Shown: piece after piece, positions 1 to 64,000 of the stretch | Numbering within the stretch: position 1 is the stretch's first letter | Layout of the letters: each line of letters begins with the position of its first letter | NCBI GenBank assembly: GCA_001029675.1 | Contig: CP011210.1 | Coordinates: 517,663 to 581,662 of the forward strand | Direction: 5' to 3' | Length of the DNA: 64,000 bases | DNA from: Candidatus Beckwithbacteria bacterium GW2011_GWC1_49_16 | GTDB taxonomy: Bacteria > Patescibacteriota > Microgenomatia > UBA1400 > CG1-02-47-37 | Position numbers and translations under genes: made by a program | Notes under the pieces: model-generated | The model's input: the letters and a program-made list of their open reading frames with translations, nothing else | What the model was told of the DNA's origin: nothing | The model's database searches: none

Positions 1-364
1 TGGAGATTATTTTGATCGTGATGAAATCATCAAAGATCAAATGTCGATAACGCGCTGCCTTGAATTCATCGACTCTGTGATTATTCAGGCAGAAAAAGAG
101 CTTACTTCACATGGCGGGTTTACGGCCAATGCGGCCATAAGGGCCTTCGGTATGGAGAATTTACTTACGCCTCAAGCAAATCTAACTGATTCTTTGAGGA
201 TTAATTTAAATAGATTTTTACTTCCCAATTTTAATATTGAGATTGGTGTCAACCGGCCGCCAAAGGACATTGTTGATCAGTCGATAGCTACTTTATTAGA
301 TGATGTTGATGTCAGACATCAACTGGATAATCAGACCGGCGAAGCAGGATTGATGGTGTTTTAA
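1..364 (+). CDS. hypothetical protein (5' end probably outside window)
   Basis: ORF track 41..364; the frame is open back to position 2, so the start is probably upstream of the window. No recognisable motif. Confidence 0.35.
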   Translation, partial: GDYFDRDEIIKDQMSITRCLEFIDSVIIQAEKELTSHGGFTANAAIRAFGMENLLTPQANLTDSLRINLNRFLLPNFNIEIGVNRPPKDIVDQSIATLLDDVDVRHQLDNQTGEAGLMVF

Positions 365-375
365 CTAGATGAAGG

Positions 376-449
376 TGGACTCTGAAGGACTCGAACCTTC
401 AACCTCTACAATGTGAATGTAGCGCTCTAACCAGTTGAGCTAAGAGTCC
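376..449 (-). tRNA. tRNA-Val (anticodon CAC)
   Basis: Reverse complement reads GGACTCT-TA-GCTC-AACTGGTTA-GAGC-G-CTACA-TTCACAT-TGTAG-AGGTT-GAAGG-TTCGAGT-CCTTC-AGAGTCC-A. This is a 74-nt cloverleaf with a 7-bp acceptor stem, GTTCGAGTC T-loop and a 7-nt anticodon loop with CAC at positions 34-36. CCA is not encoded. Confidence 0.85.
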
Positions 450-488
450 GGTTGACATGATTATAGCAGAAGGTATAGCCTTATATAC

Positions 489-1061
489 ATGAATGAGGAG
501 AACTCGATCGGCCGGAGAATTTGGCTTTTCTTTTTGGACTTTGTTGAAACCATCGTCATCGCCTTGGCGATTTTCGTGGTGGTGTATCGCTTTTTGTTCC
601 AACCCCACCAAGTCAAGGGTAACTCGATGTATTCAAACTTTCACGACGGCGAGTATTTGTTAACCGACAAAGTCAGCTACCGGTTTGGCGAACCCGAAGC
701 CGGCGAGGTGATTGTCTTTAAGGCCCCCAGAAACGAGGATTACGACTACATCAAAAGGGTCATCGGCCTGCCGGGAGATGCGGTGGAAATTAAGGAGGGC
801 CGGGTGTGGGTCAACGGCCGGATTTTGGAGGAATCGGCTTATTTGCCAGCCGACATTTTTACCCGGGCGGGGGCTTATTTGCGCGAAGGCCAGGTTTACA
901 CCGTGCCGGAGGCTTCGTATTTTGTCCTGGGTGACAACCGGGGCAACTCGAGTGACTCGCGGGAGTGGGGGGCGGTGCCGCTCAATAACATCGTCGGTAA
1001 AGCCTGGTTCCGCTACTGGCCTTTGAACAAAATGGGTAAGGTGGAGACGGTTAGGCTTTGA
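489..1061 (+). CDS. lepB: signal peptidase I (S26 family)
   Basis: N-terminal TM helix, catalytic-Ser box GNSMYSN, 'IKRVIGLPGD' and 'VLGDNRGNSSDSREWG' boxes typical of bacterial SPase I. Confidence 0.85.
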   Translation: MNEENSIGRRIWLFFLDFVETIVIALAIFVVVYRFLFQPHQVKGNSMYSNFHDGEYLLTDKVSYRFGEPEAGEVIVFKAPRNEDYDYIKRVIGLPGDAVEIKEGRVWVNGRILEESAYLPADIFTRAGAYLREGQVYTVPEASYFVLGDNRGNSSDSREWGAVPLNNIVGKAWFRYWPLNKMGKVETVRL

Positions 1062-1890
1062 CGGAATTGATGGCGGCGACCAAACCTTCGAGGAGTTTTT
1101 GAGTTTTATCGGGTGAGCCTTTGAGAGTGATTAACAAGCGGGATTCTCGCTGGGTGCGAATCAGTTTGACCTTGGCGGTTTCACCCAGAGTGTCTTGAAC
1201 CTTTTTTCTCATAGAGTCGATTTCGTCGCTGACCAGGTGGGGCGGGCGGAAAGCCGGGCCGGCGACTTTTTGGCCGGTTTTGGCTTTCATGCGCCGGGCC
1301 AACTCTTCGGCGCGCCTGACCGAGCCTGATTCACGCAGGATGATTTTGTAGGCGTCGATCATGGCGCTTTTGTCCTCGACCGAAGCCAGCGCCCGGGCGT
1401 GGCCCTCGGTGATCAGGCCGGAGAGGAGGCCGTCTTTTAGGGCGTCGGGGAGGGAGAGTAACCTCATGGTGTTTGACACATACGACGGGCTCTTGCCGAT
1501 CCTTTGGGCCACTTCGGTATTGGTGAGGTCAAACTCTTCGATTAATCTTTCAAAGGCCTTGGCCCTATCGATGGGGTTTAGGTCGGTTCTTTGGACGTTT
1601 TCCACCAAGGCCATTTCCAACATCCCCTGGGGAGTGGTTTCCTTGACGAGACAAGGAACTTGGGTGAGGCCGGCTAGTTTAGCGGCGCGCCAGCGGCGTT
1701 CGCCGGCGACGATCTGGTAGCCGGCGGGAGTGTGGGCGATGATTAAGGGCTCTAAAATACCATGCTCTCTGATGGAATCGACCAAGTCCATGAGCGAATC
1801 GGGAGTAATCATCCCCCGGGGCTGGAGGGGATTGGCCTGGAGTTTGTCGATATCGAGCTGGACGACGTGTTCTTCTTGGGCCATATTCAA
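1051..1890 (-). CDS. parB: ParB/Spo0J-like chromosome partitioning protein
   Basis: ParB N-terminal box '[32 protein letters not shown]' and HTH region '[26 protein letters not shown]'. Confidence 0.85.
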
Positions 1891-2132
1891 ACGACGCTGA
1901 CCAGCTGCCTGCCGCGGCGGGTCAAGAATTTAATGGTGCCAGAGCGCAATGCAAACAGGGTGTGGTCGCGGCCGAGGCCGACACCGTCGCCGGGGTGAAA
2001 CTTGGTCCCCTTTTGCCGGGCAATAATCATGCCGGTTTTGACCTTGTGGCCGCCGAAGGTTTTTACCCCGAGGCGCTTGCCGGGGCGGGTGGTTTGTTGG
2101 GCTGTCGAGCCGGTAGCTTTTTTGTGGGCCAT
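1887..2132 (-). CDS. rpmA: 50S ribosomal protein L27
   Basis: [10 protein letters not shown]...[32 protein letters not shown] is the L27 signature. Lies directly downstream of rplU. Confidence 0.95.
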
Positions 2133-2147
2133 AATCTAATTTAATTA

Positions 2148-2176
2148 ATTGTAATCGGGAGTTTCACACGGGTCAA
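2148..2176 (-). promoter_or_regulatory. candidate sigma70-type promoter for rpmA (TTGACC - 17 nt - TACAAT on minus strand)
   Basis: On the minus strand upstream of the rpmA ATG: TTGACCcgtgtgaaactcccgatTACAAT. Coordinates approximate. Confidence 0.35.
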
Positions 2177-2206
2177 TAACCATTTTCACGAGCAAACCCG
2201 ATCAAA

Positions 2207-2518
2207 CTAGGTAATTTTTTTAATCGCCAGCTCGGTGATGTTTTGGCGGTGGCCGCGGACGAGACGATAGCGGGATTTAGCCCTGAACTTGGCCACCCGG
2301 ATTTTTTTGGCCTTTTTCTGGGCGACGATCTCGGCGGTTACCGAGGCACCGGCGACTTTGGGGGTGCCGATTTTTCTCACCTTGTCGGAAACAACCAGCA
2401 AAACATCACTGAACTTGACCGCCTTTTTGGGTTTGCCCTCAAGCTTTTCGACCTTGATGGTTTCGCCTTCGGCTACCTGGTACTGCTTGCCGCCGGTAAC
2501 AATCACTGCGTACTTCAT
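2207..2518 (-). CDS. rplU: 50S ribosomal protein L21
   Basis: MKYAVIVTGGKQYQVAEGETIKVEKL ... GHRQNITELAIKKI matches the L21 family. Conserved rplU-rpmA pair. Confidence 0.9.
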   Translation of the reverse strand: MKYAVIVTGGKQYQVAEGETIKVEKLEGKPKKAVKFSDVLLVVSDKVRKIGTPKVAGASVTAEIVAQKKAKKIRVAKFRAKSRYRLVRGHRQNITELAIKKIT

Positions 2519-2544
2519 GTCAGGTATTATAACCGATTTTATTT

Positions 2545-3012
2545 TTAGGCGCGAGAGGAGGCTTGGGAGATAAACTTGGTTAATTCGATTATGTCGTCGG
2601 TGGTGATTTGGGGTTCAGAAAAAGTTTTATAAAAACTGTTTTTCTCTGGTTCAAGATCGGTAAGATATGAATCGCCTTGGCGGAATGTATTTAGGTCATT
2701 GATGGGAACGGTACCGATATCAAAAGATTTTACCTCTAGAGGATGGCCACTTTCTCCAGCCATCTTGAAACGAGTGAGAAGAATTCCTTGCAAGACAGTG
2801 ACTGTCAGACTATTACCGTCTTTGCTTCCATGAGTGCTAATTTTAAGATATTCTTCCCTATCTGGTGACGGCTGGTCAGGTAAGATATTGTTTTCTGTCA
2901 AGGCCCTATCAATGGCAGCCATCAAGTTTCTGAATGCCAGACCGTTAATTCCCGGAGGGGCTTTGAAGTCTTTGAGCGAGGGGTTGAAAAATTCAGGGCC
3001 TTTAACATCCAT
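2545..3012 (-). CDS. hypothetical protein (155 aa, acidic, no recognisable domain)
   Basis: ORF only. Visibly AT-richer than the flanking rplU/rodA genes. Confidence 0.4.
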   Translation of the reverse strand: MDVKGPEFFNPSLKDFKAPPGINGLAFRNLMAAIDRALTENNILPDQPSPDREEYLKISTHGSKDGNSLTVTVLQGILLTRFKMAGESGHPLEVKSFDIGTVPINDLNTFRQGDSYLTDLEPEKNSFYKTFSEPQITTDDIIELTKFISQASSRA

Positions 3013-3031
3013 GGTCTAAATTATAGCAAAG

Positions 3032-4054
3032 CTATTTTATCTCGAGAGTAGTTTTGCGGCTTTTTTGGGAGATGCGGTAGACCAGTGCCAGGCTCGCGGC
3101 CGAAGCCAAGTAAGAACTGCCGCCGGCAGAGACCAAGGGAAGGTTGATGCCGGTAACGGGGAGTAACCCCAGGTTCATGCCGACGTTGACGGTAAACTGG
3201 AAAGCAAACAAGCTAAAGACGCCGACGGCCACCAGGCGGCTAAAGTCGTCTTCCTGGGATTTAGCGATGGCCAAGAGCCGCCGCAGAAACAAAAAGTAAA
3301 GAACCAACAACACCAGGGCGCCTACCAGGCCAAAGCTTTCGGCGATGGTGGCAAAGATAAAGTCGGAATGGCGTTCCGGGATAAACGCCAGTTGCGACTG
3401 GCTGCCTCGACCCAGTCCCCTGCCGCTAACTCCCCCGCTGCCGACGGCGATGATCGACTGGAGCACCTGGTAACCGGCGCCCTTGGGATCGGCGAAAGGA
3501 TTCAAGAAAGTTTCGATCCTGGTTTGCTGGTAGGGTTTGAGGTTGAACCAAATTAAAGGACTTAAGATCAAGGCGGCTAGGACTGACAAAAGGAGGCTTT
3601 TTAAGGGTAAGTTTGAAGCGATGAGGATGGCAAGGCCGACGGCAATGACCACCAGGGTACTACCCAGGTCCGGCTGGTTAAAGATCAAAAAAGCCGGCAG
3701 AATCATCAGGCCCAAGTAGTAGAAAATTTTTTTGCCGGCGGCGGCGGCAAAAACCAGAATGAGAACGGGTTTGATGATTTCTGAAGGCTGGGCGGTGACC
3801 CCGACTAACTCAATCCAACGGACGGCCCCTCGGGTAACCTGGCCAAAAATTAAGGGCAAAGTCAAAAAAATTGACGCTAAAACAAAGTAAACCCAAACCA
3901 GTTGGCGGTGGGCGGCCAAGGGGATCCGGTAAACCAACCAAAAAAAGGCCGCTCCCAAACCGATAAAGACAAGCTGGGAGGTGAAAAGGTTTAAGTCGAT
4001 TGAACCCAGAGTGGCAAGGCCCAAGGCGGTAATCATTAAACCCAAGACGATCAT
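3032..4054 (-). CDS. rodA: SEDS-family peptidoglycan glycosyltransferase (RodA-like)
   Basis: Polytopic membrane protein with the FtsW/RodA/SpoVE C-terminal signature 'GSGGVSGRGLGRGSQSQ..FIPE.HSDFIFA...E.GL.G' and 'LP.TGI.LP.VS.GGSS'. Lies outside the dcw cluster, so RodA is preferred over FtsW. Confidence 0.8.
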   Translation of the reverse strand: MIVLGLMITALGLATLGSIDLNLFTSQLVFIGLGAAFFWLVYRIPLAAHRQLVWVYFVLASIFLTLPLIFGQVTRGAVRWIELVGVTAQPSEIIKPVLILVFAAAAGKKIFYYLGLMILPAFLIFNQPDLGSTLVVIAVGLAILIASNLPLKSLLLSVLAALILSPLIWFNLKPYQQTRIETFLNPFADPKGAGYQVLQSIIAVGSGGVSGRGLGRGSQSQLAFIPERHSDFIFATIAESFGLVGALVLLVLYFLFLRRLLAIAKSQEDDFSRLVAVGVFSLFAFQFTVNVGMNLGLLPVTGINLPLVSAGGSSYLASAASLALVYRISQKSRKTTLEIK

Positions 4055-6954
4055 GAACGAATGATTTTAAGTTTTTTGCCCTTTTTCAAGTTTAGCGCCA
4101 GGGTTTTTTGAATGATGTAATCGCTAAATTCCTCGGGCCAATCGGGCAGGACCAGGGTAACTTTTTCGGTTAAACCGATTTTTGCCTGACGCCTGGCCGC
4201 CTGGATTTCTCTGACCAGCTTCCTGGCCGTGCCTTGGGCAATTTGAGCCGGAGTGGGTCGGTCCAGCCGGCTGATTTTAATTTGACCCGACTTTGATATT
4301 TTTTGGAGGTGACTGGCCACATTGACCTCGTCTTTGAATATTTGGTCGACGCCCAAAGACAAACGCCTCGGGGCAATTGAGGTGACCGAGGTCAAAGGCA
4401 CGCGCAGGGCCAGATCGGCCGCTTTCCTTTGACTGTGGGTAAGGCTGGCCAAGTCTCTGGCCAGGCTCATTTCGTTAAGCAGTTTTTGATTGACTTTTGC
4501 TTTGACCAAAGCCTCGGGCCAGGAGCTTAGGTGGACCGAAGGTTCGCCGGTGAGGTTGGTATATATAGTATCGGCAAGATAAGGCATGAACGGGGCTAAA
4601 AGCCGGGTTAAATTAAGCAAACAAAAATACATGGTCTGGTAGGCCTGGTCTTTGTCTTTGGGGTCGGTTGCCCCCGGGCCGACCCGGTCGCGGGAGCGGC
4701 GGATGTACCAGGTGGAAAAGTCGGCTACAAAATCTTTCAAGGCCGAGCTGGCCGGAGCCGACAAATGATCATCGAGAGCCCCGGTGACGCTTTGGGCGGT
4801 TTCGATCAAACGGTTTAAGATCCACTGGTCAAGGACGTTAGTAGGTTGTAGGTTGTTGATTGTAGATTGTTGATGTACCGGGGACCAGCCGTCGGCGTTG
4901 GCCTGGGAGACAAAAAAGCGATAGGAGTTCCAGAGAATAAGAATAAATTGGCGGCGGATTTCGTCGGCTTTTTTAAAGCCGAAAGGCAAAATTTGGGTAG
5001 GGACTACGTCGGCGTACATCCAGCGCATAACGTCGACACCGATTTTTGCCGCTCCCTGGTTAAACTCGATGGCGTTTCCCCAGGATTTATGCATCGGCCG
5101 GCCGTCTTCGCCGACGACCGATTCATAACCCAAAACGGTTTTATAAGGGTTGGTTTTTTTGAGGACGGTGGCCATGACCAACATGGCATAAAACCAGTTT
5201 TTAAACTGGCCGGGAAAAGCCTCGGTGATAAAGTCGGCCGGGAACCAGCCGGGAGGCAGGGTGGAAAAAGGGACGATGCCGGCGTCGAGCCACGGGTTGC
5301 CGACCGGTTCGACCCGGCTGACCACTTGGCTGCAATTTGAACAGCTAATTTTAACTTCATCGATCCAAGGCTTGTGGGGGGTATGGCCGGAAAATTTATC
5401 CCAGCCTGATACGGCCCTTTTTTTGAGCTCTGGCTTTGAACCGATCACTTCAAAGCAGCCGCAGTGAGCGCACTCGTAGATAGGCAGCGCCAACCCCCAG
5501 TAACGGTTTTTTTTACTAATCAACCAGTCGTGCATGTTTTTGAGCCAATCGAGCTCGCGCTCGAGGCCAAAATCAGGAATCCAGGTGATTTTTTTGGTCA
5601 CCTGCCTCAACTGTTTCCTTAAGGTCAGTCCTTCCGGGTGGGTGGGGTCGGGGCGGTCCATGGCGATGAGCCACTCGTCGGACACTTTCCAGACCAGCTC
5701 GGTTTTACAGCGCCAACAAGAGGGGTAGCGGTGCTTACAGTCATGGATTTGATAAACCCAGCTGCCTGACTGGGTTTTGAGAAAATCGAAAATTAACTCC
5801 GGCTGGTTTTTGGCGTTTTTACCGGAAAGAGGGCCGAAGCCGCCAAGGTAGTGGGCCGAATCATCAATCACCGGAATCATTGGCAGACTTAATTTTTGGC
5901 CGAGCTTGAAGTCCTCGCTGCCGGCAGAGACGGCGGTGTGGACCAGGCCGGTGCCTTCAGCCAGCGTCACCTCCAAGATTTTGGGGTCGGTAGCCACCAC
6001 GGTATGAAAGTTCTGCGGATTTTCTTCCGCCACTTTTTTGACTGCCGGCAGGCTATCAAAGGCGGTTTGATATTTAAGGCCGACCAGCTTTTCCCCTTTG
6101 ACGGTTTTCAATACCTTTTTGACGTCGGCGCCCAAGACGGTTTTGACCAAATCTTTGGCCAGCCACAAGCGCCGGCCGGATTTAACCTCGACCAGAGAGT
6201 AGGAAAAAGTTTTGTCGACGGCGACGGCGATGTTGGCCGGCAGAGTCCAGGGAGTAGTGGTCCAGACCAAAAGAGATTCGTTTTTGCGACCCACAAGCGG
6301 CAGGGTAAAGTAGATGGATTTATGAGTCACTTCTTTGTAGTCTTCGGTGAGCATTTCGTGCTGGGAAATGGCGGTTTGGCATCTAGGGCACCAAGGCACC
6401 GAATCGTGGCCCTTGTAGATCCAACCGCGCTCGTGGCAGACCTTCAAAAAATTCCAGATAGCGTAGTTATTTTCATCGGACATGGTGAAGTAGGAATTGT
6501 CCCAGTCGGCAAACATGGCCAGCCTTTTACTCTGTTCTGTTTGGATGGCCGAGTACTTTAGCACCCGAGCCTTACACTGATTGACGAATTTTTCGACACC
6601 ATATTTTTCGATATCCTTTTTAGACTTAAAACCTAATTCCTTTTCCACCTCGACCTCGACCCACAGCCCCTGGCAGTCAAAGCCGTTTTGATAACGGCCG
6701 CGGTAGCCGCGCATGGTGAAGTATCTTTGCCACAGGTCTTTGTAGGTGCGGCCGCGGGCGTGGTGGACGCCCATGGGGTTGTTAGCTGTAATCGGGCCGT
6801 CTAAAAAGGAGAATTTCTTCTTGGCGGTTTTGTTTTTCGTTAAATACTTTTTGACTATCCCGGCCTGATACCAATGTTTTAACAACTCCTCCTCCTGTTT
6901 GACAAAGTCGGGGTGGGAAGAAACTTCTTGGAAAGGTTTTTTGGCTTTTGCCAT
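4051..6954 (-). CDS. ileS: isoleucyl-tRNA synthetase (class I, type-2-like, divergent motifs)
   Basis: 967 aa. 'WTTTPWTLPANIAVAV' is an IleRS-specific box, 'WCPRCQTA' a zinc-knuckle, and 'RYFTMRGYRGRYQNGFDCQGL' the post-HIGH region. The HIGH motif is degenerate ('MGVHHARG') and KMSKS is 'PMHKSWGN'. Confidence 0.75.
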   Translation of the reverse strand: MAKAKKPFQEVSSHPDFVKQEEELLKHWYQAGIVKKYLTKNKTAKKKFSFLDGPITANNPMGVHHARGRTYKDLWQRYFTMRGYRGRYQNGFDCQGLWVEVEVEKELGFKSKKDIEKYGVEKFVNQCKARVLKYSAIQTEQSKRLAMFADWDNSYFTMSDENNYAIWNFLKVCHERGWIYKGHDSVPWCPRCQTAISQHEMLTEDYKEVTHKSIYFTLPLVGRKNESLLVWTTTPWTLPANIAVAVDKTFSYSLVEVKSGRRLWLAKDLVKTVLGADVKKVLKTVKGEKLVGLKYQTAFDSLPAVKKVAEENPQNFHTVVATDPKILEVTLAEGTGLVHTAVSAGSEDFKLGQKLSLPMIPVIDDSAHYLGGFGPLSGKNAKNQPELIFDFLKTQSGSWVYQIHDCKHRYPSCWRCKTELVWKVSDEWLIAMDRPDPTHPEGLTLRKQLRQVTKKITWIPDFGLERELDWLKNMHDWLISKKNRYWGLALPIYECAHCGCFEVIGSKPELKKRAVSGWDKFSGHTPHKPWIDEVKISCSNCSQVVSRVEPVGNPWLDAGIVPFSTLPPGWFPADFITEAFPGQFKNWFYAMLVMATVLKKTNPYKTVLGYESVVGEDGRPMHKSWGNAIEFNQGAAKIGVDVMRWMYADVVPTQILPFGFKKADEIRRQFILILWNSYRFFVSQANADGWSPVHQQSTINNLQPTNVLDQWILNRLIETAQSVTGALDDHLSAPASSALKDFVADFSTWYIRRSRDRVGPGATDPKDKDQAYQTMYFCLLNLTRLLAPFMPYLADTIYTNLTGEPSVHLSSWPEALVKAKVNQKLLNEMSLARDLASLTHSQRKAADLALRVPLTSVTSIAPRRLSLGVDQIFKDEVNVASHLQKISKSGQIKISRLDRPTPAQIAQGTARKLVREIQAARRQAKIGLTEKVTLVLPDWPEEFSDYIIQKTLALNLKKGKKLKIIRS

Positions 6955-6965
6955 ATGCTTATAAT

Positions 6966-6993
6966 AACAAAAATCCCGACAAAGTGCCGGGAT
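6966..6993 (-). terminator. terminator-like hairpin (ATCCCG-9nt loop-CGGGAT plus U-run) about 15 nt upstream of the ileS ATG
   Basis: Minus strand reads CATCCCGGCACTTTGTCGGGATTTTTG. It may terminate the upstream hypothetical pair or act as an ileS leader attenuator. Coordinates approximate. Confidence 0.3.
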
Positions 6994-7089
6994 GCACGCG
7001 ACGTAAAGCCGGTTTAACCGGACTTTAGCCGCTTGAGGTAATAATGATGTTATTGGCTTCGGTGATCATAGTGGCTATAGACTATCATA

Positions 7090-7632
7090 TCAGGCTAAAT
7101 TTGGCAATGGGTCGCTACTACCCGAGTCTTGTATAAGCATCATGGGGTGGAGGCTATTTAAGGATTGGGCGGCTTGAAGAAAGATGTTCCTTTTGACTTT
7201 AAGGTCGGTGATATGGCCAGTGGAGTTGTCGTGATTTTTAAAAGCAATATTATCACCCACTTCTAAATTGAACTGGCCATATTTTCTACTTAAAGGGATG
7301 AGGTAGAGATTCGAGATGGTCTGGGAATCTGGTAGTAAAGCTACGGTTAGGGTAAAATTATGGTCGGCAGTATCACCAGTTCTGGTTGCATGAAAAAGAG
7401 ATAAGAAGGTTACCTTGGTATTAGGGATTGGTTTATTTGAATCATAAATGTCCCGATTCCTGGTATAGGGGGCTTTTCCAGAAGAATAAAAAGCTGGATC
7501 CTCAAAAGCCAGGCTTTTGGCCAATTCAGTAAAAGGGTATGCCGCTTCAGATAGTTTTGTTTCGGCTTGGCGTAAAGCTCGGTTTTCAAAATGTTTTTTA
7601 ATGCCGGGAATTTTTTTAAATGCTTCTAGCAT
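7090..7632 (-). CDS. hypothetical protein (180 aa), first of an AT-richer two-gene insert between ftsZ and ileS
   Basis: ORF only. No motif recognised. Visibly lower GC than its neighbours. Confidence 0.45.
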   Translation of the reverse strand: MLEAFKKIPGIKKHFENRALRQAETKLSEAAYPFTELAKSLAFEDPAFYSSGKAPYTRNRDIYDSNKPIPNTKVTFLSLFHATRTGDTADHNFTLTVALLPDSQTISNLYLIPLSRKYGQFNLEVGDNIAFKNHDNSTGHITDLKVKRNIFLQAAQSLNSLHPMMLIQDSGSSDPLPNLA

Positions 7633-7638
7633 AATTGG

Positions 7639-8550
7639 TTAGCGGATATTGTCCGGGGTGACCTGTCTTAAAGTGTCGGTGATTCTGCCAAGCACGTTTG
7701 ATTTGGCCACCGCATCGACCGGCCCGACCGGCCCGGTGTTTAAAATCGCCATCGAGTCCGGATCTACCGAGTGAATCGGTTTTAAACTATGAAATTCAAA
7801 CTGCCAACCCCTAAAACGGGGGAAACTAATCTCGGCAACCGCTTCCCAAGACCTTGGCTCCATACCCTGTGACTCGACCACCAAAGCGGCGTAATAATCT
7901 GGTTTGGTTTGGTCATTCCGGTCTTGATCCAAATTAAGCCCCATTTTAGATATGACATGGTGTTCGGGAAACTCAATCAGGTATTTGATACCACCGTGGG
8001 CAAAAATCTCTTTGCCTGGCTTTATCAAGCCGACCACTCTGCCCAGCTGGTCGTTAAAGTCTTTTTCCAGCTGTCGCAGCGCCCGCTCGCGGCTTCTGAT
8101 ATTGTCAAAAAGGTTTCCGGTGCGGGTTAAAACATCTATCGCTTCCTGGTCCGAAACTGGTTCCTTACCCGAGCCAAATACACCAGAAACGTTAAAGCCA
8201 AACCCCATCCCGGTAAGGGAAATTTTCCGTATTCTCTCTCCCTCGTTGCTACCCAAGGTCACCAACAATTCCAGGCTGTCATCTACGGCCGGAAATTGTC
8301 GATACACTTGCCGACCAATTATCGCTCGGACGTGGCTGATGCCGGTACCGTCGGCCTCGGGACCACCAACCTCATTCCCCTGAGGATAAACTGTGGCTTG
8401 ACTGGTCTGTAACAACCCTTTTTCAATCTCAACAGACTCCCAGTTTTGGAACCAACCAGACGCCAATTTATCGACCGCTTTGGCCAGTCTTTTTTTTGCC
8501 TGGGAAAGCTCAACCGGGACAGGTTTGGTTTTTGACTCTTGGTTTGTCAT
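7639..8550 (-). CDS. hypothetical protein (303 aa)
   Basis: ORF only. 6-nt gap to the downstream 180-aa ORF and 2-nt gap to the ftsZ stop. No motif recognised. Confidence 0.45.
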   Translation of the reverse strand: MTNQESKTKPVPVELSQAKKRLAKAVDKLASGWFQNWESVEIEKGLLQTSQATVYPQGNEVGGPEADGTGISHVRAIIGRQVYRQFPAVDDSLELLVTLGSNEGERIRKISLTGMGFGFNVSGVFGSGKEPVSDQEAIDVLTRTGNLFDNIRSRERALRQLEKDFNDQLGRVVGLIKPGKEIFAHGGIKYLIEFPEHHVISKMGLNLDQDRNDQTKPDYYAALVVESQGMEPRSWEAVAEISFPRFRGWQFEFHSLKPIHSVDPDSMAILNTGPVGPVDAVAKSNVLGRITDTLRQVTPDNIR

Positions 8551-8552
8551 AG

Positions 8553-9707
8553 TTACCTGCCTTGGCGTAAAAATGCCGGGATGTCGAATTCGTCTTCGGG
8601 CTCTTCTTTGGCTTCGGAAAGTTCTTTTTCCTCTTCGTCTTTGTCGGGCGGTCTTTTGCCCGGCTCGTCTTCTTCTTCGTCGGCGCCGGTCACCTGGGCC
8701 TGGCTCTGAACTACTTGGGTGCGGGTGGCGATGTCTTTGAGGCGCTGGCGGGACTCGTCAAAGCCGGTGGCAATAACGGTGATTTTAACCTGGTCTACCA
8801 GGGTGTCATCGATTGAGGCACCAAAGATGACGTTGGCGTCGGCTTCGGCGGATTTGGTAATAATTTCTGCCGCCTGGTGGACCTCGCTCATGGTCAAGTC
8901 GGTACCGCCGACGATGTTGAAGAGTAACCCCTTGGCGCCTTCGATCGAAGTTTCGAGTAAGGGTGAAGACACTGCCGAACGGGCGGCGGCCTGGGCCCGG
9001 TTTTCGCCCACACCAGAACCGACTCCCATCAAAGCCGAGCCGGCGTCTTTCATGATGGTCTTAACGTCGGCAAAGTCAACGTTAATTAGTCCCGCAGTAG
9101 TGATCAAATCAGAGATACCCTGGACGCCCTGGGACAAAACGCTGTCGGCCAGCTTGAAGGCCTCGATTAAGGTTAAGTTTTTGTCGATGACGTCCATGAG
9201 CCTTTGGTTGGGGACGACGATGGCGGTGTCGACTTTGGGGGTTAAATTTTCGATGCCTTCGTCGGCGACCACCATCCTGCGGGTGCCTTCAAAAAGAAAC
9301 GGTTTGGTGACTACGGCGACGGTCAAAGCCCCGGCCTCACGGGCCACTTCGGCAATGACCGGACCGGCACCGGTGCCGGTACCGCCACCCATGCCGCAAG
9401 TAATAAAAACCATATCGGAATCAAATAAAAGTTCCTGGATTTTGTCTCTTGATTCCTCGGCAGCTTCGCGGCCGATTTTGGGGTCGGCGCCGGAACCCAA
9501 ACCGCGGGTTAATTTTTCGCCGATTTGGAGCTTGGTGTCGGCTTGGCAGTTTAAAAGAATCTGGGCGTCGGTGTTGACGGCGACAAATTCCACCCCTTTA
9601 ATTTGTCCCGAGGAAATCATCGAATTGACGGCGTTGTTGCCACCGCCGCCGACTCCTAAAACCTTAATTTTGGCAAAAGTATTAATATCAGGTTTGACAA
9701 GAGCCAT
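8553..9707 (-). CDS. ftsZ: cell division GTPase FtsZ
   Basis: '[18 protein letters not shown]' tubulin signature and GTP-binding 'GGTGTGA'. Acidic C-terminal tail ending [10 protein letters not shown]. Confidence 0.97.
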
Positions 9708-9781
9708 AGTTTATATAATTAAAGTAGCGGGGCAGGAGTAACGCGCTTATACAATAGCCTATTTTTGAGGCGAGGGCAAGC

Positions 9782-11053
9782 TTAGGGCAGGAAACCTTTG
9801 ATGACTTCGACGGCTTTGTTGACCGCTCCCTTGACCGGGAGCTTACCGAGAATTTTACCAAAGGCTTTGATCGAAGAATCGGTTTTGACTCCCCGGGAGT
9901 GTTTGACGCCGTATTGAATTAAACCCCAGGAGCTGGCAAAGGCGGGAGTCTTGATTTCGTCGACTAAACCGGATAGGCCTTTGGGGTAACCGACTCTGAC
10001 CGGAAGAGACAAGGTGCGTTTGCAAGAAGTTTCTAGGCCGACACTTAAAGCTCCCCCACCGGTGACCACGGCTCCGGCCGGAGTGGCGCCGCCCAAGTTT
10101 GATTTTTTGAGTTCCTCTCCCACCATGGAAAAGATCTCGTTTAAGCGAGGACGGATGATGCCTTCCACTAAGGTCTTGCGGTTTAATTTACCGATCTCTT
10201 CGGAAACACCCAAGGTCTTGGCGTCTAGGTCGTCCGGCTCTTCGGGGCTGTCTTTTGCAGGTGGTTTGGACAAAGCCAATTTGATTTTTTCGGCGGTGGT
10301 CAGGCTGACCCGTAAACCAATAGCCAAGTCGTTGGTGATGTTTTTGGCACCGACCGGCAAAACCGATGAGTAAGACAGAGCGCCCTCGACAAAAACGGCG
10401 ATAGCGGTAGTGCCGCCGCCGATGTCAACTAAAACCACGCCCAATTCTTTCTCGGTAGGGGTAAGCACCGCTTCGGCGCTGGATAGCCCGGAAAAAACCA
10501 GGCTGTCGACTTCGACGCCAATCTCGGAAACACATTTTGTGATGTTCTTCATGGCGGTGGCCGCTCCGGTGATGATGTGGGCCTCTGCCTCTAGCCTAAC
10601 TCCGCTCATGCCCACCGGGTCTTTGACCCCTTCTTGGGAATCGACTTTAAAGTCTCGGGGAATGACGTGGAGGATTTCGCGGGAACTGGGGAGAGAAACG
10701 GCTCGGGCGGCTTCGATGACCCGGTCGACGTCGTTGGCTGATATCTCGCCCTCGGGCTCGGCGACGGCGACAACGCCTTTGGAGTTTAAGGACTCGATGT
10801 GGCCTCCGGAGATGGTAGCCAAAGCCGAAGAAATTGAGTAGCCGGCCATGCGCTCGGCGGATTCGACGCTGGCGGTGATGGACTCAATGGCTTCTTCGAT
10901 GTCGACCACCTGGCTTTTTCTTAGGCCTTTAGCGGGCTCGTTGGCGACACCGATGATGTTTAATTTATCGGTTTCGCTGTTTAAAGTAGCGATTAAGGTG
11001 GTCACCTTGGTGGTGCCGATGTCGATGGCAGAAATGATTTGGGATTTTGGCAT
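9782..11053 (-). CDS. ftsA: cell division protein FtsA
   Basis: Actin-like ATPase: 'ISAIDIGTTKVTTLIA', 'VVLVDIGGGTTAIAVF', 'VVTGGGALSVGL'. Immediately upstream of ftsZ. Confidence 0.92.
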   Translation of the reverse strand: MPKSQIISAIDIGTTKVTTLIATLNSETDKLNIIGVANEPAKGLRKSQVVDIEEAIESITASVESAERMAGYSISSALATISGGHIESLNSKGVVAVAEPEGEISANDVDRVIEAARAVSLPSSREILHVIPRDFKVDSQEGVKDPVGMSGVRLEAEAHIITGAATAMKNITKCVSEIGVEVDSLVFSGLSSAEAVLTPTEKELGVVLVDIGGGTTAIAVFVEGALSYSSVLPVGAKNITNDLAIGLRVSLTTAEKIKLALSKPPAKDSPEEPDDLDAKTLGVSEEIGKLNRKTLVEGIIRPRLNEIFSMVGEELKKSNLGGATPAGAVVTGGGALSVGLETSCKRTLSLPVRVGYPKGLSGLVDEIKTPAFASSWGLIQYGVKHSRGVKTDSSIKAFGKILGKLPVKGAVNKAVEVIKGFLP

Positions 11054-11062
11054 AGTCAGCTT

Positions 11063-11794
11063 TTAGTAGGTTAGAACCGGCTTATCAAACCTTAAGTCAA
11101 TTTTGAGAGGCAAATCTTCCTCTATTTTAATGCTGGCTAAAATGTATTGTAAAGAGGTAATCTGGTTTGGCAAGTCGCCAGTGACATCGACCACCGCCAA
11201 TGTCTCGGGCAGGGTTTTGATATGTACCTCTTCCGGAGACAGATATTCAATCTCAGAAAAGTTAACGTAGTAGCGGTTTAACAGGTCGATCAAGTTTGCC
11301 AGTTTGAGTGACAGATCGGACTGGCCCAGGTTTAAAGGAAAGGCGGCAGAAACCAAAATTAGAGGTAGTTTGAGGTCGGGGGTGGTAACTTGGGAATAAA
11401 GCACTCCGGTGTTATCAAGAGCCAAGTAGACGGCTTCTTGGTCAGAGGCTTTTTTGGTCATGAAAGCTACCGGGCTGCGGCCGGTGAGAAAAAAACTGAT
11501 GGTGTCGGGGAGCTTTTTGTTGATGGTGATGGTTTCAAAGTTGGCGTTTAAAAGATTAAGTTGGTTTTTGAGAGACGAGTCGGTGACTGCAAAAAGGTTT
11601 TGACCGTGGAGGTTGACCAAAAAAGGCTCCAGACTTAAGGGGCAGGGTAAACCGTTGAGCTGACAGTTGACGTATTTGAGGCGGAAAATCCCCAGGCGGG
11701 AAACTGCCGCCAAACCGGCGACTAGAAAGGCGGCTAAAAATAAGGGCAGGAATTTGCCGAGCCATTTTTGGCCGCGGCGTTTAAGCTTTCTCAC
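11063..11794 (-). CDS. ftsQ: FtsQ/DivIB-like cell division protein
   Basis: N-terminal TM helix followed by an extracytoplasmic domain. Canonical position between murG and ftsA. Assignment is mostly by synteny. Confidence 0.6.
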   Translation of the reverse strand: MRKLKRRGQKWLGKFLPLFLAAFLVAGLAAVSRLGIFRLKYVNCQLNGLPCPLSLEPFLVNLHGQNLFAVTDSSLKNQLNLLNANFETITINKKLPDTISFFLTGRSPVAFMTKKASDQEAVYLALDNTGVLYSQVTTPDLKLPLILVSAAFPLNLGQSDLSLKLANLIDLLNRYYVNFSEIEYLSPEEVHIKTLPETLAVVDVTGDLPNQITSLQYILASIKIEEDLPLKIDLRFDKPVLTY

Positions 11795-12821
11795 AAACTG
11801 ATTTGACTAACTGGTAAAGCCTGTCGGCGCCATCGGTAATGAAAGAAGCTGGTAGCTGGTAGATGGTAGATGGTCGATGGGGTTTGGTTTTGAGCATCAT
11901 GGTGATGGCGTCAAGAAGTTTTTCCCGAGTCAGTCGGTTTTGCTCAATCACCCTGGCTCCAAAATGCTTTTTTAAAAAGAGGGCGTTTTGTTGCTGCTCG
12001 TTTTTTTGAGCTTTGGGGTGGGGAATGAGAACGGCTTTTTTGCCAAACAGCGCCAGTTCGACCACGGTATTGATTCCGGCCCGGGAAACGACCAAGTCGG
12101 CGCGGTTTAAAATTTGACCCACCTCTCCGGTTTCAAACCAACGTTTGAGGCGGTAGTTTTGGACAAGCTTCCGAGGCAGACCGGCTTTGAACCTGACTTG
12201 CTTATTCCAGTCGGACCGGGATTGATTGAGGCCGAATTGGTGAATCACCCGGTAACGGGCCAAAAGACGGGGTAAAAGCGGGGTTAAAACAAGGTTTATA
12301 GTCCTTGATCCTTGGTTGCCGCCGGTAATATAGATAGATGGTTGATGAGAGATCGTCGATGTCAGATGTTTTTTAGCTGCTTTTAATAACTGGCTTCTTA
12401 TCGGGTTACCGGTCAAGACCACTTTGTGCCGGGGAAAATAGTTTTGACTTTGGGGCCAGGAAACGGCGATCTTTAAAGCTAGGGGCGCCAAGAGGCGGTT
12501 GGCTAACCCCGCCTTCATGGTTTGCTCGTGGAGAACTAAGGGAATTTTTAAGCTTACCGCCGCCAAACCCACAGGAACGGCGCTGTAGCCGCCGAAGCTT
12601 AAAACCAAAACAGGACGGTATTTAAGCAAAAGCGCCCGGGCTTTAATCAGGCCAAAAGGGAGTTTAACCAGGCTTAATAGAGAAATCAGCGGCCGGTGGC
12701 GGGAGAAACGGGGCGAGGGGATTTTTTTCCCCAGATAAATCACCCGGTAGCCGGTCAATTTTTCGGCCAGGGCCAAAGCCGGAGTCAGGTGGGTACCGGA
12801 GATAACGATGGTGTCTTTCAT
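11781..12821 (-). CDS. murG: undecaprenyldiphospho-muramoylpentapeptide beta-N-acetylglucosaminyltransferase MurG
   Basis: GT28 signatures: 'VISGTHLTPALALAEKL', 'IYITGGNQGSRTIN', C-terminal 'GINTVVELALFGKKAVLIP'. The track ORF starts at 12992, but the ATG at 12819-12821 (MKDTIVISG) overlaps the ftsW stop as ATGA and gives a normal-length MurG. Confidence 0.85.
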   Translation of the reverse strand: MKDTIVISGTHLTPALALAEKLTGYRVIYLGKKIPSPRFSRHRPLISLLSLVKLPFGLIKARALLLKYRPVLVLSFGGYSAVPVGLAAVSLKIPLVLHEQTMKAGLANRLLAPLALKIAVSWPQSQNYFPRHKVVLTGNPIRSQLLKAAKKHLTSTISHQPSIYITGGNQGSRTINLVLTPLLPRLLARYRVIHQFGLNQSRSDWNKQVRFKAGLPRKLVQNYRLKRWFETGEVGQILNRADLVVSRAGINTVVELALFGKKAVLIPHPKAQKNEQQQNALFLKKHFGARVIEQNRLTREKLLDAITMMLKTKPHRPSTIYQLPASFITDGADRLYQLVKSVCEKA

Positions 12822-13924
12822 TTCTTTTTGGGGCTTAATTGATAACGGGAAACGTTTAGAACCAGTCCCAGCCCGGATAGTGTCGCTATCATGGCCGAAC
12901 CGCCGTAGGAAATCAAAGGCAAAGGCACGCCGGTTAAGGGCACCAAGGCCAGCATGGCGGCGATATTTACCATCACCTGGAGGCCGATCCAACCGGCGAT
13001 ACCGGTGGTAAGTAACCGGGAAAAATCGTCCGAGGCAAAACGGGCTATTTTAAGAATTCTTAGAATCAGGAGGGTAAAAATGACGATCAAGACAGCCGAA
13101 CCGACAAAACCCACCTCTTCGGCGACGATGGCGAAAATCGAGTCGGTGGTGGCTTGGGGTAAAAATTGATATTTTTGCCGGGATTGACCCAGCCCCAAAC
13201 CAAATAAGCCACCGGAGCCGATGGCGATTAACGCCTGGCGGATGTGATAGGAGCTGCCCAAGGGATCAGCACCCGGGTTAAGATAAGTCAAAAGCCGTTC
13301 CCGCCGATAGGCAGAGGAGAAGATCAGGCCCAGGCCGGAGATTGAGCCCAAAACGCCAACGGCAAGAAGATAAAAAATTGGCGCCCCGGAAGCGTAGTAG
13401 ACGATGACGGCGGTGAAGATGACGATCAAGGCCGTGCCCAAATCCGGCTGGAGCATGATTAAAATCAAGACAGCGGCCAAAATGGCCAAAAAACGCCAAA
13501 AAGATCTGGCCAGAGTCAGCCAGGCAGAAAGGTAAATGATCAATGCCAACTTGGCCAGCTCGGTCGGTTGGAGGTTAAACTCGCCAAAAGACAACCAGCG
13601 GCGGGCGCCATGAAACTCACTGCCGACGCCGGGGATTAAAACTAACCCCAAAAGAACCAAAGTCACCAAAATCGTCGGCGTGGCCAGCTTTTTGACCAGA
13701 CGCAAGGGCAAAAAAGCGGCCGCCGCCATGGCCGCCAAACCTGCCCCAATCCAGGTTAACTGAAGTTTTGAAAAGTAGTATTTGTCGTCGAAAATCTGGA
13801 AGGCTTCGACCACCGAGGCGTTGAAAACCATGAGCAAGCCGAAAAAGGTTAAAACCAAAGTCAAACCCAAAAGCATCGGGTCGGGTTTTTTGGCCTTGGG
13901 CGAAACGGTCAGCTTTTTAATCAT
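12818..13924 (-). CDS. ftsW: SEDS-family peptidoglycan glycosyltransferase FtsW
   Basis: SEDS signature 'GSGGLFGLGLGQSRQKYQFLPQATTDSIFAIVAEEVGFVGS'. Lies between murD and murG in the dcw cluster. Confidence 0.88.
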   Translation of the reverse strand: MIKKLTVSPKAKKPDPMLLGLTLVLTFFGLLMVFNASVVEAFQIFDDKYYFSKLQLTWIGAGLAAMAAAAFLPLRLVKKLATPTILVTLVLLGLVLIPGVGSEFHGARRWLSFGEFNLQPTELAKLALIIYLSAWLTLARSFWRFLAILAAVLILIMLQPDLGTALIVIFTAVIVYYASGAPIFYLLAVGVLGSISGLGLIFSSAYRRERLLTYLNPGADPLGSSYHIRQALIAIGSGGLFGLGLGQSRQKYQFLPQATTDSIFAIVAEEVGFVGSAVLIVIFTLLILRILKIARFASDDFSRLLTTGIAGWIGLQVMVNIAAMLALVPLTGVPLPLISYGGSAMIATLSGLGLVLNVSRYQLSPKKK

Positions 13925-15243
13925 AAAGCCTTAACCGCCCGTTTAAACTGGTCACCGCGGTCTTGGTAATCTTTAAACATATTAAAACTGGCTGCTCCCG
14001 GAGACATCAGGCATATTTTACCGACCTGGGTGTATTCATATGCTTTCTTGACTGCTTGAGCCATGGTGTCTACCTCAATCAGCCGGGGTTTATGCTTGGG
14101 CTTGGCATTGAGAATTAATTTTTTAATTGCTTTGCCGGTGTCGGGGAAAAGCATTACTACCGGGATTGAATTTTTGACGACGGCTTCAGCCAACGGTGAT
14201 TGGCCCACTCCCCTATCGTAGCCGCCGACAATGACCGAACCGATTTTCCCGCTCAAAGAGTCTATGGCTTGGGCCGCCGATTGGGGTATGGTCGACAAAG
14301 AATCGTTAATAAAAGTAACCCCTTTGGCTTTGGCGACAAACTCTAAACGATGAGGCAAAGGCTTAAATTTAGAAATCCCCTTAATGATCAGTTCGTTAGG
14401 GAGGCGAAAATACTTGCCAATAATTACCGCCGGCATGATGTTGGCAAGATTAAATCTGCCTAAAAGGGGCGATTTGGCTACCGGAAAAACCGGTTTATTT
14501 TTGTAATAAATAAAACCGTCTTTAACATAACAATCCAATCCCGCTTCATGGTCTAAGCTGAAACTAACTCTTTTTGCCCGGCTTTTGAAAGCAATTCGTT
14601 TAATCCGCCTATCGGAGGCGTTGTATATGAGTATGTCTGATTTTTTCTGAAATTGAGTAATCTTCTTTTTAGCAGCAGCGTATTGCCTGATGTCGGCGTA
14701 ATAGTCCAGGTGTTCTGGAAAAAGATTCAACATCACCGCTACTTCTGGACTTTTGTCAAGGTCGGAGAGCTGATGGCTGGAGATTTCAAATACGGCAAAC
14801 GATTTTGGAGTTAATTTCTCCAAGTAATCAAGCGGAGGCCGACCGATGTTGCCTACCAGCTGGACATTGAATTTTTGTTTTAGGACCGCGGCAATTAAAG
14901 ATGCTGTGGTGCTTTTACCTTTAGTCCCGGTCACGCCGATAATTTTTGCTGGACTCAAATCAAAGAATAATTTTGTTTGGGAAGTGAGTAACGCCTTGGC
15001 CGCAGAGTATTTTTTAATCAATTTAACCGGAATACCGGGGCTACGAATGATGAAGTTGTATTTTTTTATCTCTTTGAGGTAATCGGGGTCATTTTTAACA
15101 TCAAGAATCGCTATCTCGGCTTTAAAATCGATTTGGCGCAGAAGTTTAAGCGTCGATTGGCCTTCTCGACCAAAACCAACCAGGCAGATTTTTTGGCCGG
15201 CGATTATTTTTTTGAGTTTTTTTTGCCACTCATGCATAAGCAA
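13921..15243 (-). CDS. murD: UDP-N-acetylmuramoylalanine--D-glutamate ligase MurD (or L-Glu-adding MurD2 type)
   Basis: Mur-ligase P-loop 'IIGVTGTKGKSTTASLIAAVL', 440 aa, in the dcw position of murD. Confidence 0.85.
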   Translation of the reverse strand: MLMHEWQKKLKKIIAGQKICLVGFGREGQSTLKLLRQIDFKAEIAILDVKNDPDYLKEIKKYNFIIRSPGIPVKLIKKYSAAKALLTSQTKLFFDLSPAKIIGVTGTKGKSTTASLIAAVLKQKFNVQLVGNIGRPPLDYLEKLTPKSFAVFEISSHQLSDLDKSPEVAVMLNLFPEHLDYYADIRQYAAAKKKITQFQKKSDILIYNASDRRIKRIAFKSRAKRVSFSLDHEAGLDCYVKDGFIYYKNKPVFPVAKSPLLGRFNLANIMPAVIIGKYFRLPNELIIKGISKFKPLPHRLEFVAKAKGVTFINDSLSTIPQSAAQAIDSLSGKIGSVIVGGYDRGVGQSPLAEAVVKNSIPVVMLFPDTGKAIKKLILNAKPKHKPRLIEVDTMAQAVKKAYEYTQVGKICLMSPGAASFNMFKDYQDRGDQFKRAVKAL

Positions 15244-16516
15244 GTCGTTTTAATAATTTTTTCTGCGGATCGGTCAAAAATTTATCCTCGCCCCAGGAAG
15301 ATAAGATTTTATGACTTTGCCCTTTACCAACTAAATCCAAACTGGCGATTATTTCTTCTTTAGTGCCGACGCACTCAAACGGCCTAAATTCCCCCTCGCC
15401 TTTCAGTTGCTTAAGTAAAGGTAATAAATCCTGACGCTCAAGCAGGTTTTGCCCAAAAATTTCAACGGTTTTGTCTTTTAAAAACGGATTCAAAAGCACA
15501 TAAACTGACAAACACTTGGGACAGTCTCCGCACCAAACATTTTCTTTTTGACCCCGATTGCAGCTTTTAAAAACAGAGAAATATTGAGGCATTTTGGAAA
15601 AAATTTTAGAAATTTGCATTTCCCAGAGTGGCCTGACGAGGCTGAAGTAATTTAGCGACGCTGAAAGGTACTCTTTGACATAAGCGCGAAACTGCTGTTC
15701 AAATTCCCAAGTTTTTGAATATTGATGGTTGATTGGTTGGCCGAGAAAATTGACGTTGGCTTCCTCGGCGCTTCTCTCGTTAGCGACGATCAGCTGATTA
15801 AAACCAAAAATAGCGCCGACCAACAAACTTAAAAAGCCCAAATTAGCTGAAAAAGGCGTATGGCCATTAAGGTAACCGAAGTCATTAAGTTCTAAAAGTT
15901 TTGGGTCAATTTGCCTTAAAATCGTTATTTTGTCTTTCAGCCCGGCAACTTTCACCACCTCCTTGGCTGCCTGGGTCGGATTAACTAACATTGCCGCCGG
16001 TGACTGACCTAGTTGCTTTAAAACCTCAATCGCCACCACCGAGTCTTTGCCACCCCCAACCATCACTAAACTCCTCTCGGCTGAAAATTTAAGAGTGAAA
16101 GACCTAAATTGTTTATCGCCGGCGCTGACGATCTTGACAAAATCGTTAGCGCGAAAATCAATTTTGTTTTGGAAGAAAAATTCCCCTAATCCTTTTTTTA
16201 ACAAATTAAGCCACCACTTAACCTGATCTGGTGTTAGCTTGCCGGCTTTGATGGTGATTTCCTCTGGACAAGCGGCTTTCCAGTAACTTAACATCTCGAT
16301 TAAACCCAGGTGAAAAACGAGATTGTCTAAAACATTTTTCGGCAGCTTATGGGCGCGACTGCCGGCGCCTTTAATCACAATTTGCGGTCGAAAAACAATG
16401 TCCGGGATAAGCTGAAAATCAAAACTTACTTCTAAATCATCGCCGTCAGCATTCCAGTTAAAGCCGCGATAAACAAACTGCCGGTGTCTCTGGCGCAATT
16501 GGGGCAAAAGGATCAT
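15230..16516 (-). CDS. PP-loop (SGGxDS-like) ATP-pyrophosphatase-family protein with C-terminal Cys cluster, function unknown
   Basis: 'SLVMVGGGKDSVVAIEVL' resembles the PP-loop SGGxDS. C-terminal 'CGDCPKC'. Real start is most likely the ATG at 16514-16516 (MILLPQL...), which overlaps the mraY stop as ATGA; the longer track ORF would overlap mraY by ~290 nt. Confidence 0.6.
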   Translation of the reverse strand: MILLPQLRQRHRQFVYRGFNWNADGDDLEVSFDFQLIPDIVFRPQIVIKGAGSRAHKLPKNVLDNLVFHLGLIEMLSYWKAACPEEITIKAGKLTPDQVKWWLNLLKKGLGEFFFQNKIDFRANDFVKIVSAGDKQFRSFTLKFSAERSLVMVGGGKDSVVAIEVLKQLGQSPAAMLVNPTQAAKEVVKVAGLKDKITILRQIDPKLLELNDFGYLNGHTPFSANLGFLSLLVGAIFGFNQLIVANERSAEEANVNFLGQPINHQYSKTWEFEQQFRAYVKEYLSASLNYFSLVRPLWEMQISKIFSKMPQYFSVFKSCNRGQKENVWCGDCPKCLSVYVLLNPFLKDKTVEIFGQNLLERQDLLPLLKQLKGEGEFRPFECVGTKEEIIASLDLVGKGQSHKILSSWGEDKFLTDPQKKLLKRLAYA

Positions 16517-17544
16517 ATCACCGCTAACCAGACGCCAAAGATGGCCAACATGATGCTGGCTAAATAGGCGCGGTTGACGATTTTTGATTCTTCCCAACCA
16601 ATAAGCTGAAGCCAAAGATGAATTGGGGAAACGGGAAAAACCTTTCTGCCCAGGAATTTCTTGCCAACAAGCTGAACCAGGCTCGATAAGATTTCGGCGA
16701 CAAAAATGCCGCCGATGACGATTAAAGCCATGACTTTGCCTAAAAGCAGGCCGACGACGGCAAAGGTAGCACCAAAAGACAAGGCGCCGACGTCGCCAAG
16801 CCAAATCCGGGCGGGGAAAACGTTAAAGTACAAAAAAGCAATCAGGCTGCCGAGCCATAAAGCCAGGAAAAACGACAAGGGGGTGTCAAGGATCGAAGCC
16901 GACAAATACCAAAAGGCAAACAAAGCTACCATCATCACTCCTGAGGCCAGGCCGTCGAGGCCATCGGTGATGTTGACGGCGTTGGCAAAGGCGACGATGA
17001 CGAAGGCGGCAAAGGGAATGTATAAAAGCCCGAGGTTGAAAACGTTAAAAAAAGGAATGTAGAGGATGTTTATCGTCAGGTTAAAATACAAAAGCGAAGC
17101 GATGGTTAAACCTAAGGCCCATTGGATCAAAAACTTGTGCCTCAAGCGCAAGCCAAAAAAGCCGCTCTTATCAAACTTAAAAAATTTCATAATGTCGTCG
17201 TAGAGCCCCAAAAGCCCAAAGGAAACAAAAGTGAAAAAAATGATGTGGATTTCCTCTTTGATGGGGTAGACGTGGGTGACAAAGACACCCAAAAAACGAG
17301 CCAAAGGAAAAAGCAGGAAAAACAGCAGAGTGACCACCAGGATGACTAAGAATCCCCCGCCGACGGGAGTGCCTTTTTTGTGCCGATGCAGCCGGTCAAA
17401 TATCGGGGTAGGCTTGTCAAAGGCGTCGCGGGTTAACTGCCGTTTGCGGGTAAAACGCAGGCGGTACAACAGGTTGATAAAAGGCACCAGGGCAACCGAG
17501 GTAACGGCGAAAGAAAAGATTAAAAGTCCTAAAAGTAATGCCAT
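16513..17544 (-). CDS. mraY: phospho-N-acetylmuramoyl-pentapeptide transferase MraY
   Basis: Polytopic, with the 'NAVNITDGLDGLASG' catalytic loop. Confidence 0.93.
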   Translation of the reverse strand: MALLLGLLIFSFAVTSVALVPFINLLYRLRFTRKRQLTRDAFDKPTPIFDRLHRHKKGTPVGGGFLVILVVTLLFFLLFPLARFLGVFVTHVYPIKEEIHIIFFTFVSFGLLGLYDDIMKFFKFDKSGFFGLRLRHKFLIQWALGLTIASLLYFNLTINILYIPFFNVFNLGLLYIPFAAFVIVAFANAVNITDGLDGLASGVMMVALFAFWYLSASILDTPLSFFLALWLGSLIAFLYFNVFPARIWLGDVGALSFGATFAVVGLLLGKVMALIVIGGIFVAEILSSLVQLVGKKFLGRKVFPVSPIHLWLQLIGWEESKIVNRAYLASIMLAIFGVWLAVI

Positions 17545-17561
17545 GGGTTGATTATAACCGA

Positions 17562-18584
17562 TTAAAGCTGGCGCTGCTTTCTTCTTAGGTTTTCAAAAAT
17601 GAAAGTGACCCAGTACGTCCATTTTAGGGGTAAGTCGTGGGCGGGCAAATAGTCAACCCTTTCGCCGCCAAAACCTTTTTTAAACAAGGTAACGCCGGCA
17701 AAACGATGCTTAGGGTTGTCGTCCGGGGCAATACCCCAAAGGTTGTAGCGGGTTTTGCCTCTGGCTTTAGCCTTTTTGATCGCCGCCCATTGTAAAAGGT
17801 AAGAAGCGGGCACCTCTCTTAATCGACTTGAGGAACCGGAGTAGTGATAGACGGCTTCGTCCTTGTAAAAAATAAAGAAAGATATGGCTAAAAGCTGGCC
17901 TTGGTAGCTTGCTTTAATTAATTGAATTTGATTATCAGGTTTAAAGGTTTGAAATTGTTTCAAGAGGTATTGTAAGGAAAAAGGAACGAATTTAACCCTC
18001 TTGACCACTTCTGCCTGAAGGTCATAGAGATTTTTGACATCGGCGTCGCTGGCGGACATTTCTATGGCTACACCCATCTTTTGGGCTTTTTTGATCGAGT
18101 AGCGGGTGTTTTTACGCATAGCCCGCAACAGCTCCTCTTCCGATTGGGTCAGATCTAAAACCAGGGTGGTTTCGGCGTGAAGATGCATCGGGGCGCGAAT
18201 AAAGCCCCGTGACTTAAACAGGCGATGATTTTCGGGCGCGTCTTTGAGGTTGGGTCTTACCCTGACAAAGCTGGCCTTTTCTTGAGCGGCGATGTCTTTG
18301 ACGCTTGATAAAAAATGGTCAAAAAACCCCGGCTCACCCCAGGGAATCAGAGGGCCGGCCGGGCACTCAAGATAGGTGCCCCGGCGGGCGGTCTTTTTGA
18401 CCAGTAACGCCACACCTTTTAATTTGCCTTGGCGATAAAAACCCAAGCGAAATACGGCAAAGCCTAAACTTTGATTGAATTTTCCCCAGTTAAAAGAATG
18501 CAAGAAGTTTGATTCTGGGGAATTTAGGACAAAATCTTCCCAGACGTCTTTATTCTCTACAAGTTTGGCGGTTATCTGACTCAT
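17562..18584 (-). CDS. FemAB-family peptidoglycan interpeptide-bridge aminoacyltransferase (FemX-like)
   Basis: 340 aa. N-terminal 'FLHSFNWGKF' and the overall FemAB-like pattern. ATGA-coupled to murF. Confidence 0.6.
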   Translation of the reverse strand: MSQITAKLVENKDVWEDFVLNSPESNFLHSFNWGKFNQSLGFAVFRLGFYRQGKLKGVALLVKKTARRGTYLECPAGPLIPWGEPGFFDHFLSSVKDIAAQEKASFVRVRPNLKDAPENHRLFKSRGFIRAPMHLHAETTLVLDLTQSEEELLRAMRKNTRYSIKKAQKMGVAIEMSASDADVKNLYDLQAEVVKRVKFVPFSLQYLLKQFQTFKPDNQIQLIKASYQGQLLAISFFIFYKDEAVYHYSGSSSRLREVPASYLLQWAAIKKAKARGKTRYNLWGIAPDDNPKHRFAGVTLFKKGFGGERVDYLPAHDLPLKWTYWVTFIFENLRRKQRQL

Positions 18585-19942
18585 AGACTGGCGATTAATT
18601 TTTCCGGAAAACGGCCCTCAAATAAAACCAAGCTTTGGGGGTTGGCTTGGTTTTTGAGTGAAACGATGATTTGGTTAAAATCGGGCGCAAACGAAAGTTT
18701 TTTGGTTTGATCTTTTTTGGCTGCGGCTAAAAATAAGCGGTAAGTGTCTTTTTTGGTAACGGTTACTTGCTTAAAAACAGACAATGACTTATGGGCCAGT
18801 TTCTCATGGATGTCTTTTTTGGCGCTGCCCGTTTCGATGATCCCGGCGGTAACCAGTATTTTGGCCCTGGCTTTTTTGGCTTTGGCGAAGTTGACCGCAG
18901 CCAAAAAACCGGCCGGGTTGGAGTTGTAGCTGTCGTCCAAGATGGTCAGCCCCTTTTCTCCCCGGCGGACTTTGAGAGCGGTTTTAAATGACGGGATGGA
19001 GAAAAGCAGCTTTTTAATCGCCGCCGGTTTCACTTTGAAACGGCGGGCAACGGTGACGGCGGCAGCAATATTTAATTGCTGCCAAGAGCCCAGAAGATTG
19101 GTTTTGAAGGCTTTTTTGGGTTTAGAGTAGAGCCGGACGGGAACGTGATTAGTTTTTTTGGCAAGATCGCGGCAGAACTTGTTGGCGCCGTTGACTACTG
19201 CCAAGCCATTTTTAGGCAGGCTGGCTATGAGTTCGTATTTGGTGGCAAGGAGGTTTGAAAAACTGCCAAACAATCCCAGGTGCTGCTGGTTTATTCCGGT
19301 CAAAACCCCGATTTGGGGGGTAACCAGGCGGCAGATTTTTTGGATTTCTCCCCTTCTGTAGGCACCCATTTCGACCACAAAAACCTGGTGGCTTGGGGAA
19401 AGACGAGTCAAGACGGTTTTGGCCACGCCGACGGCGGTGTTGACGTTGGCCGGCGTTTTTAACACCCGGTAGCGGCCAGCGAGCAGGTGGGCCAAAATTT
19501 CTTTAGTGGCGGTTTTGCCGTAGCTGCCGGTAATGCCGACAACGGTGAGCCGACTGCCTGTCAAGTGGATTTTTATTTTAGCTAAAAAAATTGCCAAATC
19601 GTAAACCAGGCTGGTGGCGGGAGCCAAGAGGGCGACGGAGACGGCGACGCTGACAGGGAGAAGCAAATAAGCCAGCATTGCCGCCCAGAGCCGGTTTTGG
19701 GGAAAAGCGTTCAAAAGGTAAAGAGTAAAGTAAAAGGCAAGGTAAATTAAAAGCCAAACTTTGAGGGTGAATTTGGGGCGGAGTAACCTGTTCGTGGGTA
19801 GGAAATAGGCGCCTGATTCACTGGTAGTTAGAAACTCCCGAAAACGATCGAGGCGGTATTCTTTTAGCTGCCAAAAATAAACACAGCGCAAAATTGCCTT
19901 AAAAACCAAAATGAAATAGATCAGCTTAAAAAAATCGATCAT
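18581..19942 (-). CDS. murF: UDP-MurNAc-tripeptide--D-Ala-D-Ala ligase MurF-like, with N-terminal membrane segment
   Basis: Mur-ligase core 'VVGITGSYGKTATKEILAHLL' and C-terminal ligase domain. The first ~125 aa contain three hydrophobic helices instead of the usual soluble N-terminal domain. Confidence 0.7.
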   Translation of the reverse strand: MIDFFKLIYFILVFKAILRCVYFWQLKEYRLDRFREFLTTSESGAYFLPTNRLLRPKFTLKVWLLIYLAFYFTLYLLNAFPQNRLWAAMLAYLLLPVSVAVSVALLAPATSLVYDLAIFLAKIKIHLTGSRLTVVGITGSYGKTATKEILAHLLAGRYRVLKTPANVNTAVGVAKTVLTRLSPSHQVFVVEMGAYRRGEIQKICRLVTPQIGVLTGINQQHLGLFGSFSNLLATKYELIASLPKNGLAVVNGANKFCRDLAKKTNHVPVRLYSKPKKAFKTNLLGSWQQLNIAAAVTVARRFKVKPAAIKKLLFSIPSFKTALKVRRGEKGLTILDDSYNSNPAGFLAAVNFAKAKKARAKILVTAGIIETGSAKKDIHEKLAHKSLSVFKQVTVTKKDTYRLFLAAAKKDQTKKLSFAPDFNQIIVSLKNQANPQSLVLFEGRFPEKLIASL

Positions 19943-20658
19943 GGTTTATTTTCACCAAAAAACTGGGCCAGGCGGGAAGCAACTTTTCTGGGGTGGGCAA
20001 AGGGCAGATCGTGAGTCGCTTCGGGGAAGACCTTTAAAGTGGCGTGGGGCATCAACTGGCGCATTTTTTCTCCGTCTTTTAGGGGAGTCATTTTGTCTTT
20101 GCCGCCCCAAAGGATCAAGGCGCCGTGGTAAATGTGGGGCAGGTGGCGGGTTTGGTCTTCGCGGGTGACTTGGGCTAAAGTCTGCTTCATCAAGGGCGAA
20201 GCGGTAACATAATCAGATTCGTTGGCCACTCGGTAGATTAATTTTTGGGCCGGGGAAAAAAACCGCTTGAAACCGGGAAGTTTAAAAATCAGCTTGCCGG
20301 ATTTAGCCAAAAGCCAAAAGAGGCTTCTTTTGAGACTCACGGGGGGCCTGACGCCGGCGCTACTGACCAAAACCAGTTTTTTGACCTGGTTAGGGTAGTG
20401 ACGGGTAAAATAAATGGCAATTTGGCCGCCGAAAGAATGACCGACGAGGTTGACCCGGGTTAAACCCGAGGCTTTCAAAAATTCCCTGACCCAGTCGGCG
20501 TAGTTGGCGGTATTCCAGGGCTTGCCTATGGGACCAAAAAAGCCCGGGAGTTTAGGCAAGTAAACCTGAAATCCTTTGTGCTTAAGAAAGCTGATCATTT
20601 TTTCCCAGCGCTGACGCTTGCTGCCCCAGCCGTGGAGAATGACGATTGGCAACGGCAT
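19939..20658 (-). CDS. alpha/beta-fold hydrolase
   Basis: Nucleophile elbow 'LVGHSFGG', HG oxyanion 'VILHGWG', C-terminal His 'ATHDLPF'. Confidence 0.75.
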   Translation of the reverse strand: MPLPIVILHGWGSKRQRWEKMISFLKHKGFQVYLPKLPGFFGPIGKPWNTANYADWVREFLKASGLTRVNLVGHSFGGQIAIYFTRHYPNQVKKLVLVSSAGVRPPVSLKRSLFWLLAKSGKLIFKLPGFKRFFSPAQKLIYRVANESDYVTASPLMKQTLAQVTREDQTRHLPHIYHGALILWGGKDKMTPLKDGEKMRQLMPHATLKVFPEATHDLPFAHPRKVASRLAQFFGENKP

Positions 20659-20662
20659 AGTT

Positions 20663-21643
20663 TCAAAACAAACTGATAATGGTTTGGGCCAGAGTTTTCG
20701 GGTCGTGGCGGAGTAAGCTTCTTTTGAGCTTGTCGCTTGAAGGTTTCTGGTAGGCGGAATTTGCCAAGAGCTGTTTTCTGACCACCCGACGGTCGGCGGC
20801 TAAGTCGTCAGCCACCGGGTATTCGCGGTATTTAGCATAAGCCTCGATGATGCTTTGGGGCACAGCCTGGCTGTTGACCACAATGTGGTCTAAGCTTTTG
20901 CCGGCGTAGCGCTCGATTTGGCCAACGTGATGAGAGGCGGCAAAGCCCCGAGTTTGGCTATTTAAAGTCATCAGGTTGACCACGTAGACCAGCTTGGCGC
21001 GGGAGGCCTTGATGGTACTCTTGGTTCCGGAAATAACCAGGTTGGCGATAATGCTGTTGAATAGATCGCCGGGGGCAAAAATGATCACGTCGGCCGAAAC
21101 AATCGCCTCTCTGGCTTCGGGATTGAGGCTGGCCCGGGGCCGGGTGTAAAGCCGGGTGATGGTTTCGTTCGGTTTCAGCTTCTGGGTTTCTATCTGATGT
21201 TCAGAAACGATGGTCCGGCCGGTTGAATACTCGGCGACGAGTTTGACCAGTTTTTTAGACACGGGCAAAACTTTGCCTCTTAATCTAAAGATCTTGGCGG
21301 CGGCGACAACTGCTTCCGGTTCAGAGCCGGTCAGGTCTTCCATGGCGGTTAAGAGTAAGTTGCCCAGATTGTGGCCCTTTAAACCCCGGCCCTTGTCAAA
21401 GCGGTACAACAAGAGTTTACGCAACTGGCCGTTTTCCGGGGCCAGCGCGGCCAAGCACTGGCGCATGTCGCCGACGGGCAAAAAGCCGAATTCGTCACGC
21501 AGCCTGCCGGTCGAACCGCCGTCGTCGGTCACCGGCACGATCGCCGTTAACTCCAAGGGGTATTCCTTGAGGCCAGTCAGAAGTACAAAGCTACCGGTCC
21601 CCCCGCCGATGACCACTACCTTTTTGGGCCTTTTTTTAGCCAT
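20663..21643 (-). CDS. YvcK/CofD-family (UPF0052, gluconeogenesis-factor-like) protein
   Basis: 'KKVVVIGGGTGSFVLLTGL' and 'VPVTDDGGSTGRLRDEFG' boxes. Start moved to the ATG at 21641-21643 (MAKKRPKKVVVIGGG); the longer track ORF (to 21775) would overlap the convergent + strand gene. Confidence 0.75.
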   Translation of the reverse strand: MAKKRPKKVVVIGGGTGSFVLLTGLKEYPLELTAIVPVTDDGGSTGRLRDEFGFLPVGDMRQCLAALAPENGQLRKLLLYRFDKGRGLKGHNLGNLLLTAMEDLTGSEPEAVVAAAKIFRLRGKVLPVSKKLVKLVAEYSTGRTIVSEHQIETQKLKPNETITRLYTRPRASLNPEAREAIVSADVIIFAPGDLFNSIIANLVISGTKSTIKASRAKLVYVVNLMTLNSQTRGFAASHHVGQIERYAGKSLDHIVVNSQAVPQSIIEAYAKYREYPVADDLAADRRVVRKQLLANSAYQKPSSDKLKRSLLRHDPKTLAQTIISLF

Positions 21644-21674
21644 GGCTATATTGTACTTTATGTGGCAAACTTTG

Positions 21675-21683
21675 TGGTATAAT
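21675..21683 (+). promoter_or_regulatory. extended -10 element (TGgTATAAT) upstream of + strand ORF 21721
   Basis: tttgTGgTATAATcgcc, ~38 nt before the ATG. No good -35, which extended -10 promoters can tolerate. Confidence 0.4.
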
Positions 21684-21720
21684 CGCCAATGCTCCTGCCT
21701 AAAATGACGCTTTTTAAAAT

Positions 21721-22266
21721 ATGGCAACTCCTCAGATAGAACTGGACACGACTCAATCGCCGCTGGTTGAAACAATTCACCGGCTGGGATTTCTTTACAA
21801 CGGCTTGATCAATTCTCACAACACCAGAAAATTTGGCTATATCCCAACCAGAGCCGATGGTTATGCTTTTGCGTCGCTACAAGCGAGGGTATCCGATCGG
21901 GAGTGGAAACCGCTGGCGACGTTTGTACTCGGGCCCGAACCGGATAAAGTTGACTTAATCATCGAAACCATATCTCCTAATGAGGGTGAAGTGTCGCGAT
22001 ACGTTGCTTATAACGAGAATGGGGAAATGGTACTTGACTCTGACAACAGCAACCCCGACTACAAAAAAGCTTTCCCTACCCCAAAGGGAGACCTCGATGT
22101 AAAAAAAGCCAAAGCCTGGCTGGAACAGTTCGAGATGGTCAGGTCTAACCAGCTCCCAAAGAGAATCAATATGCCTGGCGTGGTTGAAGAACTTGAAACA
22201 ACTTTGGCTCAAGGAGTCGTGAGCGTCGGTGGCTTCTTTGCTGCGGTTAGAGAGCAAGCAGTTTAA
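21721..22266 (+). CDS. hypothetical protein (181 aa), opposite strand to surrounding operon
   Basis: ORF with its own promoter-like element. Convergent 20-nt overlap with the HAD gene. No motif recognised. Confidence 0.45.
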   Translation: MATPQIELDTTQSPLVETIHRLGFLYNGLINSHNTRKFGYIPTRADGYAFASLQARVSDREWKPLATFVLGPEPDKVDLIIETISPNEGEVSRYVAYNENGEMVLDSDNSNPDYKKAFPTPKGDLDVKKAKAWLEQFEMVRSNQLPKRINMPGVVEELETTLAQGVVSVGGFFAAVREQAV

Positions 22267-22900
22267 TTATCTCCCGATGAGAGGAAACAATTTTATCAGC
22301 GGGGACGGCGTCGTTGGGATAGGTACCGGGGTTGTACCAGATCACCGTCATACCGGCCTTATGGGCCGATTTGACCCCGTTGATAGAGTCTTCGATCACC
22401 AAACAATCTTGGGGCTTAACCTTGAGTTTTCTGGCGGTATAAAGGTAAATGTCCGGCGCCGGCTTGCCCCGGCCGGCCACATCCTCGGCGCTGACCACCA
22501 GAGGGAAAAACTTTTTTAGGTCAAACCGGGTCAAAACCATCTTAATCCATGATGGCGGCGATGACGACGCCACGGTCATTTTTAGGCCGCTTAAGGCAAT
22601 TTGTTTAATCAAGTCCAAAACTGCCGGCAGCAGGGCCACTTCCTCTTGATAAACTTGGTTGGCGGTTTGATGGTAAAGCTGAAGAAATTTTTCCTTAGAT
22701 ACCTTTAAGCCGTATTTATCAGTCAACTGCTGGTAAATGCCGTCCATGCTTCTGCCGACCACATCTTCGTCTTTTACCTTGGTGTAATCGACGCCCATTT
22801 TTTTATACAATTGGCCGCGGTGACGATACCAGACGTCTTCGCTGTCAACAATCACCCCGTCCATATCAAAAATCACCGCTTGAAAGTCATTTAGTTTCAT
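22247..22900 (-). CDS. HAD-superfamily hydrolase (beta-phosphoglucomutase-like subfamily IA)
   Basis: Motif I 'AVIFDMDGVIVDSE', motif II 'VASSS', motif III/IV 'K..P.PD.Y' ... 'VIEDSINGVKSAHKAGM'. Confidence 0.85.
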   Translation of the reverse strand: MKLNDFQAVIFDMDGVIVDSEDVWYRHRGQLYKKMGVDYTKVKDEDVVGRSMDGIYQQLTDKYGLKVSKEKFLQLYHQTANQVYQEEVALLPAVLDLIKQIALSGLKMTVASSSPPSWIKMVLTRFDLKKFFPLVVSAEDVAGRGKPAPDIYLYTARKLKVKPQDCLVIEDSINGVKSAHKAGMTVIWYNPGTYPNDAVPADKIVSSHREIIKLLAL

Positions 22901-22902
22901 TG

Positions 22903-22911
22903 TGCTATAAT
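22903..22911 (+). promoter_or_regulatory. extended -10 element (TGcTATAAT) for + strand pair 22944-24038
   Basis: cattgTGcTATAATagcag lies immediately after the HAD start codon on the other strand. It is followed by a small GCCC-GCAA-GGGC hairpin plus a T-run in the 5' leader (22925-22943). Confidence 0.4.
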
Positions 22912-22943
22912 AGCAGAAATTCTTGCCCGCAAGGGCATTTTTT

Positions 22944-23501
22944 ATGAGCGAGTTAGTTGGTCAAGCACCGTTATTTACCAAATTTACCGAATTGGCTAAA
23001 GAGTTGGGATACGATCCAGCGGATAATCAAGATTTTAGGCTAGACGACCCGGAAAGCGACAAAGCCTTTGTGTTTCAACCGAGAGACAAAATCTTATTCT
23101 GGTCAATCATGACCCGGGTGAACGAGAAAGAAGTTCATTCAGTTAGTTTAATTCTTCATGACAGCGCTGATGAAAATTATTTCGGCACGCTGCAGGTCAA
23201 CGCGGTTTTGGGCGAAGACGAAAAATATTATTCTTACCAAGAGATGGATATTCTTATGAACGGATTTTCGCTTTTGTCTCGAGAAGGAAGCAAACATCGA
23301 ACTCTATTTTCCTCTGACAAAAAAAGAGTTGATGAATTAGTTGAAGATGAGAAGGCCTTGCTAAACCAAGCCGGCTTTCTACCCGTTGCTAGTCGAACAG
23401 AAAGGTACGACATGGAAAAAACTGTAGAAAATTTTTACCGGGCAATTGAGGCGAAAAATTTTGGAGTGACGGCGACGGAGATTTTGGTGCCTGCGGCTTA
23501 A
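22944..23501 (+). CDS. hypothetical acidic protein (~185 aa)
   Basis: The track ORF uses TTG at 22923. The ATG at 22944 (MSELVGQ...) sits after the promoter/hairpin and is preferred. No domain recognised. AT-richer than flanks, and uses AGA/AGG/TTA codons that are rare in neighbours. Confidence 0.5.
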   Translation: MSELVGQAPLFTKFTELAKELGYDPADNQDFRLDDPESDKAFVFQPRDKILFWSIMTRVNEKEVHSVSLILHDSADENYFGTLQVNAVLGEDEKYYSYQEMDILMNGFSLLSREGSKHRTLFSSDKKRVDELVEDEKALLNQAGFLPVASRTERYDMEKTVENFYRAIEAKNFGVTATEILVPAA

Positions 23502-23504
23502 TTT

Positions 23505-24038
23505 ATGGGTGAAAAAGAGCGACAAAACTGGCTGGGACGACTGCAAGGGAAACGGGCCTTGAGAAATGTGGCCACTTCGCTAGAAAACAGAATCGTGCCT
23601 GATTTAGGCAAACCGGTCGAGCTGATCAGCCCATCAGGAGACGCCAGAATTGTCTACGAGTCACTCACAAAAGATTCCCCGGCCCAACTGTCTTATCAAG
23701 TCAAAAGCCCTTTTGTGGAAAGTAATGTTTGGATACCCCATTCCAGTTTGGTATTTGAGGGAAGGAGAAAGTTGGCAATTAAGGCAATTCCGGAAGAGGG
23801 AGCTTACGTTTTAACTGACATCATCTACCACCAAAACACACAAACTCTTTTTAAGCCGGGAATTTACGACTCGGCCGAGTCAGGCACGCAAGAAAAAAGG
23901 GCTGAACTGATTGAACTGGGTTTTAGAAGAGAAAATGATTTGCCCCGGGTGATTGACTTTAGCCAAACTGCGAGTGGATTTTTATCAGCGGTTAAAAGCG
24001 GCCGGGTTGAAGCGCCTGAGCTGGTAGCAGCTACCTGA
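23505..24038 (+). CDS. hypothetical protein (177 aa)
   Basis: Starts 4 nt after the preceding ORF's stop, so probably co-transcribed. No domain recognised. Its 3' end overlaps the glmS stop convergently. Confidence 0.5.
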   Translation: MGEKERQNWLGRLQGKRALRNVATSLENRIVPDLGKPVELISPSGDARIVYESLTKDSPAQLSYQVKSPFVESNVWIPHSSLVFEGRRKLAIKAIPEEGAYVLTDIIYHQNTQTLFKPGIYDSAESGTQEKRAELIELGFRRENDLPRVIDFSQTASGFLSAVKSGRVEAPELVAAT

Positions 24039-25788
24039 CGGTGACGGATTTGGCAAGGTTCCTGGGCTTGTCGGGGTTTAAGCCACGGGCCACGGCGATG
24101 TCGTAGGCAAGAAGCTGGGCGATGACGGCAGCGGGGATGGCGCTGGCTTCTTTTAAGTCAGGCACTTTAAAATGGACGTCAAAAACCGGATCGTTTTGGG
24201 GGGAAATGCCGATGATCAAACCGCCTCGGGCCTTCAATTCGTGGGCGGCAGAAAGCGAGTCGGTCAAAGATTGGTCTTTGGGGGCGATGACAATACAGGG
24301 AGTGCCCTGGTCGATAAGAGCAATCGGTCCGTGCTTTAATTCCCCGCCGGCGTAGCCTTCGGCGTGGGCGTAGCTGACTTCCTTTATCTTTAAAGCCGTT
24401 TCTAAAGCGATGGGGAAAGAAGTCAATCTGCCGACGGCAAAAATGTCGTCTTCGTCTTTGATTTTGGTAGCCAGCTTCTTGATGTCGGCTCTAACTTTGC
24501 CGGAAAGTAAACCCTGGGTAGCCCGGGCGGCTTGGGCGATTAACTTTTTAGCTTCGTCGAGGTTGCCGTTTAACTGGTAGGCCAGCTGGGTGAGGATAGC
24601 CAGTTTAGCGGTAAAGGCTTTAGTAGAAGCCACCGCCACTTCCTGGCCGGCGCCAAGTAAAATTTTCAGGTCTGACTTTCGGTACAAGGTCGAGCCCAAA
24701 ACGTTGGTGATGCCCACCACGCGCATCTTTTTCTTCTTGGCCAGGTTGACGGCGTCGACGACGTCGATGGTCTCGCCCGACTGGGACAGCATCAAAAACG
24801 CCTGCTTGGGGGTGAGTAACCGGGCAAACTTTTGGAATTCAGAACCGACGATGGCTTGGGCGTCGTAACCGGAGAAATTGAGCAAATATTCGCCAAAAAG
24901 CGCGGCATAGGAAGCGGTGCCGCAGCCTAAAAGAAAAGTTTTGTCGGCTTTTTTGATCAAGCGGGTCACCGATGCGATCGTTCCCGGCGACAGCCGGGAC
25001 AAATCATCCAAAATCTTGGGCTGGTCGTAGATTTCTTTTTCCATGAAGTGGTGGAAGCGGCCCAAGCGACTTTGCTGCGCCTGCCAGTCCAAGCGTTTGA
25101 CTTGGGGTTTTAAGGCTTTGCCCGAGGCGGCGTCAAAAAGCTTAACTTGCCCGGCGCTAATTTGGGCCAGCTGGCCGTCTTCAAGAAAAATGACTCGGTT
25201 GGTGTGGTCGAGAAGTGCCCAGAGGTCGGAGGCGATAAAATTCTCACCCTTGCCCACGCCGATGACCAAAGGCGAGCCGTTTTTGACGGCCAAGAGTTCG
25301 TCTTTTTTGGCGTTTAAAACGATGAAGGCGTTCATGCCGGTAACTTGGTTGAAAGCCACCCGCAAGGCGCGGGCGACCGGCTGCTTTTGGGCCTTGGACT
25401 CGATTAAATGGAGGGCAACTTCAGTGTCGGTTTCGGACAGGAACTTATGCTTTTTGACCAGTTTTTCTTTTAAGGGACGAAAGTTTTCGACAATGCCGTT
25501 GTGGACCAGGCACAGGGTATTGGCGCAATCGACGTGGGGGTGGGCGTTGCCGATGGTCACCCCCCCGTGGGTCGCCCACCGGGTATGGCCCAAGCCTAGG
25601 TTTGAAACCGGCAGTTTGGTTTTGGCTGCGCCGATTTTACCCACATGGCGCTCGCGTTTGATCGTCGTGCCTTTTTTGACGGCAATACCCCACGAGTCGT
25701 AGCCGCGGTACTCGAGCTTTTTTAGACCGTCAAGGACAATCTCGGCGGCGTGATTCTTTTTGCCGATATAACCAAATATGCCACACAT
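24031..25788 (-). CDS. glmS: glutamine--fructose-6-phosphate aminotransferase (isomerising)
   Basis: N-terminal Ntn Cys 'MCGIFGYIG', followed by tandem SIS domains. 585 aa. Confidence 0.93.
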   Translation of the reverse strand: MCGIFGYIGKKNHAAEIVLDGLKKLEYRGYDSWGIAVKKGTTIKRERHVGKIGAAKTKLPVSNLGLGHTRWATHGGVTIGNAHPHVDCANTLCLVHNGIVENFRPLKEKLVKKHKFLSETDTEVALHLIESKAQKQPVARALRVAFNQVTGMNAFIVLNAKKDELLAVKNGSPLVIGVGKGENFIASDLWALLDHTNRVIFLEDGQLAQISAGQVKLFDAASGKALKPQVKRLDWQAQQSRLGRFHHFMEKEIYDQPKILDDLSRLSPGTIASVTRLIKKADKTFLLGCGTASYAALFGEYLLNFSGYDAQAIVGSEFQKFARLLTPKQAFLMLSQSGETIDVVDAVNLAKKKKMRVVGITNVLGSTLYRKSDLKILLGAGQEVAVASTKAFTAKLAILTQLAYQLNGNLDEAKKLIAQAARATQGLLSGKVRADIKKLATKIKDEDDIFAVGRLTSFPIALETALKIKEVSYAHAEGYAGGELKHGPIALIDQGTPCIVIAPKDQSLTDSLSAAHELKARGGLIIGISPQNDPVFDVHFKVPDLKEASAIPAAVIAQLLAYDIAVARGLNPDKPRNLAKSVTVR

Positions 25789-25791
25789 ACT

Positions 25792-27111
25792 TTAGCTTAT
25801 TTTAGCACCTAATTTGACCAGGCGGCCGGCAAAATTTTCGTAGCCGCGGTCAAGGTGGTGGGTGTCGGTTAAGACTGTGGTGCCGGAGGCGGCCAGGCCG
25901 GCCAATGCCAGGGTAGCACCGGCTCTAATGTCAGTGACGGCAACTTTGGTGCCGGTGAGCTTGGTGGGGCCGGTGATTTCCATGCCGTGAAGGTTGCCCG
26001 GCAAATCGTCTTTCAAGTTAAAGTTATAAAACTTGTCCGGCTGCTTAGGTTTAGGATCAAAAAACTCTATTTGGGCCCCCATTCTTTTAAGGTCGGCGGC
26101 AAACTGAAAACGGGAAGTAAAAACGGTTTCGACGATTTTTGATTTGCCTTGGGACTGGGTGGCCAAAACCGACCACAAGGGCTGCCAGTCGGTCATGAAC
26201 CCCGGGTGGGGAGAGGTGGTGACGTCGACGGCTTTTAAGGGACCTTGGGAGTAAAAGCGCAGGCCGTACTTGCCTACTTCAAACTTGCCGCCGGCAGCTT
26301 TGAGTTTGGCTAAGAAAGCAGATAGGTCTTTTTGCCTGGCGTTTTCTAAAACGACGTCGCCGCGGGTGACTAAAGCGGCTAAAGCATAAGACACGGCTTC
26401 GTTCCTGTCGGGCATAACTTGGTGGATGGCGGAACTAAGTTTGGCGACACCGGTGATTTCGATCACCCGGTGAGGTTTCCTTTTGATTTTAGCGCCCATC
26501 TGGTTTAAAAACTCAATCAAGTCGTCGATTTCCGGTTCCAGGGCGGCGTTTTTAAGAGTGGTTTTGCCGGCAGCCAAAACCGACGCCATGATCATGGTTT
26601 CGGTGCCGGTGTGGGAGTTTTTGGCAAAAGTGTATGTGGCCCCGGTAAGTTTCGGGCAGGAGGCGTAAAGCAGATTTCCCTTAATTTTAATGTCGGCGCC
26701 CAGGGCTTTGAGGCCATCAAGGTGCCGGCCTAAGGGCCTTTGGCCGATCCTGTCCCCGCCGGGGAGGGGGACGATGGCCCGGCCGCTGCGGACCAGCAAG
26801 GGGGCGACAAACAGGGCCGAGGCCCGGGAGGCAGTACCCAGTTTCCGGGGGACGCGGGAAGATTTGAGGGACGGGGCGGCTATAAACAGGGTACGCTCGC
26901 CGGCGGAATGGACTTTGGCGCCAAGTGAAGTAATGATTCTTTTAGTCAAGTCAACATCGGCGATGCGGGAAAAGTTTAGAAGCCTTACTTCCTGGGGACA
27001 AAGCAGGGCGGCGATCATCAATTTGAAGCTGGCGTTTTTGGCTCCGCCCAGGCGGACGGCGCCTTTTAAGGGAGTGCCGCCATGGATGATGAGCTTGCCG
27101 TTAGCTTTCAT
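25792..27111 (-). CDS. murA: UDP-N-acetylglucosamine 1-carboxyvinyltransferase MurA
   Basis: 'GGAKNASFKLMIAALL', 'LPGGDRIGQRPL', EPSP-synthase-like fold signatures. Confidence 0.92.
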   Translation of the reverse strand: MKANGKLIIHGGTPLKGAVRLGGAKNASFKLMIAALLCPQEVRLLNFSRIADVDLTKRIITSLGAKVHSAGERTLFIAAPSLKSSRVPRKLGTASRASALFVAPLLVRSGRAIVPLPGGDRIGQRPLGRHLDGLKALGADIKIKGNLLYASCPKLTGATYTFAKNSHTGTETMIMASVLAAGKTTLKNAALEPEIDDLIEFLNQMGAKIKRKPHRVIEITGVAKLSSAIHQVMPDRNEAVSYALAALVTRGDVVLENARQKDLSAFLAKLKAAGGKFEVGKYGLRFYSQGPLKAVDVTTSPHPGFMTDWQPLWSVLATQSQGKSKIVETVFTSRFQFAADLKRMGAQIEFFDPKPKQPDKFYNFNLKDDLPGNLHGMEITGPTKLTGTKVAVTDIRAGATLALAGLAASGTTVLTDTHHLDRGYENFAGRLVKLGAKIS

Positions 27112-28141
27112 TGATGGTTTTTAACTCCTCGTCGCTAAAGCCGACGGGGACTATCTCTAACTTAAGATTTAGGTCTAAGTTTTTTTTGGCTTTATCTTTG
27201 ACCAGCTTGATCAGTTTAAAAACGTCGCTAGCGGTAGCGGCACCCAAATTTTCGATAAAGCCGGCGTGGCGGTCGGCGATTTGGGCGTTGCCGATTTTGC
27301 TGCCTTTTAAGTTTAATACCTTCTCGATTAAGTAGCCGCCGGAAGAGGTGGGTAACTTCAGGCGTTTTTCGTCCGCCAGAGAGAGGTTTTGAAAGATACA
27401 GCCGGCGGAGCGCTGGGGCTGATTAGCTTTGTGGCGGGCCCAAGCCGTGGCGATGCCTCGAGCTTTATCGATCGGGCCGCGAAACAAACGCAAAGTCACG
27501 GCCAAAACTATATCGCCGGTTATCTTTAAGCGGCTGGTGTCGTAGCCGAAGCTAAAGTAATCGGCGGCAACGCTTTTTTCCTCGTTTTGGGGGGTTAAAA
27601 TGCGGGCGGAAACCAAATAGTCAGAGATAAACTTGGGGCCGCCGTGGGCGTTGATGTAAACCGCGCCGCCGACGGTGGCGGGGATACCGGCAAACCACTC
27701 CAGGCCGGTGACTCCCTGGGATAAAAGTTGGTGGATGGCCCGGGCCAGTTTGACCCCGGAATCGATGTCCGCTAAGACGGCGGGGTATTGGTTTTCATCG
27801 TAGGCGCTTTGCTTGGTGGGAAAGGCTTTTTGACCTTTGATTTGTTCAAAGCGGGGGGAAACCGACGCCAAGGCGACTGCTTCTGGCTGCCGGTCTAAAA
27901 CTTTGATTTGGTTGGTAAGGTTTTTTATCACCAAGCCTTTGACTCCCCTATCGGCTACGAGTAAGTTGCTGCCGCCGCCGAAGATAAACAGGGGCAGGTT
28001 GGCGCTTCTGGCCGTCTTGACTGCGGCAACTAAATCGGGAACGGTTTTGGCGACAAAAAAATACTCGGCCGGGCCGCCGACGCCAAAGGTGGTATGGGCT
28101 GACATGGATTCGTTGCTGGTAACTCCCGCTAGGTCAAGCAT
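27101..28141 (-). CDS. murB: UDP-N-acetylenolpyruvoylglucosamine reductase MurB
   Basis: FAD-binding 'TTFGVGGPAEYF' and 'LFIFGGGSNLLV'. Confidence 0.9.
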   Translation of the reverse strand: MLDLAGVTSNESMSAHTTFGVGGPAEYFFVAKTVPDLVAAVKTARSANLPLFIFGGGSNLLVADRGVKGLVIKNLTNQIKVLDRQPEAVALASVSPRFEQIKGQKAFPTKQSAYDENQYPAVLADIDSGVKLARAIHQLLSQGVTGLEWFAGIPATVGGAVYINAHGGPKFISDYLVSARILTPQNEEKSVAADYFSFGYDTSRLKITGDIVLAVTLRLFRGPIDKARGIATAWARHKANQPQRSAGCIFQNLSLADEKRLKLPTSSGGYLIEKVLNLKGSKIGNAQIADRHAGFIENLGAATASDVFKLIKLVKDKAKKNLDLNLKLEIVPVGFSDEELKTINES

Positions 28142-29555
28142 GATTTAAAGCTTTCAAAATTGGTTTGTGCCAGTGAAAAATGTCGCCGGCGCCGATGGTA
28201 AAAATGATATCACCAGTTTCTGCTTTATCAATAAGGGTCCTAATCGTTGACTTTTGACCAGGGCAGTAAAACGTCTGGGGGTGGTTTTTTAACACCTCTT
28301 GAGCCAGAATTTTTCCGGAGATGCCCAGGTCGTCCGTCTCTCTGGCCGAGGCAAAGATTTTGTTAATGATGACTAAATCCGCCAGTTGAAAACTCTTGGC
28401 AAAATCGGTAAGTAAGGCCTTGGTGCGGGAAAAAGTGTGTGACTGGAAGACGGCGATCAAACGCCGGCCGGGAAACCAATCTTTGGCGGAGCGTAAAAGA
28501 GCTTTGATTTCAGTCGGGTGGTGGGCGTAGTCGTCGTAGAGTAAGATATCTCTCTTGGCGCGGCCGATAAACTCGAAGCGGCGCTTGGTTCCGCTAAACT
28601 TTTTGACGCCGGCTTTTATGGCATTTAATTTGACACCCAGGTGGTGGGCGACGACGACTGCGGCGGCGGCGTTTAAAACGTTGTAGCGGCCGGGAAGGTT
28701 AAGCACAAAATCGGGCCAAACAGCCCCTTTGTGGGCGAGGGTAAAAAACTGCTTTTGGTCGGCTAAATGGACTTTGGTCACTTGCCAGTCGGCTTGAGGG
28801 GAAAAGCCGTAGGTGGCTTTGGGGCCGTCAATATCTTTAAGCCAGGCAGCCACTCTAGGGTTGTCGACGTTGGCCACAATCAAGCCGGCGGCAGGCACCG
28901 CTTTGACAAAAGTGGCAAAAGCGTCAAACATGTCAGACAAATGGGGGTAGACGTCGGGGTGGTCGTGTTCCAAATTGGTGATGACGGCAATAAAGGGATC
29001 AAGGTGGTGGAACCTGGGGGTTGGATCAGAGTTCGGGTCGGTGACGTACTCGTCGGCTTCGGCAACAAAGTAGGCGGAAGCTTGATTGAAACGCCCCGGA
29101 GCGCCCAGGGCGGGGATGTCGCCGACGCCGACGGCAAAACTAGGATCAAGCCCCCCCTCGGTCAAAACCGTGGCGATTAAAGCGGCGGTGGTGGATTTAC
29201 CGCCGACCCCGGCGGTGGCGATCAACTTTTTATCCTGGCAAAAAAGCTTGAGGGCCTCGGCGTGGCTTAAAGTGGGCCGGTTTTTTTGTTTGGCGGCAAC
29301 CACTTCGACGTTAGTCGCCCCCCCGTGGGCGCCGGTGTAGATCAACAGGTCGGTATTTTTGGGGACGTTTTTAGCCTTGAAACCGGTTTTGACCCGGATG
29401 CCTTTCTTTTTGAGAATTTTGTCGGTGGGGAAAGCTTCTTTGAGGTCGGAGCCGGATATTTTTATTTTCAGGTCTTTGGCGCACAGGGCCAAAGCGGTCA
29501 TGCCGACGCCCTTGATGCCGGTAAAGTGGATCTTTTTAAACCTGGTCAGCCTCAT
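28134..29555 (-). CDS. murC: UDP-N-acetylmuramate--L-alanine ligase MurC
   Basis: 'IHFTGIKGVGMTALA' N-terminal Rossmann and Mur-ligase P-loop 'IATAGVGGKSTTAALIA'. Confidence 0.9.
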   Translation of the reverse strand: MRLTRFKKIHFTGIKGVGMTALALCAKDLKIKISGSDLKEAFPTDKILKKKGIRVKTGFKAKNVPKNTDLLIYTGAHGGATNVEVVAAKQKNRPTLSHAEALKLFCQDKKLIATAGVGGKSTTAALIATVLTEGGLDPSFAVGVGDIPALGAPGRFNQASAYFVAEADEYVTDPNSDPTPRFHHLDPFIAVITNLEHDHPDVYPHLSDMFDAFATFVKAVPAAGLIVANVDNPRVAAWLKDIDGPKATYGFSPQADWQVTKVHLADQKQFFTLAHKGAVWPDFVLNLPGRYNVLNAAAAVVVAHHLGVKLNAIKAGVKKFSGTKRRFEFIGRAKRDILLYDDYAHHPTEIKALLRSAKDWFPGRRLIAVFQSHTFSRTKALLTDFAKSFQLADLVIINKIFASARETDDLGISGKILAQEVLKNHPQTFYCPGQKSTIRTLIDKAETGDIIFTIGAGDIFHWHKPILKALNHA

Positions 29556-30751
29556 GAATTTACCAGATCCTGCTTGAGGTAGAGGGTTGTCCCGGCCGGG
29601 ATTGGCCGGGTTAAAACCACGCCTGAACCGACGACGGCATTTTGACCCAGAGTCACCCCGGGCATGACACTGGCGTTGACCCCGAGCTTGACGCCCTGGG
29701 CCAAAACCGCCCCCAGCTTGGTTTTGCCGGTATCGATGTCGCCGGTGGAAGTTTTCAGCTTGACGGCCTTGCCGTCAAAGCGGAAGTTGGCCAGACGCGA
29801 ACCAGAACCCAGGTTGACGCCGCCTTCGATGACCGAGTCGCCGACGTAGCTTGAATGAAAGAAGCTTTCGGGGCCGACGTAGCTGCGGGCGATTTCGGTT
29901 GAGTAGCCGACTACCGAACCGGCCTCGACGATCGAGTCGCGCACCAGGCAGTGGTTGCCGACGACGACGTTTTCCCCGATGTAGCTGCCTTTGACCACGG
30001 CGCCCTCCATGATTTTGGCCGAAGGCTCAATGGCGGATTTTTGGTCCAGGCGGTAGGTCAAAAAGGCGGCCACGGCGTCCAAGATCTGATGGGGGTGTTT
30101 TAGCTGGACAAAGTAGCCGGCGGCTTCAACCAAGTTGGCGGGCTGTTTTTCTACCAACTTACCCAGAGCGGTCTCATAGAGATTGTCTTTGGCAGAGGTG
30201 GTATTCTTGAGAACGTTTACCAGGTCAGCAATGTCGGGAAAATAGTCCAAAACCAGCTTGAAATAGTCGCTGGGCTCATCGCCGGGCCTGGGTTTTTCTA
30301 CTAAGCCGGTGACGGCGTCACCCTTTAGCTTAAAAAAGCCGCCGGATAGCTTGGCGCCTTTGAGCCCGGTAAGAACCGGGGCTTGGGGTTTTGACGAAAC
30401 GGCGGCAGTAAACCGGGAAATGATTTGAGGGTCAACCAGGTCGTCGGCGTTGACGACAATGGCCGGTCCGGATTTTATCTTTGCCGCCGCAGCCAAAACG
30501 GCGTCGGCCATGCCGGTGGCTTTTTCCTGGATGGCGGTTTCGACCTGGCCGCCGAGTACTTTTTTGACGGCCGTTTGGTTCCGGGGGCTAACGACAACAA
30601 CTGCCTGGGTGATGCCGGCTTTCTTTAAGTCCTCGACGATAAAATCAATCAGGGGTCGACCCAAAAACGGCAGCAAGGGTTTGGAAAGTGTCAGGGGGGT
30701 AAAACGCTTGCCCTCTCCGGCGGCTAAAATTATGGCGGTGGGTTTAGTCAT
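29552..30751 (-). CDS. sugar-1-phosphate nucleotidyltransferase with C-terminal left-handed beta-helix domain (GlmU-like candidate)
   Basis: N-terminal 'AIILAAGEGKRFTPLT..KPLLPF.G.PLI' nucleotidyltransferase signature. C-terminal hexapeptide repeats. Context is between murC and murE, next to glmS. Confidence 0.6.
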   Translation of the reverse strand: MTKPTAIILAAGEGKRFTPLTLSKPLLPFLGRPLIDFIVEDLKKAGITQAVVVVSPRNQTAVKKVLGGQVETAIQEKATGMADAVLAAAAKIKSGPAIVVNADDLVDPQIISRFTAAVSSKPQAPVLTGLKGAKLSGGFFKLKGDAVTGLVEKPRPGDEPSDYFKLVLDYFPDIADLVNVLKNTTSAKDNLYETALGKLVEKQPANLVEAAGYFVQLKHPHQILDAVAAFLTYRLDQKSAIEPSAKIMEGAVVKGSYIGENVVVGNHCLVRDSIVEAGSVVGYSTEIARSYVGPESFFHSSYVGDSVIEGGVNLGSGSRLANFRFDGKAVKLKTSTGDIDTGKTKLGAVLAQGVKLGVNASVMPGVTLGQNAVVGSGVVLTRPIPAGTTLYLKQDLVNS

Positions 30752-31980
30752 GGTTGTCTTTTTTTAAGGGCTTTTTTGACGGCGGCAAACTCATCCCAAG
30801 CATACTCTATTGTACCAAAACACATCGACTTTTCGTGGGACTTGCCAAACAGGCCGACCCAATCCCCCGGCTTAGCGATGTGAACCGCTAAATTTATCGC
30901 TGCCTGCCGGTCGGGCTGGCGGATAAAAACATGGGCGGCTTTTTTGGGGTAGCCGGCCTTGAGGCTGACTTCTTTGGCGCCGGCGGCAAGAGCGCCTTGG
31001 GCGATAGCGGTGATGATAGTGTTGACGTCCTCGGTCCGGGGGTCTTCGGCGGTCAGGATAGTCACATCAGCTAATTTGGCGGCAATCTCACCCATCTGGG
31101 GACGTTTGAGGCGGTCTCTTAGGCCGGCGCAGCCGAATACGGCGATGGTCCTGCCAGACCCGCCTTTGAGTGCCTTGATGGCTTGGAGAGCTCGTTCAAG
31201 AGCGTCAGGTTTGTGGGCAAAGTCAACTACCACGGTAAAGTCTTTTTGGTAAACCAGCTCCATCCTGCCGGGGATGCCCGGAAAAGATTTCAAGGCCTGG
31301 TTGACCGCGGCGGCTTTAACTCCCAGGTCCTGGGCCACGGCGGCGGCGGCGGCGATATTTTCCTGGTTAAAGTCGCCCAAAAGATTGGCGGCGGCAAGTT
31401 TGGTTTGAGGTTTGAAGCTTAAAACTTGGCCGCGGGCGATCTTTTTGGCGGCGGCATACGACTGGTCGGCCGAGTTTAACACCGCTACTTTGGCGGCTTT
31501 GACCAGTTTCAACTTGGCAGCGTGGTAGGAAGTGATCGTCTGATGATAATCCAGGTGTTCGTGGCGCAGGTTGATAATTAGCCCGTAGGCAAAATTTATT
31601 CCCCAGGTACGGTGCTGGTCCAGACCGTGGGAAGTGACCTCCAAGACCACGTGGGTCAAACCCTGATCGGCGATTTTTTTAAGCAGCTTTTGCAACAACC
31701 ACGGTTCGGGGTTGGTGACGTGAAGACCGATATCCACCCTCTTATCCCCGATCTTGGCGGCGACTGAAGAAACTAAAGCCACTTTGAAGCCGGCGGTTTT
31801 CAAGAGGTGATAAATAAGGTGCGTCGTGGTGGTTTTGCCCGAAGTGCCGGTAATACCAATAACGGTCAGTTTCCTTGAGGGAAAACCATAGACAACGTTA
31901 GCCAAAACGGCCTGGGGCAAGTGCCAGACGAGATTGATAAATTTTTGGGGAATAAGTTGGCGTAGGAAACTAAAACCCAT
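30748..31980 (-). CDS. murE: Mur ligase, MurE-like (UDP-MurNAc-L-Ala-D-Glu--diamino acid ligase), N-terminally short
   Basis: P-loop 'VIGITGTSGKTTTTHLIYHLL'. C-terminal 'TAEDPRTED' resembles the MurE DNPR box. Only 410 aa and apparently lacks the N-terminal UDP-binding domain. dcw position of murE. Confidence 0.65.
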   Translation of the reverse strand: MGFSFLRQLIPQKFINLVWHLPQAVLANVVYGFPSRKLTVIGITGTSGKTTTTHLIYHLLKTAGFKVALVSSVAAKIGDKRVDIGLHVTNPEPWLLQKLLKKIADQGLTHVVLEVTSHGLDQHRTWGINFAYGLIINLRHEHLDYHQTITSYHAAKLKLVKAAKVAVLNSADQSYAAAKKIARGQVLSFKPQTKLAAANLLGDFNQENIAAAAAVAQDLGVKAAAVNQALKSFPGIPGRMELVYQKDFTVVVDFAHKPDALERALQAIKALKGGSGRTIAVFGCAGLRDRLKRPQMGEIAAKLADVTILTAEDPRTEDVNTIITAIAQGALAAGAKEVSLKAGYPKKAAHVFIRQPDRQAAINLAVHIAKPGDWVGLFGKSHEKSMCFGTIEYAWDEFAAVKKALKKRQP

Positions 31981-32012
31981 GAGGGTATTTTACTATGAAG
32001 CTCCAAGCCGTG

Positions 32013-34928
32013 TCAGGATTTGGCCTTAGCCCACCTGTCCCGATAGATAAAGTAAAGCAGGCCGGCCGCTAAAAGAACGATCACAGTCATAACCGCCGGG
32101 GAGAAAAAGGGGTTTTGGGGTTTGACGGCTACGGTGATGTTGAACTCTTTCACTTCCCCCTCAAGGTCAATTTTCTCTTCACCCTTGAAGTTTTGGTAGG
32201 CGATTTCCACCCGATGCTCGCCCGGTTCAACCCCGGTGAAGGTAGCAATGCCGTCTTGGTTGGTTTGACTTTGTTTTGGCTCGGAGTAAAGGGTAACTTG
32301 AGCGCCAGCGACCGGATTTTTATCGCTATCCACCACCTTGATATTGACATTGTAGCCTGCCTCTTTTACTGCTTGCTTTTCTTCTTCGGTTTCGGCCGGT
32401 ACGGCTTCTTCATCAATGATTTGAGTTTTCATTTGGTTTGGAGCAAAAATTCCCCCTACCGCCTGGTTGACTGAGAGATAAAATGAAGTGGTCGAGCTGT
32501 TGTTGCCTTTGTCGTAGGCGGTTAACTCTGCCTGGTAGTAGCCTGTAGGCAAACTTTGGTCGAGGCCAAAATCAAAGCGGGTTGACTTAAGATTTTCTGA
32601 ATCGGTAAAGCCGGTCAACTTAAGCTCCTTTTCCAAATAATCGACAAAGTTTCCGGAAGCGTCTTGGAGCTTGAGTTTGAAGATTAACTGGTCCGGCCCG
32701 GAGGCGACTTTATCAAAAGTATCGGTGGTGCCGTCTGAATTGGTGACGCTTGAACCTCGGTAGGCATCGACCAAGTTGCCGCTTAAAGTTAGATTGTGAC
32801 TGCTAAGAACGACTTTCTGACCCGAAGCGTTAACTAGAGTGCCATTAACCGCTAGTTCTGCCAAACTCGGCGCAGTAAGATCGACCAAGACATCCGCGGC
32901 TTTAGTACGAGTGTCGGAGCTGACACCAGTGGCGGTCACCTGCCAAGAATGTTTACCTTCTGATAAAGCTTTTTGGTTTAGGCCTTTGAAAAAGACTTTA
33001 AACTGGTCGCTTAATTCCTCCGCTAAGTTGACGATGTCGACTTTAACGCTGGTGTCGTCCCGAAAAGTATAGTTGGTAGCCGAAGTGCCAGCGGCAGGCA
33101 AACCGCCGACCGAGTAGCGCTGATGTTTATCAGGGTCTAATGCTACCGAATAGGAAGAAATGGCTGATGAATCAGCCGAGGCTTTAAAGCTCAACGTCGG
33201 CTTAGTATCGTTGGTAAAGCCGGAAGGCGAGATTGGCTCAAAGATGGCAGCCACGGTAAAGCCATCGGAAGCGTAAAGACTGGCAGCGGCGTAGGCGTCG
33301 CCAGAGTCAAAACTCCTGACATAAATGGTGTGGGCGCCGGCCGAAAGGCTACTTAAGTCGCAACTAAAGCCCTCGGGTGAACCGTCGAAGCTGCCGTCGG
33401 TAGCCGAGCAAGAATTCCAAGTACCGGTGGTGGTGCTTGACGTGCTCCACTGGACGCCGGAAACAGCCACCCCGTCGGAAACCGTGCCGGTGAGTTGGGG
33501 AGTGGTGTCTTCGGTGATAGTAGTGTCAATAAGAGTAATGGCCGGCGAGCCGTGGGTAATCTCAAAAGCGTAAACTTGACCGGCAACCCCGGTGCCATTG
33601 CCGCCATAGATCGAGCTGACAAAAACTTCCTGCCAGCCGTCGTTGTCCATATCGCCAAACCAAACCACGTGGCCCAAGTTTTGGTTGGTAGTAGGGGTGG
33701 CTAAATCTGCCGAAGTAAAAGTCAAATCAGCAGTGGTATCAATAGTGGTACCGTCACTTAAAAAAATGTGAAATTGGCCCTCGTCGGAGCCGTCGATTTG
33801 ATAGGCTCCAACTATCAAATCTGTGTTGCCGTCGGAGTTGACGTCGTGCATCGCTAATTCCCGACCAAAGTTATCGTTGGCAGCGGCGCCGGAAAAAATA
33901 ATGTCAGCGTCGGTGGCATCATAAGTGGCACTCAAAGAACTCGAGCCCAAGAAGCAGTAGACCCGGCCGGCATTGGTGGCCGAAGTGTCGTTTAGGTAGG
34001 CGCCCAGGCAAAAGTCGGCTTTACCGTCCTGGTTGATGTCGCCGGTCTCGCCCGACGACCGGGTAAAGTTTTCGGTGGTGGTCTCGCCGGTGATGGTGAT
34101 GTCAACATCTCCGTTCATGGAGGAGCCGCCGTAGAAAATGTGAATCGTAGCTTGATCGCTGTAGTCTTCCCCAACCAAAATATCGTCGGCGCCGTCGCCG
34201 TTAACGTCTCCGGATACAAGTAGATCCTGGCCAAGCTTGTCAGAACCGGCCACAGCCAAAGTGACATCGGCAGTGGTGTCAAAGGTTTGGTCGCCGTCGC
34301 CGTAGAAAACCCTGACGTCGCCGGCGCTACTACTGGCTCCTTGAGCCGCAAAGGCAATATCCTGGTTGCCATCGGCGTTAAAATCGCCGGTGGTGATCGT
34401 GGAGCCAAATAAGTCGTTGGCGGTGGTGTTAGTAATGGTAATATCGGCTTCTGTGGCTGCGTCAATGGAGCTAGCTAACGAACTGGAACCAAAAATGATG
34501 TAAACCTCTCCGGCGTTTAAGGCGCCATCATCGTTAGAGGCGCTGCCAATAATCAAGTCGTCAGCTCCGTCGCCATCGATGTCAGTGGCCTTGTAGTTGT
34601 TGACTTGAATCAAATTGTCGCCCATGCTACCGGTGCCAGAATTGGTGATAGTAAGATCAACGGTGTCGTCAAAAGTAGCGCCCCCATAAAAAATATATAT
34701 TTTCCCCTTACCCGAAGCTGCTTGAGGGGCAGTAGCGATTAAATCTTGGTAGCCGTCACCGTTTAAGTCGGCGGCCATGACGTTATTGCTGCCAAAATAG
34801 GAATTATTGACCGTGTCGCTAGTGGTAACCACGCCTAACTCGGTCATGCCTAGGGCTAAAGCTGTTTGAGGCAAAAGTAAAAATAACAAACTGAAAATCA
34901 ACCAATAGAAAAACTTGTTCGAAATCAT
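32013..34928 (-). CDS. large secreted/surface protein with FG-GAP (integrin-alpha-like) repeats, Cna-B/CarboxypepD_reg-like domain and C-terminal TM anchor
   Basis: Signal peptide MISNKFFYWLIFSLLFLLLPQTALA. At least 7 repeats of type DLNGDGYQDLI / DIDGDGADDLIIG / DVNGDGADDILVG. C-terminal 'VKVVDSDKNPVAGAQVTLYSEP...GVEPGEHRVEIAY' followed by a TM helix and basic tail. Confidence 0.75.
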   Translation of the reverse strand: MISNKFFYWLIFSLLFLLLPQTALALGMTELGVVTTSDTVNNSYFGSNNVMAADLNGDGYQDLIATAPQAASGKGKIYIFYGGATFDDTVDLTITNSGTGSMGDNLIQVNNYKATDIDGDGADDLIIGSASNDDGALNAGEVYIIFGSSSLASSIDAATEADITITNTTANDLFGSTITTGDFNADGNQDIAFAAQGASSSAGDVRVFYGDGDQTFDTTADVTLAVAGSDKLGQDLLVSGDVNGDGADDILVGEDYSDQATIHIFYGGSSMNGDVDITITGETTTENFTRSSGETGDINQDGKADFCLGAYLNDTSATNAGRVYCFLGSSSLSATYDATDADIIFSGAAANDNFGRELAMHDVNSDGNTDLIVGAYQIDGSDEGQFHIFLSDGTTIDTTADLTFTSADLATPTTNQNLGHVVWFGDMDNDGWQEVFVSSIYGGNGTGVAGQVYAFEITHGSPAITLIDTTITEDTTPQLTGTVSDGVAVSGVQWSTSSTTTGTWNSCSATDGSFDGSPEGFSCDLSSLSAGAHTIYVRSFDSGDAYAAASLYASDGFTVAAIFEPISPSGFTNDTKPTLSFKASADSSAISSYSVALDPDKHQRYSVGGLPAAGTSATNYTFRDDTSVKVDIVNLAEELSDQFKVFFKGLNQKALSEGKHSWQVTATGVSSDTRTKAADVLVDLTAPSLAELAVNGTLVNASGQKVVLSSHNLTLSGNLVDAYRGSSVTNSDGTTDTFDKVASGPDQLIFKLKLQDASGNFVDYLEKELKLTGFTDSENLKSTRFDFGLDQSLPTGYYQAELTAYDKGNNSSTTSFYLSVNQAVGGIFAPNQMKTQIIDEEAVPAETEEEKQAVKEAGYNVNIKVVDSDKNPVAGAQVTLYSEPKQSQTNQDGIATFTGVEPGEHRVEIAYQNFKGEEKIDLEGEVKEFNITVAVKPQNPFFSPAVMTVIVLLAAGLLYFIYRDRWAKAKS

Positions 34929-37900
34929 GTCTTTTTTAGTTTAAGCAACTTTTTCAGCCTTTTCAAGTTGAATCCGATAATTAACGTCAAACCAGTCACT
35001 CCCAAGACTCGCCAATCGGCAAATGGGTTTTGCGGTTTGATTTTGATGGTCAGTTCAAACTTTTTCACTTGGTCGCCAGTCAAGTCAACTTTTTCCTCCC
35101 CGATTTTATCTTGGTAGGAAATTTTGATGGTGTGACTACCCGGTTCAAGACCGATAAAGCTGGCCGTACCGTTATTATCAGTGACGGCGGTTTTGGGGTC
35201 GGAAAAAACCGTCACCACCGCTCCTTCGACGGGTTGGTTTTGGCTGTCAACCACAATGATATTCAAGTCGTAACCTTGTTGCTTTGAACTAAAATCAGCC
35301 GGGGTGGTTTTTTCGCCCACGATCTCGGTTTGAAGTTGGCTGATAACGGTATTGACCCCGCCCAAACCTGAGCTAAAAGTGGTGGCGGAAACTATGTTGC
35401 TGGTGGGGCTACCAGCACATTCGTTGAAGGCTCTTAAAACAAAGTAGTAGCGCCTACCTGGCTCAAGAGATGAAACGGTAAACGAGGTAGATTGAGCGTC
35501 ACCTATCTGGCCGGCAGAATAAGAATAATTATCAAGCTCGGCGCCGTACTCTAAAAGGTAGTGACTGATGGTGCCGGTGCCAGGAGTAAAATTGAGGCTG
35601 ACTGATGAGGCGGAATCGGCGGTGGCTGAAGTCAGGGTCGGAGCCGACGGCGCGCCTGCAGAGCAGGCCCTAGAGACGGTTTTGGTGAGGTTGTCGATGG
35701 TAAAGGTAGCCGAGGCGTAGTTGGCTTGAGCGGTGTAAGACTGGTTGACGTCACCGACTTTGATATAAACTGTGTGAGCCCCGTCGGAAAGATTAGTAAC
35801 GTTACAAGAAAAGTTTTCGGACTTAGAGTTGAAACTGCCATCATCGGCACTACAGGCAACCCAGCCTCCGGAAGCCGAGTTACTATCCAACTGGTAGCTG
35901 ACGCTATTGATATTGGTAATCGAATTGCCGGCGGAAATAGAACCTTTTAAAGTCAAGGAGTTGCCGGAAAACGACGTCGGCACAGAACTTAGGCTGGTGG
36001 TATGGGGGAAGTTGTAAATTACATAAGCCGAACCAGAATCGGTCCGGGAATTATAGTCAGCACCATAGGCGCCGACCAAAAGGTCTAAAGAGCCATCACC
36101 GTTCATGTCCTCTAGTCCCAGGCTGTTGAAAGAAAAAATGTCAATGGCGTTGGCGCCGTCGTAGCGCAGGTTATAATTGTTGGGGTCTGACAAAGAAACG
36201 ACATTGGCGGTGCCGGTGTAGTCGTTAAAAAGATCGTTATAGATAATGTAAAACGACCCGGACCGATCGATGCTGTTGTTGCTCGATCTTCTGGCCGGAA
36301 AAATAAAGTCTAATAAACCATCGTTGTTGAAGTCTAAAACATGAAATTCCGATTCAACCAGAAAAGTACCGTCTTCTGTAGAAGCGGGTCCGTCGTAGCG
36401 AATGTTGTAGTTAGTCGAGGTAGCCATATCAATGATGTTGCCGGTACCGGTGTAGTCGTCGATTAAAGAATCATAAACAATATAGAGTGAGCCAGATCCC
36501 CATGAGGTATAATTGCCAGCCGAAGTGGCGGAAATTAACAAGTCGTTTTTGCCGTTGTTGTCGACGTCGACCACCAGGTCGTTTTCGTGGGAAAACAAAG
36601 CATCACTCTCGGCACCATCGTAACGGAGGTTAAAGTTATCCGTGTCGGATAAATCGACAGTGTTGCCGGTGCCGGAGTAGTCGTCAATCAAGCTGTTATA
36701 AATCACATACAAAACGCCGTTGTTGCTCCGACTCTGGGTGTCGGCCAGGTAAGCGCCGATAACCAAGTCCTTTTTACCGTCGTTGTCGACGTCGCCTACC
36801 TCCAGGCCGATATTAGATAATTTGTCGCTGGCGGCAGCGCCGTCGTAACGAATATTAAAGTTATCCGTGTCAGCCAAATCGACGATGTTGCCGGTGCCGG
36901 TGAGCGAGGAGTTAAAAATGCTATTGTAAATAACATACAAAGATCCCGAATCGGAGCGGGAGTTATAGTCTGTTAGCCCAGAACCGACGATAAGATCCAA
37001 GAGGTTGTCGTTGTCAAGATCCTTGGCTAGAAAAGCCCCGTGAGATAAGCCGTTACCACTGGTAGCCCCGTCAAAACGAAAAGTAAAGTTGGCAGTGTCA
37101 GATAAATCGACAGTGTTACCGGTGCCGGTGTATTTGGTAATCAGTGAATTGTCAAAATAGTAAAAAGCCCCAGAATCGGTGCCGTTGGTGCCGTCAAAGG
37201 CTACAGAACCTACCAGTAGATCCATATCACCGTCTTGGTCGAGGTCAACTGGCAACACCGATCTGGCCCCCAACTGATCGTCACCGTCGACGCCGTCGAA
37301 ACGGATGCTGTAGCTTGATGACTCGTTAAGGTCAAAGGTATTACCGGTGCCAGAGTAAGTGGCCAAAAGCGAACCATAAATAATATAAAAAGCGCTGTAG
37401 CTACCCGTCGCGTCAGAAGCGACCACAATCAAATCCTTGAGGCCGTCGCCGTCGAAGTCGGCGGCCTTGACGTCGCCCCAGCCGGTGTAGCTTAAGGCGT
37501 TGGCGCCGTCAAAGCGCAAGTTAAAGTCGGTGGTGTTGCCCATGTCGTAAGTTTTACTGGGAGAGGTGGTGACCGAGACGTCGTAATTAATCGTCAGGCG
37601 AGGTCTTTTGGGGGCGATCAAGTTTCCCGGAGTGTAATCGGCGGCATAAAAGTCCATACAGTTACCGTTGGATTCGGTTTCGGCTTTGACCAAAAAGCCG
37701 TAGTTGGTGGCCGAATTATCCAGCCACCCCTGAACTATCGCCACCCCCGAAGCGTTTAAGCTAAGGGTGATGTAGCCAGCCGAGCCGTCGGTGACCGATC
37801 CGCTAGCCAACAAGGTTGAGTTGTAGTCTGTATCGGCAGTAGACAGACCGGCCGACCCGGCCCAGTTGGTGGTGTTGTGGGCTAATTGATCCCAAGTAGG

Positions 37901-38317
37901 ATCACCGTCGGCGGCAGCAGCGCCGGCTTTGGAGCCTTCGGTGTAGCCGTCGTTTCCTGAAGCGACAGCATAAAGCTGCTGGGTGTGGTTGGCAGTGGTG
38001 TCGGCATGGTTGGTGTTGTAAAGCGACAAAGTTACTGAGTTAACCGTGGCCCCTGAAGGAATGGCGCTGGTTAAGTCAAAGTTTAATATACTCCTGTAGG
38101 TCACCGACGAGCAGACGCCGGATCTGATTTGAGTAGAAGCGCCGTAGTTTAGGCCGGAGTTGGCGCCACTAGCCACCGCAAAATCGACGACATAATCGGA
38201 GTTGGGCTTTAAAATGGCATTGACCGTGGCAGCTTGGGCAGAACCGGGAAAGTTTAGGATCAGCCAAAATCCGACTACTAACCAAACTGCCGGCTTGAGG
38301 ATTTTTGATAAAATCAT
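34925..38317 (-). CDS. large secreted/surface protein, paralog of the preceding, FG-GAP repeats plus FN3-like plus Cna-B/CarboxypepD_reg-like plus C-terminal TM
   Basis: Signal peptide ...NFPGSAQA. Repeats DFDGDGLKDLIVV, DLDQDGDMDLLVG, DVDNDGKKDLVIG, DMNGDGSLDLLVG and others. FN3-like 'SHYLLEYG...RRYYFVLRAFNECAGSP'. Shared module 'SCNVTNLSDGAHTVYIK' (compare 'SCDLSSLSAGAHTIYVR' in the paralog). C-terminal TM plus KKLLKLKK tail. AGGAGA Shine-Dalgarno 8 nt before the ATG. Confidence 0.75.
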   Translation of the reverse strand: MILSKILKPAVWLVVGFWLILNFPGSAQAATVNAILKPNSDYVVDFAVASGANSGLNYGASTQIRSGVCSSVTYRSILNFDLTSAIPSGATVNSVTLSLYNTNHADTTANHTQQLYAVASGNDGYTEGSKAGAAAADGDPTWDQLAHNTTNWAGSAGLSTADTDYNSTLLASGSVTDGSAGYITLSLNASGVAIVQGWLDNSATNYGFLVKAETESNGNCMDFYAADYTPGNLIAPKRPRLTINYDVSVTTSPSKTYDMGNTTDFNLRFDGANALSYTGWGDVKAADFDGDGLKDLIVVASDATGSYSAFYIIYGSLLATYSGTGNTFDLNESSSYSIRFDGVDGDDQLGARSVLPVDLDQDGDMDLLVGSVAFDGTNGTDSGAFYYFDNSLITKYTGTGNTVDLSDTANFTFRFDGATSGNGLSHGAFLAKDLDNDNLLDLIVGSGLTDYNSRSDSGSLYVIYNSIFNSSLTGTGNIVDLADTDNFNIRYDGAAASDKLSNIGLEVGDVDNDGKKDLVIGAYLADTQSRSNNGVLYVIYNSLIDDYSGTGNTVDLSDTDNFNLRYDGAESDALFSHENDLVVDVDNNGKNDLLISATSAGNYTSWGSGSLYIVYDSLIDDYTGTGNIIDMATSTNYNIRYDGPASTEDGTFLVESEFHVLDFNNDGLLDFIFPARRSSNNSIDRSGSFYIIYNDLFNDYTGTANVVSLSDPNNYNLRYDGANAIDIFSFNSLGLEDMNGDGSLDLLVGAYGADYNSRTDSGSAYVIYNFPHTTSLSSVPTSFSGNSLTLKGSISAGNSITNINSVSYQLDSNSASGGWVACSADDGSFNSKSENFSCNVTNLSDGAHTVYIKVGDVNQSYTAQANYASATFTIDNLTKTVSRACSAGAPSAPTLTSATADSASSVSLNFTPGTGTISHYLLEYGAELDNYSYSAGQIGDAQSTSFTVSSLEPGRRYYFVLRAFNECAGSPTSNIVSATTFSSGLGGVNTVISQLQTEIVGEKTTPADFSSKQQGYDLNIIVVDSQNQPVEGAVVTVFSDPKTAVTDNNGTASFIGLEPGSHTIKISYQDKIGEEKVDLTGDQVKKFELTIKIKPQNPFADWRVLGVTGLTLIIGFNLKRLKKLLKLKKT

Positions 38318-38371
38318 ACCGGTTGTCTCCTATTGTCATAGTACACGAAGGCTTGCTAAAGCAAAAGAGTT

Positions 38372-40126
38372 TCAGGGATTAGGGACGACGTTGAAGTGGT
38401 TAAGAAGATCCCGAGCAATCGAAAACCAGAGGGGCGCGGCGGTTTCCGAGGCCCAGGGGGAGGTAGAGGGTTCTTTTAAGGTCACCAGCATGGCAAACTT
38501 GGGGTCATTTGCCGGGGCAAAGCCGATAAAAGAGGCGTTGGTTGTTTCCTCCTGGTACTGGCCGCCGACGGCGATTTGAGCGGTACCGGTTTTGCCGGCT
38601 ATTTCGTAGCCTTGGGCGGCGGTCCACTTGGCCTCGCCCTCTTTGACGGCGGCGACCATCATCGCGGTCACTTTTTCGGCAGTCTCAGGCGAAACTACCC
38701 GAACTTTAGACTGGGGAGAAATTTCAATTTCCCTGGTGTCGCTGACAATGATGTCGACCACTTGGGGGGTGACCAGTTCGCCGCCGTTGGCAATTGAAGA
38801 CACGGCAGCGAGTAACTGCATCCCGGTGGCTAAAAACCCTTGGCCGAAGCTGGCGGTGGCCAGATCGACGTAGGTCCAGCGGTTATCTGCTTTCGGCTCT
38901 GGGGTGACTTCATCCTGAAGGTCGATGCCGGTTTTCTGTGTAAAGCCGAATTTCTTAAAGTAGTCCAAAAATTTATCCAACCCCAGTTTTTGGCCGACAA
39001 AAACCATGCCGACGTTATCGGAATGGACGATGATGTCGGTTACGGTCGAGTCGGGGAAGTACTCGTCGTTCCAGGTATTGATGGTGTATTTATCGATTTT
39101 TACCGGGCCGGAACAAATGTCACATCGCGTATCCGGCTCGACCGCCTCTTCTTCCAGAGCGGCGGCCATGACAAAGATTTTAAAAATCGAACCGGGTTCG
39201 AAAGCTTGCGATGTCACCGGGTTTAAAAAAAGTCGTCGATCATAGCGATAATACTCCATGGGATCGTAGGCGGGAAACGAGGCCATGGCTAAAACAGCGC
39301 CGGTTTTGGGATCGATGACCGTCACCGACCCGGCTTTGGCGCCGTAGCGTTCGACTCCGGCTTCAAGCTTTTTTTCTACCAAGTACTCTAAGCCCCGATC
39401 AAGATGGAGCTTTAATTTCCGGCCGTCGATGGTAGCTTGCTCACTAAAACTGCCGATGACAATCGGTTGGCCAAAGGCGTCTTTTTCCTGACGGATGATT
39501 CCGGGGCGGCCGGATAATTCCTGCTGGTAATAACCCTCCAGTCCGTGGTAGCCGGTGTCTCTGCCTTGGTCGTCTAAGCCGACAAAACCGGCCAAGTGGG
39601 CGGCCATGGAGGCTTCGGGGTAAAAGCGGCTTTGGTCGGCTTCAAAAAAAAGCGATTCGAGACTTAAAGCTTCAAGCTTGTCTTTTTGTTCAACCGTGAG
39701 TTTGCGGGCCAGCGGAATCCAAACCAGGTTTTCGTCTTTCAGCCTTTCGGTTAAAGTCGCTTCGGCCTTGTCTATGAACGAGTCTCTGGCTGCGGCTGAC
39801 AGCTGGGCTGAAGGGGTGGTTGATTGGGTCAGGTTGAGGTAGACGATGGGTGCCAGCTTCTCTGCCAGGCCTTCTGGCAGGGGTCCGCTTTGGCGAGACA
39901 AGTAGGCCAAATAGGCCGGCTGGTTGGCTACCAGGAAACTGCCGTCGGAGGTTAAAATCTCTCCCCTTCTGGCAGGGACTTCCAGGGTGGTTTGCTGCTG
40001 GGTTAAAGCCAGATCGGTCAACTGACCTGAAGCCAACACCTGCCAATAGAAAAGCCGGGCTAAAAGCAAAAAAGCCACCAACGAAAAAGCCAGGCTCAAA
40101 AGTTTTAAGCGCCAAACAAAATTCAT
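38372..40126 (-). CDS. ftsI: class B penicillin-binding protein (FtsI-like transpeptidase)
   Basis: N-terminal TM, then SxxK 'GSIFKIF', SxN 'HSDNVGM', KTG 'AGKTGTAQI'. dcw position after ftsL. Confidence 0.9.
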   Translation of the reverse strand: MNFVWRLKLLSLAFSLVAFLLLARLFYWQVLASGQLTDLALTQQQTTLEVPARRGEILTSDGSFLVANQPAYLAYLSRQSGPLPEGLAEKLAPIVYLNLTQSTTPSAQLSAAARDSFIDKAEATLTERLKDENLVWIPLARKLTVEQKDKLEALSLESLFFEADQSRFYPEASMAAHLAGFVGLDDQGRDTGYHGLEGYYQQELSGRPGIIRQEKDAFGQPIVIGSFSEQATIDGRKLKLHLDRGLEYLVEKKLEAGVERYGAKAGSVTVIDPKTGAVLAMASFPAYDPMEYYRYDRRLFLNPVTSQAFEPGSIFKIFVMAAALEEEAVEPDTRCDICSGPVKIDKYTINTWNDEYFPDSTVTDIIVHSDNVGMVFVGQKLGLDKFLDYFKKFGFTQKTGIDLQDEVTPEPKADNRWTYVDLATASFGQGFLATGMQLLAAVSSIANGGELVTPQVVDIIVSDTREIEISPQSKVRVVSPETAEKVTAMMVAAVKEGEAKWTAAQGYEIAGKTGTAQIAVGGQYQEETTNASFIGFAPANDPKFAMLVTLKEPSTSPWASETAAPLWFSIARDLLNHFNVVPNP

Positions 40127-40449
40127 GGCTGGCTCTGGGCAACCACGCTTACCGGAGCAAAGTATTTGACTTCCGGGTTTTGAACAAAACCCTTATTTTC
40201 GGCATCCCGGGTCAACTGGTTAAGGCCGCCGGTTTTTTCTGCCAATTGGGACTTTAACTTCAAGTTTTCCGCCCGAGTCAGCCCGGTCTGGTATTCTATT
40301 TCTTCAAGTTTGTTGCCCCAGGTCGCGGTACGGTTGGCGGAAACCATCCGGGCCACGGTTAGAACCAGGAGCAGACTGAAACACACCATAATCAAGGTGC
40401 GGCATTTTTTGTCTATAAGTTGGTAGAGTTTTTTTTGTTCTTGAGTCAT
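40123..40449 (-). CDS. ftsL: FtsL-like cell division protein (single TM plus coiled coil)
   Basis: 108 aa. TM 'LIMVCFSLLLVLTV' followed by a heptad-rich segment. Lies between rsmH and ftsI, ATGA-coupled. Confidence 0.6.
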   Translation of the reverse strand: MTQEQKKLYQLIDKKCRTLIMVCFSLLLVLTVARMVSANRTATWGNKLEEIEYQTGLTRAENLKLKSQLAEKTGGLNQLTRDAENKGFVQNPEVKYFAPVSVVAQSQP

Positions 40450-41324
40450 AATTTCTCCCCCGCTCTTAACTTGGCTGACCGGGCCCGCGGGTTGGCGTTG
40501 ATTTCTTCAGGGTCGGGCCTGACTGGTTTTTTGGTAATGATTTTAAGGTCGCTTCTCCCTTTGAAAAAATTTTTGACAAGGCGGTCTTCGAGCGAGTGGA
40601 AGGAAATAACCACTAGTCTTCCTCCTGGCGCCAGTAAATCGACGGCTTGGGGCAAAGCGGTTTTTAGGCTGTTTAGTTCGTCGTTGACGGCAATGCGCAA
40701 AGCCTGGAACGTCTTGGTAGCGGGGTGGATTCGCCCCTGGCCGCGTTTGACGCGGCTGACCAAATCGACCAACTGGCCGGTGGTGGCAAGCTTTTGGCTC
40801 TTACGCCAGTCGACGATGACACCGGAGAGCTTCTTGGAAAAGCCTAGCGGTTCTTGCCCTAGTTTGTTAAAGAGCTTGGTTAGTTCCTTAAAAGTTAGAA
40901 CGTTTAGTAAATCGGCGGCGGTGACCGCGAGTGTCGGGTCGGCGCGCATGTCAAGCGGGCTTTGGCTCAAAAAAGAAAAACCACGAGACTCATCCGCCAG
41001 TTGCTCGCTTGACAGCCCCAGGTCCATCAAAATTCCGGCGGCGGACCTTAGTCCCCAGAAGGCGGCAAAGGCGGAAACTTTAGCAAAGTTGCCGACTTCT
41101 AAGTAGAAAAAAGCACCTGGGCAGGCTTTTTCAAGGCGCTTTTTTGCCCTTAAAACCGCTGCCGGGTCGACGTCCAGCCCGTAAACTTTGCCTCCTTTTT
41201 TAAGAATCTTTCTGGTGTGGCCGCCGGAACCGACGGTCAGGTCCAGATAAATCTTGCCGGGCCTGATTTTTAAGGCTTCTATACTCTCATGTAAAAGAAC
41301 GGGTTGGTGGAACTGGCCGGTCAT
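40446..41324 (-). CDS. rsmH: 16S rRNA (cytosine1402-N4)-methyltransferase RsmH (MraW)
   Basis: 'HQPVLLHESIEALKIRPGKIYLDLTVGSGGHTRKIL' and 'DLGLSSEQL' signatures. Confidence 0.92.
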   Translation of the reverse strand: MTGQFHQPVLLHESIEALKIRPGKIYLDLTVGSGGHTRKILKKGGKVYGLDVDPAAVLRAKKRLEKACPGAFFYLEVGNFAKVSAFAAFWGLRSAAGILMDLGLSSEQLADESRGFSFLSQSPLDMRADPTLAVTAADLLNVLTFKELTKLFNKLGQEPLGFSKKLSGVIVDWRKSQKLATTGQLVDLVSRVKRGQGRIHPATKTFQALRIAVNDELNSLKTALPQAVDLLAPGGRLVVISFHSLEDRLVKNFFKGRSDLKIITKKPVRPDPEEINANPRARSAKLRAGEKL

Positions 41325-41761
41325 GTCAATTCCGGCAGGTTCTCGCTCAACTGGTCAATGTTTTGGTCTAAGTATTTTTCGTAAAGCCGCCAGCGACTCT
41401 CACTCCAGAGCTCGACCCGGTTGCCGATGCCGATAAAGACGGCTTCTTCCCCGATCCCGGCGTAATCTCGCAAATACCGGGGGATGATAAATCTCCCTTG
41501 GTCATCAAGCTCTATTTCAAAGGCGCTTCCCAATAAAAAGCGGTCGGTGGCCCGGGCGGTTTTGGCGGTTAAAGGGCGGTTGACTATTTGGCCCAGGACC
41601 TTTTGGTATGAGTCCGGGGTAACGATCATCAGGGATTTCTCGTAGTTGGCGGTAATGATCAGCTTCCCGCCTAATTTCTTTTTAAACTTTGCCGGCAGGG
41701 CCACCCTGCCCTTAGCCGAGACCTTGGTTTGATAGTGCCCTATAAGCATAGTTTCCGCCAC
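41321..41761 (-). CDS. mraZ: transcriptional regulator MraZ
   Basis: Two tandem DXXXR-type MraZ repeats ('GHYQTKVSAKGRVALPAKF', 'ELDDQGRFIIPRYLR'). First gene of the dcw operon. Confidence 0.9.
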   Translation of the reverse strand: MAETMLIGHYQTKVSAKGRVALPAKFKKKLGGKLIITANYEKSLMIVTPDSYQKVLGQIVNRPLTAKTARATDRFLLGSAFEIELDDQGRFIIPRYLRDYAGIGEEAVFIGIGNRVELWSESRWRLYEKYLDQNIDQLSENLPELT

Positions 41762-41895
41762 TTTTCACCACTTCTTTCCACTTTGATACATTTTCAACTC
41801 ATTTTCACGAGCTGTCAACCCCAAGTTTTCACGAAGGAAGAGGCGATCACTCCACTTCTTCCCAAAAAGCAGAAAAACCGATAAAATGTCTTAAT
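41762..41895. promoter_or_regulatory. divergent promoter region: mraZ promoter (minus: TTGACA-17-GAAAAT) overlapped by four GTGAAAA(Y) direct repeats; + strand TTCCCA-17-TAAAAT for ORF 41896
   Basis: Minus strand reads ...cgtgaaaacttggggTTGACAgctcgtgaaaatgagttGAAAATgtatcaaagtggaaagaagtggtgaaaagtgg... The motif occurs four times near 41763-41832. MraZ proteins are known to bind direct repeats in their own promoters. Confidence 0.45.
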
Positions 41896-42354
41896 ATGGT
41901 TTCTTCTTTTGTTCCCAAAGACTTTAAAGTTCCAGATGTTTTAGAAACCGACAAGTTTAGGTTGAGAATGCTTAGAATAACCGATGTGGTTAAAGATTAC
42001 GATGCGGTGATGACCAGCGTTGATCATCTTCAGGGCGTGTTCGGGGAAAGATCTAAATGGCCGCCTAAGGATTTAACTTTTGAGCAGGACCTTATCGACT
42101 TAGGCTGGCATCAAAAGGAATTTCAAACGAGATCATCCTTTGCCTACACGGTGATGAGTCCCGACGAAAGCCAATGCTTAGGCTGCGTTTATATTTTCCC
42201 TTCAAGCCGACAAGAATTTGACGCTGATGTCTATATGTGGGTCAGAAAAAGCGAGTTTGATAAGGGGTTAGATCCAATTCTTTTTAAAACTGTTAAAGAC
42301 TGGATTGAAAGTAAGTGGCCGTTTAAGAAAGTGAGTTATCCGGGGCGAGAGTAA
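41896..42354 (+). CDS. hypothetical protein (152 aa), AT-richer, opposite strand
   Basis: ORF with plausible promoter. No confident domain call; possibly GNAT-like, very tentative. Uses AGA/TTA codons that are rare in neighbours. Confidence 0.45.
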   Translation: MVSSFVPKDFKVPDVLETDKFRLRMLRITDVVKDYDAVMTSVDHLQGVFGERSKWPPKDLTFEQDLIDLGWHQKEFQTRSSFAYTVMSPDESQCLGCVYIFPSSRQEFDADVYMWVRKSEFDKGLDPILFKTVKDWIESKWPFKKVSYPGRE

Positions 42355-42446
42355 CTTTCAATCAACCTCAGCAAAAAGGGGAATTTTTGGTACTGGGGGC
42401 CGTCGGTAGAAATAGAAAAATGCTTGGCGCCGGGGATAACTTTCAT
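42336..42446 (-). pseudogene. 36-codon remnant of a YdeN-like hydrolase C-terminus (MKVIPGAKHFSISTDGPQYQKFPFLLRLIESYSRPG), ATGA-overlapping the racemase stop
   Basis: Translation is ~24/27 identical to the C-terminus of hydrolase 44744..45322 (EMKVVPGAKHFSISTDGPNYQKFPFLLELLEK). DNA similarity extends ~100 bp (42371-42475 vs 44792-44895). Confidence 0.6.
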
Positions 42447-43147
42447 GTCTCCGCCAAGATCAGAGCCAAAGCTTTTCTTGCCAGTAAACGGGTTGTGTCA
42501 ATTACCGGAAGAGTCGATAAATTCTCGGGAATAACAATTCCCAGCTCAGTGCAGGCTAGAATCACTGCTTCCGCTCCTGCCTTCTTGAGTTTTTTTATCA
42601 AATCTTTGATGAATTTGAACGATTTAGGAGTTGGTTTGCCTCTGACCAACTCGCCATAAATAACTCTGTTCAATCTTTTCTGATCTGAACTGCTGGGTAA
42701 AATAATTTTAACACCCACTAGCTTTAGCGGCTTTTCGTATAATCCCCCGCTCATGGTTAAACCTACTCCTAAAACAGCCGTTTTTTTATAGTCTTTTTTT
42801 CTACACTCGGTTACGGCCAAATCCACAATGCTTAAAACCCTTATCGATGATAATCTTTTGATCTTTTCAAAAGCGTAATGAACAGAATTGGCCGGAATCA
42901 CGGCAATTTGAGCTCCGTTTGCCGCCAATTTCTTGATTGAACCTGACAGCAATTTAGCGAGACCATTCCAATCACCATTATTTTGAAGTTTTAAAATATC
43001 GGCAAAATTAGGATTATTCAAAGATATTTCCGGGTGTTGATTAGGTCCTAAAATTTTGTCGCTTTCAGCCACAATCGTCCGGTAACATAAACTGGCTCCT
43101 TCAGCCGTCACCCCAACTATGCCAATATGCTTTGACCGCTTAACCAT
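42443..43147 (-). CDS. Asp/Glu/hydantoin racemase-family protein (aspartate-racemase-like)
   Basis: 234 aa. 'IGIVGVTAEGASLCY' N-terminal box and the second catalytic-Cys box 'VILACTELGIV'. Size typical of the family. Confidence 0.7.
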   Translation of the reverse strand: MVKRSKHIGIVGVTAEGASLCYRTIVAESDKILGPNQHPEISLNNPNFADILKLQNNGDWNGLAKLLSGSIKKLAANGAQIAVIPANSVHYAFEKIKRLSSIRVLSIVDLAVTECRKKDYKKTAVLGVGLTMSGGLYEKPLKLVGVKIILPSSSDQKRLNRVIYGELVRGKPTPKSFKFIKDLIKKLKKAGAEAVILACTELGIVIPENLSTLPVIDTTRLLARKALALILAET

Positions 43148-44132
43148 TCATCCCCACTGCTTCGAGCGCCCGGTAAAGATTATTTTCAATTTCAATATAG
43201 CCTGAGTTTAATCTTTGAGTAGCTAAACGATTGCCGCGCTCACCGGGGAAGTTGATTTCTTTAACTCTTTTAAGTTTCTTGGCCTTTTTCACCCTGTTTG
43301 CCAATTTCGACATATTTAACTTAAATAATTTCCTGTCACCTAAAAGATCCGGATCAATCGCCATTGCCAAATTCCCCCAGTTGTTGGCGTGGTTGGCAAA
43401 ATCAATAAAACCGGCACCGACAAAAGGTCCGCATAAAGCTTCAACCACCAAAGCCAAACCGGCGCTTTTGTAGCTTCTGTCAAAAGGCAAAATCGCTCCG
43501 TCTATCGCCTTTCCCGGATCGGTGGTTAATTTGCCTTTAGAGTCGTAAGCCACGTCTCCGGGGATCTTTTTGCCGGCTGTTTTTGCCTGCACCAGGCCAA
43601 AATATGCCATGGCGGCCGTGGCCATGTCCAGCACGATTGGTTGTCCGGTGGAAGGAATGCCGATTGCCAAAGGGTTGGTACCAAACAAAGGCTCATAAGA
43701 TCCGTGGGTGGTTACGATCGGCGGTGAACCGGCAAAAACTAAACCAATCATTCCTTTTTTTGCAATTTTGTTGGCGTAGTAGCCGATTGCTCCGGTCGAA
43801 CTGGCGGTGTTAAAAGTGCCGACAATTCCAAAGCCGTGCTGTTTAGCCTTTTGTAAAGCCAAATCAACTGCTTTACTCACCACCACCATACCCATATTTT
43901 GTTTGCCGTCGATTCTGGCCGAAAGTTTGGTTTGTTTGACCACTTTAATCTTTCCTGCTTTAGAATTTTTAGGAATGCCTTTGCCAATCAGTTTAACAAT
44001 CCCCTGGTTATTTCCCCGCAGCTGGGCATACATCAAAATCTCAAAAATTAGCTTCGTTTCCGATTCGCTATAGCCATAGTGACGAAGTGCCTTTTTGACT
44101 AATTGGTTTAACTTCGAGATTTTAACTTTCAT
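43140..44132 (-). CDS. Ldh_2-family (malate/L-lactate/L-sulfolactate dehydrogenase-like) NAD(P)H oxidoreductase
   Basis: 330 aa. 'HGSYEPLFGTNPLAIGIP', 'GLALVVEALCG' and the overall pattern of the Ldh_2 family. 8-nt overlap with the racemase start. Confidence 0.55.
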   Translation of the reverse strand: MKVKISKLNQLVKKALRHYGYSESETKLIFEILMYAQLRGNNQGIVKLIGKGIPKNSKAGKIKVVKQTKLSARIDGKQNMGMVVVSKAVDLALQKAKQHGFGIVGTFNTASSTGAIGYYANKIAKKGMIGLVFAGSPPIVTTHGSYEPLFGTNPLAIGIPSTGQPIVLDMATAAMAYFGLVQAKTAGKKIPGDVAYDSKGKLTTDPGKAIDGAILPFDRSYKSAGLALVVEALCGPFVGAGFIDFANHANNWGNLAMAIDPDLLGDRKLFKLNMSKLANRVKKAKKLKRVKEINFPGERGNRLATQRLNSGYIEIENNLYRALEAVGMNG

Positions 44133-44151
44133 TTTTTAGTTATCAAATTGT

Positions 44152-44180
44152 AGCAGAAACGGGAATTTTTGTACTGGGGG
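44152..44180. repeat. direct repeat copy C (agcaGaaaCgggaatttttgtactggggg); partner copy A at 42371-42400; parental copy B at 44792-44820 inside hydrolase gene
   Basis: About 30 of 33 nt are identical between copies A and C. The two copies flank the racemase plus Ldh_2 two-gene unit exactly. Copy B is the native coding version (hydrolase-2 C-terminus ...GPNYQKFPFLL). Confidence 0.7.
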
Positions 44181-44183
44181 ATG

Positions 44184-44747
44184 TTACAAATCTAGCTTGT
44201 TTTTGATGACGGCGACAATTTCGGGGAATTTCTTTTTCTTCTTGTCGGCGCCAAAATGACCCTTATCAAGATACTGATGATATTCCGAATTAAGCTTTTG
44301 GTGAATAAAAAGAGGTTCCTTGATGGGAAAATAAGGATCGTCAATCGAGGCAAACTGAACGATCCATTTTTGGTTTTTTCTGATTTTATCCCACTGCCAG
44401 GGTCGGTCAAAGTAACCGCTGGCTTTTTCTTCCTTATCTCCCAGGTCTGTGTAGTAGGAAGCAACTAATATAGAGCCTAGTAGTTGATTTTTCTCGGTAA
44501 AGCGCATGGCGGCGATGGCACCGGAAGAATGGCCGATAAGAATGGTGTTTTTGTCGGCCTTAAGCTCTTCTCTTAAGAAAGGCAACCAATATTTTTCTCG
44601 AGCCAAAACGGGGTCTGGAAAGTCTGGAGTCAAAACTTTAAGTTTTAGTTTTTTAAGTTCTCGGTGAACGTAAGGATGCCAATTGTCTTTGCCGCTACCG
44701 CCGCCGTTGCCGTGGATTTGAATAATTTTAACTTTATTAACCTTCAT
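44184..44747 (-). CDS. YdeN/RBBP9-like serine hydrolase (alpha/beta fold), paralog 1
   Basis: 187 aa. 'KIIQIHGNGGGS', nucleophile 'ILIGHSSGA', C-terminal His 'KGHFG'. Start ATGA-overlaps the stop of paralog 2. Confidence 0.7.
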   Translation of the reverse strand: MKVNKVKIIQIHGNGGGSGKDNWHPYVHRELKKLKLKVLTPDFPDPVLAREKYWLPFLREELKADKNTILIGHSSGAIAAMRFTEKNQLLGSILVASYYTDLGDKEEKASGYFDRPWQWDKIRKNQKWIVQFASIDDPYFPIKEPLFIHQKLNSEYHQYLDKGHFGADKKKKKFPEIVAVIKNKLDL

Positions 44748-45322
44748 ATTACTTCCTGTTGTTTTTTCTTTTCTAGCAATTCTAGCAAAAAAGGGAATTT
44801 TTGGTAGTTCGGGCCGTCGGTAGAAATAGAAAAGTGTTTGGCCCCGGGGACAACTTTCATTTCTCCTTCAAGATCAGCGGCCAAAGCTTTGGTTTCAGCT
44901 AACGGACAATAAGGATCTTCATCTCCGTGGATAAAGATTAGTTTTTTGGCCTTGTTTTTGATTTTGGCATAGTCTAAAGGCGGGTCAAAAAGGTCGACTA
45001 ATGACTCCCAGCCCAAATCGTGGGTAAAGGCGCTAACCAGATAGCAGTTGCCCACTTTTGTTCCAACCGGCAAAGCTTGAAGCAGTCCCAAGGCAGCCAC
45101 TGCCCCTGAAGAATGGCCGATGATGGTGGTATCCTCATTAAACTTAAAGTCTTTGTTTGCCAATAAAAACTGGTTGTAGCGGGCAATGTTGGGTTTGTCG
45201 GCTCCGGGGAGTTGGGGGAGCCAAATCTGGTAACCTTTTGCTTCTAGTTTTTCTTTGAGCCAGGGAAACCAGTTGTCGTTGGTGGTGGCGTTGGTGCCGT
45301 GGAGGATGAGAGCGGATTTCAT
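44744..45322 (-). CDS. YdeN/RBBP9-like serine hydrolase, paralog 2
   Basis: 192 aa. 'ALILHGTNATTNDNWFPWL', 'TIIGHSSGA', 'IHGDEDPYCP', 'GAKHF'. Clearly paralogous to the preceding gene. Confidence 0.7.
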   Translation of the reverse strand: MKSALILHGTNATTNDNWFPWLKEKLEAKGYQIWLPQLPGADKPNIARYNQFLLANKDFKFNEDTTIIGHSSGAVAALGLLQALPVGTKVGNCYLVSAFTHDLGWESLVDLFDPPLDYAKIKNKAKKLIFIHGDEDPYCPLAETKALAADLEGEMKVVPGAKHFSISTDGPNYQKFPFLLELLEKKKQQEVI

Positions 45323-45606
45323 TAGACAAACTTTATCTCTAGCTTTTTACCTAGAGCAGAAGCGAGTTTTTGGAGCAGGCCGACCGAGGGGTTAACCGCC
45401 ATGCTTTCCACCCGGGAAATGACCGCCTGGGTGGTATCGGCTTTTTTAGCCAATTGCCTTTGTGACAGCTTCTTTTCCAGGCGAGCCTTGATTAAAGCCC
45501 TGGTGGCTTGATATTGAGGCTCACTCTCTTCCCAGAGCCTTCTAAACTCAGGGTCTTTGAGCTGTTTCTTTAAAAGCTCGTCTAAAGTAATGTTTTTTAC
45601 CTTCAT
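45322..45606 (-). CDS. XRE-family HTH antitoxin (HigA-like)
   Basis: 94 aa. HTH 'LSQRQLAKKADTTQAVISRVE'. Immediately downstream of a Gp49-like toxin gene. Confidence 0.7.
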   Translation of the reverse strand: MKVKNITLDELLKKQLKDPEFRRLWEESEPQYQATRALIKARLEKKLSQRQLAKKADTTQAVISRVESMAVNPSVGLLQKLASALGKKLEIKFV

Positions 45607-45635
45607 AAATCAACGTTATGATATCTTTTTAGATA

Positions 45636-45971
45636 TCATTTGTCAAGCAGCTGATAATATCTTTTCAAAGCCAAATTAATATCTTTTATCGGTGTTTTGC
45701 GTTTCTTTTTATAAAAAATGTTGAATATCATGATGGTAGATTTGTTTATCTGGGCACAAAGCAATCTAATGTTGTCTTTTCCTAAAATGCGTAACTCCCA
45801 AAAAACAGCGCCGGTTAACTTTTTAAGGCTGGGGTTGGCACGAGTCAAACCAAATTCTTGAAGGTAATAAAGCTGCCTAATTATCTTTGATCTTTGGCCC
45901 TTAGGGCACTTTTCGATAAAATCGTCAATTGGAGATTTTCGCTCTGCCGAAGTAAAAACTTCAACCCTCAT
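45636..45971 (-). CDS. Gp49/HigB-like (RelE/ParE superfamily) type II toxin
   Basis: 111 aa. 'VEVFTSAERKSPIDDFIEK...LQEFG...LKKLTGAVFWELRI.G.NIRLL' pattern of the phage-Gp49-like/HigB family. The toxin-first order is typical of HigBA. Confidence 0.6.
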   Translation of the reverse strand: MRVEVFTSAERKSPIDDFIEKCPKGQRSKIIRQLYYLQEFGLTRANPSLKKLTGAVFWELRILGKDNIRLLCAQINKSTIMIFNIFYKKKRKTPIKDINLALKRYYQLLDK

Positions 45972-46765
45972 TTCACCACTATAAAAGTGCCCAGGGCAGT
46001 GGCGGGGGCGGAGATGGTTCCCTCCCCGATGGTGGCGTCAAGCTCGACCCAGGAAGAACCGTTCCAGAACATGATCCGAGCGCCGGTAAGATCCTCTTTG
46101 GATTTTATGGCCAGCTCGGCGGCAGACAACTTTTGAGCGGTGGGGGCCAGGAAAGCATAGGGGCCGGCGACGACTTCGCCCTCGACCTCGGCCGGCAAGC
46201 CCATGGTGCCGGCGACGATGACGTAAGTAGTCAGGGGCAAACCGGAACGGCCGACGTTAAGAGTCGCTTTGGCGTCTTTACTGGTGAACTCGCCTTCGCG
46301 GTCGCCGGCAAGCTGAAGGTTAAAGTCGGACTTTAAAACGTAGGCCTCGCCTGCCCCTTCAAAGCGCATGGTTAAGGAACCGCCGGAAACGCCTTCGTCG
46401 TAGCGGCATTTACCTTTAGAACAAGAACCAAAAAGCAAGTCTTTGGCGACCGGCTGGGATTCCTTAGTCAAGTCAATGGTGCCAAAAACACCCTGGATTA
46501 ACGACTCGGCCTGGTATTCGAGTTCGTACTCAATCGTGGTGGCGTTTTTGACTTTATCGACGGTCAAGGTCACTTCCCGGCCGTCGGCTCTTGGGGTTAA
46601 GGTGACGAAGGGGCGGTCTTTGACGGGGAGCTTGTTAATCTCTTCAATTTTTCTTTGGGGGATTTGGTCTTGACCAGTGTCTTTGGGCTTTCGGGTAAAA
46701 AAGAAAATGCCGAAGGCTGCTAAGACTAAAATCAAGGGGATGATGATTTTTAGCTTCTGGTTCAT
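45968..46765 (-). CDS. hypothetical N-terminally membrane-anchored extracytoplasmic protein (265 aa)
   Basis: TM 'IIIPLILVLAAFGIFFF' followed by a soluble domain. ATGA-coupled to glyQS upstream and to the toxin gene downstream. Confidence 0.5.
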   Translation of the reverse strand: MNQKLKIIIPLILVLAAFGIFFFTRKPKDTGQDQIPQRKIEEINKLPVKDRPFVTLTPRADGREVTLTVDKVKNATTIEYELEYQAESLIQGVFGTIDLTKESQPVAKDLLFGSCSKGKCRYDEGVSGGSLTMRFEGAGEAYVLKSDFNLQLAGDREGEFTSKDAKATLNVGRSGLPLTTYVIVAGTMGLPAEVEGEVVAGPYAFLAPTAQKLSAAELAIKSKEDLTGARIMFWNGSSWVELDATIGEGTISAPATALGTFIVVK

Positions 46766-48045
46766 AGCTTACTTTGAAAGTATTCTAGCAAGTCGGCGGC
46801 TTTGATTCTAGTTTGTTTGGTGGTGTCGCGGTCTCTGACGGTAACAGTATCGTCTTTGAGGCTGTCAAAGTCAACGGTGACGCACCAAGGGGTGCCGGCC
46901 TCGTCCTGGCGGTAGTAACGCTTGCCGATGTTGCCATTATCGTCCCAGGAGGCGGATAACTCATCTTTGAGGTTGTTGAAGATCTTTTTGGCTTTTTTGA
47001 CTAGGTCGGCCTTGTTGGCGAGTAAGGGAAAGACGGCTACCTTGTAGGGAGCAAGCTTGGGGGTAAGTTTTAAAACGACCCTGTCTTTGTCTTTTTTAAT
47101 GTTGTCGGTGAGGATGACCAAAAGGCTCCGGCTCAAACCAAATGTGGGTTCGATGACGTGGGGGATGAACTTTTTGCCGGTGTCGGGGTCGGTGTAGTGA
47201 AGGTCCACACCCGAGCGCTCCATGTGGTTTTTTAAGTCAAAGTCGGTCCGATATGCCACCGCAAACCATTCTTTGAAACCAAAGGGAAACTGGTATTCCA
47301 GATCCTCGGTCCTTTTGGAGTAATGGGAAAGCTCGTCTTTGGTGTGCGGCCGCCAGCGGAGGTTTTTTTTGTTGACCCCCAGCAAGACGGCAAATTTTTC
47401 CACCTCACTCTTCCAAAAGTCAAACTGGTTTTGCCAGTCTTTTTCTCCGATAAAATACTCAAACTCAGCCAGGTCAAACTCCAGCGTCCGAAAGACCTGT
47501 TGGCCTGAAGTGACTTCGTTTCTGAAAACCTTACCCATCTGGGCCAGGCCAAAAGGGAGTTTAGGGGAAAAGGTGTCAAGGACGTTTTTGAAGTTGGTGA
47601 AGCTTCCCTGGGCGGTCTCGCCGCGCAGGTAAGCTAGCGATTGAGACTCGGGGACGATGCCGATGTGGGTTTCAAAAAGTAAGTTGAATTTTTTGGGTTC
47701 GGTCCAGTCAGAAGCGCCGCAATTGGGGCATTTATCATCGGTTAACTGGTCCACTCTGGCTCGCTGGTGGCAGTTTTTACATTCCTTGACCGTATCGGTG
47801 AAACTGCCGACGTGGCCGGAAGCTTGCCAAACTTTGGGGCTCATGATTACCGACGTTTCCAGGCCGTAAATCTCGGCTCGCTTGGTGACAAACTCGTCCC
47901 ACCACAAGACCCGCAAGTTTTTTAAAAGCTCGGCGCCCAAGGGGCCGTAGTCGTAAGTGTTAGCTAGTCCCCCGTAGATCTCGCTGCCGGGGAAGATAAA
48001 GCCGCGGCGTTTGGCCAAAGCGACCACTTCTTTTAACTTATCCAT
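46762..48045 (-). CDS. glyQS: glycyl-tRNA synthetase (class II, dimeric GlyQS type)
   Basis: 'RRGFIFPGSEIYGGLANTYDYGPLGAELLKNL', class II motifs, C-terminal anticodon-binding domain. 427 aa. Confidence 0.88.
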   Translation of the reverse strand: MDKLKEVVALAKRRGFIFPGSEIYGGLANTYDYGPLGAELLKNLRVLWWDEFVTKRAEIYGLETSVIMSPKVWQASGHVGSFTDTVKECKNCHQRARVDQLTDDKCPNCGASDWTEPKKFNLLFETHIGIVPESQSLAYLRGETAQGSFTNFKNVLDTFSPKLPFGLAQMGKVFRNEVTSGQQVFRTLEFDLAEFEYFIGEKDWQNQFDFWKSEVEKFAVLLGVNKKNLRWRPHTKDELSHYSKRTEDLEYQFPFGFKEWFAVAYRTDFDLKNHMERSGVDLHYTDPDTGKKFIPHVIEPTFGLSRSLLVILTDNIKKDKDRVVLKLTPKLAPYKVAVFPLLANKADLVKKAKKIFNNLKDELSASWDDNGNIGKRYYRQDEAGTPWCVTVDFDSLKDDTVTVRDRDTTKQTRIKAADLLEYFQSKL

Positions 48046-48085
48046 GAGTTAAATTGTAACCGAGGGGGTATGGTATATTCAAGCT

Positions 48086-49051
48086 ATGAAAGCAGTGGTC
48101 TTAGAAAAATTCGGCCGGCTAAACTATCGTCACTTACCTACTCCCAAACCAAAAGGCGGCGAGGTTTTAGTTAAAGTTAAAGCCTGCGCTCTAAATCGGT
48201 TGGATCTATGGCTTAGAAAAGGCGCCAAGGGAGCCAGCAAAAACATTCTTCTACCCCATATTCTTGGTTCAGACGTAGCTGGAGTGGAGGTCAAAACCGG
48301 CAAAGAAGTGGTGATCAATCCGGCTCTGCCGCAAGGCGTAGGGAAGCCAGTGGGAATTTTTGGCTACAACACTTGGGGCGGTTATGCCGAGTACGTGGTC
48401 GCCCCGCTTGGGCAAGTTTATTCCAAACCAAAGAATTTAAGTTTTGTTGAAGCGGCCGCTTTTCCCCTGACCTTTCTGACTGCCTGGAGGATGCTGACGA
48501 CTAAAGCTAAGTTACAAAAAGGCGAAACGGTCTTTATCTGGGGTGCCTCGGGTGGCCTGGGTTTGGCGGCGATAAAAATTGCCAAATACCTAGATGCCAA
48601 GGTGATTGCGGCGGCTAAAACGCGGGCTGTGGCGGCGAAACTGAAACAACTCGGGGCTGATAAAACCATAGTTTATCCTCAAGGTCGCGTGGTGGAAAAA
48701 GTTAAGGCGCTTACCAATGGAGCCGGGGTTGAGGTGGTTTTTGAAAGCGTCGGTAAGAAAACCTGGCAGGACAGCCTAAACTTACTTGGCTTTAACGGCC
48801 GGGTGGTGATTGCGGGCACGACCAGCGGTGATGTCGGCAGCCAGGACTTGAGCCAAGTTTACTACCGGCAGTTGACCATTTTCGGTTCGAGAATGGGAGA
48901 TAAAAAGGAATTTGAAGAAGTTTTAAGGTTAGTTAACCAGGGCAAACTTAAACCGGTGATTGATAAAGTTTTTCTTTTAAAAGACGCTATCAAGGCCCAA
49001 GCAAGAATGGCGCAAGGCAAACACCTGGGGAAAATCGTGCTGAAGGTTTAG
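48086..49051 (+). CDS. MDR-superfamily NAD(P)H-dependent oxidoreductase (quinone-oxidoreductase/zinc-free ADH-like)
   Basis: 'MKAVVLEKFG..GEVLVKVKACALNRLD', Rossmann 'IWGASGGLGLAAIKIAK'. An extended -10 'TGgTATATT' lies just upstream. Confidence 0.75.
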   Translation: MKAVVLEKFGRLNYRHLPTPKPKGGEVLVKVKACALNRLDLWLRKGAKGASKNILLPHILGSDVAGVEVKTGKEVVINPALPQGVGKPVGIFGYNTWGGYAEYVVAPLGQVYSKPKNLSFVEAAAFPLTFLTAWRMLTTKAKLQKGETVFIWGASGGLGLAAIKIAKYLDAKVIAAAKTRAVAAKLKQLGADKTIVYPQGRVVEKVKALTNGAGVEVVFESVGKKTWQDSLNLLGFNGRVVIAGTTSGDVGSQDLSQVYYRQLTIFGSRMGDKKEFEEVLRLVNQGKLKPVIDKVFLLKDAIKAQARMAQGKHLGKIVLKV

Positions 49052-49052
49052 C

Positions 49053-49823
49053 TTAGGCGTGAAAGCGGCTATAAGGTTTTTGCCCTTTTTTGATTACAAA
49101 CACTTCCCCGCTGATGTTATTGGCTTTAGCTGAGCAGAGAAAGGTGGCGTACTGGGCAATCTTTTCCGGAGCAATAGCGTCTTGGATGTATTGAGGAAAA
49201 TATTTTTTATATTGTTCTGTCGCGGTGTCAGAAGGAGAGATACAGTTGATTTGAATGCCTTTGTCTTTTAACTCCTCGGCTAAGCCTAGTGTTAAATCTT
49301 CTATCGCTCGCTTGGAAACATAGTAAGGCAACCACCCTTTGGCGCCCGATTCAAAAGTGCCGGAGATATTGATGATTTTTGAGTTTTTGGGCATGATGGG
49401 GATTAGTCCGTGAGCCAGAAGGGCGGGGGCGATGGTACCGACGCTAAAGGTGTCTAGAATAACCTTTTGGGAGAAAGTCTCGAAGTTTTTGCCGGCATAG
49501 ACTTGGGTTTTCCCGTGCCAGATGCCGGCAACGTTAACAAGAATGTTTAATTCTTGGGTTTTTCTTTTAAGAGTGCTTATGAGAGAATTTATTGAGGAGA
49601 TTTTACCTAAGTCGGCGGCTACTAATTCTGCTTGGCCGCCTTGAGACTCAATCATGTTTTTAGTTTTTTCAAGCTCTTGGCGGCGGCGAGCGGTAATAAA
49701 AACTTTGACACCTTCTTTTGCCAACTCTATAGCTATGGCCCGGCCGATGCCGATGCTGGCGCCGGTGACCAGGGCAGTTTTAACTTGAAGACTCATTAGA
49801 GAAATTATAGCAGAGCCAGCCAA
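49053..49823 (-). CDS. short-chain dehydrogenase/reductase (SDR)
   Basis: 'TALVTGASIGIGRAIAIELAKEG', 'NVAG', catalytic 'YYVSKRA'. Confidence 0.85.
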   Translation of the reverse strand: MAGSAIISLMSLQVKTALVTGASIGIGRAIAIELAKEGVKVFITARRRQELEKTKNMIESQGGQAELVAADLGKISSINSLISTLKRKTQELNILVNVAGIWHGKTQVYAGKNFETFSQKVILDTFSVGTIAPALLAHGLIPIMPKNSKIINISGTFESGAKGWLPYYVSKRAIEDLTLGLAEELKDKGIQINCISPSDTATEQYKKYFPQYIQDAIAPEKIAQYATFLCSAKANNISGEVFVIKKGQKPYSRFHA

Positions 49824-49852
49824 AACTGTTTTAGTTTCTTGAGAAGATTAAG

Positions 49853-50551
49853 TTGACAACTGTTAATCTTGAAAGTATACTTCGAACCATGACGGTGGCA
49901 GAGACCGGAGCACAACTCTTCATGCCCCCTATGTGGCCGCACGATTGCGACCACTTTCACAATGATATCTATTACGGCCCCAACTTAGCTTTCGAGGCAA
50001 CCCAAGAGTTAATGGATCATATTCCGGAGGAGACATGGGCTATTCCGGAGGCGTATAGTAGCAGATATAGCGATAACGAACTTATTTGGCCGAGCGAGTA
50101 CAATACCAAAAAACATGATTTTGAATCGGTTCCTAGAAGCGACCAACACTGGCGAAAGCATGTCGATGAACTAATAACCCCTTGGGTCAAATATTTGAAC
50201 AAGGTTGAGAGATTCCTTGATTTTGCAGATGATCTAGACAGACAAATCAAGGCTGGGAAAGGACTTGAGTTTACGGTTGGAGATGCTCTGCTCCATCGCG
50301 ACTACGAGGAGTTAAGAAGCGTAACTGAAAAAACAGTTCCCAAACAATCAACTAGGAAACATTTGGAATCAACTAGGAGTGCATTTGTTTCTTTACTTAG
50401 TCTCGGGGCGAGGCAAGAGCTTGGTTTTAAAAGACTGCCAAAAGTGAAACCGGACGATGAAGGAAACGCCAGGCGTTTGGTAGCTGCTTTTAATCGAAAA
50501 CGAGGCGGTTTGGAAAGAGGATCTGTTTACGCCGGTCCTTATGAGGGTTGA
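49853..50551 (+). CDS. hypothetical protein (232 aa), AT-richer
   Basis: ORF only. No motif recognised. Uses AGA/AGG codons frequently, unlike its neighbours. Confidence 0.45.
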   Translation: MTTVNLESILRTMTVAETGAQLFMPPMWPHDCDHFHNDIYYGPNLAFEATQELMDHIPEETWAIPEAYSSRYSDNELIWPSEYNTKKHDFESVPRSDQHWRKHVDELITPWVKYLNKVERFLDFADDLDRQIKAGKGLEFTVGDALLHRDYEELRSVTEKTVPKQSTRKHLESTRSAFVSLLSLGARQELGFKRLPKVKPDDEGNARRLVAAFNRKRGGLERGSVYAGPYEG

Positions 50552-50587
50552 GTTAATCTTCAGGTAAGACTAAGACCATCTTGTAGG

Positions 50588-51118
50588 TTATTTGATCTTT
50601 TTAGAATTTAGATGTTTGTCGGTGATGGAGGCAATGTGGGCTTCAAGGCTAGCGCGGCTGGGCGCGGGGGGTAAGCCAAAGCCAAGGTAAGTTAATAGTT
50701 TGGCTTCAAACTGCTCAATCAGGTTTTTGGGGGCAGAGGCAGAATTTAGTTTAGCTAAAGACTCGAGCAGTAACCGGTAGACTTCAGGGTGCTCTTGGCC
50801 CTCGGCGGTTAATTGGTCGGTTAATTCGCAAAGTAAGTAAGCCACCCGCACCCGGTTTAAGTTTTGACGCAGGTTCTTGAAGTTATTTAAGGTTTCCACT
50901 TCGGTAATCAGGTCTAAAGATTTACCCTTGGCGGCTAAGAATTTCACCTGGGTAAAAAGCTCTAAATGGCCCTTTTTTCTAGAGGTGAGGCGACGGACGC
51001 CTTTGGCCAGAAGCTTTAACTTGCCCTGGCGCTGGCTAAAAATAGTCACCAGCCGGTCGGCCTCGGAAAAGTTGTCGCGCTTTAAGACAATACCTTGGCC
51101 CGAGTAAGTCCGGGGCAT
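50588..51118 (-). CDS. recO: DNA repair protein RecO (short form)
   Basis: 'GIVLKRDNFSEADRLVTIFSQRQGKLKLLAKGVRR' N-terminal OB-fold signature, then a helical domain. Confidence 0.7.
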   Translation of the reverse strand: MPRTYSGQGIVLKRDNFSEADRLVTIFSQRQGKLKLLAKGVRRLTSRKKGHLELFTQVKFLAAKGKSLDLITEVETLNNFKNLRQNLNRVRVAYLLCELTDQLTAEGQEHPEVYRLLLESLAKLNSASAPKNLIEQFEAKLLTYLGFGLPPAPSRASLEAHIASITDKHLNSKKIK

Positions 51119-52981
51119 TTAGAAGCTGACTTGTCTGTCGCCGTCGAGATCAAACTCTTGGATTTGGTTTTCGAAGCTGACGGTATATTTGTGGTTTTTG
51201 CTGCCGGGCTGTTTTTGGATCAGCTGCGAATAACCTTCAGGGTTGACGCTTTCCGGCAGGCGGTACTTGAAAATGATTTTGGTTTTTGACTCGGGTCGGA
51301 GTTCGATAAAGCCCTCGAGCACGGTTTTGTTAAGGTCGAGGCTGGTAGCGGCCTCGATGTCAGAACCCAAAACCTCGACCAGCTCACTGCCTTCGGGAAC
51401 ATAAATTCTGATCCAGTCGCGCAGTAACCCATTAAGGCAAAGGCCGCCTGTTTCCAGGTTGCAGTCATCCGGCGGCTCGGGATTAGTGTAGGTGACGGTG
51501 ACGGTTTTTTCTATCTGGCCGCCTGATACAATAGAGATTTCCTGGTCGATACTTTGCTCGACATAAAGGTTAGATTTGGCACCGGCAAAGTTGGTGTCGA
51601 CCAACATAAAATAGTCCGAATCGGAGGCCTCGATCCTACCGGCAGCGGCAAAAACTTCGGCCACCGATTGCATCGTCTCGTCTTCAAAGTAGAACATTAA
51701 GTGTTTTTCTTTAATGTTATTTAAACCAATCTCGACAAACTGGGGCCATAACTTTTTGGGCGAGTTCATCACGTGGAGTAAAATGGCGTGCATCAAGGGG
51801 CCGATCATGCCTTTGCGGTTTTCCTTGATGTAGTAGGTGGGGCGGGTGGCGTAGTCTTCCATTTTGTAGACCACCTGGGGACAGTTGCATTCGGGGACGA
51901 TTTCGGCGTGGTAATCGCCCCAGTCGGCCACGCCGACTTGGCCGACGACTTTTAAGATATCGACGACGATCTGGGTGTCGATGGCGATGATGCCGTCGAC
52001 GTCGCGGTAAGAGGCTACAGCCTGGTAGTTAGGGAAAAATGTTTCCATGGAGACTTTAAAGTCGGGCGACAGGTTCATGTCCCGAAGATGCCAGTTATAA
52101 ACCAGGGGCAGGTATTTTAAAATCGGCTCGGGAGCGGGCAGGCGGTTGCCGAAGCGGGCGTCTAAAGCGTAGATATCTTCCGATAACACCGGAGTGACTT
52201 TGCCTTTGTGGGTTTCGAGGATGGCGTAGGCGGTCAAAAACCCACCCGAGGCTCTAAGCTCGGCGTCGTTTTGAAACACTAAAAGATAGGTTTTCGGGTC
52301 TGGTTCACCCAAAAGTTGGGGCAGCAGGCTCAAAAGCGGTTTGATGTTTGCTAGCGTCTCCTTGGTGCTTTTGAGGCTGTCTTGGATGGTGATCAATTGG
52401 CCGCGAACGGGCCGACCGCGAAAAGATTGAGGATAGCGGCGGGGGTTTATTTGGCTGATCTCAAACTCAATTTGGGCCACTTTGGCGCTGACGTTGTCAA
52501 GCTCGGGGGCGATCTTGTCCAAAGTATCGAGGATAAAGATAATTTTTTCTTCGGCGGACTGGATGTTTAAATCGGCATCCTTGGCCTCAAAACCCAAAAC
52601 GTCGGCGTAGGGCTTGATGGCAGCCAAAACTATCTGGCCGGCGTCAAGGCTGAAAGAAGTGGCGTTAAGGCCGTGTTGGCCGTCGGAGACGTAACCACCG
52701 TAAACCGGGATAAACTTGGCCCAAGAAATGAGGCGGTATTTAGCTTGGGTGGCCGAAAGCGATTCTCGAGCCTGACTCAAACTCGTTTCGGCGGCGGTTA
52801 AGTCTTTGTTTTGAATGGCAGTAAAACTAGCCCGCAGAGAGTCGAGGGTTTTTTGGGCGGGGGCCTTGACTTGCCAAGCGACGAAAAGACTGTAGACAGT
52901 CAAGACGGCCAAAAAGGCAAAAACTGCCAGGTAGATCTTCTTGGCCCTGGATGAGAGGATGATGGACTTTATTTTTACCAT
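51119..52981 (-). CDS. N-terminally anchored extracytoplasmic protein, possibly DUF4012-like, associated with glycan locus
   Basis: 620 aa. Single N-terminal TM 'IYLAVFAFLAVLTVYSLFVA'. Directly downstream of the phosphoglycosyl transferase. The DUF4012 family assignment is from memory and tentative. Confidence 0.4.
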   Translation of the reverse strand: MVKIKSIILSSRAKKIYLAVFAFLAVLTVYSLFVAWQVKAPAQKTLDSLRASFTAIQNKDLTAAETSLSQARESLSATQAKYRLISWAKFIPVYGGYVSDGQHGLNATSFSLDAGQIVLAAIKPYADVLGFEAKDADLNIQSAEEKIIFILDTLDKIAPELDNVSAKVAQIEFEISQINPRRYPQSFRGRPVRGQLITIQDSLKSTKETLANIKPLLSLLPQLLGEPDPKTYLLVFQNDAELRASGGFLTAYAILETHKGKVTPVLSEDIYALDARFGNRLPAPEPILKYLPLVYNWHLRDMNLSPDFKVSMETFFPNYQAVASYRDVDGIIAIDTQIVVDILKVVGQVGVADWGDYHAEIVPECNCPQVVYKMEDYATRPTYYIKENRKGMIGPLMHAILLHVMNSPKKLWPQFVEIGLNNIKEKHLMFYFEDETMQSVAEVFAAAGRIEASDSDYFMLVDTNFAGAKSNLYVEQSIDQEISIVSGGQIEKTVTVTYTNPEPPDDCNLETGGLCLNGLLRDWIRIYVPEGSELVEVLGSDIEAATSLDLNKTVLEGFIELRPESKTKIIFKYRLPESVNPEGYSQLIQKQPGSKNHKYTVSFENQIQEFDLDGDRQVSF

Positions 52982-53601
52982 TTGGATACCATGGCTATGG
53001 GAGTTTTAAGAATTATGATCAAATCCCACCACAGGTTATGATGATTAGCATAATTAAGATCCATTTGGGCCCGCTTGTCAAACGAAATAATGTTTCTGCC
53101 CGAAGTCTGCCAGGGGCCGGTGATGCCGGGCTTGACCGAGAGAATCTTTTTTATCCACGGCCGGGTTTGGGGGTATTTTTTGGTCTGGTCGGTCAACTCT
53201 TTTTTGAGGTAGGCCCGGGGGCCGACCAAGCTCATCTCGCCTCTGAAAACATTTATCAACTGGGGGAATTCGTCGAGAGTCAGGTTTCGAAGCAATCTTC
53301 CCAGCTTAGTGATCCTCGGATCGTCTACCAGCTTCCAGTCGTGCTTTTTAAACTGGCGTAAAAGTTTTTTGTCTTTCCGGTGGAGGACGTAGTCGGCGTT
53401 TTTGACCATAGTGCGGAATTTATAAAGGCGAAATTGACGGCCGTCTTGACCAACCCGGCGGTGGGAATAGATGATGGGAAAGCCGGAATCAAACCAGATT
53501 AATAAAGGCACAATCAGCCAGACTGGGAAAAAGATAACGATCAAAACTGCAGTCAGAAAAATGTCCAAAAGGCGCTTTACCGGGGAATACATGGCGTTCA
53601 A
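52975..53601 (-). CDS. undecaprenyl-phosphate sugar phosphotransferase (small PglC/WbaP-C-terminal-type PGT)
   Basis: 'KRLLDIFLTAVLIV', 'GFPIIYSHRRVGQDGRQFRLYKFRTM', 'LDEFPQLINVFRGEMSLVGPRA' are the canonical Bac_transf motifs. Confidence 0.88.
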   Translation of the reverse strand: MNAMYSPVKRLLDIFLTAVLIVIFFPVWLIVPLLIWFDSGFPIIYSHRRVGQDGRQFRLYKFRTMVKNADYVLHRKDKKLLRQFKKHDWKLVDDPRITKLGRLLRNLTLDEFPQLINVFRGEMSLVGPRAYLKKELTDQTKKYPQTRPWIKKILSVKPGITGPWQTSGRNIISFDKRAQMDLNYANHHNLWWDLIIILKTPIAMVSKW

Positions 53602-54695
53602 GTGTATCTTTCCAGTTTGGTCTTGACAAAACTGGCCAGCATTTTTTTAATCTCGGGAATTGATTCCTGGGGGCAAACTAAAACGGCGTCGCTGGTGACG
53701 ACGACGACCATGCCTTTGACGTCGATGGCGGTGACCAGCTGGTCGGTAAAACCATAGACCAGGCTGTTTTTGGAGTTAAAGCAGACCACCCGGCCGCGGG
53801 TCAGGTTCTGGTTCGGACTGGTCTGAAGCGCTTCTTTCAAAGCTTCCCAGGTGCCGATGTCGCTCCAGCCCAGGTCGGCCGACAAGACCACGGCTTTTTG
53901 GGGAGAAAGTTTGGCTAAAATGGCGTCGTCGAAACTGATCTTTTTGAAAGCGGGGTAGATTTTCTCCAATTTTTTCTGGTGAGTTGGCGTGCCGTAGCTC
54001 ACCTGAAGTTCAACCAGCTTCGAGTACATTTGGGGCAAGTGTTTTTGGTACTGGCTCAAAACAAAACTGGGGTTGACGATAAAGTAGCCGGTGTTCCAGG
54101 CGTAGTGGCGCGAAGCAAAGTATTTTTCGGCTTGGTCCTGGCCGGGGCGGTAGTGCCAAGCTTTAAACTGTTTGAGGGAAAAGCCGTTGATTTGGCTTTC
54201 TTTTTGGCCAAACTTGATCCAACCCAAGTTTTGGTTGGCAAAACGGGGCTTTTGGCCGATGAAGACGATTTTGCCTTTGTGGTCTGAAACGTATTTGGCC
54301 CCCGAAGCCAGGATAGTTTTGAAGGTTTTGACCTTTTTTAATAGGTGATCGCTCCAGAGGATGGCTACCGGGCCATCGGGGTCTTCTTTGGCCAGAATGG
54401 CCATCAAGTAACCCACGGCCGGGGCGACGTCGCGCATCTTGGGTTCGGCGATTAAGTTTTGCTTGGGTAACTGGGGCAACTGCTTTCTTATCAGGGGCGA
54501 GTAGGCCTCACCAGAAGAAACATAAATGTTCTCCCAGGGGGTTTCGGGCCGCAACCTGCCGACTGCCAACTGTAAGGTGGACAGGTCACCGATAATCCGC
54601 TCAAACTGTTTGGGGGTTTTTTTGCGGCTTAAGGGCCACATCCGGGTACCGACCCCGCCGGCGAAAATGACCGCTCTTAGTGATGATTTTTCCAT
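53598..54695 (-). CDS. sugar-1-phosphate nucleotidyltransferase (mannose-1-P guanylyltransferase-like)
   Basis: 'RAVIFAGGVGTRMWPLSRKKTPKQF' NTP-transferase signature. Confidence 0.7.
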   Translation of the reverse strand: MEKSSLRAVIFAGGVGTRMWPLSRKKTPKQFERIIGDLSTLQLAVGRLRPETPWENIYVSSGEAYSPLIRKQLPQLPKQNLIAEPKMRDVAPAVGYLMAILAKEDPDGPVAILWSDHLLKKVKTFKTILASGAKYVSDHKGKIVFIGQKPRFANQNLGWIKFGQKESQINGFSLKQFKAWHYRPGQDQAEKYFASRHYAWNTGYFIVNPSFVLSQYQKHLPQMYSKLVELQVSYGTPTHQKKLEKIYPAFKKISFDDAILAKLSPQKAVVLSADLGWSDIGTWEALKEALQTSPNQNLTRGRVVCFNSKNSLVYGFTDQLVTAIDVKGMVVVVTSDAVLVCPQESIPEIKKMLASFVKTKLERYT

Positions 54696-55795
54696 AATGA
54701 TTTGACTTGGCGCTTTAAGTTTTTGGCAAAGGTGTCATAGTTAAAGTTTTCGGCCTGGCTTTTAATGGCGGCAGCGTTAAATTTGAGTGAATTAAATCTT
54801 TTCACAGAAGCCGCCATGCTGTCAACTGTCTGAGCCGCAAAAAATATGCCGGTTTTATTATCGACGACGGTTTCAGTCGCCCCGCCTTTTTTAAAAGCGA
54901 TGACCGGACGGCCGGCAGCTTGGGCCTCAACGGCGACGATGCCAAAGTCTTCTTCTTGGGGCATGACTAAAGCCCGGCAATGCTGGTAGAGGCTGACCAA
55001 ATTTTTCTCGCCGACCTCACCCAATAAGTAAACGCTGGGCCCGGCCAGACTTTTTAAGCGACCCTCTTCCCTGCCACTGCCGACGATGACTAAGTTTTGC
55101 CTAAGCTGGTTAAAAACTTTAATCGCCAGGTCGACTTTTTTGTACGGGGTAAGGCGGGAAACTACTAGAAAGTAATCCGTAAACCGTAAACCGTAATTAG
55201 TAATTTTTTTAGAAAACTTGGCGGTGTCGACGGGAGGGTAAATCACTTCCGAATCACGATGGTAATATTTTTTAAGTCTTTTTTTGACGGTTTGGGAAAT
55301 AGCCAGATAGTGGTCGGGGCGGCTGGCGCCGACCAGGTCTGCCCGTTTAAGATAAGGGGCGGCGGCGGCAAAGACTTTTTTCCCCAGCCTTGAAAAGCGA
55401 CCTAAGCCGGGGGCATCAAGATAGCTCTGATGGTGAGACCAAAGATAGCGGGTGGGAGTTAGACAGTAACAAAGGTGGCTGGTTTGGGGCTTGGTGACGA
55501 TGGTTTTGGCTTCGGCCGAAGCCACCGAAATGACTAAGTCGAACTGGTCGAAATTAAACGACTCAAAAGCCAACGGCGCCAGCCAGGGATAAAGCTCGTG
55601 GTGGGTTTTGGCTAAAGGCCAGCCTTGAAGAAAAGAGGAGGTTACTTGAGGGAAAACCTTGGCCCAGCCGGCTCCGACTGAATCGTAAACGCTGGTATAC
55701 AAAGGCGCCTCAGGCCAAAGACGATGTAAAGCTAGTAAAATTCTTTCTGCCCCGCCGACTTTGACTACCCGATCGTAAACTAAAGCCAAGTTCAT
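54677..55795 (-). CDS. glycosyltransferase family 4
   Basis: C-terminal 'EDFGIVAVEAQAAGRPVIA' (E-x7-E GT4 motif). Confidence 0.75.
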   Translation of the reverse strand: MNLALVYDRVVKVGGAERILLALHRLWPEAPLYTSVYDSVGAGWAKVFPQVTSSFLQGWPLAKTHHELYPWLAPLAFESFNFDQFDLVISVASAEAKTIVTKPQTSHLCYCLTPTRYLWSHHQSYLDAPGLGRFSRLGKKVFAAAAPYLKRADLVGASRPDHYLAISQTVKKRLKKYYHRDSEVIYPPVDTAKFSKKITNYGLRFTDYFLVVSRLTPYKKVDLAIKVFNQLRQNLVIVGSGREEGRLKSLAGPSVYLLGEVGEKNLVSLYQHCRALVMPQEEDFGIVAVEAQAAGRPVIAFKKGGATETVVDNKTGIFFAAQTVDSMAASVKRFNSLKFNAAAIKSQAENFNYDTFAKNLKRQVKSLWKNHH

Positions 55796-56940
55796 GGACT
55801 AAGCACTTTCTGGTAGGCGGCTAAAGTCAGCCGGGCGGTTTTATCCCAGGAATAGGTGGCGGCCTTGGACTTGCCGGCCTTGATCATCTGGGCGCGGTCT
55901 TTTGAAGAAAAGTTTAGAAGCAAATTAATTTTGTCGACTATCTGGCCTAAGTTCTGGGGGTTAAAGTAGAGGGCGGCTGACCCATAGGCTTCGGGCATGG
56001 CGGCACGTTTAGCGGCCAAAACAGGGGTGCCGGCGGCCATGGCCTCGAGTCCTGGCAGGCCAAAGCCTTCAAGACGCGAGGCGGTGATAAAACCCAAGGA
56101 ATGCTGGTAAAGGGTTTTTAATTGCCTGTCAGTGACGAAGCGCAAAACCCGTACTTGTTTCTGGGCCTTGAGGCGGAAAATAATTTTTTTGAGGCGTTTT
56201 AAAAAGACTCCCCTGCCGGTAACAATCAGCAGATGAGTTTTAACGCCTTTTTGGTTGACCAGCTTTACTGCTTTAATTAATTGAATTAGGTTTTTATGGG
56301 GATAAGCGTTGCCGACAAAAATAAGGTAGGGTTTTTTGACTTGATATTTTAACTTCTCTTGGCTTTGGTTGAGGTAGATTTTATCTGGGGCTTCAGGAGT
56401 CACCAAGATTTTCCGGGCAGGAATTGGATAGAAATTTAAGATATCTTTTTTAGTCCATTTTGAAGGGGTGAGGATCAAACTAGAGTTTTTCACTGCCCGG
56501 CGAAAAATCCGGTGGTAGCCTAAACGCTTTATAAAGTAAATCAAGGGGAATCTGGTGGTGGTCTTAAGACCGATGGAATGGTGTTTTATCAAGTCGTGGA
56601 TAGTAACCACAAATTTACCCGAGAAAAAAAGCGGGGCGTTGAAGTGTAAAAAATGGGTTAAATCGGGCTTGATTGACCGAGCCAGCAGAGAAATTTGCCA
56701 GTGTTCGCTTAATGAATACGGGGCGGCCGACGAGGCAACAATATTAAATTGCTTAAATTGGCGCTTTAAACGCCCGACCAGCCCAGGTCGGGTCAGAAGG
56801 AAAAACTTAAACCCTTTTGGCTTGAGTTGGTAAAGGGCGGTCACCAGGGACCGGCTATAGCGGCCCAGGCCTGTGTGCTTGGGACCCCAAAACCTGGCGT
56901 CGATCAAAATTTTTTTCATCTTTGTTTCACGAGAGAACAA
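55792..56940 (-). CDS. glycosyltransferase family 4
   Basis: 'EGFGLPGLEAMAAGTPVLA' motif. Confidence 0.75.
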   Translation of the reverse strand: MFSRETKMKKILIDARFWGPKHTGLGRYSRSLVTALYQLKPKGFKFFLLTRPGLVGRLKRQFKQFNIVASSAAPYSLSEHWQISLLARSIKPDLTHFLHFNAPLFFSGKFVVTIHDLIKHHSIGLKTTTRFPLIYFIKRLGYHRIFRRAVKNSSLILTPSKWTKKDILNFYPIPARKILVTPEAPDKIYLNQSQEKLKYQVKKPYLIFVGNAYPHKNLIQLIKAVKLVNQKGVKTHLLIVTGRGVFLKRLKKIIFRLKAQKQVRVLRFVTDRQLKTLYQHSLGFITASRLEGFGLPGLEAMAAGTPVLAAKRAAMPEAYGSAALYFNPQNLGQIVDKINLLLNFSSKDRAQMIKAGKSKAATYSWDKTARLTLAAYQKVLSP

Positions 56941-57802
56941 TTTTTAGGTGTTTGACCTTTTCTACTAGGTAAATGCCTAGAAAAATGAGCCAACGCAGCG
57001 GAAAAATGTAGCGCTTGTTATAGTGTTTTCTGTAGAAAATTTTCATGGCTTCAAAAAAGTTTTTGTTGGTCACCAGGCGTTGTTTTTTAGCAGGAGCGGC
57101 CAATCCCGAAGCTCCTTTCAGGTGGGTAATTTTAGTGATCGGGGTGAAAACAATCTGCCAACCGGCTTGTTTGATTCTGAAGGCTAAATCCAGATCTTCA
57201 CCGTACATAAAAAAGGCTTCATCCAACAAGCCCGCCTGATTTAAGGCTTCCCGCTTTAAGAAAAAGAAGGCGCCGACGGGCGAGTCGATCTCGTGGGTGA
57301 CAGACAAGTCTTTCCAACCCTGGTGGTATTGGCTGAAAAAGCGCGAACGGGGAAAAAGTTTTTCTAAACCAAAGTAATAGGTAAAAGCGGCCCAAGGAGT
57401 GGGAAAACCCCGATGAGAAGCGGGGTCAATTTTACCACTTTTTAAAATCACCTTACAGGTAGACAACCCCACCTTAGGGTGTTGATCCATAAAATTAACC
57501 ATTTTGACCAGGGTGTCTTTTTGTAGCAAAGTGTCGGAGTTCAAAAGCAACTGGTAGCGGCCTTTGGCATAACGCAAGCCCAAGTTATTGCCGCCGGCAA
57601 AGCCGAGGTTTTTTTCTGTCACCACCACCTTGACTAAGGGAAATTTTTTTCTGACCAGTTTAGGGGTACCGTCTTGAGAGTGGTTGTCGACTAGAATCAC
57701 TTCGAATTTGCCGAGAGGTTTTTTGGCGGCAAAGACCGAGGCCAAAGTCTTTAAGGTCAGGGCGCGAGTTTTGTAGTTGACGATGATCACTGATAAATCC
57801 AT
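56927..57802 (-). CDS. glycosyltransferase family 2
   Basis: 'LSVIIVNYKTRALTLKTLASV...VILVDNHSQDGT' and DxD 'LLNSDT'. Confidence 0.8.
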   Translation of the reverse strand: MDLSVIIVNYKTRALTLKTLASVFAAKKPLGKFEVILVDNHSQDGTPKLVRKKFPLVKVVVTEKNLGFAGGNNLGLRYAKGRYQLLLNSDTLLQKDTLVKMVNFMDQHPKVGLSTCKVILKSGKIDPASHRGFPTPWAAFTYYFGLEKLFPRSRFFSQYHQGWKDLSVTHEIDSPVGAFFFLKREALNQAGLLDEAFFMYGEDLDLAFRIKQAGWQIVFTPITKITHLKGASGLAAPAKKQRLVTNKNFFEAMKIFYRKHYNKRYIFPLRWLIFLGIYLVEKVKHLKIVLS

Positions 57803-57806
57803 AAGT

Positions 57807-59006
57807 TTAATTTTTGCCCATTTCTTGATAGATTTTATCCAAGTCTTGAGAGATGATTTTCCAGTTGTAGCGGCTCAAAATGAGTTTTTTGGCGTTTGAG
57901 GAGATTTTTTTTGCCAACTTGGGCCGGGTCAGAAGTTTAAGGGTCTTTTGGGCCAAGTCGGAAGCGGTTTCGGCGACTAAAACCGCTTGGTTGTTTTTGG
58001 CTGCGATGCCTTCGATGCCTAAAGCGGTGGTGACCACCGGGACCGAAGAGGCCATGGCTTCGAGGACCTTGTATTTGGTCCCCCGGCCATTCCTTATGGG
58101 CGCCAGAAGCACACTGGCTCGAGAAAAAGCCTGGCGGATGTCTTTGAGGTCGCCGGTAACATTGACGTCTTTTTGGTCTTTTAGCGCCAGAATTTGGGTG
58201 GTGGGGTTGCGGCCGACGATCCAGAGTTTAGTCCGGGGCAGTTTTTGTTTAATCTTGGGCCAGATTTTACGGGTCAGAAACAGGGCGGCGTCTTTGTTGG
58301 GCAGCCATTTGAAGTTGCCGACAAAAAGAACGGTCAGTCGCCCACCCTTTATTGAAGGGGTTTTGGCAAAATAGTCGATATCGACGCCGTTGGCGACGAC
58401 GTCGACTGGTTTGTCCTTGACGGTTTTAGCCATGATCTTTTTGTCGGCCTCTGACATGGCGGCCAATCGGGAAGCTTTTTGCCAAAAATATTTTTCCCAG
58501 AGCTTGATTTTAAACACGTCAAAGTAAAGTAGCGGTTTTAAAGGGGCAAACTTAAAGTTTTCGACAAAGCGTTGATAAACCAGGTGTTCGATGGTCTGCT
58601 CGACTAAAAGTACCGGGGCAGAAACGGCAGGCAGGTTAGGCATGACGTAAAAGGTTTCGGCGTGGATCAGGTCGTAGTTGGCGCTTGACAACTCTCTGGT
58701 CAGGCGGCGGCGTAAAGACCGGGAAAGGTAAATAGCCACTAAAAAAGGGTAAGGTGTCAAAATGGACAAAAAAATGTTTCTTAGGTCCCAGGCCCGGCGG
58801 CGTTTGATCAAAACAACCTTTTGGCAGAATTTTTTTAAGCTTTTGGCGTAGACCCTTTCTTTCTCTTCCCTGATAAAGCTAAATAAGGTGATCTTGTGGT
58901 TAACGCTTAAGTGTTTTAACAGGTTATAACTTCTGATCTGGCCACCGGAGTAGAGCGGGTAGGGTAAATACGGAGTCAGCATCAAAATCTTCATAGGCCG
59001 GTGCAA
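57807..59006 (-). CDS. glycosyltransferase family 4
   Basis: 'KILMLTPYLPYPLYSGGQIRSYNLLKHL' N-terminal domain, 'KVLEAMASSVPVVTT' C-terminal motif. Confidence 0.75.
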   Translation of the reverse strand: MHRPMKILMLTPYLPYPLYSGGQIRSYNLLKHLSVNHKITLFSFIREEKERVYAKSLKKFCQKVVLIKRRRAWDLRNIFLSILTPYPFLVAIYLSRSLRRRLTRELSSANYDLIHAETFYVMPNLPAVSAPVLLVEQTIEHLVYQRFVENFKFAPLKPLLYFDVFKIKLWEKYFWQKASRLAAMSEADKKIMAKTVKDKPVDVVANGVDIDYFAKTPSIKGGRLTVLFVGNFKWLPNKDAALFLTRKIWPKIKQKLPRTKLWIVGRNPTTQILALKDQKDVNVTGDLKDIRQAFSRASVLLAPIRNGRGTKYKVLEAMASSVPVVTTALGIEGIAAKNNQAVLVAETASDLAQKTLKLLTRPKLAKKISSNAKKLILSRYNWKIISQDLDKIYQEMGKN

Positions 59007-60424
59007 TCGGTTAAGTCAAGGATCAAGTACTGGTCGGTTTTTTCCAGCGTCTGGCAGCGGTCTTCAAAATATGAAGCGACGGAGTCAAAGTTGACAGTGA
59101 CGTAGTGAGTGGCGCCGGCAGCTATTTTGTCTTCGATGTCGACTCCCAAGGGCCAACCGGAGCGGTTGGTCTGGTACAAAAAGGCCGGGTCGGCGTCGTA
59201 GGCAGCGATCACCAGCGCATCCTTTGGGGTAAGCCGGTCGACGGCTTGACCGGCAGCGACTATCTCCCAGTGGTTGACGTTGAAAAAACCTCTGACCTCG
59301 TACCAGCCGAAGCCAAAAGAAATTACCAGCAAGGCGGCGGCGGCGGCGGCGGAAAAGACTTTACCGCCCCAAGATTTAGCCTGATCGACAAGAAACCAGA
59401 AACCCAAAGCCACCAGGATGGAACCGACCGGCAAAAGCGGCAGCTGGTAGTAGTCGTGGGTGACGTTGCCCATGGCAAAAATCACCAGGTACAAAACGAC
59501 TGATATTAACCAGGTTAATACCAGACGACGGTTTCTATCCTGGTAAGAATTTAAAATGCCGACGATAAAAAGGACAAAGCCGCCGGTGGCAAAAATGAGC
59601 CGGTTTAAACGTTCAAAAATCAGCCAGCGAAAATAGGCGCCGGTAAAACGGATGCCGGTTTGGTTAAACAGCCAGTTGGTGTCGAAGTTGGCTTCGGGGT
59701 GAGCCAGATAATGGTAGCGCCATAAAACAAAGGGGGCCAGGGAGAAAAAGGCGATAAAATAGGCTTGGGGGTTTTTGAAGACAGCGGCTTTTTTGTGGGC
59801 AAGAACAAAGTAAACCATGGGCAGGGCGACAAACAAGGCGTACGGCTTAACCAAAACAGCCAAGGCAAGGGTAAGGCTGGTTAAAAAGGCGTCGCGCCAG
59901 CGATTTGATTTGACCCAGAGGACAAAAAAATAGAGGCTTATTATAGACAGGCTGACAAAAGTCGGGTCGGGCATGATTACCCGACCGTAATAGATGTTAT
60001 AAGGGTTAAAGGCGTAAAAGAAAGCGGCAATCAGGGCGACTTTGGGTTTAAAAAGTTTTAAAGTAAAAAGGTATAAAAAGACGGCCCCAAGACTGGCAAA
60101 AAAAACGCTGACCAAGCGGGCGATGGCCTCGTTGATGCCAAAGGTACGGTAAAGCAGGGCGACGATGGCGTTGTAGAAAGGAAACTCGTTGATAAATAAC
60201 CTTTGGGGGTTTTCCAACTGTTTGGGGTTTAAAGGCAGCAAGCTGTCAGACTGGGGGTAGAGAAGGTTAAAATTACCCTTGACAAAGTTGCGGGCGACGG
60301 CGGCGGTGTCGGCTTGACGCCAAGAGTGCCAGTCGGCCACCGGGTTGTCGATCCGGTAAAGCCGAGGGGCAAAAGTGGCAGCAAAAACTGCCAAGCCGGT
60401 TAAAAAGATTTTTGATTTTTCCAC
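58991..60424 (-). CDS. GT-C fold membrane glycosyltransferase (ArnT/PMT-like)
   Basis: About 12 predicted TM segments. First-loop motif 'DWHSWRQADTAAVARNF' resembles the DE..Y..A.R box of ArnT/PMT enzymes. Confidence 0.6.
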   Translation of the reverse strand: MEKSKIFLTGLAVFAATFAPRLYRIDNPVADWHSWRQADTAAVARNFVKGNFNLLYPQSDSLLPLNPKQLENPQRLFINEFPFYNAIVALLYRTFGINEAIARLVSVFFASLGAVFLYLFTLKLFKPKVALIAAFFYAFNPYNIYYGRVIMPDPTFVSLSIISLYFFVLWVKSNRWRDAFLTSLTLALAVLVKPYALFVALPMVYFVLAHKKAAVFKNPQAYFIAFFSLAPFVLWRYHYLAHPEANFDTNWLFNQTGIRFTGAYFRWLIFERLNRLIFATGGFVLFIVGILNSYQDRNRRLVLTWLISVVLYLVIFAMGNVTHDYYQLPLLPVGSILVALGFWFLVDQAKSWGGKVFSAAAAAALLVISFGFGWYEVRGFFNVNHWEIVAAGQAVDRLTPKDALVIAAYDADPAFLYQTNRSGWPLGVDIEDKIAAGATHYVTVNFDSVASYFEDRCQTLEKTDQYLILDLTDCTGL

Positions 60425-62016
60425 TTTACTGCTAGGGCTAAAATCAGGCCGATTAAAGACCAGTAGGCGTAGGCGACTTTGGAAGCTTCAAAGACGTCGA
60501 TATAGGTAGCATTGACCAGCATGCCGACAGTGGCGCCAATGCCGGCGGCAAACAGGCCAAAGTGAAGCGGGTCGCGAGCTTTCTTTAATGAGGCAAATAA
60601 AGTTTTGATGACGACAAAAATAATCGCCAGGAAAGAAACAAATCCCAAAAGGCCGGTTTCGCCCAAAAGCCTTAAGTAGTCGTTGTCGGTGGATTCGGCC
60701 GTAGTAAACTCCCAAACGTGGGCTTTAACCAGGGTCGAGTAACCGGTGCCCAAAAGCGGGTTTGTTTTTAAAGCTTTAACGGCGTTGGGCCAGAGAACGT
60801 CCAGGCGAATGCCGGCTGACAGGCCGTATTTCAAGGCGTTTTCCGAATAGCTTATTTCCACCGAGGTTTCGGGTGAGGCGGTGGCTAAGTAAGCCACCAG
60901 CTTTTCGTAGGTGTCGTCGTAGACGTCGGCCGGTCTGATTTTGGGGCTAGGGAGAACTGTGGTTGGAGGAATGTCGGTCCGGGTGGCCACCAGGCTCAAC
61001 TGCTGTTCTGGAGTCAAGTTGGTGTCCAAGGGAATTCCGCCCTCCGGAGGCGAGCGAAAAGGCTTAACCAAAAAAGCCCTGATGCCCTCGAGTTTAAAAA
61101 CGTGGGAGAATCTTTCGGATAAATCGCCGAAGGAAAGCATCACCAACAGACTCAAAGAGACCACGCCCAGCCAGCGGGTCAAAACCCAAAGCCAGCGTTT
61201 TTTAAAAGCAAGTAAGCCAAGAGCAACACTGATGCCGACCATGTAAGCCAGCCAAGAAGTACGGGAGGCAGACAAAATTAACAGCCAATACTCCAAAATG
61301 ACGGTAAAAAAGATGACGGCCCGCAGGCGCCAGGACTTAACCAAGAAACCCAAGACGATCAAGGGGATAATGGTAATCATCACATAAGCGGCCAGATCGA
61401 AGTGGCCGCCAAAAGTCGACAAAACCCGGGCGTGCTCGGTCAAGTACAAAGCCACGCCTTTACTAAACTCGCGATTCATGGTCGAGTAGGCCGGCCAATA
61501 GAGATATTTTTGGCCGTAGCCGTAGATGGTGACGCCAAAAACGGCCGCGCCCAATAACAAGAGGAAGTTTTTAATTTGCTTGGGGTGCTTTAAGGCGAAA
61601 AAAAAGATAAAAAAGAGGGAAAAATATTCAAGGCGGCGAAACCAATGAAGAAAGATTTTGGCAATTTGCAAGTACTCGGGGTTGACGGTGCGGGTGACAA
61701 AAATGGCCGAGAGAACGGAGAGAAAGCCGACGACCAAGTAGAAAGCCACCGGCTTAAATAAAGGGGCTTTGACCGGCTTGATCTTGCCCCTTATCACTTG
61801 AATTAAGAAAAAGACAGCGGTGCCAAGAATAAGAAAATCTTCTAATCTCACCCTAACGTTGTAGCCCGGCAGAATGTCAAACAAAGGCCATTTGGGATAA
61901 AGGGGCAGAAAGATGATTAGAAAACCGGCGATGACAGTGAGTAGGTTCTGATCAAGCCAGTTTAAAAGCTTGGGTGTAGACTTCATATTTATTTTTATCT
62001 TGTAAGATGATACCAA
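60400..62016 (-). CDS. O-antigen ligase/polymerase-family (Wzy_C) membrane protein
   Basis: Polytopic. 'AHVWEFTTAESTDNDYLRLLGETGLLGF' matches the H...Y...L.E.G..G Wzy_C motif. Large periplasmic loop. Confidence 0.6.
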   Translation of the reverse strand: MVSSYKIKINMKSTPKLLNWLDQNLLTVIAGFLIIFLPLYPKWPLFDILPGYNVRVRLEDFLILGTAVFFLIQVIRGKIKPVKAPLFKPVAFYLVVGFLSVLSAIFVTRTVNPEYLQIAKIFLHWFRRLEYFSLFFIFFFALKHPKQIKNFLLLLGAAVFGVTIYGYGQKYLYWPAYSTMNREFSKGVALYLTEHARVLSTFGGHFDLAAYVMITIIPLIVLGFLVKSWRLRAVIFFTVILEYWLLILSASRTSWLAYMVGISVALGLLAFKKRWLWVLTRWLGVVSLSLLVMLSFGDLSERFSHVFKLEGIRAFLVKPFRSPPEGGIPLDTNLTPEQQLSLVATRTDIPPTTVLPSPKIRPADVYDDTYEKLVAYLATASPETSVEISYSENALKYGLSAGIRLDVLWPNAVKALKTNPLLGTGYSTLVKAHVWEFTTAESTDNDYLRLLGETGLLGFVSFLAIIFVVIKTLFASLKKARDPLHFGLFAAGIGATVGMLVNATYIDVFEASKVAYAYWSLIGLILALAVKWKNQKSF

Positions 62017-62842
62017 AAATTATCACTCTTAACACGGCGCCAATTTTTAATAACCACCTTAGCGCCGGATATTCCCAAGCTGGTTTGTGCTTTTTATAAA
62101 CGTATTTTAAGCCTTGATACTCCCCCAAAACCGCTCCCCGACTTGAACCAGAAGCTTGACCCAAATGGGTCAGGCTGGGTCGGGAAAAGTAATAAGGGCT
62201 GATATTAAGCTTTTGGGCGCGCAGGCAAAAATCGACGTCTTCGGCGTACATAAAAATCGCTTCGTCAAAGCCACCAAGCTTTTTGAACAGACTAGCCTTG
62301 ACTAAAAGGGCGGTACCGCCTAACCAACCAGGGCGTTGGTCTGATTCAAAGAAACTGATGCGGCGCTGCTGGTAGGGTTTGACCAGCCGACCTAAAAGCG
62401 GCAGGTCGTCGACGAACAGCATCCAGGCAACCTGACGCGAGAGGCGGGGCAAAAAACCTCCCTGGGGTTGGATGGAGCCATCGGGGTTTAATAGACGACA
62501 AGAAGCGATTTGGGCTTTTACCTTTTGTGCTTCTTGCCAGAGAAGGCCGATGGTGTTTTTGCCAAGCAAAGTGTCGGAGTTTAAAAACCAGAGGTAGCGT
62601 CCAGTTGCCTTGTTAACTCCCAGGTTGTTGGCCCGGCCGAAGCCCAGGTTTTTGCCGGCGGTGACGAGCTTAACCTGGGGGAAGCGTTTTTTAACCATTT
62701 TAACGCTGCCGTCTTGGGAGTCGTTGTCGACGACGATAACCTCTTTTTTCAGTCGGTCGCGTGAGGCGTAAATGGTTTTAAGACAGCTTAATAAAACCTT
62801 TTTTGTATTAAAAGAAACGATAATGATTGATAAATCGACCAT
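61952..62842 (-). CDS. glycosyltransferase family 2
   Basis: 'LSIIIVSFNTKKVLLSCL...VIVVDNDSQDGS', 'FLNSDT'. Confidence 0.8.
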   Translation of the reverse strand: MVDLSIIIVSFNTKKVLLSCLKTIYASRDRLKKEVIVVDNDSQDGSVKMVKKRFPQVKLVTAGKNLGFGRANNLGVNKATGRYLWFLNSDTLLGKNTIGLLWQEAQKVKAQIASCRLLNPDGSIQPQGGFLPRLSRQVAWMLFVDDLPLLGRLVKPYQQRRISFFESDQRPGWLGGTALLVKASLFKKLGGFDEAIFMYAEDVDFCLRAQKLNISPYYFSRPSLTHLGQASGSSRGAVLGEYQGLKYVYKKHKPAWEYPALRWLLKIGAVLRVIIFGIILQDKNKYEVYTQAFKLA

Positions 62843-62869
62843 AAATTTCTAATTGACCTAATTTCTAAA

Positions 62870-63475
62870 TTATTGAAATAGTCTAGCTCTGCCCAAACGG
62901 TAATTGAGGTTTTTGACCCGGCGCCGGCCGATGGGGCGGGCGGGGATGCCGGCGACAATGGTTTTTTCAGGCACACTCTTGGTGACGACGGCGCCGGCGG
63001 CGACCACCGCTCCCCGGCCGAGAGTGACTCCGGGCATGATGATTGCCCGAGGGCCAACAAAACAAAAGTCTTTGATTTCCACCGGGAGGGTTACCGGGGC
63101 AAAATCATTAGAGTTAATGTCGTGCTTGCCGTTTAGGATCATCACCGAGCTGGCAATATCGACGTGGTTGCCGATGGCCAATTTATCCCGGCCGTCTAAG
63201 GTGGCGTGGTCGCCGATGATGGTACCGGAACCAACAAAGACGTTTTTGGGCTGGTAGAAGCGGGCGCCGATGTGGATGGTTGAGCGGCGGCCGATTTTGA
63301 CCCCTGAAAGTGAAAAAATAACTTTTCGCAAACTGTGGGAAGGTAAATAGCCCAAGAGCCATAATAGGGCTACCTTGGCGTCGAGGTAATAATTATAAAA
63401 GCGGTCGATAACTTTGGAGCCGGTTTGATTCCAAGTTAAAGGCTGGTCGTTTTTGTCTTTAAAGGGAGAACTCAT
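62870..63475 (-). CDS. hexapeptide-repeat (LbH) acyl/acetyltransferase, WcaF/maltose-O-acetyltransferase-like
   Basis: Repeats 'IGDHATLDG..KLAIGNHVDIAS' and 'VGPRAIIMPGVTLGRGAVVAAGAVV'. Confidence 0.7.
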   Translation of the reverse strand: MSSPFKDKNDQPLTWNQTGSKVIDRFYNYYLDAKVALLWLLGYLPSHSLRKVIFSLSGVKIGRRSTIHIGARFYQPKNVFVGSGTIIGDHATLDGRDKLAIGNHVDIASSVMILNGKHDINSNDFAPVTLPVEIKDFCFVGPRAIIMPGVTLGRGAVVAAGAVVTKSVPEKTIVAGIPARPIGRRRVKNLNYRLGRARLFQ

Positions 63476-64000
63476 TTAAAACCTCGACAACTTTTTTGCC
63501 TGACTGCCGCCAGTCAAAGTCAAAAGCGCGTTTCTTGGCCTGAACTAGCCTCCGGCTTAAAACTTCTTGCGGCAAGAACAACGCCTCTATTATACCCTGT
63601 CTCACTTGTTTTGCCTTAAAAGGCGGCCTGATGTAACTGCCGGCGTCTTGAACAATCTCGGTTAGACTTGAGTTTTTGGCGACTAAAACCGGAGTGCCGG
63701 CGGCCATGGCTTGGACTACGGGGATGCCGAAACCTTCGTAGAGTGAGGGGTAGATAAATAGTTTGGCTCCTTTGATTAGCGCCGGGACGTCGGCGGCGGG
63801 CAAGTAGCCGGTAAAAATCACTTTGTGACTAAGTTTGAGAGTTTTGACCGTTTTGAATAAGTCGCGGTAGAGCCAACCCTTTTTGCCGGCGATGACGAGT
63901 TGCAATCCCTTAAGGTCGGACCTTCTTTCCAAAAGGTCCGACCTTTTTGAAAAAGCCTTGATAAGGGCGAGCAAGTTTTTCCGCGGCTGAAGAGTACCCA
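63459..64000 (-). CDS. glycosyltransferase family 4 (C-terminal part; 5' end beyond window)
   Basis: 'EGFGIPVVQAMAAGTPVLVA' motif. The frame stays open to the window edge. Confidence 0.65.
   Translation of the reverse strand, partial: GTLQPRKNLLALIKAFSKRSDLLERRSDLKGLQLVIAGKKGWLYRDLFKTVKTLKLSHKVIFTGYLPAADVPALIKGAKLFIYPSLYEGFGIPVVQAMAAGTPVLVAKNSSLTEIVQDAGSYIRPPFKAKQVRQGIIEALFLPQEVLSRRLVQAKKRAFDFDWRQSGKKVVEVLNEFSL

Follow-up and report, generated by a model that had tools for sequence, protein, structure and literature searches.

Sequence, profile and structural comparisons of a 64,000-nucleotide stretch of DNA from Candidatus Beckwithbacteria (hereafter the window) indicate that a MurL-family protein and an L-glutamate-type MurD most likely make cell-wall D-glutamate without a glutamate racemase. 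The murL gene and the translationally coupled, MurD2-type murD gene very probably represent the alternative route by which D-glutamate enters peptidoglycan precursors. An earlier note on this DNA had put forward such a route, pairing a MurL-type epimerase with MurD2, and the MurL profile match, the specificity residues of the partner ligase and the conserved linkage of the two genes all point in the same direction. The MurL/MurD2 pathway was reportedly discovered in 2017. Given that date, together with the MurL name already present in UniRef and the MurL domains already defined in Pfam, our finding confirms existing knowledge, and the window MurL is an already recognised member of a known pathway.

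Read on the minus strand from 16516 to 15230, murL consists of 428 codons followed by a TGA stop. This agrees with the 428-aa protein of the public gene calls and with the ORF of about 429 aa that had been reported at these positions. The murL ATG (16516-16514) overlaps the TGA of mraY (16515-16513) in the junction sequence GTGATATGATCC, and the N-termini of homologues line up with this ATG. At the downstream junction (TTGCTTATGCATGAG), the murL TGA (15232-15230) falls within 8 nt shared with murD, whose ATG (15237-15235) is the start used in the public gene calls (438 aa); an alternative TTG start at 15243 would lengthen the overlap with murL to 14 nt. Both the ATGA coupling to mraY and the overlap with the start of murD had been described in the earlier note, and the codon positions agree with that description. 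The ORF lister also returned a longer, 524-aa murL frame beginning at TTG 16804. We rejected this frame because its extension lies within mraY and has no homologue support. The positions of all features are collected in Table 1.

Table 1. Features of the murL locus and related genes in the window.
Feature	Position	Strand	Evidence
murL, MurL-family epimerase gene	15230..16516	minus	translation, NCBIfam NF041275, Pfam, UniRef, AlphaFold2
mraY, upstream gene in the same operon as murL	16513..17544	minus	Pfam Glycos_transf_4 and TIGR00445
mraY stop / murL start overlap, ATGA	16513..16516	minus	sequence
murD start / murL stop overlap, ATGCATGA	15230..15237	minus	sequence; public MurD gene call
MurL PP-loop motif G154-G-G-K-D-S159, [GS]GGKDS	16040..16057	minus	alignment, profile, Foldseek, AlphaFold2
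MurL Cys cluster C319-x9-C329-x2-C332-x2-C335 (SCN...WCGDCPKC)	15512..15562	minus	alignment; weak QueC match
MurL Cys382 in PFECVGT motif	15371..15373	minus	invariant in 81/81 sequences
murD, MurD2 (L-Glu) type, 438 aa	13921..15237	minus	TIGR01087 327.8 bits; alignments; specificity residues
MurD Glu175 (= E. coli D182)	codon 14715-14713	minus	alignment to canonical MurDs
MurD Leu314 (= E. coli K319)	codon 14298-14296	minus	alignment to canonical MurDs
MurD Arg342 (= E. coli K348)	codon 14214-14212	minus	alignment to canonical MurDs
Asp/Glu-racemase-superfamily gene, aspartate-racemase subfamily, 26 kb from murL	42443-43147		PF01177 E 1.8e-35, full length

The earlier note had tentatively linked the product of murL to a MurL-type route and had suggested searching it against MurL and PP-loop family profiles. 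The NCBIfam model NF041275 (MurL) matched the window protein almost end to end, with an E-value of 8.7e-82 and a score of 275 bits, aligning residues 9-399 with model positions 5-396 of 447. Precomputed Pfam matches on the exact protein comprise PF26299 (MurL_N) and PF26298 (MurL_epimerase_C), both at E≤1e-5, and the same two domains are present in 120 of 120 homologues among the matches listed. The UniRef name of the protein is UDP-N-acetyl-alpha-D-muramoyl-L-alanyl-L-glutamate epimerase, and its label in GenBank is hypothetical protein. The score of 275 bits lies below the equivalog cutoff of NF041275 (MurL_Xanthmoales), which is set at 700 bits. Ten MurL homologues from other phyla, drawn from Pseudomonadota, Actinomycetota, Acidobacteria, Rokubacteria, Omnitrophota, Bacteroidales, Nealsonbacteria and the cultured CPR bacterium Minisyncoccus, score between 200 and 281 bits against this model, a range that includes the window protein. 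The cutoff therefore delimits the Xanthomonadales and not the whole MurL family, and it appears to be specific to that group. This would account for the hypothetical protein label that GenBank gives to the window protein and to most of its CPR homologues. murL is not a chance ORF: it has over 5,400 homologues at E≤1e-5, and an exhaustive search gave 2,532 homologue clusters at 50% identity. Among 81 sequences drawn from many phyla, conservation reaches 95% or more at approximately 60 positions.

The two motifs singled out in the earlier note, VMVGGGKDS and a C-terminal CGDCPKC cluster, correspond to MurL residues 151-159 and 329-335, respectively. In the secondary structure of the AlphaFold2 model (pLDDT 94.7, pTM 0.93), the GGGKDS loop follows a strand (149-152) and opens a helix (157-168). 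G155, G156 and D158 of the loop are conserved in all 81 MurL sequences, and the MurL family profile aligns this segment with the PP-loop of TtuA PH0300 (E 1.8e-5). Searched by sequence and by profile, the PDB yielded no solved structure of a MurL. The best Foldseek matches of the model in the PDB were all PP-loop enzymes (MJ0690, TtuA, MnmA and NMN synthetase), the top match having an E-value of 1.6e-4, a probability of 1.0 and a target-normalised TM of 0.51. The confident model and the profile search together strongly suggest that the core of MurL has a PP-loop ATP-pyrophosphatase fold. Such a core fits the published ATP-to-AMP chemistry of MurL, an enzyme that reviews describe as having no recognisable domain, and it bears out the suggestion that this gene encodes a PP-loop adenylating enzyme.

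PP-loop ATP pyrophosphatases such as TtuA, MnmA, MJ0690, NAD/NMN synthetase and QueC carry an SGGxDS-type loop after the first Rossmann-like strand, as MurL does, and adenylate a substrate oxygen with formation of AMP and PPi. However, the resemblance is limited to the central ~150-200 residues (Foldseek E-values from 1.6e-4 to 1e-2), MurL having an N-terminal domain (approximately residues 1-130) and a C-terminal helical domain of its own. The reactions also end differently, in stereoinversion for MurL and in substitution of the activated group for the other enzymes. Within the cysteine cluster, C319, C329, C332 and C335 are invariant in 81 of 81 sequences. Its C-x9-C-x2-C-x2-C spacing presumably mirrors the zinc site of QueC, to which there is also a weak Pfam match, and the cluster is probably a structural metal site like that of QueC. 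More speculatively, Cys382 could be a catalytic residue, and the invariant H219, K268, E247, E273 and C382 may be considered as candidates for an acid/base or acyl-transfer role. The PP-loop core with its invariant GGKDS motif and the five invariant cysteines provide concrete residues for mutagenesis.

The PP-loop motif, the QueC-like cysteine pattern and the sub-threshold QueC match are also what would be expected if murL were a housekeeping PP-loop enzyme (QueC, TilS, LarE or ExsB) that lies in the dcw cluster by chance. A Pfam scan with a model set lacking the MurL models returned only sub-threshold matches, to QueC and DUF6395. The QueC match scored 18.3 bits against a gathering threshold of 22 and paired residues 281-336, 56 of the 428, with QueC positions 140-200, while TilS, LarE and ExsB gave no Pfam match to the window protein. 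As the only such match is partial and sub-threshold, the search did not yield the full-length housekeeping hit that the earlier note had named as counter-evidence. Set against the near full-length MurL match and the conserved linkage and fusion to Mur enzymes, a housekeeping identity is refuted in practice, and we assign it a negligible probability.

Residues that govern the stereospecificity of the partner ligase have been described. E197 and R358 of X. oryzae MurD2 correspond to E. coli D182 and K348, and their mutation switches stereospecificity: the E197D/R358K variant of MurD2 is a D-Glu ligase, and E. coli MurD gains the use of L-Glu through K319T (PMC8788868). Whether the window MurD carries MurD2-type substitutions was a check suggested in the earlier note, and the alignment places Glu175 and Arg342 at the D182 and K348 positions. 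Among 71 full-length MurDs linked to MurL, Glu occupies the D182 position in 70 and Arg the K348 position in all, and none has kept the Lys319 equivalent. In five structurally solved canonical MurDs that use D-Glu, the D182, K319 and K348 positions are occupied by D/T, K and K/R, respectively. The window MurD also shares with MurD2 a Phe at the F435 position (E. coli L416) but has Ala instead of Pro at the P433 position (E. coli A414), and P433 is reported to have no effect on stereospecificity; the characterised X. oryzae MurL and MurD2 were compared by way of the NCBIfam model and the residue numbering that a review gives for E. coli. From these residues we infer that the window MurD, the single murD of its dcw cluster, ligates L-Glu. 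In public records it is listed as a D-glutamate ligase, an annotation at odds with specificity residues that indicate L-glutamate.

The nature of the partner ligase bears on a second explanation, in which the PP-loop enzyme modifies the stem-peptide carboxylate in another way, for example by amidating the Glu alpha-carboxylate to iso-glutamine. NAD synthetase, asparagine synthetase and QueC offer models for ATP-dependent amidation. The PP-loop fold and motif are common to amidating and nitrile-forming enzymes, and the weak QueC-like match lies near the cysteine cluster. We nevertheless consider amidation very improbable. The L-Glu determinants of the window MurD make sense only with an epimerase acting after MurD, no glutaminase or amidotransferase partner adjoins murL, and the window protein scores like other MurLs from outside the Xanthomonadales. 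In addition, members of the family from two distant phyla have been shown to be epimerases (PMC8788868).

Epimerisation after MurD suggests the following course for the pathway. MurD2, as judged from its diagnostic residues, would ligate free L-Glu, not D-Glu, onto UDP-MurNAc-L-Ala. MurL would bind ATP through its GGGKDS loop, and the Glu alpha-carboxylate would be adenylated with release of PPi. Adenylation would make the C-alpha proton more acidic and thereby allow an enzyme base to invert C-alpha, and hydrolysis of the acyl-adenylate would then yield the D-product and AMP, which would make the MurL reaction one-way. The product would be extended by MurE, which is encoded in the same window. 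Published work describes MurL as dependent on ATP and Mg2+, with AMP as a product and conversion in the L-to-D direction only (PMC8788868, PMC5808125).

The association of murL with murD extends well beyond the window. We surveyed the 80 closest reference-genome loci, none of which is from Xanthomonas and in which the best match to the window protein has 51% identity. MurD lies downstream of MurL on the same strand in 73 of these loci, four of which are in-frame fusions, and in the other seven (L004, L007, L024, L048, L071, L073 and L075) the flanks retrieved contain no MurD. In at least one of these, L024, MurL is situated near a contig end. The gene order of the window, mraY-murL-murD-ftsW(-murG), recurs in 18 Patescibacteria-type loci. 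Fusions of MurL take the forms MurL-MurD, MurD-MurL, MurE-MurL and MurB-MurL, and further MurL-MurD and MurD-MurL fusions occur among the cluster representatives.

The window holds almost the whole precursor pathway (glmS, glmU, murA-G and mraY), and no MurI-type racemase or D-amino-acid aminotransferase was found among the approximately 58 largest ORFs scanned in it. It does encode a full-length member of the Asp/Glu-racemase superfamily, which exceeds the cutoff of the aspartate racemase model TIGR00035 asp_race (140.8 bits, cutoff 93.1). The best PDB relatives of this protein are aspartate racemases, with the MurI entry 1b73 at E 5e-5, and also include two entries named aspartate/glutamate racemase (3ojc and 5hqt). 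Because some members of the aspartate-racemase subfamily are described as Asp/Glu racemases, this enzyme is a possible source of free D-Glu. Were MurD able to use D-Glu supplied in this way, MurL and MurD2 would be redundant or conditional, and MurL would be neither the only route nor an essential one. The MurD of S. agalactiae, a D-Glu enzyme, likewise has Arg at the K348 position. Several observations make redundancy unlikely. The racemase-like protein reaches only 20.1 bits against the glutamate racemase model NF002035, whose cutoff is 328, and its gene overlaps a gene for an Ldh_2-family dehydrogenase by 8 nt and not a wall gene. The window MurD combines Glu at the D182 position with the loss of the Lys319 equivalent, and each of these features favours L-Glu. 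In addition, murL forms a translationally coupled part of the essential dcw operon. We retain the MurD2/MurL route as the preferred source of cell-wall D-glutamate.

The window MurL belongs to the same family as the MurL characterised previously, is similar in length (428 aa compared with a 447-position model) and is likewise encoded beside a gene for a MurD-like ligase (PMC8788868, PMC5808125). It differs in its host, a CPR bacterium outside the genera listed in reviews, and in the position of its gene, which lies within the dcw operon and overlaps codons of mraY on one side and of murD on the other. Its C-terminal tail is also shorter, as the profile match ends at model position 396. MurI serves the same physiological end, the supply of D-Glu for position 2 in the stem peptide, but it is a cofactor-free, reversible enzyme with a fold unrelated to that of MurL, and its substrate is the free amino acid.

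The literature describes the MurD2/MurL route as confined to "relatively few bacterial genera", and our search for publications on MurL/MurD2 in CPR, Patescibacteria or Beckwithbacteria, or on glutamate racemase in CPR, found nothing relevant. The family is far more widespread than the reviews state, with at least 592 species-level genomes carrying MurL and some 2,500 clusters at 50% identity. We regard the chances as evenly balanced that the MurD2/MurL route, wired into the dcw cluster as mraY-murL-murD2-ftsW, is the standard source of D-Glu across much of the CPR. The route may be common also in Bacteroidales MAGs, Acidobacteria, Rokubacteria, Omnitrophota and other largely uncultured lineages. 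As a corollary, MurL may be a PP-loop adenylating enzyme with a putative QueC-like Cys4 metal site and Cys382 as a candidate catalytic residue. If the route does prove to be CPR-wide, these reduced genomes would have no need of a pool of free D-Glu, and the stereochemistry would be wrong in thousands of D-glutamate ligase annotations. The wide spread of MurL matters for the narrow-spectrum antibiotics that have been proposed against MurD2/MurL. Elsewhere in the literature, "MurL" seems mostly to be a misprint of MurI or an unrelated word.

The gene lying between mraY and murD is, with high probability, best explained as part of a MurL/MurD2 alternative D-Glu branch that a CPR bacterium encodes within its dcw operon. 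The ORF that the earlier note had singled out for its PP-loop-like motif and CGDCPKC cluster is real, and the proposed ATGA coupling to mraY and overlap with the murD start are both seen in the sequence. Public gene calls give 428 aa for the MurL protein and 438 aa for MurD. A 524-aa ORF opening at TTG 16804 was rejected, as its extra part lies within mraY and has no counterpart in homologues.

Window or residue positions of the features discussed
Feature	Position	Strand	Remarks
FtsW/RodA-family gene	3032-4054	minus	
FtsW/RodA-family gene	12818-13924	minus	
murD	13921-15237	minus	
murL	15230-16516	minus	ATG at 16516, TGA at 15232-15230; 428 codons and stop
murL stop/murD start overlap	15237-15230	minus	ATGCATGA
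mraY stop/murL start overlap	16516-16513	minus	ATGA
FemAB-family gene	17562-18584	minus	Pfam FemAB, E 1.4e-42; weak FemX model match
Alpha/beta hydrolase gene	19939-20658		
CofD/YvcK-like gene	20663-21775		
Two very large ORFs (971 and 1130 aa)	32013-34928, 34925-38317	minus	FG-GAP, fibronectin-III, carboxypeptidase-regulatory-like domains
Asp/Glu/hydantoin-racemase-superfamily gene	42443-43147	minus	PF01177, E 1.8e-35
Ldh_2-family dehydrogenase gene	43140-44132	minus	8-nt overlap with racemase-family gene
VMVGGGKDS motif	MurL residues 151-159		
CGDCPKC motif	MurL residues 329-335		
MurL model, N-terminal alpha/beta domain	residues ~1-130		
MurL model, central Rossmann-like domain	first strand 149-152, helix 157-168		strand leads into GGGKDS loop
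MurL model, C-terminal region			helical

The guess that the product is of MurL type was borne out by a near full-length match to the NCBIfam MurL model NF041275 (E 8.7e-82 and 275 bits, with residues 9-399 aligned to positions 5-396 of the 447 in the model), by precomputed Pfam hits to PF26299 MurL_N and PF26298 MurL_epimerase_C on the exact protein, and by its UniRef name, 'UDP-N-acetyl-alpha-D-muramoyl-L-alanyl-L-glutamate epimerase'. Both Pfam domains occur in 120 of 120 homologues among the matches listed. The match falls below the NF041275 equivalog cutoff of 700 bits, a value that appears to delimit Xanthomonadales, since ten homologues from other phyla all score 200-281 bits (calibration set: Pseudomonadota, Actinomycetota, Acidobacteria, Rokubacteria, Omnitrophota, Bacteroidales, Nealsonbacteria and Minisyncoccus). 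Judged by this score, the window MurL is no less MurL-like than any non-Xanthomonadales member. A Pfam scan with a local copy returned QueC (18.3 bits, residues 281-336) and DUF6395, both sub-threshold, and nothing more. A housekeeping PP-loop enzyme would have that short QueC segment in its favour and the near full-length MurL match against it, and we give this reading almost no credence.

The AlphaFold2 model of MurL, built with 26 diverse homologues as input, is confident (pLDDT 94.7, pTM 0.93). Its top Foldseek matches in the PDB are all PP-loop ATP pyrophosphatases, namely MJ0690 (3k32; the best, E 1.6e-4, probability 1.0), TtuA, MnmA and NMN synthetase, and the MurL family profile matches the PP-loop segment of TtuA PH0300 (E 1.8e-5). 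Enzymes of the PP-loop kind work by adenylating an oxygen of their substrate, with release of PPi. This chemistry matches the published properties of MurL, which needs one ATP, yields AMP and has been proposed to form an alpha-carboxyl adenylate (PMC8788868); according to reviews, MurL 'lacks known conserved domains' (PMC8788868, PMC5808125). The [GS]GGKDS loop and C319, C329, C332, C335 and C382 are invariant in all 81 MurL sequences compared, as are the LNGHTPF, NHQYSK and SCN motifs. More speculatively, the Cys4 cluster may bind metal in the manner of QueC, and Cys382, His219 or Lys268 might be catalytic. MurL would adenylate the Glu alpha-carboxylate, an enzyme base would then invert C-alpha, and hydrolysis would give the D-product, a mechanism that the PP-loop assignment and the invariant residues make directly testable.

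In X. oryzae MurD2, E197 and R358, equivalent to E. coli D182 and K348, decide L-Glu use; the E197D/R358K double mutant is a D-Glu ligase, and E. coli MurD K319T gains L-Glu use (PMC8788868). E. coli MurD was aligned with the window ligase and with all MurDs whose genes neighbour a murL; E. coli K-12 mature numbering was verified on landmarks K115, H183, K198, K348, S415, L416 and F422. Five canonical D-Glu MurDs of solved structure (E. coli, P. aeruginosa, A. baumannii, T. maritima and S. agalactiae) served for comparison. At D182 the window ligase has Glu175; the 71 MurL-linked MurDs have 70 Glu and one Asp (in L006, a MurL-MurD fusion locus), versus four Asp and one Thr in the canonical set. 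K319, Lys in all five canonical enzymes, is Leu314 in the window and Leu, Ile or Gln, never Lys, in the 71. K348 is Arg342, and Arg in 71/71, versus four Lys and one Arg. E. coli A414 corresponds to Ala416 (Ala, Pro, Ser or Thr in the 71) and L416 to Phe418 (mostly Phe or Tyr). The MurD2-type substitutions that the earlier note had proposed to look for are present, and because of the residues at the D182, K319 and K348 positions the window MurD is predicted to be of the MurD2 (L-Glu) type at all positions known to matter. Against the generic murD equivalog TIGR01087 it scores 327.8 bits, above the cutoff of 212, and it is publicly annotated as a D-glutamate ligase, which probably mis-states its stereochemistry. 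All MurL-linked MurDs likely share this mis-annotation, which would then be systematic.

Among the best 80 of at least 592 murL loci in reference genomes, a same-strand MurD follows MurL in 73, and the window's order mraY-murL-murD-ftsW(-murG) recurs in 18, every one Patescibacteria-type. MurL and MurD form a single ORF in four of the 80 (L002, L006, L058, L074). About 30 of the best 150 cluster representatives are fusion-sized (740-1250 aa), and all ten long representatives scanned with family models are fusions with cytoplasmic wall-precursor enzymes. The arrangements are MurL-MurD, MurD-MurL, MurE-MurL (P0141), MurB-MurL (P0162) and MurL-MurD-amidohydrolase (P0258); further fused representatives are P0121, P0124, P0136, P0184, P0249 and P0260. 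Each fusion was checked by family models only, and some could be assembly or gene-calling artefacts. The fusions are independent, Rosetta-stone-type evidence that MurL would act on UDP-MurNAc-peptide intermediates beside MurD. Some other PP-loop chemistry on the stem peptide would suit the fold; the MurL family match and the L-Glu signature of the ligase point to epimerization, and we consider such a modification very improbable.

GC content is 41.5-43.5% at window 14000-16400, exactly the murL-murD pair, versus 47-56% in the flanking wall genes, and the pair could have been acquired or replaced as a two-gene module. Consistent with such an origin, MAGs of Bacteroidales and related groups carry murL-murD2 away from the dcw cluster, with no mraY, ftsW or murG within 6 kb (loci L029, L037-L040, L042, L045, L048-L058, L060-L061, L063-L068, L070-L076, L078-L079).

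The ORFs scanned in the 64-kb window include neither a MurI-type racemase nor a D-amino-acid aminotransferase. The window does hold a racemase-family gene, through which the cell might have a source of free D-Glu. Its product scores 140.8 bits against TIGR00035 (cutoff 93.1), 20 bits against MurI models (cutoff 328) and 104 bits, under the model cutoff, against CuyB cysteate racemase. In the PDB it comes closest to aspartate racemases and to entries titled 'aspartate/glutamate racemase', and its public annotation is aspartate racemase. On alignment to PH0670 (2zsk), both proteins have A-N-[ST] within the segment viPANSvh, and the cysteine of aCTElg is present. The best model for the overlapping dehydrogenase is L-sulfolactate dehydrogenase (214 bits, under the model cutoff). 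By these profiles the racemase is assigned to the aspartate/broad-specificity subfamily and is no canonical MurI; the pairing of a canonical murI with a D-Glu-type MurD, which the earlier note had named as telling against the epimerase route, is thus not what the window holds. MurL as a redundant route beside a racemase-supplied D-Glu pool would draw on this gene, and the aspartate-type profile and the MurD2-type ligase weigh against it; we regard it as unlikely, as we do the other rivals to the MurL/MurD2 branch.

MurL itself is already known: the pathway is published, UniRef names the protein and Pfam MurL domains cover it. Three points remain of value, namely the GenBank annotation gap (AKM79328.1, 'hypothetical protein'), a partner ligase whose stereochemistry is probably mis-stated, and a distribution far wider than the literature says. 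At least 5,491 proteins reach E<=1e-5 in a word-indexed search (8,000 scored candidates). Among 50%-identity cluster representatives, searched exhaustively, 2,532 clusters pass E<=1e-3 and 1,191 of these also pass E<=1e-30; a scan of one genome per species gave at least 592 relatives. The best 80 of these loci span many Patescibacteria lineages, including the cultured Minisyncoccus archaeiphilus, as well as Bacteroidales, Acidobacteria, Rokubacteria, Methylomirabilia, Omnitrophota, Pseudomonadota and Actinomycetota. Published orthologues are mentioned only in Gamma- and Alphaproteobacteria and actinobacteria, apart from some of low similarity from cyanobacteria, a fungus and an amoeba (PMC5808125), and no paper tying MurL or MurD2 to CPR was found in the literature collection that we searched.

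Wall-synthesis genes form a super-cluster in this window; its minus strand carries mraW, a PBP gene, murE, glmU, murC, murB, murA, glmS, murF, a FemAB-like gene, mraY, murL, murD, ftsW, murG and ftsQAZ. The FemAB-family gene sits inside the dcw operon between murF and mraY, likewise in L001, another murL locus; this non-canonical dcw member suggests a branched or cross-bridged stem peptide. The two very large ORFs lie mid-cluster between murE and the PBP gene, and presumably encode surface proteins. One FtsW/RodA-family gene is within the dcw operon and the other downstream of an Ile/Val-type tRNA synthetase gene, and the CofD/YvcK-like and alpha/beta hydrolase genes are immediately upstream of murF.

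Follow-up and report, generated by a model that had tools for sequence, protein, structure and literature searches.

Candidate species-restricted genes with a putative promoter of their own between glmS and a HAD phosphatase gene in a Beckwithbacteria genome

The glmS-yvcK/glmR interval

The window, i.e. the whole stretch of 64,000 nucleotides of Candidatus Beckwithbacteria bacterium GW2011_GWC1_49_16 analysed here, holds two plus-strand reading frames between a HAD-family gene and glmS, as reported in the preliminary description of this DNA: ORF1 (22944-23501; 185 aa; GenBank AKM79336.1, hypothetical protein UX85_C0002G0031) and ORF2 (23505-24038; 177 aa; AKM79337.1, UX85_C0002G0032). They share a reading frame and their junction is TAA-TTT-ATG, the spacer after the stop thus being 3 nt and not the 4 nt given earlier. 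Downstream, the stop of ORF2 (TGA) and that of glmS (TAG, minus strand) overlap convergently over 8 nt (24031-24038), a feature that had been read correctly. The glmS gene (24031-25788, minus strand), encoding GlcN-6-P synthase, closes the upstream murC-murB-murA-glmS unit. On the other side lies a minus-strand gene (22247-22900) assigned by its domain match to the HAD-IA sugar-phosphate phosphatase/beta-phosphoglucomutase family. A third plus-strand frame, ORF0 (21721-22266; 181 aa; pI 5.0; AKM79334.1, UX85_C0002G0029), points away from yvcK/glmR and towards the HAD gene, with whose 3' end it shares 20 nt. The yvcK/glmR-like gene (20663-21643, minus strand; UDP-GlcNAc-binding, CofD family) was identified by its assignment to the YvcK family; it likely starts at the ATG at 21643, which has TACAAT 6 nt upstream and agrees with the gene call on a second contig (L082). 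Both ORF1 and ORF2 had been called acidic, which is true of ORF1 (pI 4.7) but not of ORF2 (pI 6.8; acidic and basic residues number 23 each). Transmembrane segments and signal peptides are predicted for neither protein, and both lack cysteine.

In about 20 Microgenomates loci (L005, L008, L015, L016, L020, L021, L024-L027, L030-L032, L037, L042, L043, L059, L062, and L070) the corresponding genes follow one another on a single strand in the order murC-murB-murA-(glmU)-glmS-(yvcK)-alpha/beta-hydrolase-murF-femAB-mraY, and the gap 3' of glmS measures 8-140 nt before the yvcK or the alpha/beta-hydrolase gene is reached. One locus (L005) has a gap of 650 nt that holds an unrelated ORF on the same strand. 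Since glmS is directly followed by yvcK or the next operon gene in these relatives, the segment occupied by ORF0, the HAD gene, ORF1, and ORF2 (21644-24030), between yvcK/glmR and glmS, represents an extra block of about 2.4 kb. Neither ORF1 and ORF2 nor the HAD gene is present at the equivalent position in other Microgenomates. With the HAD protein as metagenome bait, the best non-self match reached 38% identity, and no other metagenome contig was found with the HAD gene beside these neighbours. An insert into the cell-wall operon, as proposed originally, is therefore in keeping with the gene order of the relatives, but the inserted block is larger than two genes and also comprises the HAD gene and ORF0. 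That the insert was recently acquired found no backing: no donor can be named because there are no homologues; flanking repeats are confined to short ones at chance level; no integrase was detected; the only tRNA in the window (374-449) does not adjoin the block; and the relatives used for synteny are distant, sharing 45-53% GlmS identity.

Copies of the locus were recovered from three further contigs. Two of these (L081 and L082) are 100% identical to the window in DNA, and the third (L083), a JGI metagenome contig, lacks a single nucleotide at about 23204, so that ORF1 is frameshifted; the assembly may be at fault here, or ORF1 may be dispensable. As the recovered copies are identical in DNA save for this one contig, the comparison of presence and absence at the HAD-glmS junction that had been suggested yielded no informative polymorphism. 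Among the members of the protein clusters the only variations are truncations, an R60L substitution in ORF0, and a stop-to-Trp change in ORF2.

Coding signal, composition and searches for relatives

Open reading frame length, frame-specific codon bias, and GC1>GC2 periodicity all favour real genes with an atypical codon usage. None of 3000 dinucleotide shuffles of the region contained a pair of open stretches reaching 177 codons, and the length of ORF0 has a P of 0.0013 in such shuffles. The codon log-likelihoods are +0.10 (ORF0), +0.11 (ORF1), and +0.06 (ORF2), the annotated frame being the best of six, and the remaining frames of ORF1 and ORF2 score between -0.22 and -0.71. Long antisense shadow ORFs in the window score from -0.24 to +0.05, all below the three ORFs, with ORF2 barely exceeding the best of them. 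Typical genes of the window reach 0.234+-0.088, and ORF1 and ORF2 are 1.4-2 SD below that mean. In GC1>GC2 periodicity they are similar to known genes. On the opposite strand the longest ORF does not exceed 59 aa, and when 80 glmS neighbourhoods were compared by tblastx no remnant of the relatives' operon genes came up there. There was no Rfam match in the region, and a comparison of the region with the window revealed no internal duplication. Judged by these sequence statistics, ORF1 and ORF2 are probably real protein-coding genes.

The proposed comparison of codon usage and GC3 was carried out and returned a lower GC3, a lower CAI-like score, and an enrichment of AGA/AGG. GC and GC3 amount to 0.42 and 0.42 in ORF1 and to 0.48 and 0.46 in ORF2, against 0.54 and 0.67 in glmS; over the three ORFs GC3 ranges from 0.42 to 0.50 compared to 0.576+-0.083 in the other window genes. 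The CAI-like score is 0.61 for ORF1 and 0.59 for ORF2 (0.57-0.61 for the three orphans), the other window genes having 0.703+-0.053. AGA and AGG make up 55% of the Arg codons in ORF1 and ORF2 together versus 29% in other genes (p=0.015), and 58% versus 29% when ORF0 is added (p=0.001). TTA usage, at 22% in ORF1 and ORF2 and likewise 22% in other genes, is unchanged; of the codons first named as scarce in the flanking genes and used here, only AGA and AGG hence bear out the claim. The pair is also AT-richer than the flanking mur genes, as stated, yet only moderately: gene GC in the window is 0.493+-0.041, several other genes equal ORF1 and ORF2 or fall below them, and equally low composition is met in a racemase, an Ldh_2 dehydrogenase, an alcohol dehydrogenase, and several domain-less genes. 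The HAD gene of the same block has a typical composition. The compositional deviation of ORF1 and ORF2 is real but not unique.

Hypothetical proteins identical to those of ORF0, ORF1, and ORF2 are deposited from Candidatus Beckwithbacteria GW2011_GWB1_47_15, and more than 60 contigs carry these proteins, one of them of 1,049,888 bp. Outside their own species no relative was found among some 15 billion public proteins. Three word-indexed searches, one for each ORF, over 5.8 billion clusters brought up nothing but identical or truncated copies from the same organism. The alignment of the three ORFs was also turned into an HMM and run exhaustively over 1.84 billion representatives; it retrieved only ORF0, ORF2, a fragment of ORF1, and a cadherin-like repeat protein, rejected as a false positive of the kind that repeat proteins produce. 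Searches of Pfam, NCBIfam, PADLOC, and PHROG (E<=1) gave matches at chance level only, including one to Cas10d in PADLOC (E=0.029, 11 bits), which was discarded as such; the earlier remark that no known domain is recognisable stands for these four collections. A PDB sequence search and a scan of viral contigs came back empty, and phmmer detected no relative of the three ORFs in the 80 Patescibacteria glmS loci listed. No close relative of this genome appeared among the matches listed in the genome scan, and a literature search for its identifier found no paper.

The remote-homology check that had been called for thus covered sequence, profile, and structure, without a significant match for either protein. 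Confidence in the AlphaFold models is low (pLDDT 47 and 32); both of them predict a helix followed by 5-6 strands and then by 2-3 helices. With these models of ORF1 and ORF2, Foldseek found no fold match at E<0.001. The p32/C1QBP/MAM33, YbjN, and Whirly/PUR/SsgB-like folds share with the predictions an N-terminal helix, a 5-6-stranded antiparallel sheet, and C-terminal helices, and families of the p32, YbjN, and Whirly-like kinds recur for both models among the top Foldseek matches, all of these non-significant (E>=0.2, TM<=0.29, models of pLDDT 32-47) and unaccompanied by sequence or profile similarity. The acidity of ORF1 is a further likeness to small acidic alpha+beta binding proteins.

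ORF0, ORF1, and ORF2 are of similar length and can be aligned at 20-29% identity. Comparisons among the three with hhalign gave P=8e-4 and 6.5e-3, BLASTP was not significant, and the Smith-Waterman z-score of ORF0 with ORF1 was 4.5-4.9. Because unrelated protein pairs of the window give similar z-scores (4.4-5.3), we consider paralogy of the three ORFs as possible only.

Promoter motifs and start sites

The extended -10 element TGcTATAAT that had been ascribed to the pair is present as TGCTATAAT on the plus strand at 22903-22911, 32 nt 5' of the ATG of ORF1, and this position implies a putative leader of about 25 nt. Its general form, TGNTATAAT (TGnTATAAT), occurs 5 times in the window versus 0.81 times expected, an approximately 6-fold excess that none of 100 shuffles attained. 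Each of the five sites closely precedes a gene or an ATG: before tRNA-Val; the gene at 2545-3012; the ATG at about 49796; ORF0, where the motif match is TGgTATAAT (21675-21683, plus strand); and ORF1. The ATG at about 49796 stands 7 nt past its element and is taken as the real start of the ORF at 49053-49823. Given this excess, and the fact that every site precedes a gene or an ATG, TGnTATAAT appears to be a credible promoter signal in this genome, and to that extent the pair would indeed have an extended -10 promoter of its own.

The HAD gene is preceded on the minus strand by a putative extended -10 element as well, TGcTATTAT (22907-22915, read from 22915 to 22907), with the ATG 6 nt downstream. 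This leaderless layout, in which the -10 is followed after 6-7 nt by an ATG, is also seen at 3028, 6969, 48071, and 49812 and at the starts of yvcK and mraY, and almost no gene in the window carries a Shine-Dalgarno motif. Within the 43 nt that separate the HAD gene from ORF1, the -10 elements of the two overlap inside one 13-nt palindrome, TGCTATAATAGCA; as they share it, the two promoters would compete, RNA polymerase occupying one at a time. Known divergent extended -10 or leaderless promoters are similar in the enrichment of TGnTATAAT 5' of genes and in the placing of the ATG 6-7 nt past the -10; the difference to other divergent promoter pairs is that the two opposing putative -10 elements overlap here in a 13-nt palindrome.

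The leader hairpin with its U-run, also part of the preliminary description, is there as a pattern (TGCCC-GCAA-GGGCA plus a T6 run; 22924-22943, plus strand, with the stem-loop at 22924-22937), and the T-run abuts the ATG of ORF1. Its strength, in contrast, is within chance: the MFE is -9.8 kcal/mol (z=-0.95), and 39 of 200 shuffles fold equally well. With a stem of 5 bp and a folding no better than that of shuffled sequence, the hairpin was given no weight. Terminator-like patterns number 7 in the region against 4.0+-1.7 expected, which is no clear enrichment.

Candidate explanations and their meaning

The explanation towards which we lean takes ORF1 and ORF2 as a real two-gene unit of species-restricted orphans in the 2.4-kb lineage-specific block, with products that are likely to be non-enzymatic binders. 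Both genes would be read as one transcription unit from the extended -10 TGcTATAAT, and the geometry of the junction (UAA-UUU-AUG) suggests that translation of ORF2 is probably coupled to termination of ORF1, in a genome in which Shine-Dalgarno sites are hardly used. The block would cut the peptidoglycan-precursor operon into three minus-strand units, the HAD and the yvcK units each having a putative leaderless promoter of their own, and only one of the ORF1 and HAD promoters would be occupied at a time owing to the shared palindrome. The products are predicted to be small, soluble, and Cys-free alpha+beta proteins with no catalytic signature. That they bind protein or nucleic acid non-enzymatically is proposed with low confidence and by elimination, since enzymatic features are absent. 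Lineage-specific orphan genes of unassigned function, already deposited as hypothetical proteins, would in themselves be ordinary. The pair is like other CPR orphan genes in that the products are small and soluble, in that no homologue exists beyond one species, and in that GC3 and codon adaptation are below those of core genes. It differs from them by its place in a highly conserved peptidoglycan-precursor operon, between glmS and yvcK/glmR, and by the presence of three such genes arranged symmetrically around a HAD phosphatase gene.

That the ORFs are non-functional, either as chance or decaying frames in a lineage-specific spacer or as young proto-genes exposed by divergent transcription from the AT-rich, putatively leaderless HAD and yvcK promoters, is rather unlikely, though the likeliest of the alternatives. 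The lack of homologues in the searches, the low CAI-like score and GC3, a codon log-likelihood near the upper range of shadow ORFs, the frameshifted ORF1 allele in one contig, and the very low confidence of the AlphaFold models all agree with such frames, and this genome easily yields long antisense ORFs (e.g. one of 340 aa at 8719-9741). Shadow ORFs, however, owe their openness to a real gene opposite them, which is lacking here. Two such consecutive frames were never obtained in the 3000 shuffles, and coding is indicated both by the GC1/GC2 periodicity and by the frame score, the best of six. The promoter motif of bona fide genes precedes both ORF0 and ORF1, and a streamlined genome of about 1 Mb with junctions of 3-4 nt is unlikely to retain 1.7 kb of junk. 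Alternatively, the unit might act mainly through its transcription rather than its proteins, by convergent interference with the 3' end of glmS and promoter competition with the HAD gene. The 3' overlaps of 8 and 20 nt, the lack of a strong terminator where the genes converge, the two -10 elements overlapping at 22903-22915, and the repetition of the layout (yvcK<-|->ORF0-><-HAD and HAD<-|->ORF1-ORF2-><-glmS) fit such a role, and from the same geometry it is plausible that ORF1-ORF2 transcription collides with dcw read-through, as was suggested at the outset. We nevertheless hold it improbable as the main role: it is derived purely from geometry, interference would not need 1.1 kb of frame-biased ORFs, and it is compatible with a real two-gene unit rather than exclusive of it.

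A horizontally acquired toxin-antitoxin, effector-immunity, or anti-phage module is highly improbable in our view. ORF1 and ORF2 form an adjacent pair of genes for proteins of about 180 aa, with a 3-nt spacer and one putative promoter upstream, which is the layout of a toxin-antitoxin type pair. Like type II toxin-antitoxin and defence-island pairs, they make up a compact bicistron of atypical composition with a putative promoter of its own that interrupts core genes. Unlike them, they contain no toxin, antitoxin, or defence domain (and no recognisable nuclease, kinase, NTase, or DNA-binding domain), the PADLOC match is at chance level, and PHROG, Pfam, and NCBIfam offer nothing significant. 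The two proteins are equal-sized, at variance with a toxin and a small antitoxin. Defence and toxin-antitoxin modules normally have a patchy spread over many genomes; this pair occurs in one species only, without mobile-element hallmarks or viral relatives. The toxin/immunity, anti-phage, or regulatory pair that had been put forward is accordingly left with no positive evidence. Even less probable is a single gene of about 364 codons split by an in-frame TAA, whether as a recent pseudogene or by programmed read-through. The shared frame with only TAA-TTT in between invites this thought, and a forced alignment puts the predicted secondary-structure elements of the two halves in register, which would fit an internal duplication; the similarity of ORF1 to ORF2 is not significant, however, and a common frame is expected by chance in one third of cases. 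A UAA with a U after it terminates efficiently, the ATG follows at once as at other coupled junctions in the window, and the stop of ORF1 is identical in all recovered contigs and therefore not a sequencing error.

For the two-gene unit of orphans, the neighbouring genes allow a more far-reaching conjecture, to which we attach very little credence. In Bacillus subtilis, GlmR (YvcK) stimulates GlmS and binds UDP-GlcNAc (PMC6171935, PMC7525490). ORF0, ORF1, and ORF2 could be diverged, lineage-born paralogues that, together with the HAD phosphatase, act as accessory regulators of the GlmS-GlmR (YvcK) UDP-GlcNAc checkpoint, with the promoters and the convergent transcription serving as a toggle between making and draining amino-sugar phosphate.

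If ORF1 and ORF2 are real genes, lineage-specific orphans with promoters of their own can enter a streamlined CPR genome even at its most conserved operon. Lying where two functionally linked genes meet, ORF1 and ORF2 would then be candidates for species-specific modulation of cell-wall precursor synthesis or, alternatively, for a role in the host interaction of an episymbiont. The local promoter architecture of ORF1-ORF2 is mildly interesting in its own right. A more useful by-product of the analysis is the promoter grammar that emerges from the window, i.e. extended -10 elements, putative leaderless mRNAs, and almost no Shine-Dalgarno motifs, which could help to place gene starts and to delimit operons more accurately in Microgenomates.

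The third orphan and the opposed promoter elements

Between yvcK/glmR and the HAD-type phosphatase gene lies a third orphan ORF on the plus strand, ORF0 (21721-22266, 181 aa), which shares 20 nt with the 3' end of the HAD gene, so that the layout of this pair mirrors that of ORF1-ORF2 and glmS. Its extended -10 promoter element (21675-21683, +) is of the same type as that of ORF1. A 16-codon ORF, MLLPKMTLFKIWQLLR (21689-21739, +), has its first codon 5 nt past this element and runs 16 nt beyond the ORF0 ATG; it might be an upstream ORF, leaderless and coupled to ORF0, or simply a product of chance. Between the HAD gene and ORF1, a 13-nt palindrome, TGCTATAATAGCA (22903-22915), contains a pair of extended -10 elements that face in opposite directions: the putative plus-strand element belongs to ORF1, and the putative minus-strand element, with the ATG 6 nt downstream, would be that of a leaderless HAD mRNA. 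In one JGI metagenome contig (locus L083, near position 1105, corresponding to about 23204 in the window) a 1-nt deletion, AAAACC to AAAAC, shifts the ORF1 frame past residue 87; the deletion could be a genuine allele, or the contig could be misassembled there.

Start signals, strand composition and coding evidence

Nearly no gene in the whole window has a Shine-Dalgarno motif, and many carry a -10-like hexamer 6-7 nt ahead of the ATG (for example 3020-3028(-), 6961-6969(-), 48071-48079(+) and 49804-49812(-), and also at the starts at 17544 and 21643). Together these features suggest widespread leaderless mRNAs, along with translational coupling through 4-nt gene overlaps. From 15000 to 32000 the GC skew of the plus strand is positive while nearly all genes sit on the minus strand, which means that the coding strands are rich in C; the AT skew switches sign across the plus-strand orphans. 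Very long antisense "shadow" ORFs of up to 340 aa stand opposite real genes (8719-9741(+), 5896-6561(+), 25043-25702(+), 40420-41106(+)), so in this genome the length of an ORF, taken by itself, is weak evidence that it is coding. Five more genes of the window (2545-3012(-), 7090-7632(-), 15230-16804(-), 41896-42354(+), 49853-50551(+)) have no Pfam match and mostly low GC3 and low CAI-like codon-adaptation scores; on these grounds they may be lineage-specific too. Directly adjoining the mur genes on the upstream side are the genes of two giant proteins of 971 and 1130 aa (32013-38317, -) with FG-GAP, fn3 and CarboxypepD_reg domains, probably surface proteins.

The glmS and yvcK/glmR genes

A gap of 3 nt separates the end of murA from glmS, which leaves no space for a glmS ribozyme. 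The element TGCTAAAAT (25799-25807, -), located within the end of murA and 10 nt ahead of the glmS start codon ATG, suggests an internal promoter for glmS. The glmS gene (24031-25788) and the yvcK/glmR homologue (20663-21643) are neighbours in many Patescibacteria (loci L005, L008, L015, L016, L021, L024, L034, L037, L059 and L070), an adjacency consistent with the regulatory partnership of GlmR and GlmS that is known in Bacillus.

Follow-up and report, generated by a model that had tools for sequence, protein, structure and literature searches.

Between ftsI and murE of Candidatus Beckwithbacteria bacterium GW2011_GWC1_49_16, in a 64-kb window of contig CP011210.1 (the window being the whole stretch of DNA analyzed), lie two genes that encode large proteins, A (1130 aa) and B (971 aa). 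They share one strand, in the order ftsI, A, B, murE. The original prediction had placed two tandem ORFs of these lengths inside the murE-ftsI junction, and the ORF coordinates and the domain matches of the neighbors bear this out: the pair is physically embedded in the dcw/peptidoglycan cluster.

38372..40126, minus strand: ftsI (class B PBP), upstream neighbor (PBP_dimer and Transpeptidase)
38326..38331, minus strand: Shine-Dalgarno AGGAGA of protein A, 8 nt 5' of the ATG at 38317 (read directly)
38318..38371, minus strand: ftsI-A spacer, 54 nt, the retained left part of the ancestral ftsI-murE spacer
34925..38317, minus strand: protein A CDS, 1130 aa
34925..34928, minus strand: ATGA overlap, stop of A and start of B, putative translational coupling
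32013..34928, minus strand: protein B CDS, 971 aa
31981..32012, minus strand: B-murE spacer, 32 nt, the retained right part of the ancestral spacer
30748..31980, minus strand: murE (410 aa, short form), downstream neighbor (TIGR01085, 348.6 bits against a cutoff of 257.3)

The two halves of the ancestral ftsI-murE spacer are recognizable, one on each side of the insert: the ftsI-A spacer CAAGCCTTCGTGTACTA resembles AACCTTCTTTTACTAGG of the relative L088, and the B-murE spacer TAGTAAAATACCCTCATG resembles TAGTATAAAATATACCTATG of the same locus. Neither spacer contains an intrinsic-terminator-like site, a sigma70-like match lies around the B-murE spacer (32016-31987), and A and B are probably transcribed with the dcw genes by read-through from the dcw promoter. 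The strong Shine-Dalgarno claimed for the first ORF is present, as is the ATGA junction linking both ORFs, which suggests translational coupling. No repeats or mobile-element traces were found at the borders of the insert; codon usage of both genes is native-like.

Is the arrangement genuine? An assembly join had been named as a possible refutation, and a GC3 of 0.57-0.58 in A and B, a little below the 0.62 of ftsI and murE, would fit a chimera with mis-joins at the junctions flanking the insert. However, GC, GC3, and RSCU of A and B fall inside the range of other window genes, and the spacer halves resemble the spacers of relatives. The exact A and B proteins occur in 88 indexed data blocks, and the 24 contigs read per protein present one single gene neighborhood (one contig ends inside murE), identical in at least three separate ENA assemblies (ERZ27254767, ERZ28564412, and ERZ4903125; contigs up to 497 kb). 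Because independent assemblies repeat the arrangement, it is not an assembly join; a chimera is effectively refuted.

Protein A is composed of a signal peptide, a DNRLRE domain, seven FG-GAP blades, an Ig-like module, FN3, CarboxypepD_reg, a TM helix, and a basic tail:

38231..38317, minus strand: signal peptide, aa 1-29 (heuristic: n/h/c regions and AXA rule)
37589..38176, minus strand: DNRLRE / disaggregatase-repeat-like domain, aa 48-243 (NF033679)
36008..37492, minus strand: FG-GAP repeat region, aa ~276-770, seven blades of ~75 aa each
35663..35995, minus strand: post-propeller module with SCNVTNLSDGAHTVY, common to B (A/B alignment)
35384..35647, minus strand: fibronectin type III, aa 891-978 (PF00041, E 1.1e-11)
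35042..35272, minus strand: membrane-proximal CarboxypepD_reg (transthyretin-like), aa ~1016-1092 (Pfam; AF2)
34928..35020, minus strand: juxtamembrane KPQNPF, followed by the TM helix and the KRLKKLLKLKKT tail, aa ~1100-1130

Protein B runs from a signal peptide through a seven-bladed FG-GAP propeller, a β-sandwich stalk, and CarboxypepD_reg to a TM helix and basic tail:

34854..34928, minus strand: signal peptide, aa 1-25 (heuristic)
33549..34802, minus strand: seven-bladed Ca-type FG-GAP β-propeller, aa 43-460 (Pfam, motifs, AF2, Foldseek)
32439..33548, minus strand: stalk, aa 461-830, with the shared SCDLSSLSAGAHTIY module and Big_13-like β-sandwich domains
32118..32360, minus strand: CarboxypepD_reg, aa ~857-937 (Pfam E 7e-10; AF2 pLDDT 80-92)
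32016..32099, minus strand: TM helix and YRDRWAKAKS tail, aa 944-971 (AF2 helix 944-970)

The cleavable signal peptides expected in both proteins are recovered by the heuristic: an n-region with K precedes a hydrophobic core and an AXA site, with predicted cleavage between AQA and AT in A and between ALA and LG in B. The N-terminal DNRLRE domain of A, an addition to the earlier domain list, matches NF033679 (E 1.2e-17, 64.5 bits against a cutoff of 34); PF06848 matches the same region below its own cutoff (E 6e-7). The Ca-binding FG-GAP-type repeats are found by Pfam in A (PF01839, E 1.6e-27) and B (E 4.2e-37), and six copies of the strict Dx[DN]x[DN]Gxx[DE] motif are present in A and seven in B; in A, a seventh, degenerate copy (DLDNDNLLD, ~aa 433) is visible by eye, and the DNA of the region has a periodicity of 225-234 nt. 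AF2 confidence is low to moderate across the FG-GAP region of A, and the model of the whole protein is poor (pLDDT 48). In B, the modeled propeller (pLDDT mostly 70-90), membrane-proximal pedestal, and TM helix are confident, the stalk is of low confidence, and the predicted fold of aa 43-460 is a β-propeller: the top 50 Foldseek matches in the PDB are all integrin α chains (best E 4.7e-17), with a TM-score on target of 0.62-0.65 for the propeller against their headpieces. Globally, the TM-score reaches only ~0.3, since neither the stalk nor the orientation of the domains is modeled with confidence.

Downstream of the propeller, the internal SC[DN].. module said to be shared aligns between A and B; in A it is likely Ig-like, its AF2 fold not confident. 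The FN3-like segment attributed to the larger protein is an fn3 match, and the stalk of B shares 39-42% identity with P0121 and P0122. The C-terminal β-sandwich, single TM helix, and basic tail correspond to CarboxypepD_reg matches (in A, Pfam E 2e-9 and AF2 pLDDT 79-91), hydrophobic helices, and AF2 helices; in B, KPQNPFFSP directly precedes a strong helix (KD 2.2), whereas the helix of A is weaker (AF2 helix 1102-1128), and both tails are K/R-rich. A and B are paralogous, with 46% identity over the C-terminal 120 aa (E 9e-32) and 27% over 665 aligned columns of the propeller and shared module (E 2e-26). The observation made from the DNA is confirmed in all details that could be checked; its interpretation is partly supported.

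What do these proteins resemble? Bacterial integrin-type propellers (PF01839; VCBS/integrin supercluster) have, like A and B, seven blades with a DxDxDG Ca2+ loop in each (PMC3192720). The FG-GAP propeller proteins described by Chouhan et al. (2011) have neither a TM helix nor leg domains that could be recognized, and a cytoplasmic location was suggested for them (PMC3192720), whereas A and B add a signal peptide, β-sandwich stalk, TM helix, and basic tail. Metazoan integrin α, whose full-length chains are the top Foldseek matches (E ~5e-17), has the same layout (N-terminal seven-bladed propeller, β-sandwich legs, single TM helix, short cytoplasmic tail), but sequence identity is only 10-17%; A and B have Ca sites in all blades rather than only in blades 4-7, lack the GFFKR tail motif, use FN3, Big_13-like, and transthyretin-like legs instead of thigh/calf, and have no β-subunit (βI/VWA) gene nearby. 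Large extracellular and cell-surface CPR proteins share with A and B a strain- or species-specific content (PMC4736985); the FG-GAP surface proteins of Peregrinibacteria are cysteine-rich and lie in a 14-gene cluster (Anantharaman et al., 2016; PMC4736985), whereas A and B contain few Cys (6 and 4), carry a defined C-terminal anchor module, and sit in the dcw cluster. The order of head, stalk, and anchor is that of monoderm fibrillar adhesin-like proteins, in which an N-terminal binding head and repeated stalk domains (fn3, SpaA/transthyretin clan, Big) precede a C-terminal anchor (Monzon et al., 2021; PMC8286594). Unlike these, with their LPXTG/sortase anchors and long tandem arrays, A and B end in a TM helix and basic tail after a conserved CarboxypepD_reg and have a short stalk of ~3-4 domains. 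An adhesin-like, secreted, Nout-Cin anchored FG-GAP architecture is supported; the FG-GAP propeller by itself is insufficient to define function.

A and B belong to a very large surface-display family with a stereotyped C-terminal anchor and swappable heads. A profile of the anchor matched 7546 cluster representatives, 208 with E<=1e-30; among 149 sequences examined (146 top matches and three earlier homologues), 126 have the module at their very C-terminal end, together with a TM helix and a tail, the latter with a median net charge of +4. The few named members are all Patescibacteria. Heads in 46 members include fn3, Big_13, LysM, β-helix, GDSL, LamG, SASA, BNR, and propellers (SBBP/PQQ/NHL/Kelch). 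Stalk/anchor homologues stand in non-dcw contexts at 22/22 metagenome loci and also on L003 and L006, the two contigs long enough to judge; the two tandem genes of L093, which have SBBP and PQQ propellers as heads, are not near dcw genes.

The survey of relatives, which covered 80 species-level Microgenomates ftsI loci and the three closest FtsI relatives (~70% identity), went against the arrangement being general: FG-GAP, anchor-module, or A- or B-like genes adjoin ftsI in none of the 80 and in none of the three (0/83 neighborhoods in all). In most, murE directly follows ftsI; where murE is next, the gap is <=200 nt in 35 of 52 loci and longer in the other 17. Among these 17, the spacer of L010 holds an IS200-like transposase on the opposite strand; in a further locus from the survey of close relatives, L090, the spacer has an unknown ORF of 391 aa, likewise on the opposite strand. 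The junction is therefore not a tightly constrained operon interior, and the expectation that it holds murein and division genes alone was too strong. The spacer is a recurrent insertion site in the group. Relatives' insertions are often envelope-related (nucleotidyltransferase-like or GlmU-N-like, Ala-racemase-like or Alr-like, and Ddl-like ORFs, classed by eye from N-terminal sequences), so the site may favor envelope genes rather than be neutral. A lineage-specific dcw insertion is also found in Bacillus subtilis, where spoVD, a PBP paralogue with a role in wall synthesis that is conserved in a clade, lies between pbpB and murE. Like A and B, it is a same-strand extra gene at the ftsI(pbpB)-murE junction, but A and B are unrelated surface proteins of one species only.

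If the pair sits among division genes, does it take part in division? The original prediction read the location as a division-coupled surface structure, with A and B serving septum/new-pole attachment or a cell-cell apparatus alongside FtsI-driven wall synthesis. The common strand, short terminator-free spacers, ATGA coupling, and strong Shine-Dalgarno agree with this, as does an arrangement stable in every contig read from the species, an invariance compatible with selection for location. But it is conserved in none of the related neighborhoods, anchor-family members elsewhere lie away from dcw genes, relatives' spacers tolerate an opposite-strand transposase or unrelated ORF, and domain profile scans found no division-related domain in A or B, which leaves division coupling quite improbable. 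Since no surveyed relative has A or B at the junction, a one-species insertion is favored over a division-linked apparatus.

Envelope co-expression with no division role is also unlikely: here A and B would have to pass through nascent peptidoglycan or bind it, e.g. via the pedestal, and selection would therefore have favored placement in a peptidoglycan-synthesis operon. The frequent wall-precursor-type genes at relatives' junctions (by eye), peptidoglycan-binding LysM domains in 10/46 sampled anchor-family members, and the pedestal being the most conserved part of A and B point this way, yet Pfam finds no LysM, SH3, or other wall-binding domain in A or B, other family members, including the L093 pair, lie outside peptidoglycan clusters, and a neutral insertion would equally give single-species occurrence. 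Could the C-terminal [S/N]P-TM-basic-tail instead be a cleavable sorting signal (sortase-, exosortase-, or archaeosortase-like) that attaches A and B covalently to wall or lipid? Its tripartite layout (juxtamembrane motif, ~17-20 hydrophobic residues, K/R cluster) recurs in stereotyped form throughout the family, and [SN]P stands at a fixed 11-15 residues from the last strand in 99/126 members; however, [SN]P is not invariant, A has no SP/NP at this position, the C-termini contain no LPXTG, PEP, PGF, or GlyGly motif and match no NCBIfam sorting-signal model at E<=0.01, and no sortase-like gene is present among the part of the window's ORFs that was scanned. Such a signal is very improbable.

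The best explanation, and a probable one, is that a gene pair for membrane-anchored display proteins that bind a ligand entered the ftsI-murE spacer in one Beckwithbacteria species, probably with read-through from the dcw promoter; the ATGA overlap would fix the A:B ratio. Both would be exported by Sec, cut by signal peptidase I at the AXA site, and threaded outward up to the C-terminal stop-transfer helix, leaving a 10-12-residue basic tail in the cytoplasm (a type-I, Nout-Cin topology). The conserved transthyretin-like pedestal would stand at the membrane, and an Ig/FN3-like β-sandwich stalk would keep the seven-bladed, Ca2+-loaded propeller off it, with the extra DNRLRE domain at the tip of A. 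Attachment of an epibiont is possible, but this idea applies to large surface proteins of the Candidate Phyla Radiation (CPR) in general; the job of A and B would be surface binding, to a partner cell, particle, or glycan, and not cell division.

Proteins A and B lie within a long peptidoglycan and division cluster on the minus strand of the window, as a same-strand pair between ftsI and murE, exactly where the original prediction had placed them in this division/cell-wall (dcw) cluster. The order of genes is as follows.

41761-41321, minus strand: mraZ, first in cluster order
41324-40446, minus strand: rsmH, after mraZ
40449-40123, minus strand: 108-aa ORF at the ftsL position, after rsmH
40126-38372, minus strand: ftsI, directly upstream of protein A
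38317-34925, minus strand: protein A, 1130 aa, between ftsI and protein B
34928-32013, minus strand: protein B, 971 aa, between protein A and murE
31980-30748, minus strand: murE, directly downstream of protein B
Downstream of murE, minus strand, in this order: archaeal-type glmU-like gene, murC, murB, murA, glmS
Further downstream: murF, femAB, mraY, murL-like gene, murD, ftsW, murG, ftsA, ftsZ

The pair is tightly packed: spacers of 54 nt (ftsI side) and 32 nt (murE side) flank it, the stop codon of A and the start codon of B overlap as ATGA, and an AGGAGA Shine-Dalgarno sequence is found 8 nt 5' of the start of A. Because neither spacer contains a terminator-like site, A and B are likely to be transcribed by read-through from the dcw promoter, and the ATGA overlap makes coupled translation of the two likely. 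Rfam and tRNA scans of the window returned nothing near the locus. NCBI holds a partial copy of protein B labelled Candidatus Beckwithbacteria, and the nearest FtsI proteins come from Beckwithbacteria, Microgenomates or Patescibacteria.

Could this arrangement be an assembly join? This explanation is rejected: the exact A and B proteins are indexed in 88 data blocks, their contigs (up to 497 kb) come from several independent assemblies, and the 24 contigs read per protein give the same neighborhood, except for one that ends inside murE. There is no break in composition either, as A and B fall within the range of other genes in the window in both GC content and codon usage; on the same grounds, a donor of different composition is rejected as a recent source. 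Neither direct nor inverted repeats flank the insert, and tandem repeats and mobile genes are likewise absent; the repeats that are present around it simply mirror the FG-GAP periodicity. A and B do not vary among the sampled contigs, including L115, the only variant contig, and population data are thus uninformative on diversifying selection. L115 differs from the window, to which it is otherwise identical, only in ftsI (10001-11755, against 38372-40126 in the window): six nucleotide and five amino acid changes cluster at residues 309-315, around the SxxK active-site motif, which reads F-E-P-G-S-I-F-K in the window and S-D-P-V-S-F-L-K in L115, with S313 and K316 kept. Either true variation in this PBP or an error in the local assembly could explain the difference.

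The structural statements made about A and B from the sequence all hold. FG-GAP repeats are supported by Pfam (E 1.6e-27 for A, 4.2e-37 for B), with PF01839 scoring 95.3 bits over five stretches of A and 125.9 bits over six stretches of B against a cutoff of 22.1; DxDxDG-type Ca-binding loops number seven strict motifs in B and six in A, in which one further degenerate copy can be seen by eye. The FN3-like segment assigned to the larger protein is an fn3 match in A (Pfam, E 1.1e-11), and both proteins match CarboxypepD_reg near the C-terminus. Their N-termini look like Sec-type signal peptides with AXA sites, and at the other end of each a single hydrophobic helix is followed by a K/R-rich tail. 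A and B are indeed paralogs: identity is 46% over the C-terminal 120 residues (E 9e-32) and 27% over 665 aligned columns of the propeller together with the module that follows it, the internal module they had been said to share. New in this analysis is a DNRLRE domain at the start of A (64.5 bits, cutoff 34). This domain (residues 48-243) also has a sub-threshold match to a Methanosarcina disaggregatase-related repeat (PF06848, E 6e-7); any relevance of this match to glycan or cell-aggregate binding would be speculative.

For B, structure prediction bears out the proposed β-propeller. An AF2 model of B, built on a 25-sequence alignment, has seven blades over residues 50-455 (pLDDT mostly 70-90), a membrane-proximal domain at 830-940 (pLDDT 80-92) and a terminal helix, 944-970, that is also confident; the stalk between residues 459 and 743 is unreliable. 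When this model was compared to the PDB with Foldseek, the best 50 matches were all integrin α chains (best E 4.7e-17), with TM-scores of 0.62-0.65 to isolated integrin headpieces, normalized to the headpiece target. Together, model and matches give B an integrin-α-like layout: a propeller, β-sandwich legs, one TM helix and a short tail. The model of A is poor (20-sequence alignment, mean pLDDT 48, propeller region ~50-75) and was therefore left out of the fold search.

How close are these proteins to known surface receptors? B is similar in layout to a metazoan integrin α chain, but the membrane-proximal GFFKR motif is absent from both A and B (the tails are KRLKKLLKLKKT in A and YRDRWAKAKS in B), and no VWA/integrin-β domain, the signature of a βI partner, was found in A, B or the neighboring genes scanned. 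Integrin-type propellers of FG-GAP repeats in which each of the seven blades has a Ca site have been described from bacteria (Chouhan et al., 2011; PMC3192720); the examples retrieved in that study lacked TM helices and leg domains, whereas A and B have both. Large extracellular proteins annotated as FG-GAP are present in CPR bacteria and are thought to mediate attachment (PMC4736985). The head-stalk-anchor grammar of fibrillar adhesin-like proteins (Monzon et al., 2021; PMC8286594) agrees with that of A and B. Such proteins combine a known adhesive domain with one or more stalk domains, and for roughly half of them no anchor is known; in A and B, Pfam recognizes fn3 and, weakly, SpaA/Big_1 as stalk-type domains. 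We found no description in the literature of this pair in a dcw cluster or of the anchor family discussed below; on related proteins there are general reports of large CPR surface proteins only. A and B are an ordinary kind of protein for the phylum in an unusual, non-conserved location.

That the location is not conserved became apparent from a survey in which 17 FtsI sequences were aligned and the cluster genes and A/B were mapped onto 80 species-level Microgenomates loci with 10-kb flanks. The same insertion was looked for in these related dcw clusters; an A/B-like gene or anchor module occurs in none of the 80 species loci and in none of the three nearest relatives. The next recognized gene after ftsI is murE in 52 of the 80 loci, murA in 16 and mraY in four; where murE is next, 35 loci have a gap of ≤200 nt, 14 have one of 201-1300 nt and three have one of >1300 nt. 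Exact look-up gave three closest relatives, with FtsI 67-70% identical; in L088 and L091, ftsI is followed by murE after 63 nt, and in L090 (FtsI 67% identical) a 391-aa ORF without a Pfam match lies between them on the opposite strand (6873-8048, minus). By eye, ORFs in the larger gaps of other relatives resemble nucleotidyltransferases, a possible PHP-type hydrolase, an alanine racemase, a Ddl protein and small membrane proteins. In L010, another Patescibacteria genome, the spacer carries an opposite-strand IS200-like Y1 transposase (6193-6864, minus; PF01797, E 4e-9), and a search of the similar ~770-nt gap in L012 gave no ORF of 70 aa or longer on the forward strand. Such variety makes the junction a recurrent insertion site open to genes on the opposite strand, and implies that ftsI and murE need not share one transcript in this group. 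Both halves of the ancestral ftsI-murE spacer are still recognizable on the flanks of the insert in the window; the AT-rich TAGTAAAAT element that immediately precedes murE, also flagged by a promoter scan, is one of the two.

What, then, does the position mean? The proposal that A and B form a surface structure assembled in step with division draws on their place in the operon, but predicted read-through and coupling do not demonstrate that the pair is functionally linked to division, and comparison with relatives speaks against such a link: none of 83 related ftsI neighborhoods has an A/B-like gene, and A and B lack the conserved presence and position in relatives that characterize core dcw genes. 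A pair truly coupled to division would be a rare case of adhesin deployment linked to the divisome. Another, weaker explanation is that this junction favors envelope-related genes, so that surface proteins are made when the wall is made; the envelope-type insertions found there in relatives, and the LysM heads of some anchor-family members, give this idea some support. The data fit a species-specific insertion of tandem membrane-anchored, presumably ligand-binding surface proteins into a permissive dcw spacer.

Several other features of the cluster and its surroundings deserve mention. The glmU-like gene (29552-30751, minus) encodes the archaeal bifunctional type (TIGR03992, E 5e-61) rather than bacterial GlmU, and an extra nucleotidyltransferase consisting of the N-terminal part only sits beside it in several relatives (L009, L026, L039, L025, L090). 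MurE is short, 410 aa in the window (30748-31980, minus) and 362-399 aa in L088, L090 and L091; in all four, Pfam matches the middle and C-terminal Mur ligase domains only, without the N-terminal one. Between mraY and the murD-like ligase, a 524-aa ORF (15230-16804, minus) matches the NCBIfam MurL model for UDP-MurNAc-L-Ala-L-Glu epimerase (E 1.7e-81; 274 bits, under the equivalog cutoff of 700), a hint that this CPR bacterium has an L-Glu route of the MurD2/MurL type; because the listed start reaches ~290 nt into mraY, the real one probably lies further downstream, and murL-like matches are also present in L072 and L087. Just upstream of the dcw region (45322-45971) are a Gp49-like (HigB-type) toxin ORF (45636-45971, minus; PF05973) and, following it, a 94-aa ORF (45322-45606) whose identical counterpart in L115 has an HTH_3 match, so that the two are likely a toxin-antitoxin pair. 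Farther away, the minus strand carries a run of envelope-glycan genes (~51100-62850) that looks like a locus for surface polysaccharide or for glycosylation; it encodes DUF4012, a Bac_transf sugar transferase, a PMT-family mannosyltransferase and a protein with a Wzy-like O-antigen ligase domain.

To which family do A and B belong? Full-length B does not lead to an ortholog: generic FG-GAP proteins dominate the search, with matches in Ignavibacteria and Moranbacteria at 31-38% identity over the propeller only. The query was therefore changed to the non-propeller half of B, which retrieved just three other proteins (P0121-P0123). These have the stalk and C-terminus in common with B (34-41% identity) but differ in their heads, which are DUF7483 in P0121, a GDSL lipase with TIG in P0122, and DNRLRE and fn3 with an unassigned region in between in P0123. 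A profile of the last ~140 residues, seeded with A, B and these three, matched 7546 proteins at E≤0.001, 208 of them at E≤1e-30, among 1.84 billion cluster representatives. In a sample of 149 sequences (the 146 best matches plus P0121-P0123), the module is at the extreme C-terminus with a TM helix in 126; in these, the juxtamembrane stretch measures 11-15 residues, with [S/N]P in 99, and the tail has a median of nine residues and a net charge of +4. A and B fit this layout of CarboxypepD_reg, 11-15-residue juxtamembrane stretch, TM helix and K/R tail; for these two the seeding makes membership circular, but pairwise comparison with independent members gives E-values of 1e-19 to 1e-35. The few named members are from Patescibacteria or Daviesbacteria.

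The heads vary: Pfam finds, among 46 members, fn3, Big_13, LysM, right-handed β-helix, GDSL and SASA esterases, DUF2341, LamG, BNR, and SBBP, PQQ, NHL, Kelch and sortilin propellers. The family is one of surface-display proteins that swap heads, and A and B are its FG-GAP-headed members. No curated Pfam or NCBIfam model spans the whole module. That the C-terminus is a processed sorting signal is possible but unsupported; no NCBIfam sorting-signal model matches at E≤0.01, and no LPXTG, PEP-CTERM, PGF-CTERM or GlyGly-CTERM-like motif is visible in the C-termini. Nor is the family tied to division genes elsewhere: 22 metagenome loci with the module, searched up to 10 kb per side, contain no dcw gene. 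One of these loci has a non-dcw counterpart of the A/B pair (L093, 423-7574), a tandem of members with SBBP (900 aa) and PQQ-like (1163 aa) β-propeller heads, next to which lies a protein with PEGA and SH3 domains.

A bolder reading would join both threads, and we consider it very improbable: that the C-terminal module defines an undescribed Patescibacteria-wide surface-display or sorting system and that A and B are a heterodimer deliberately tied to septal wall synthesis. The module (transthyretin-like pedestal, [S/N]P stretch, TM helix and basic tail) is carried by thousands of proteins with interchangeable heads; in this Beckwithbacteria species, two integrin-α-like members, held at a fixed ratio by the ATGA overlap, might pair and, for example, load new poles with attachment receptors. 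If true, the division machinery would here be linked to a bacterial analog of membrane-spanning receptors of the integrin type.

The case shows that, in Microgenomates, the spacer between ftsI and murE is permissive to insertions, and that operon position in a single genome is a weak guide to function. The most useful lead is the C-terminal anchor family rather than the dcw context: large (7546 cluster representatives) and apparently uncurated, it offers a simple handle to catalog those surface proteins of Patescibacteria that are candidates for host attachment or for activity on glycans. A and B are a well-documented case of surface diversification in small-genome CPR bacteria, in which a conserved anchor and stalk are recombined with different binding or enzymatic heads, and new copies of these anchored proteins can land even inside an otherwise conserved division and cell-wall cluster.
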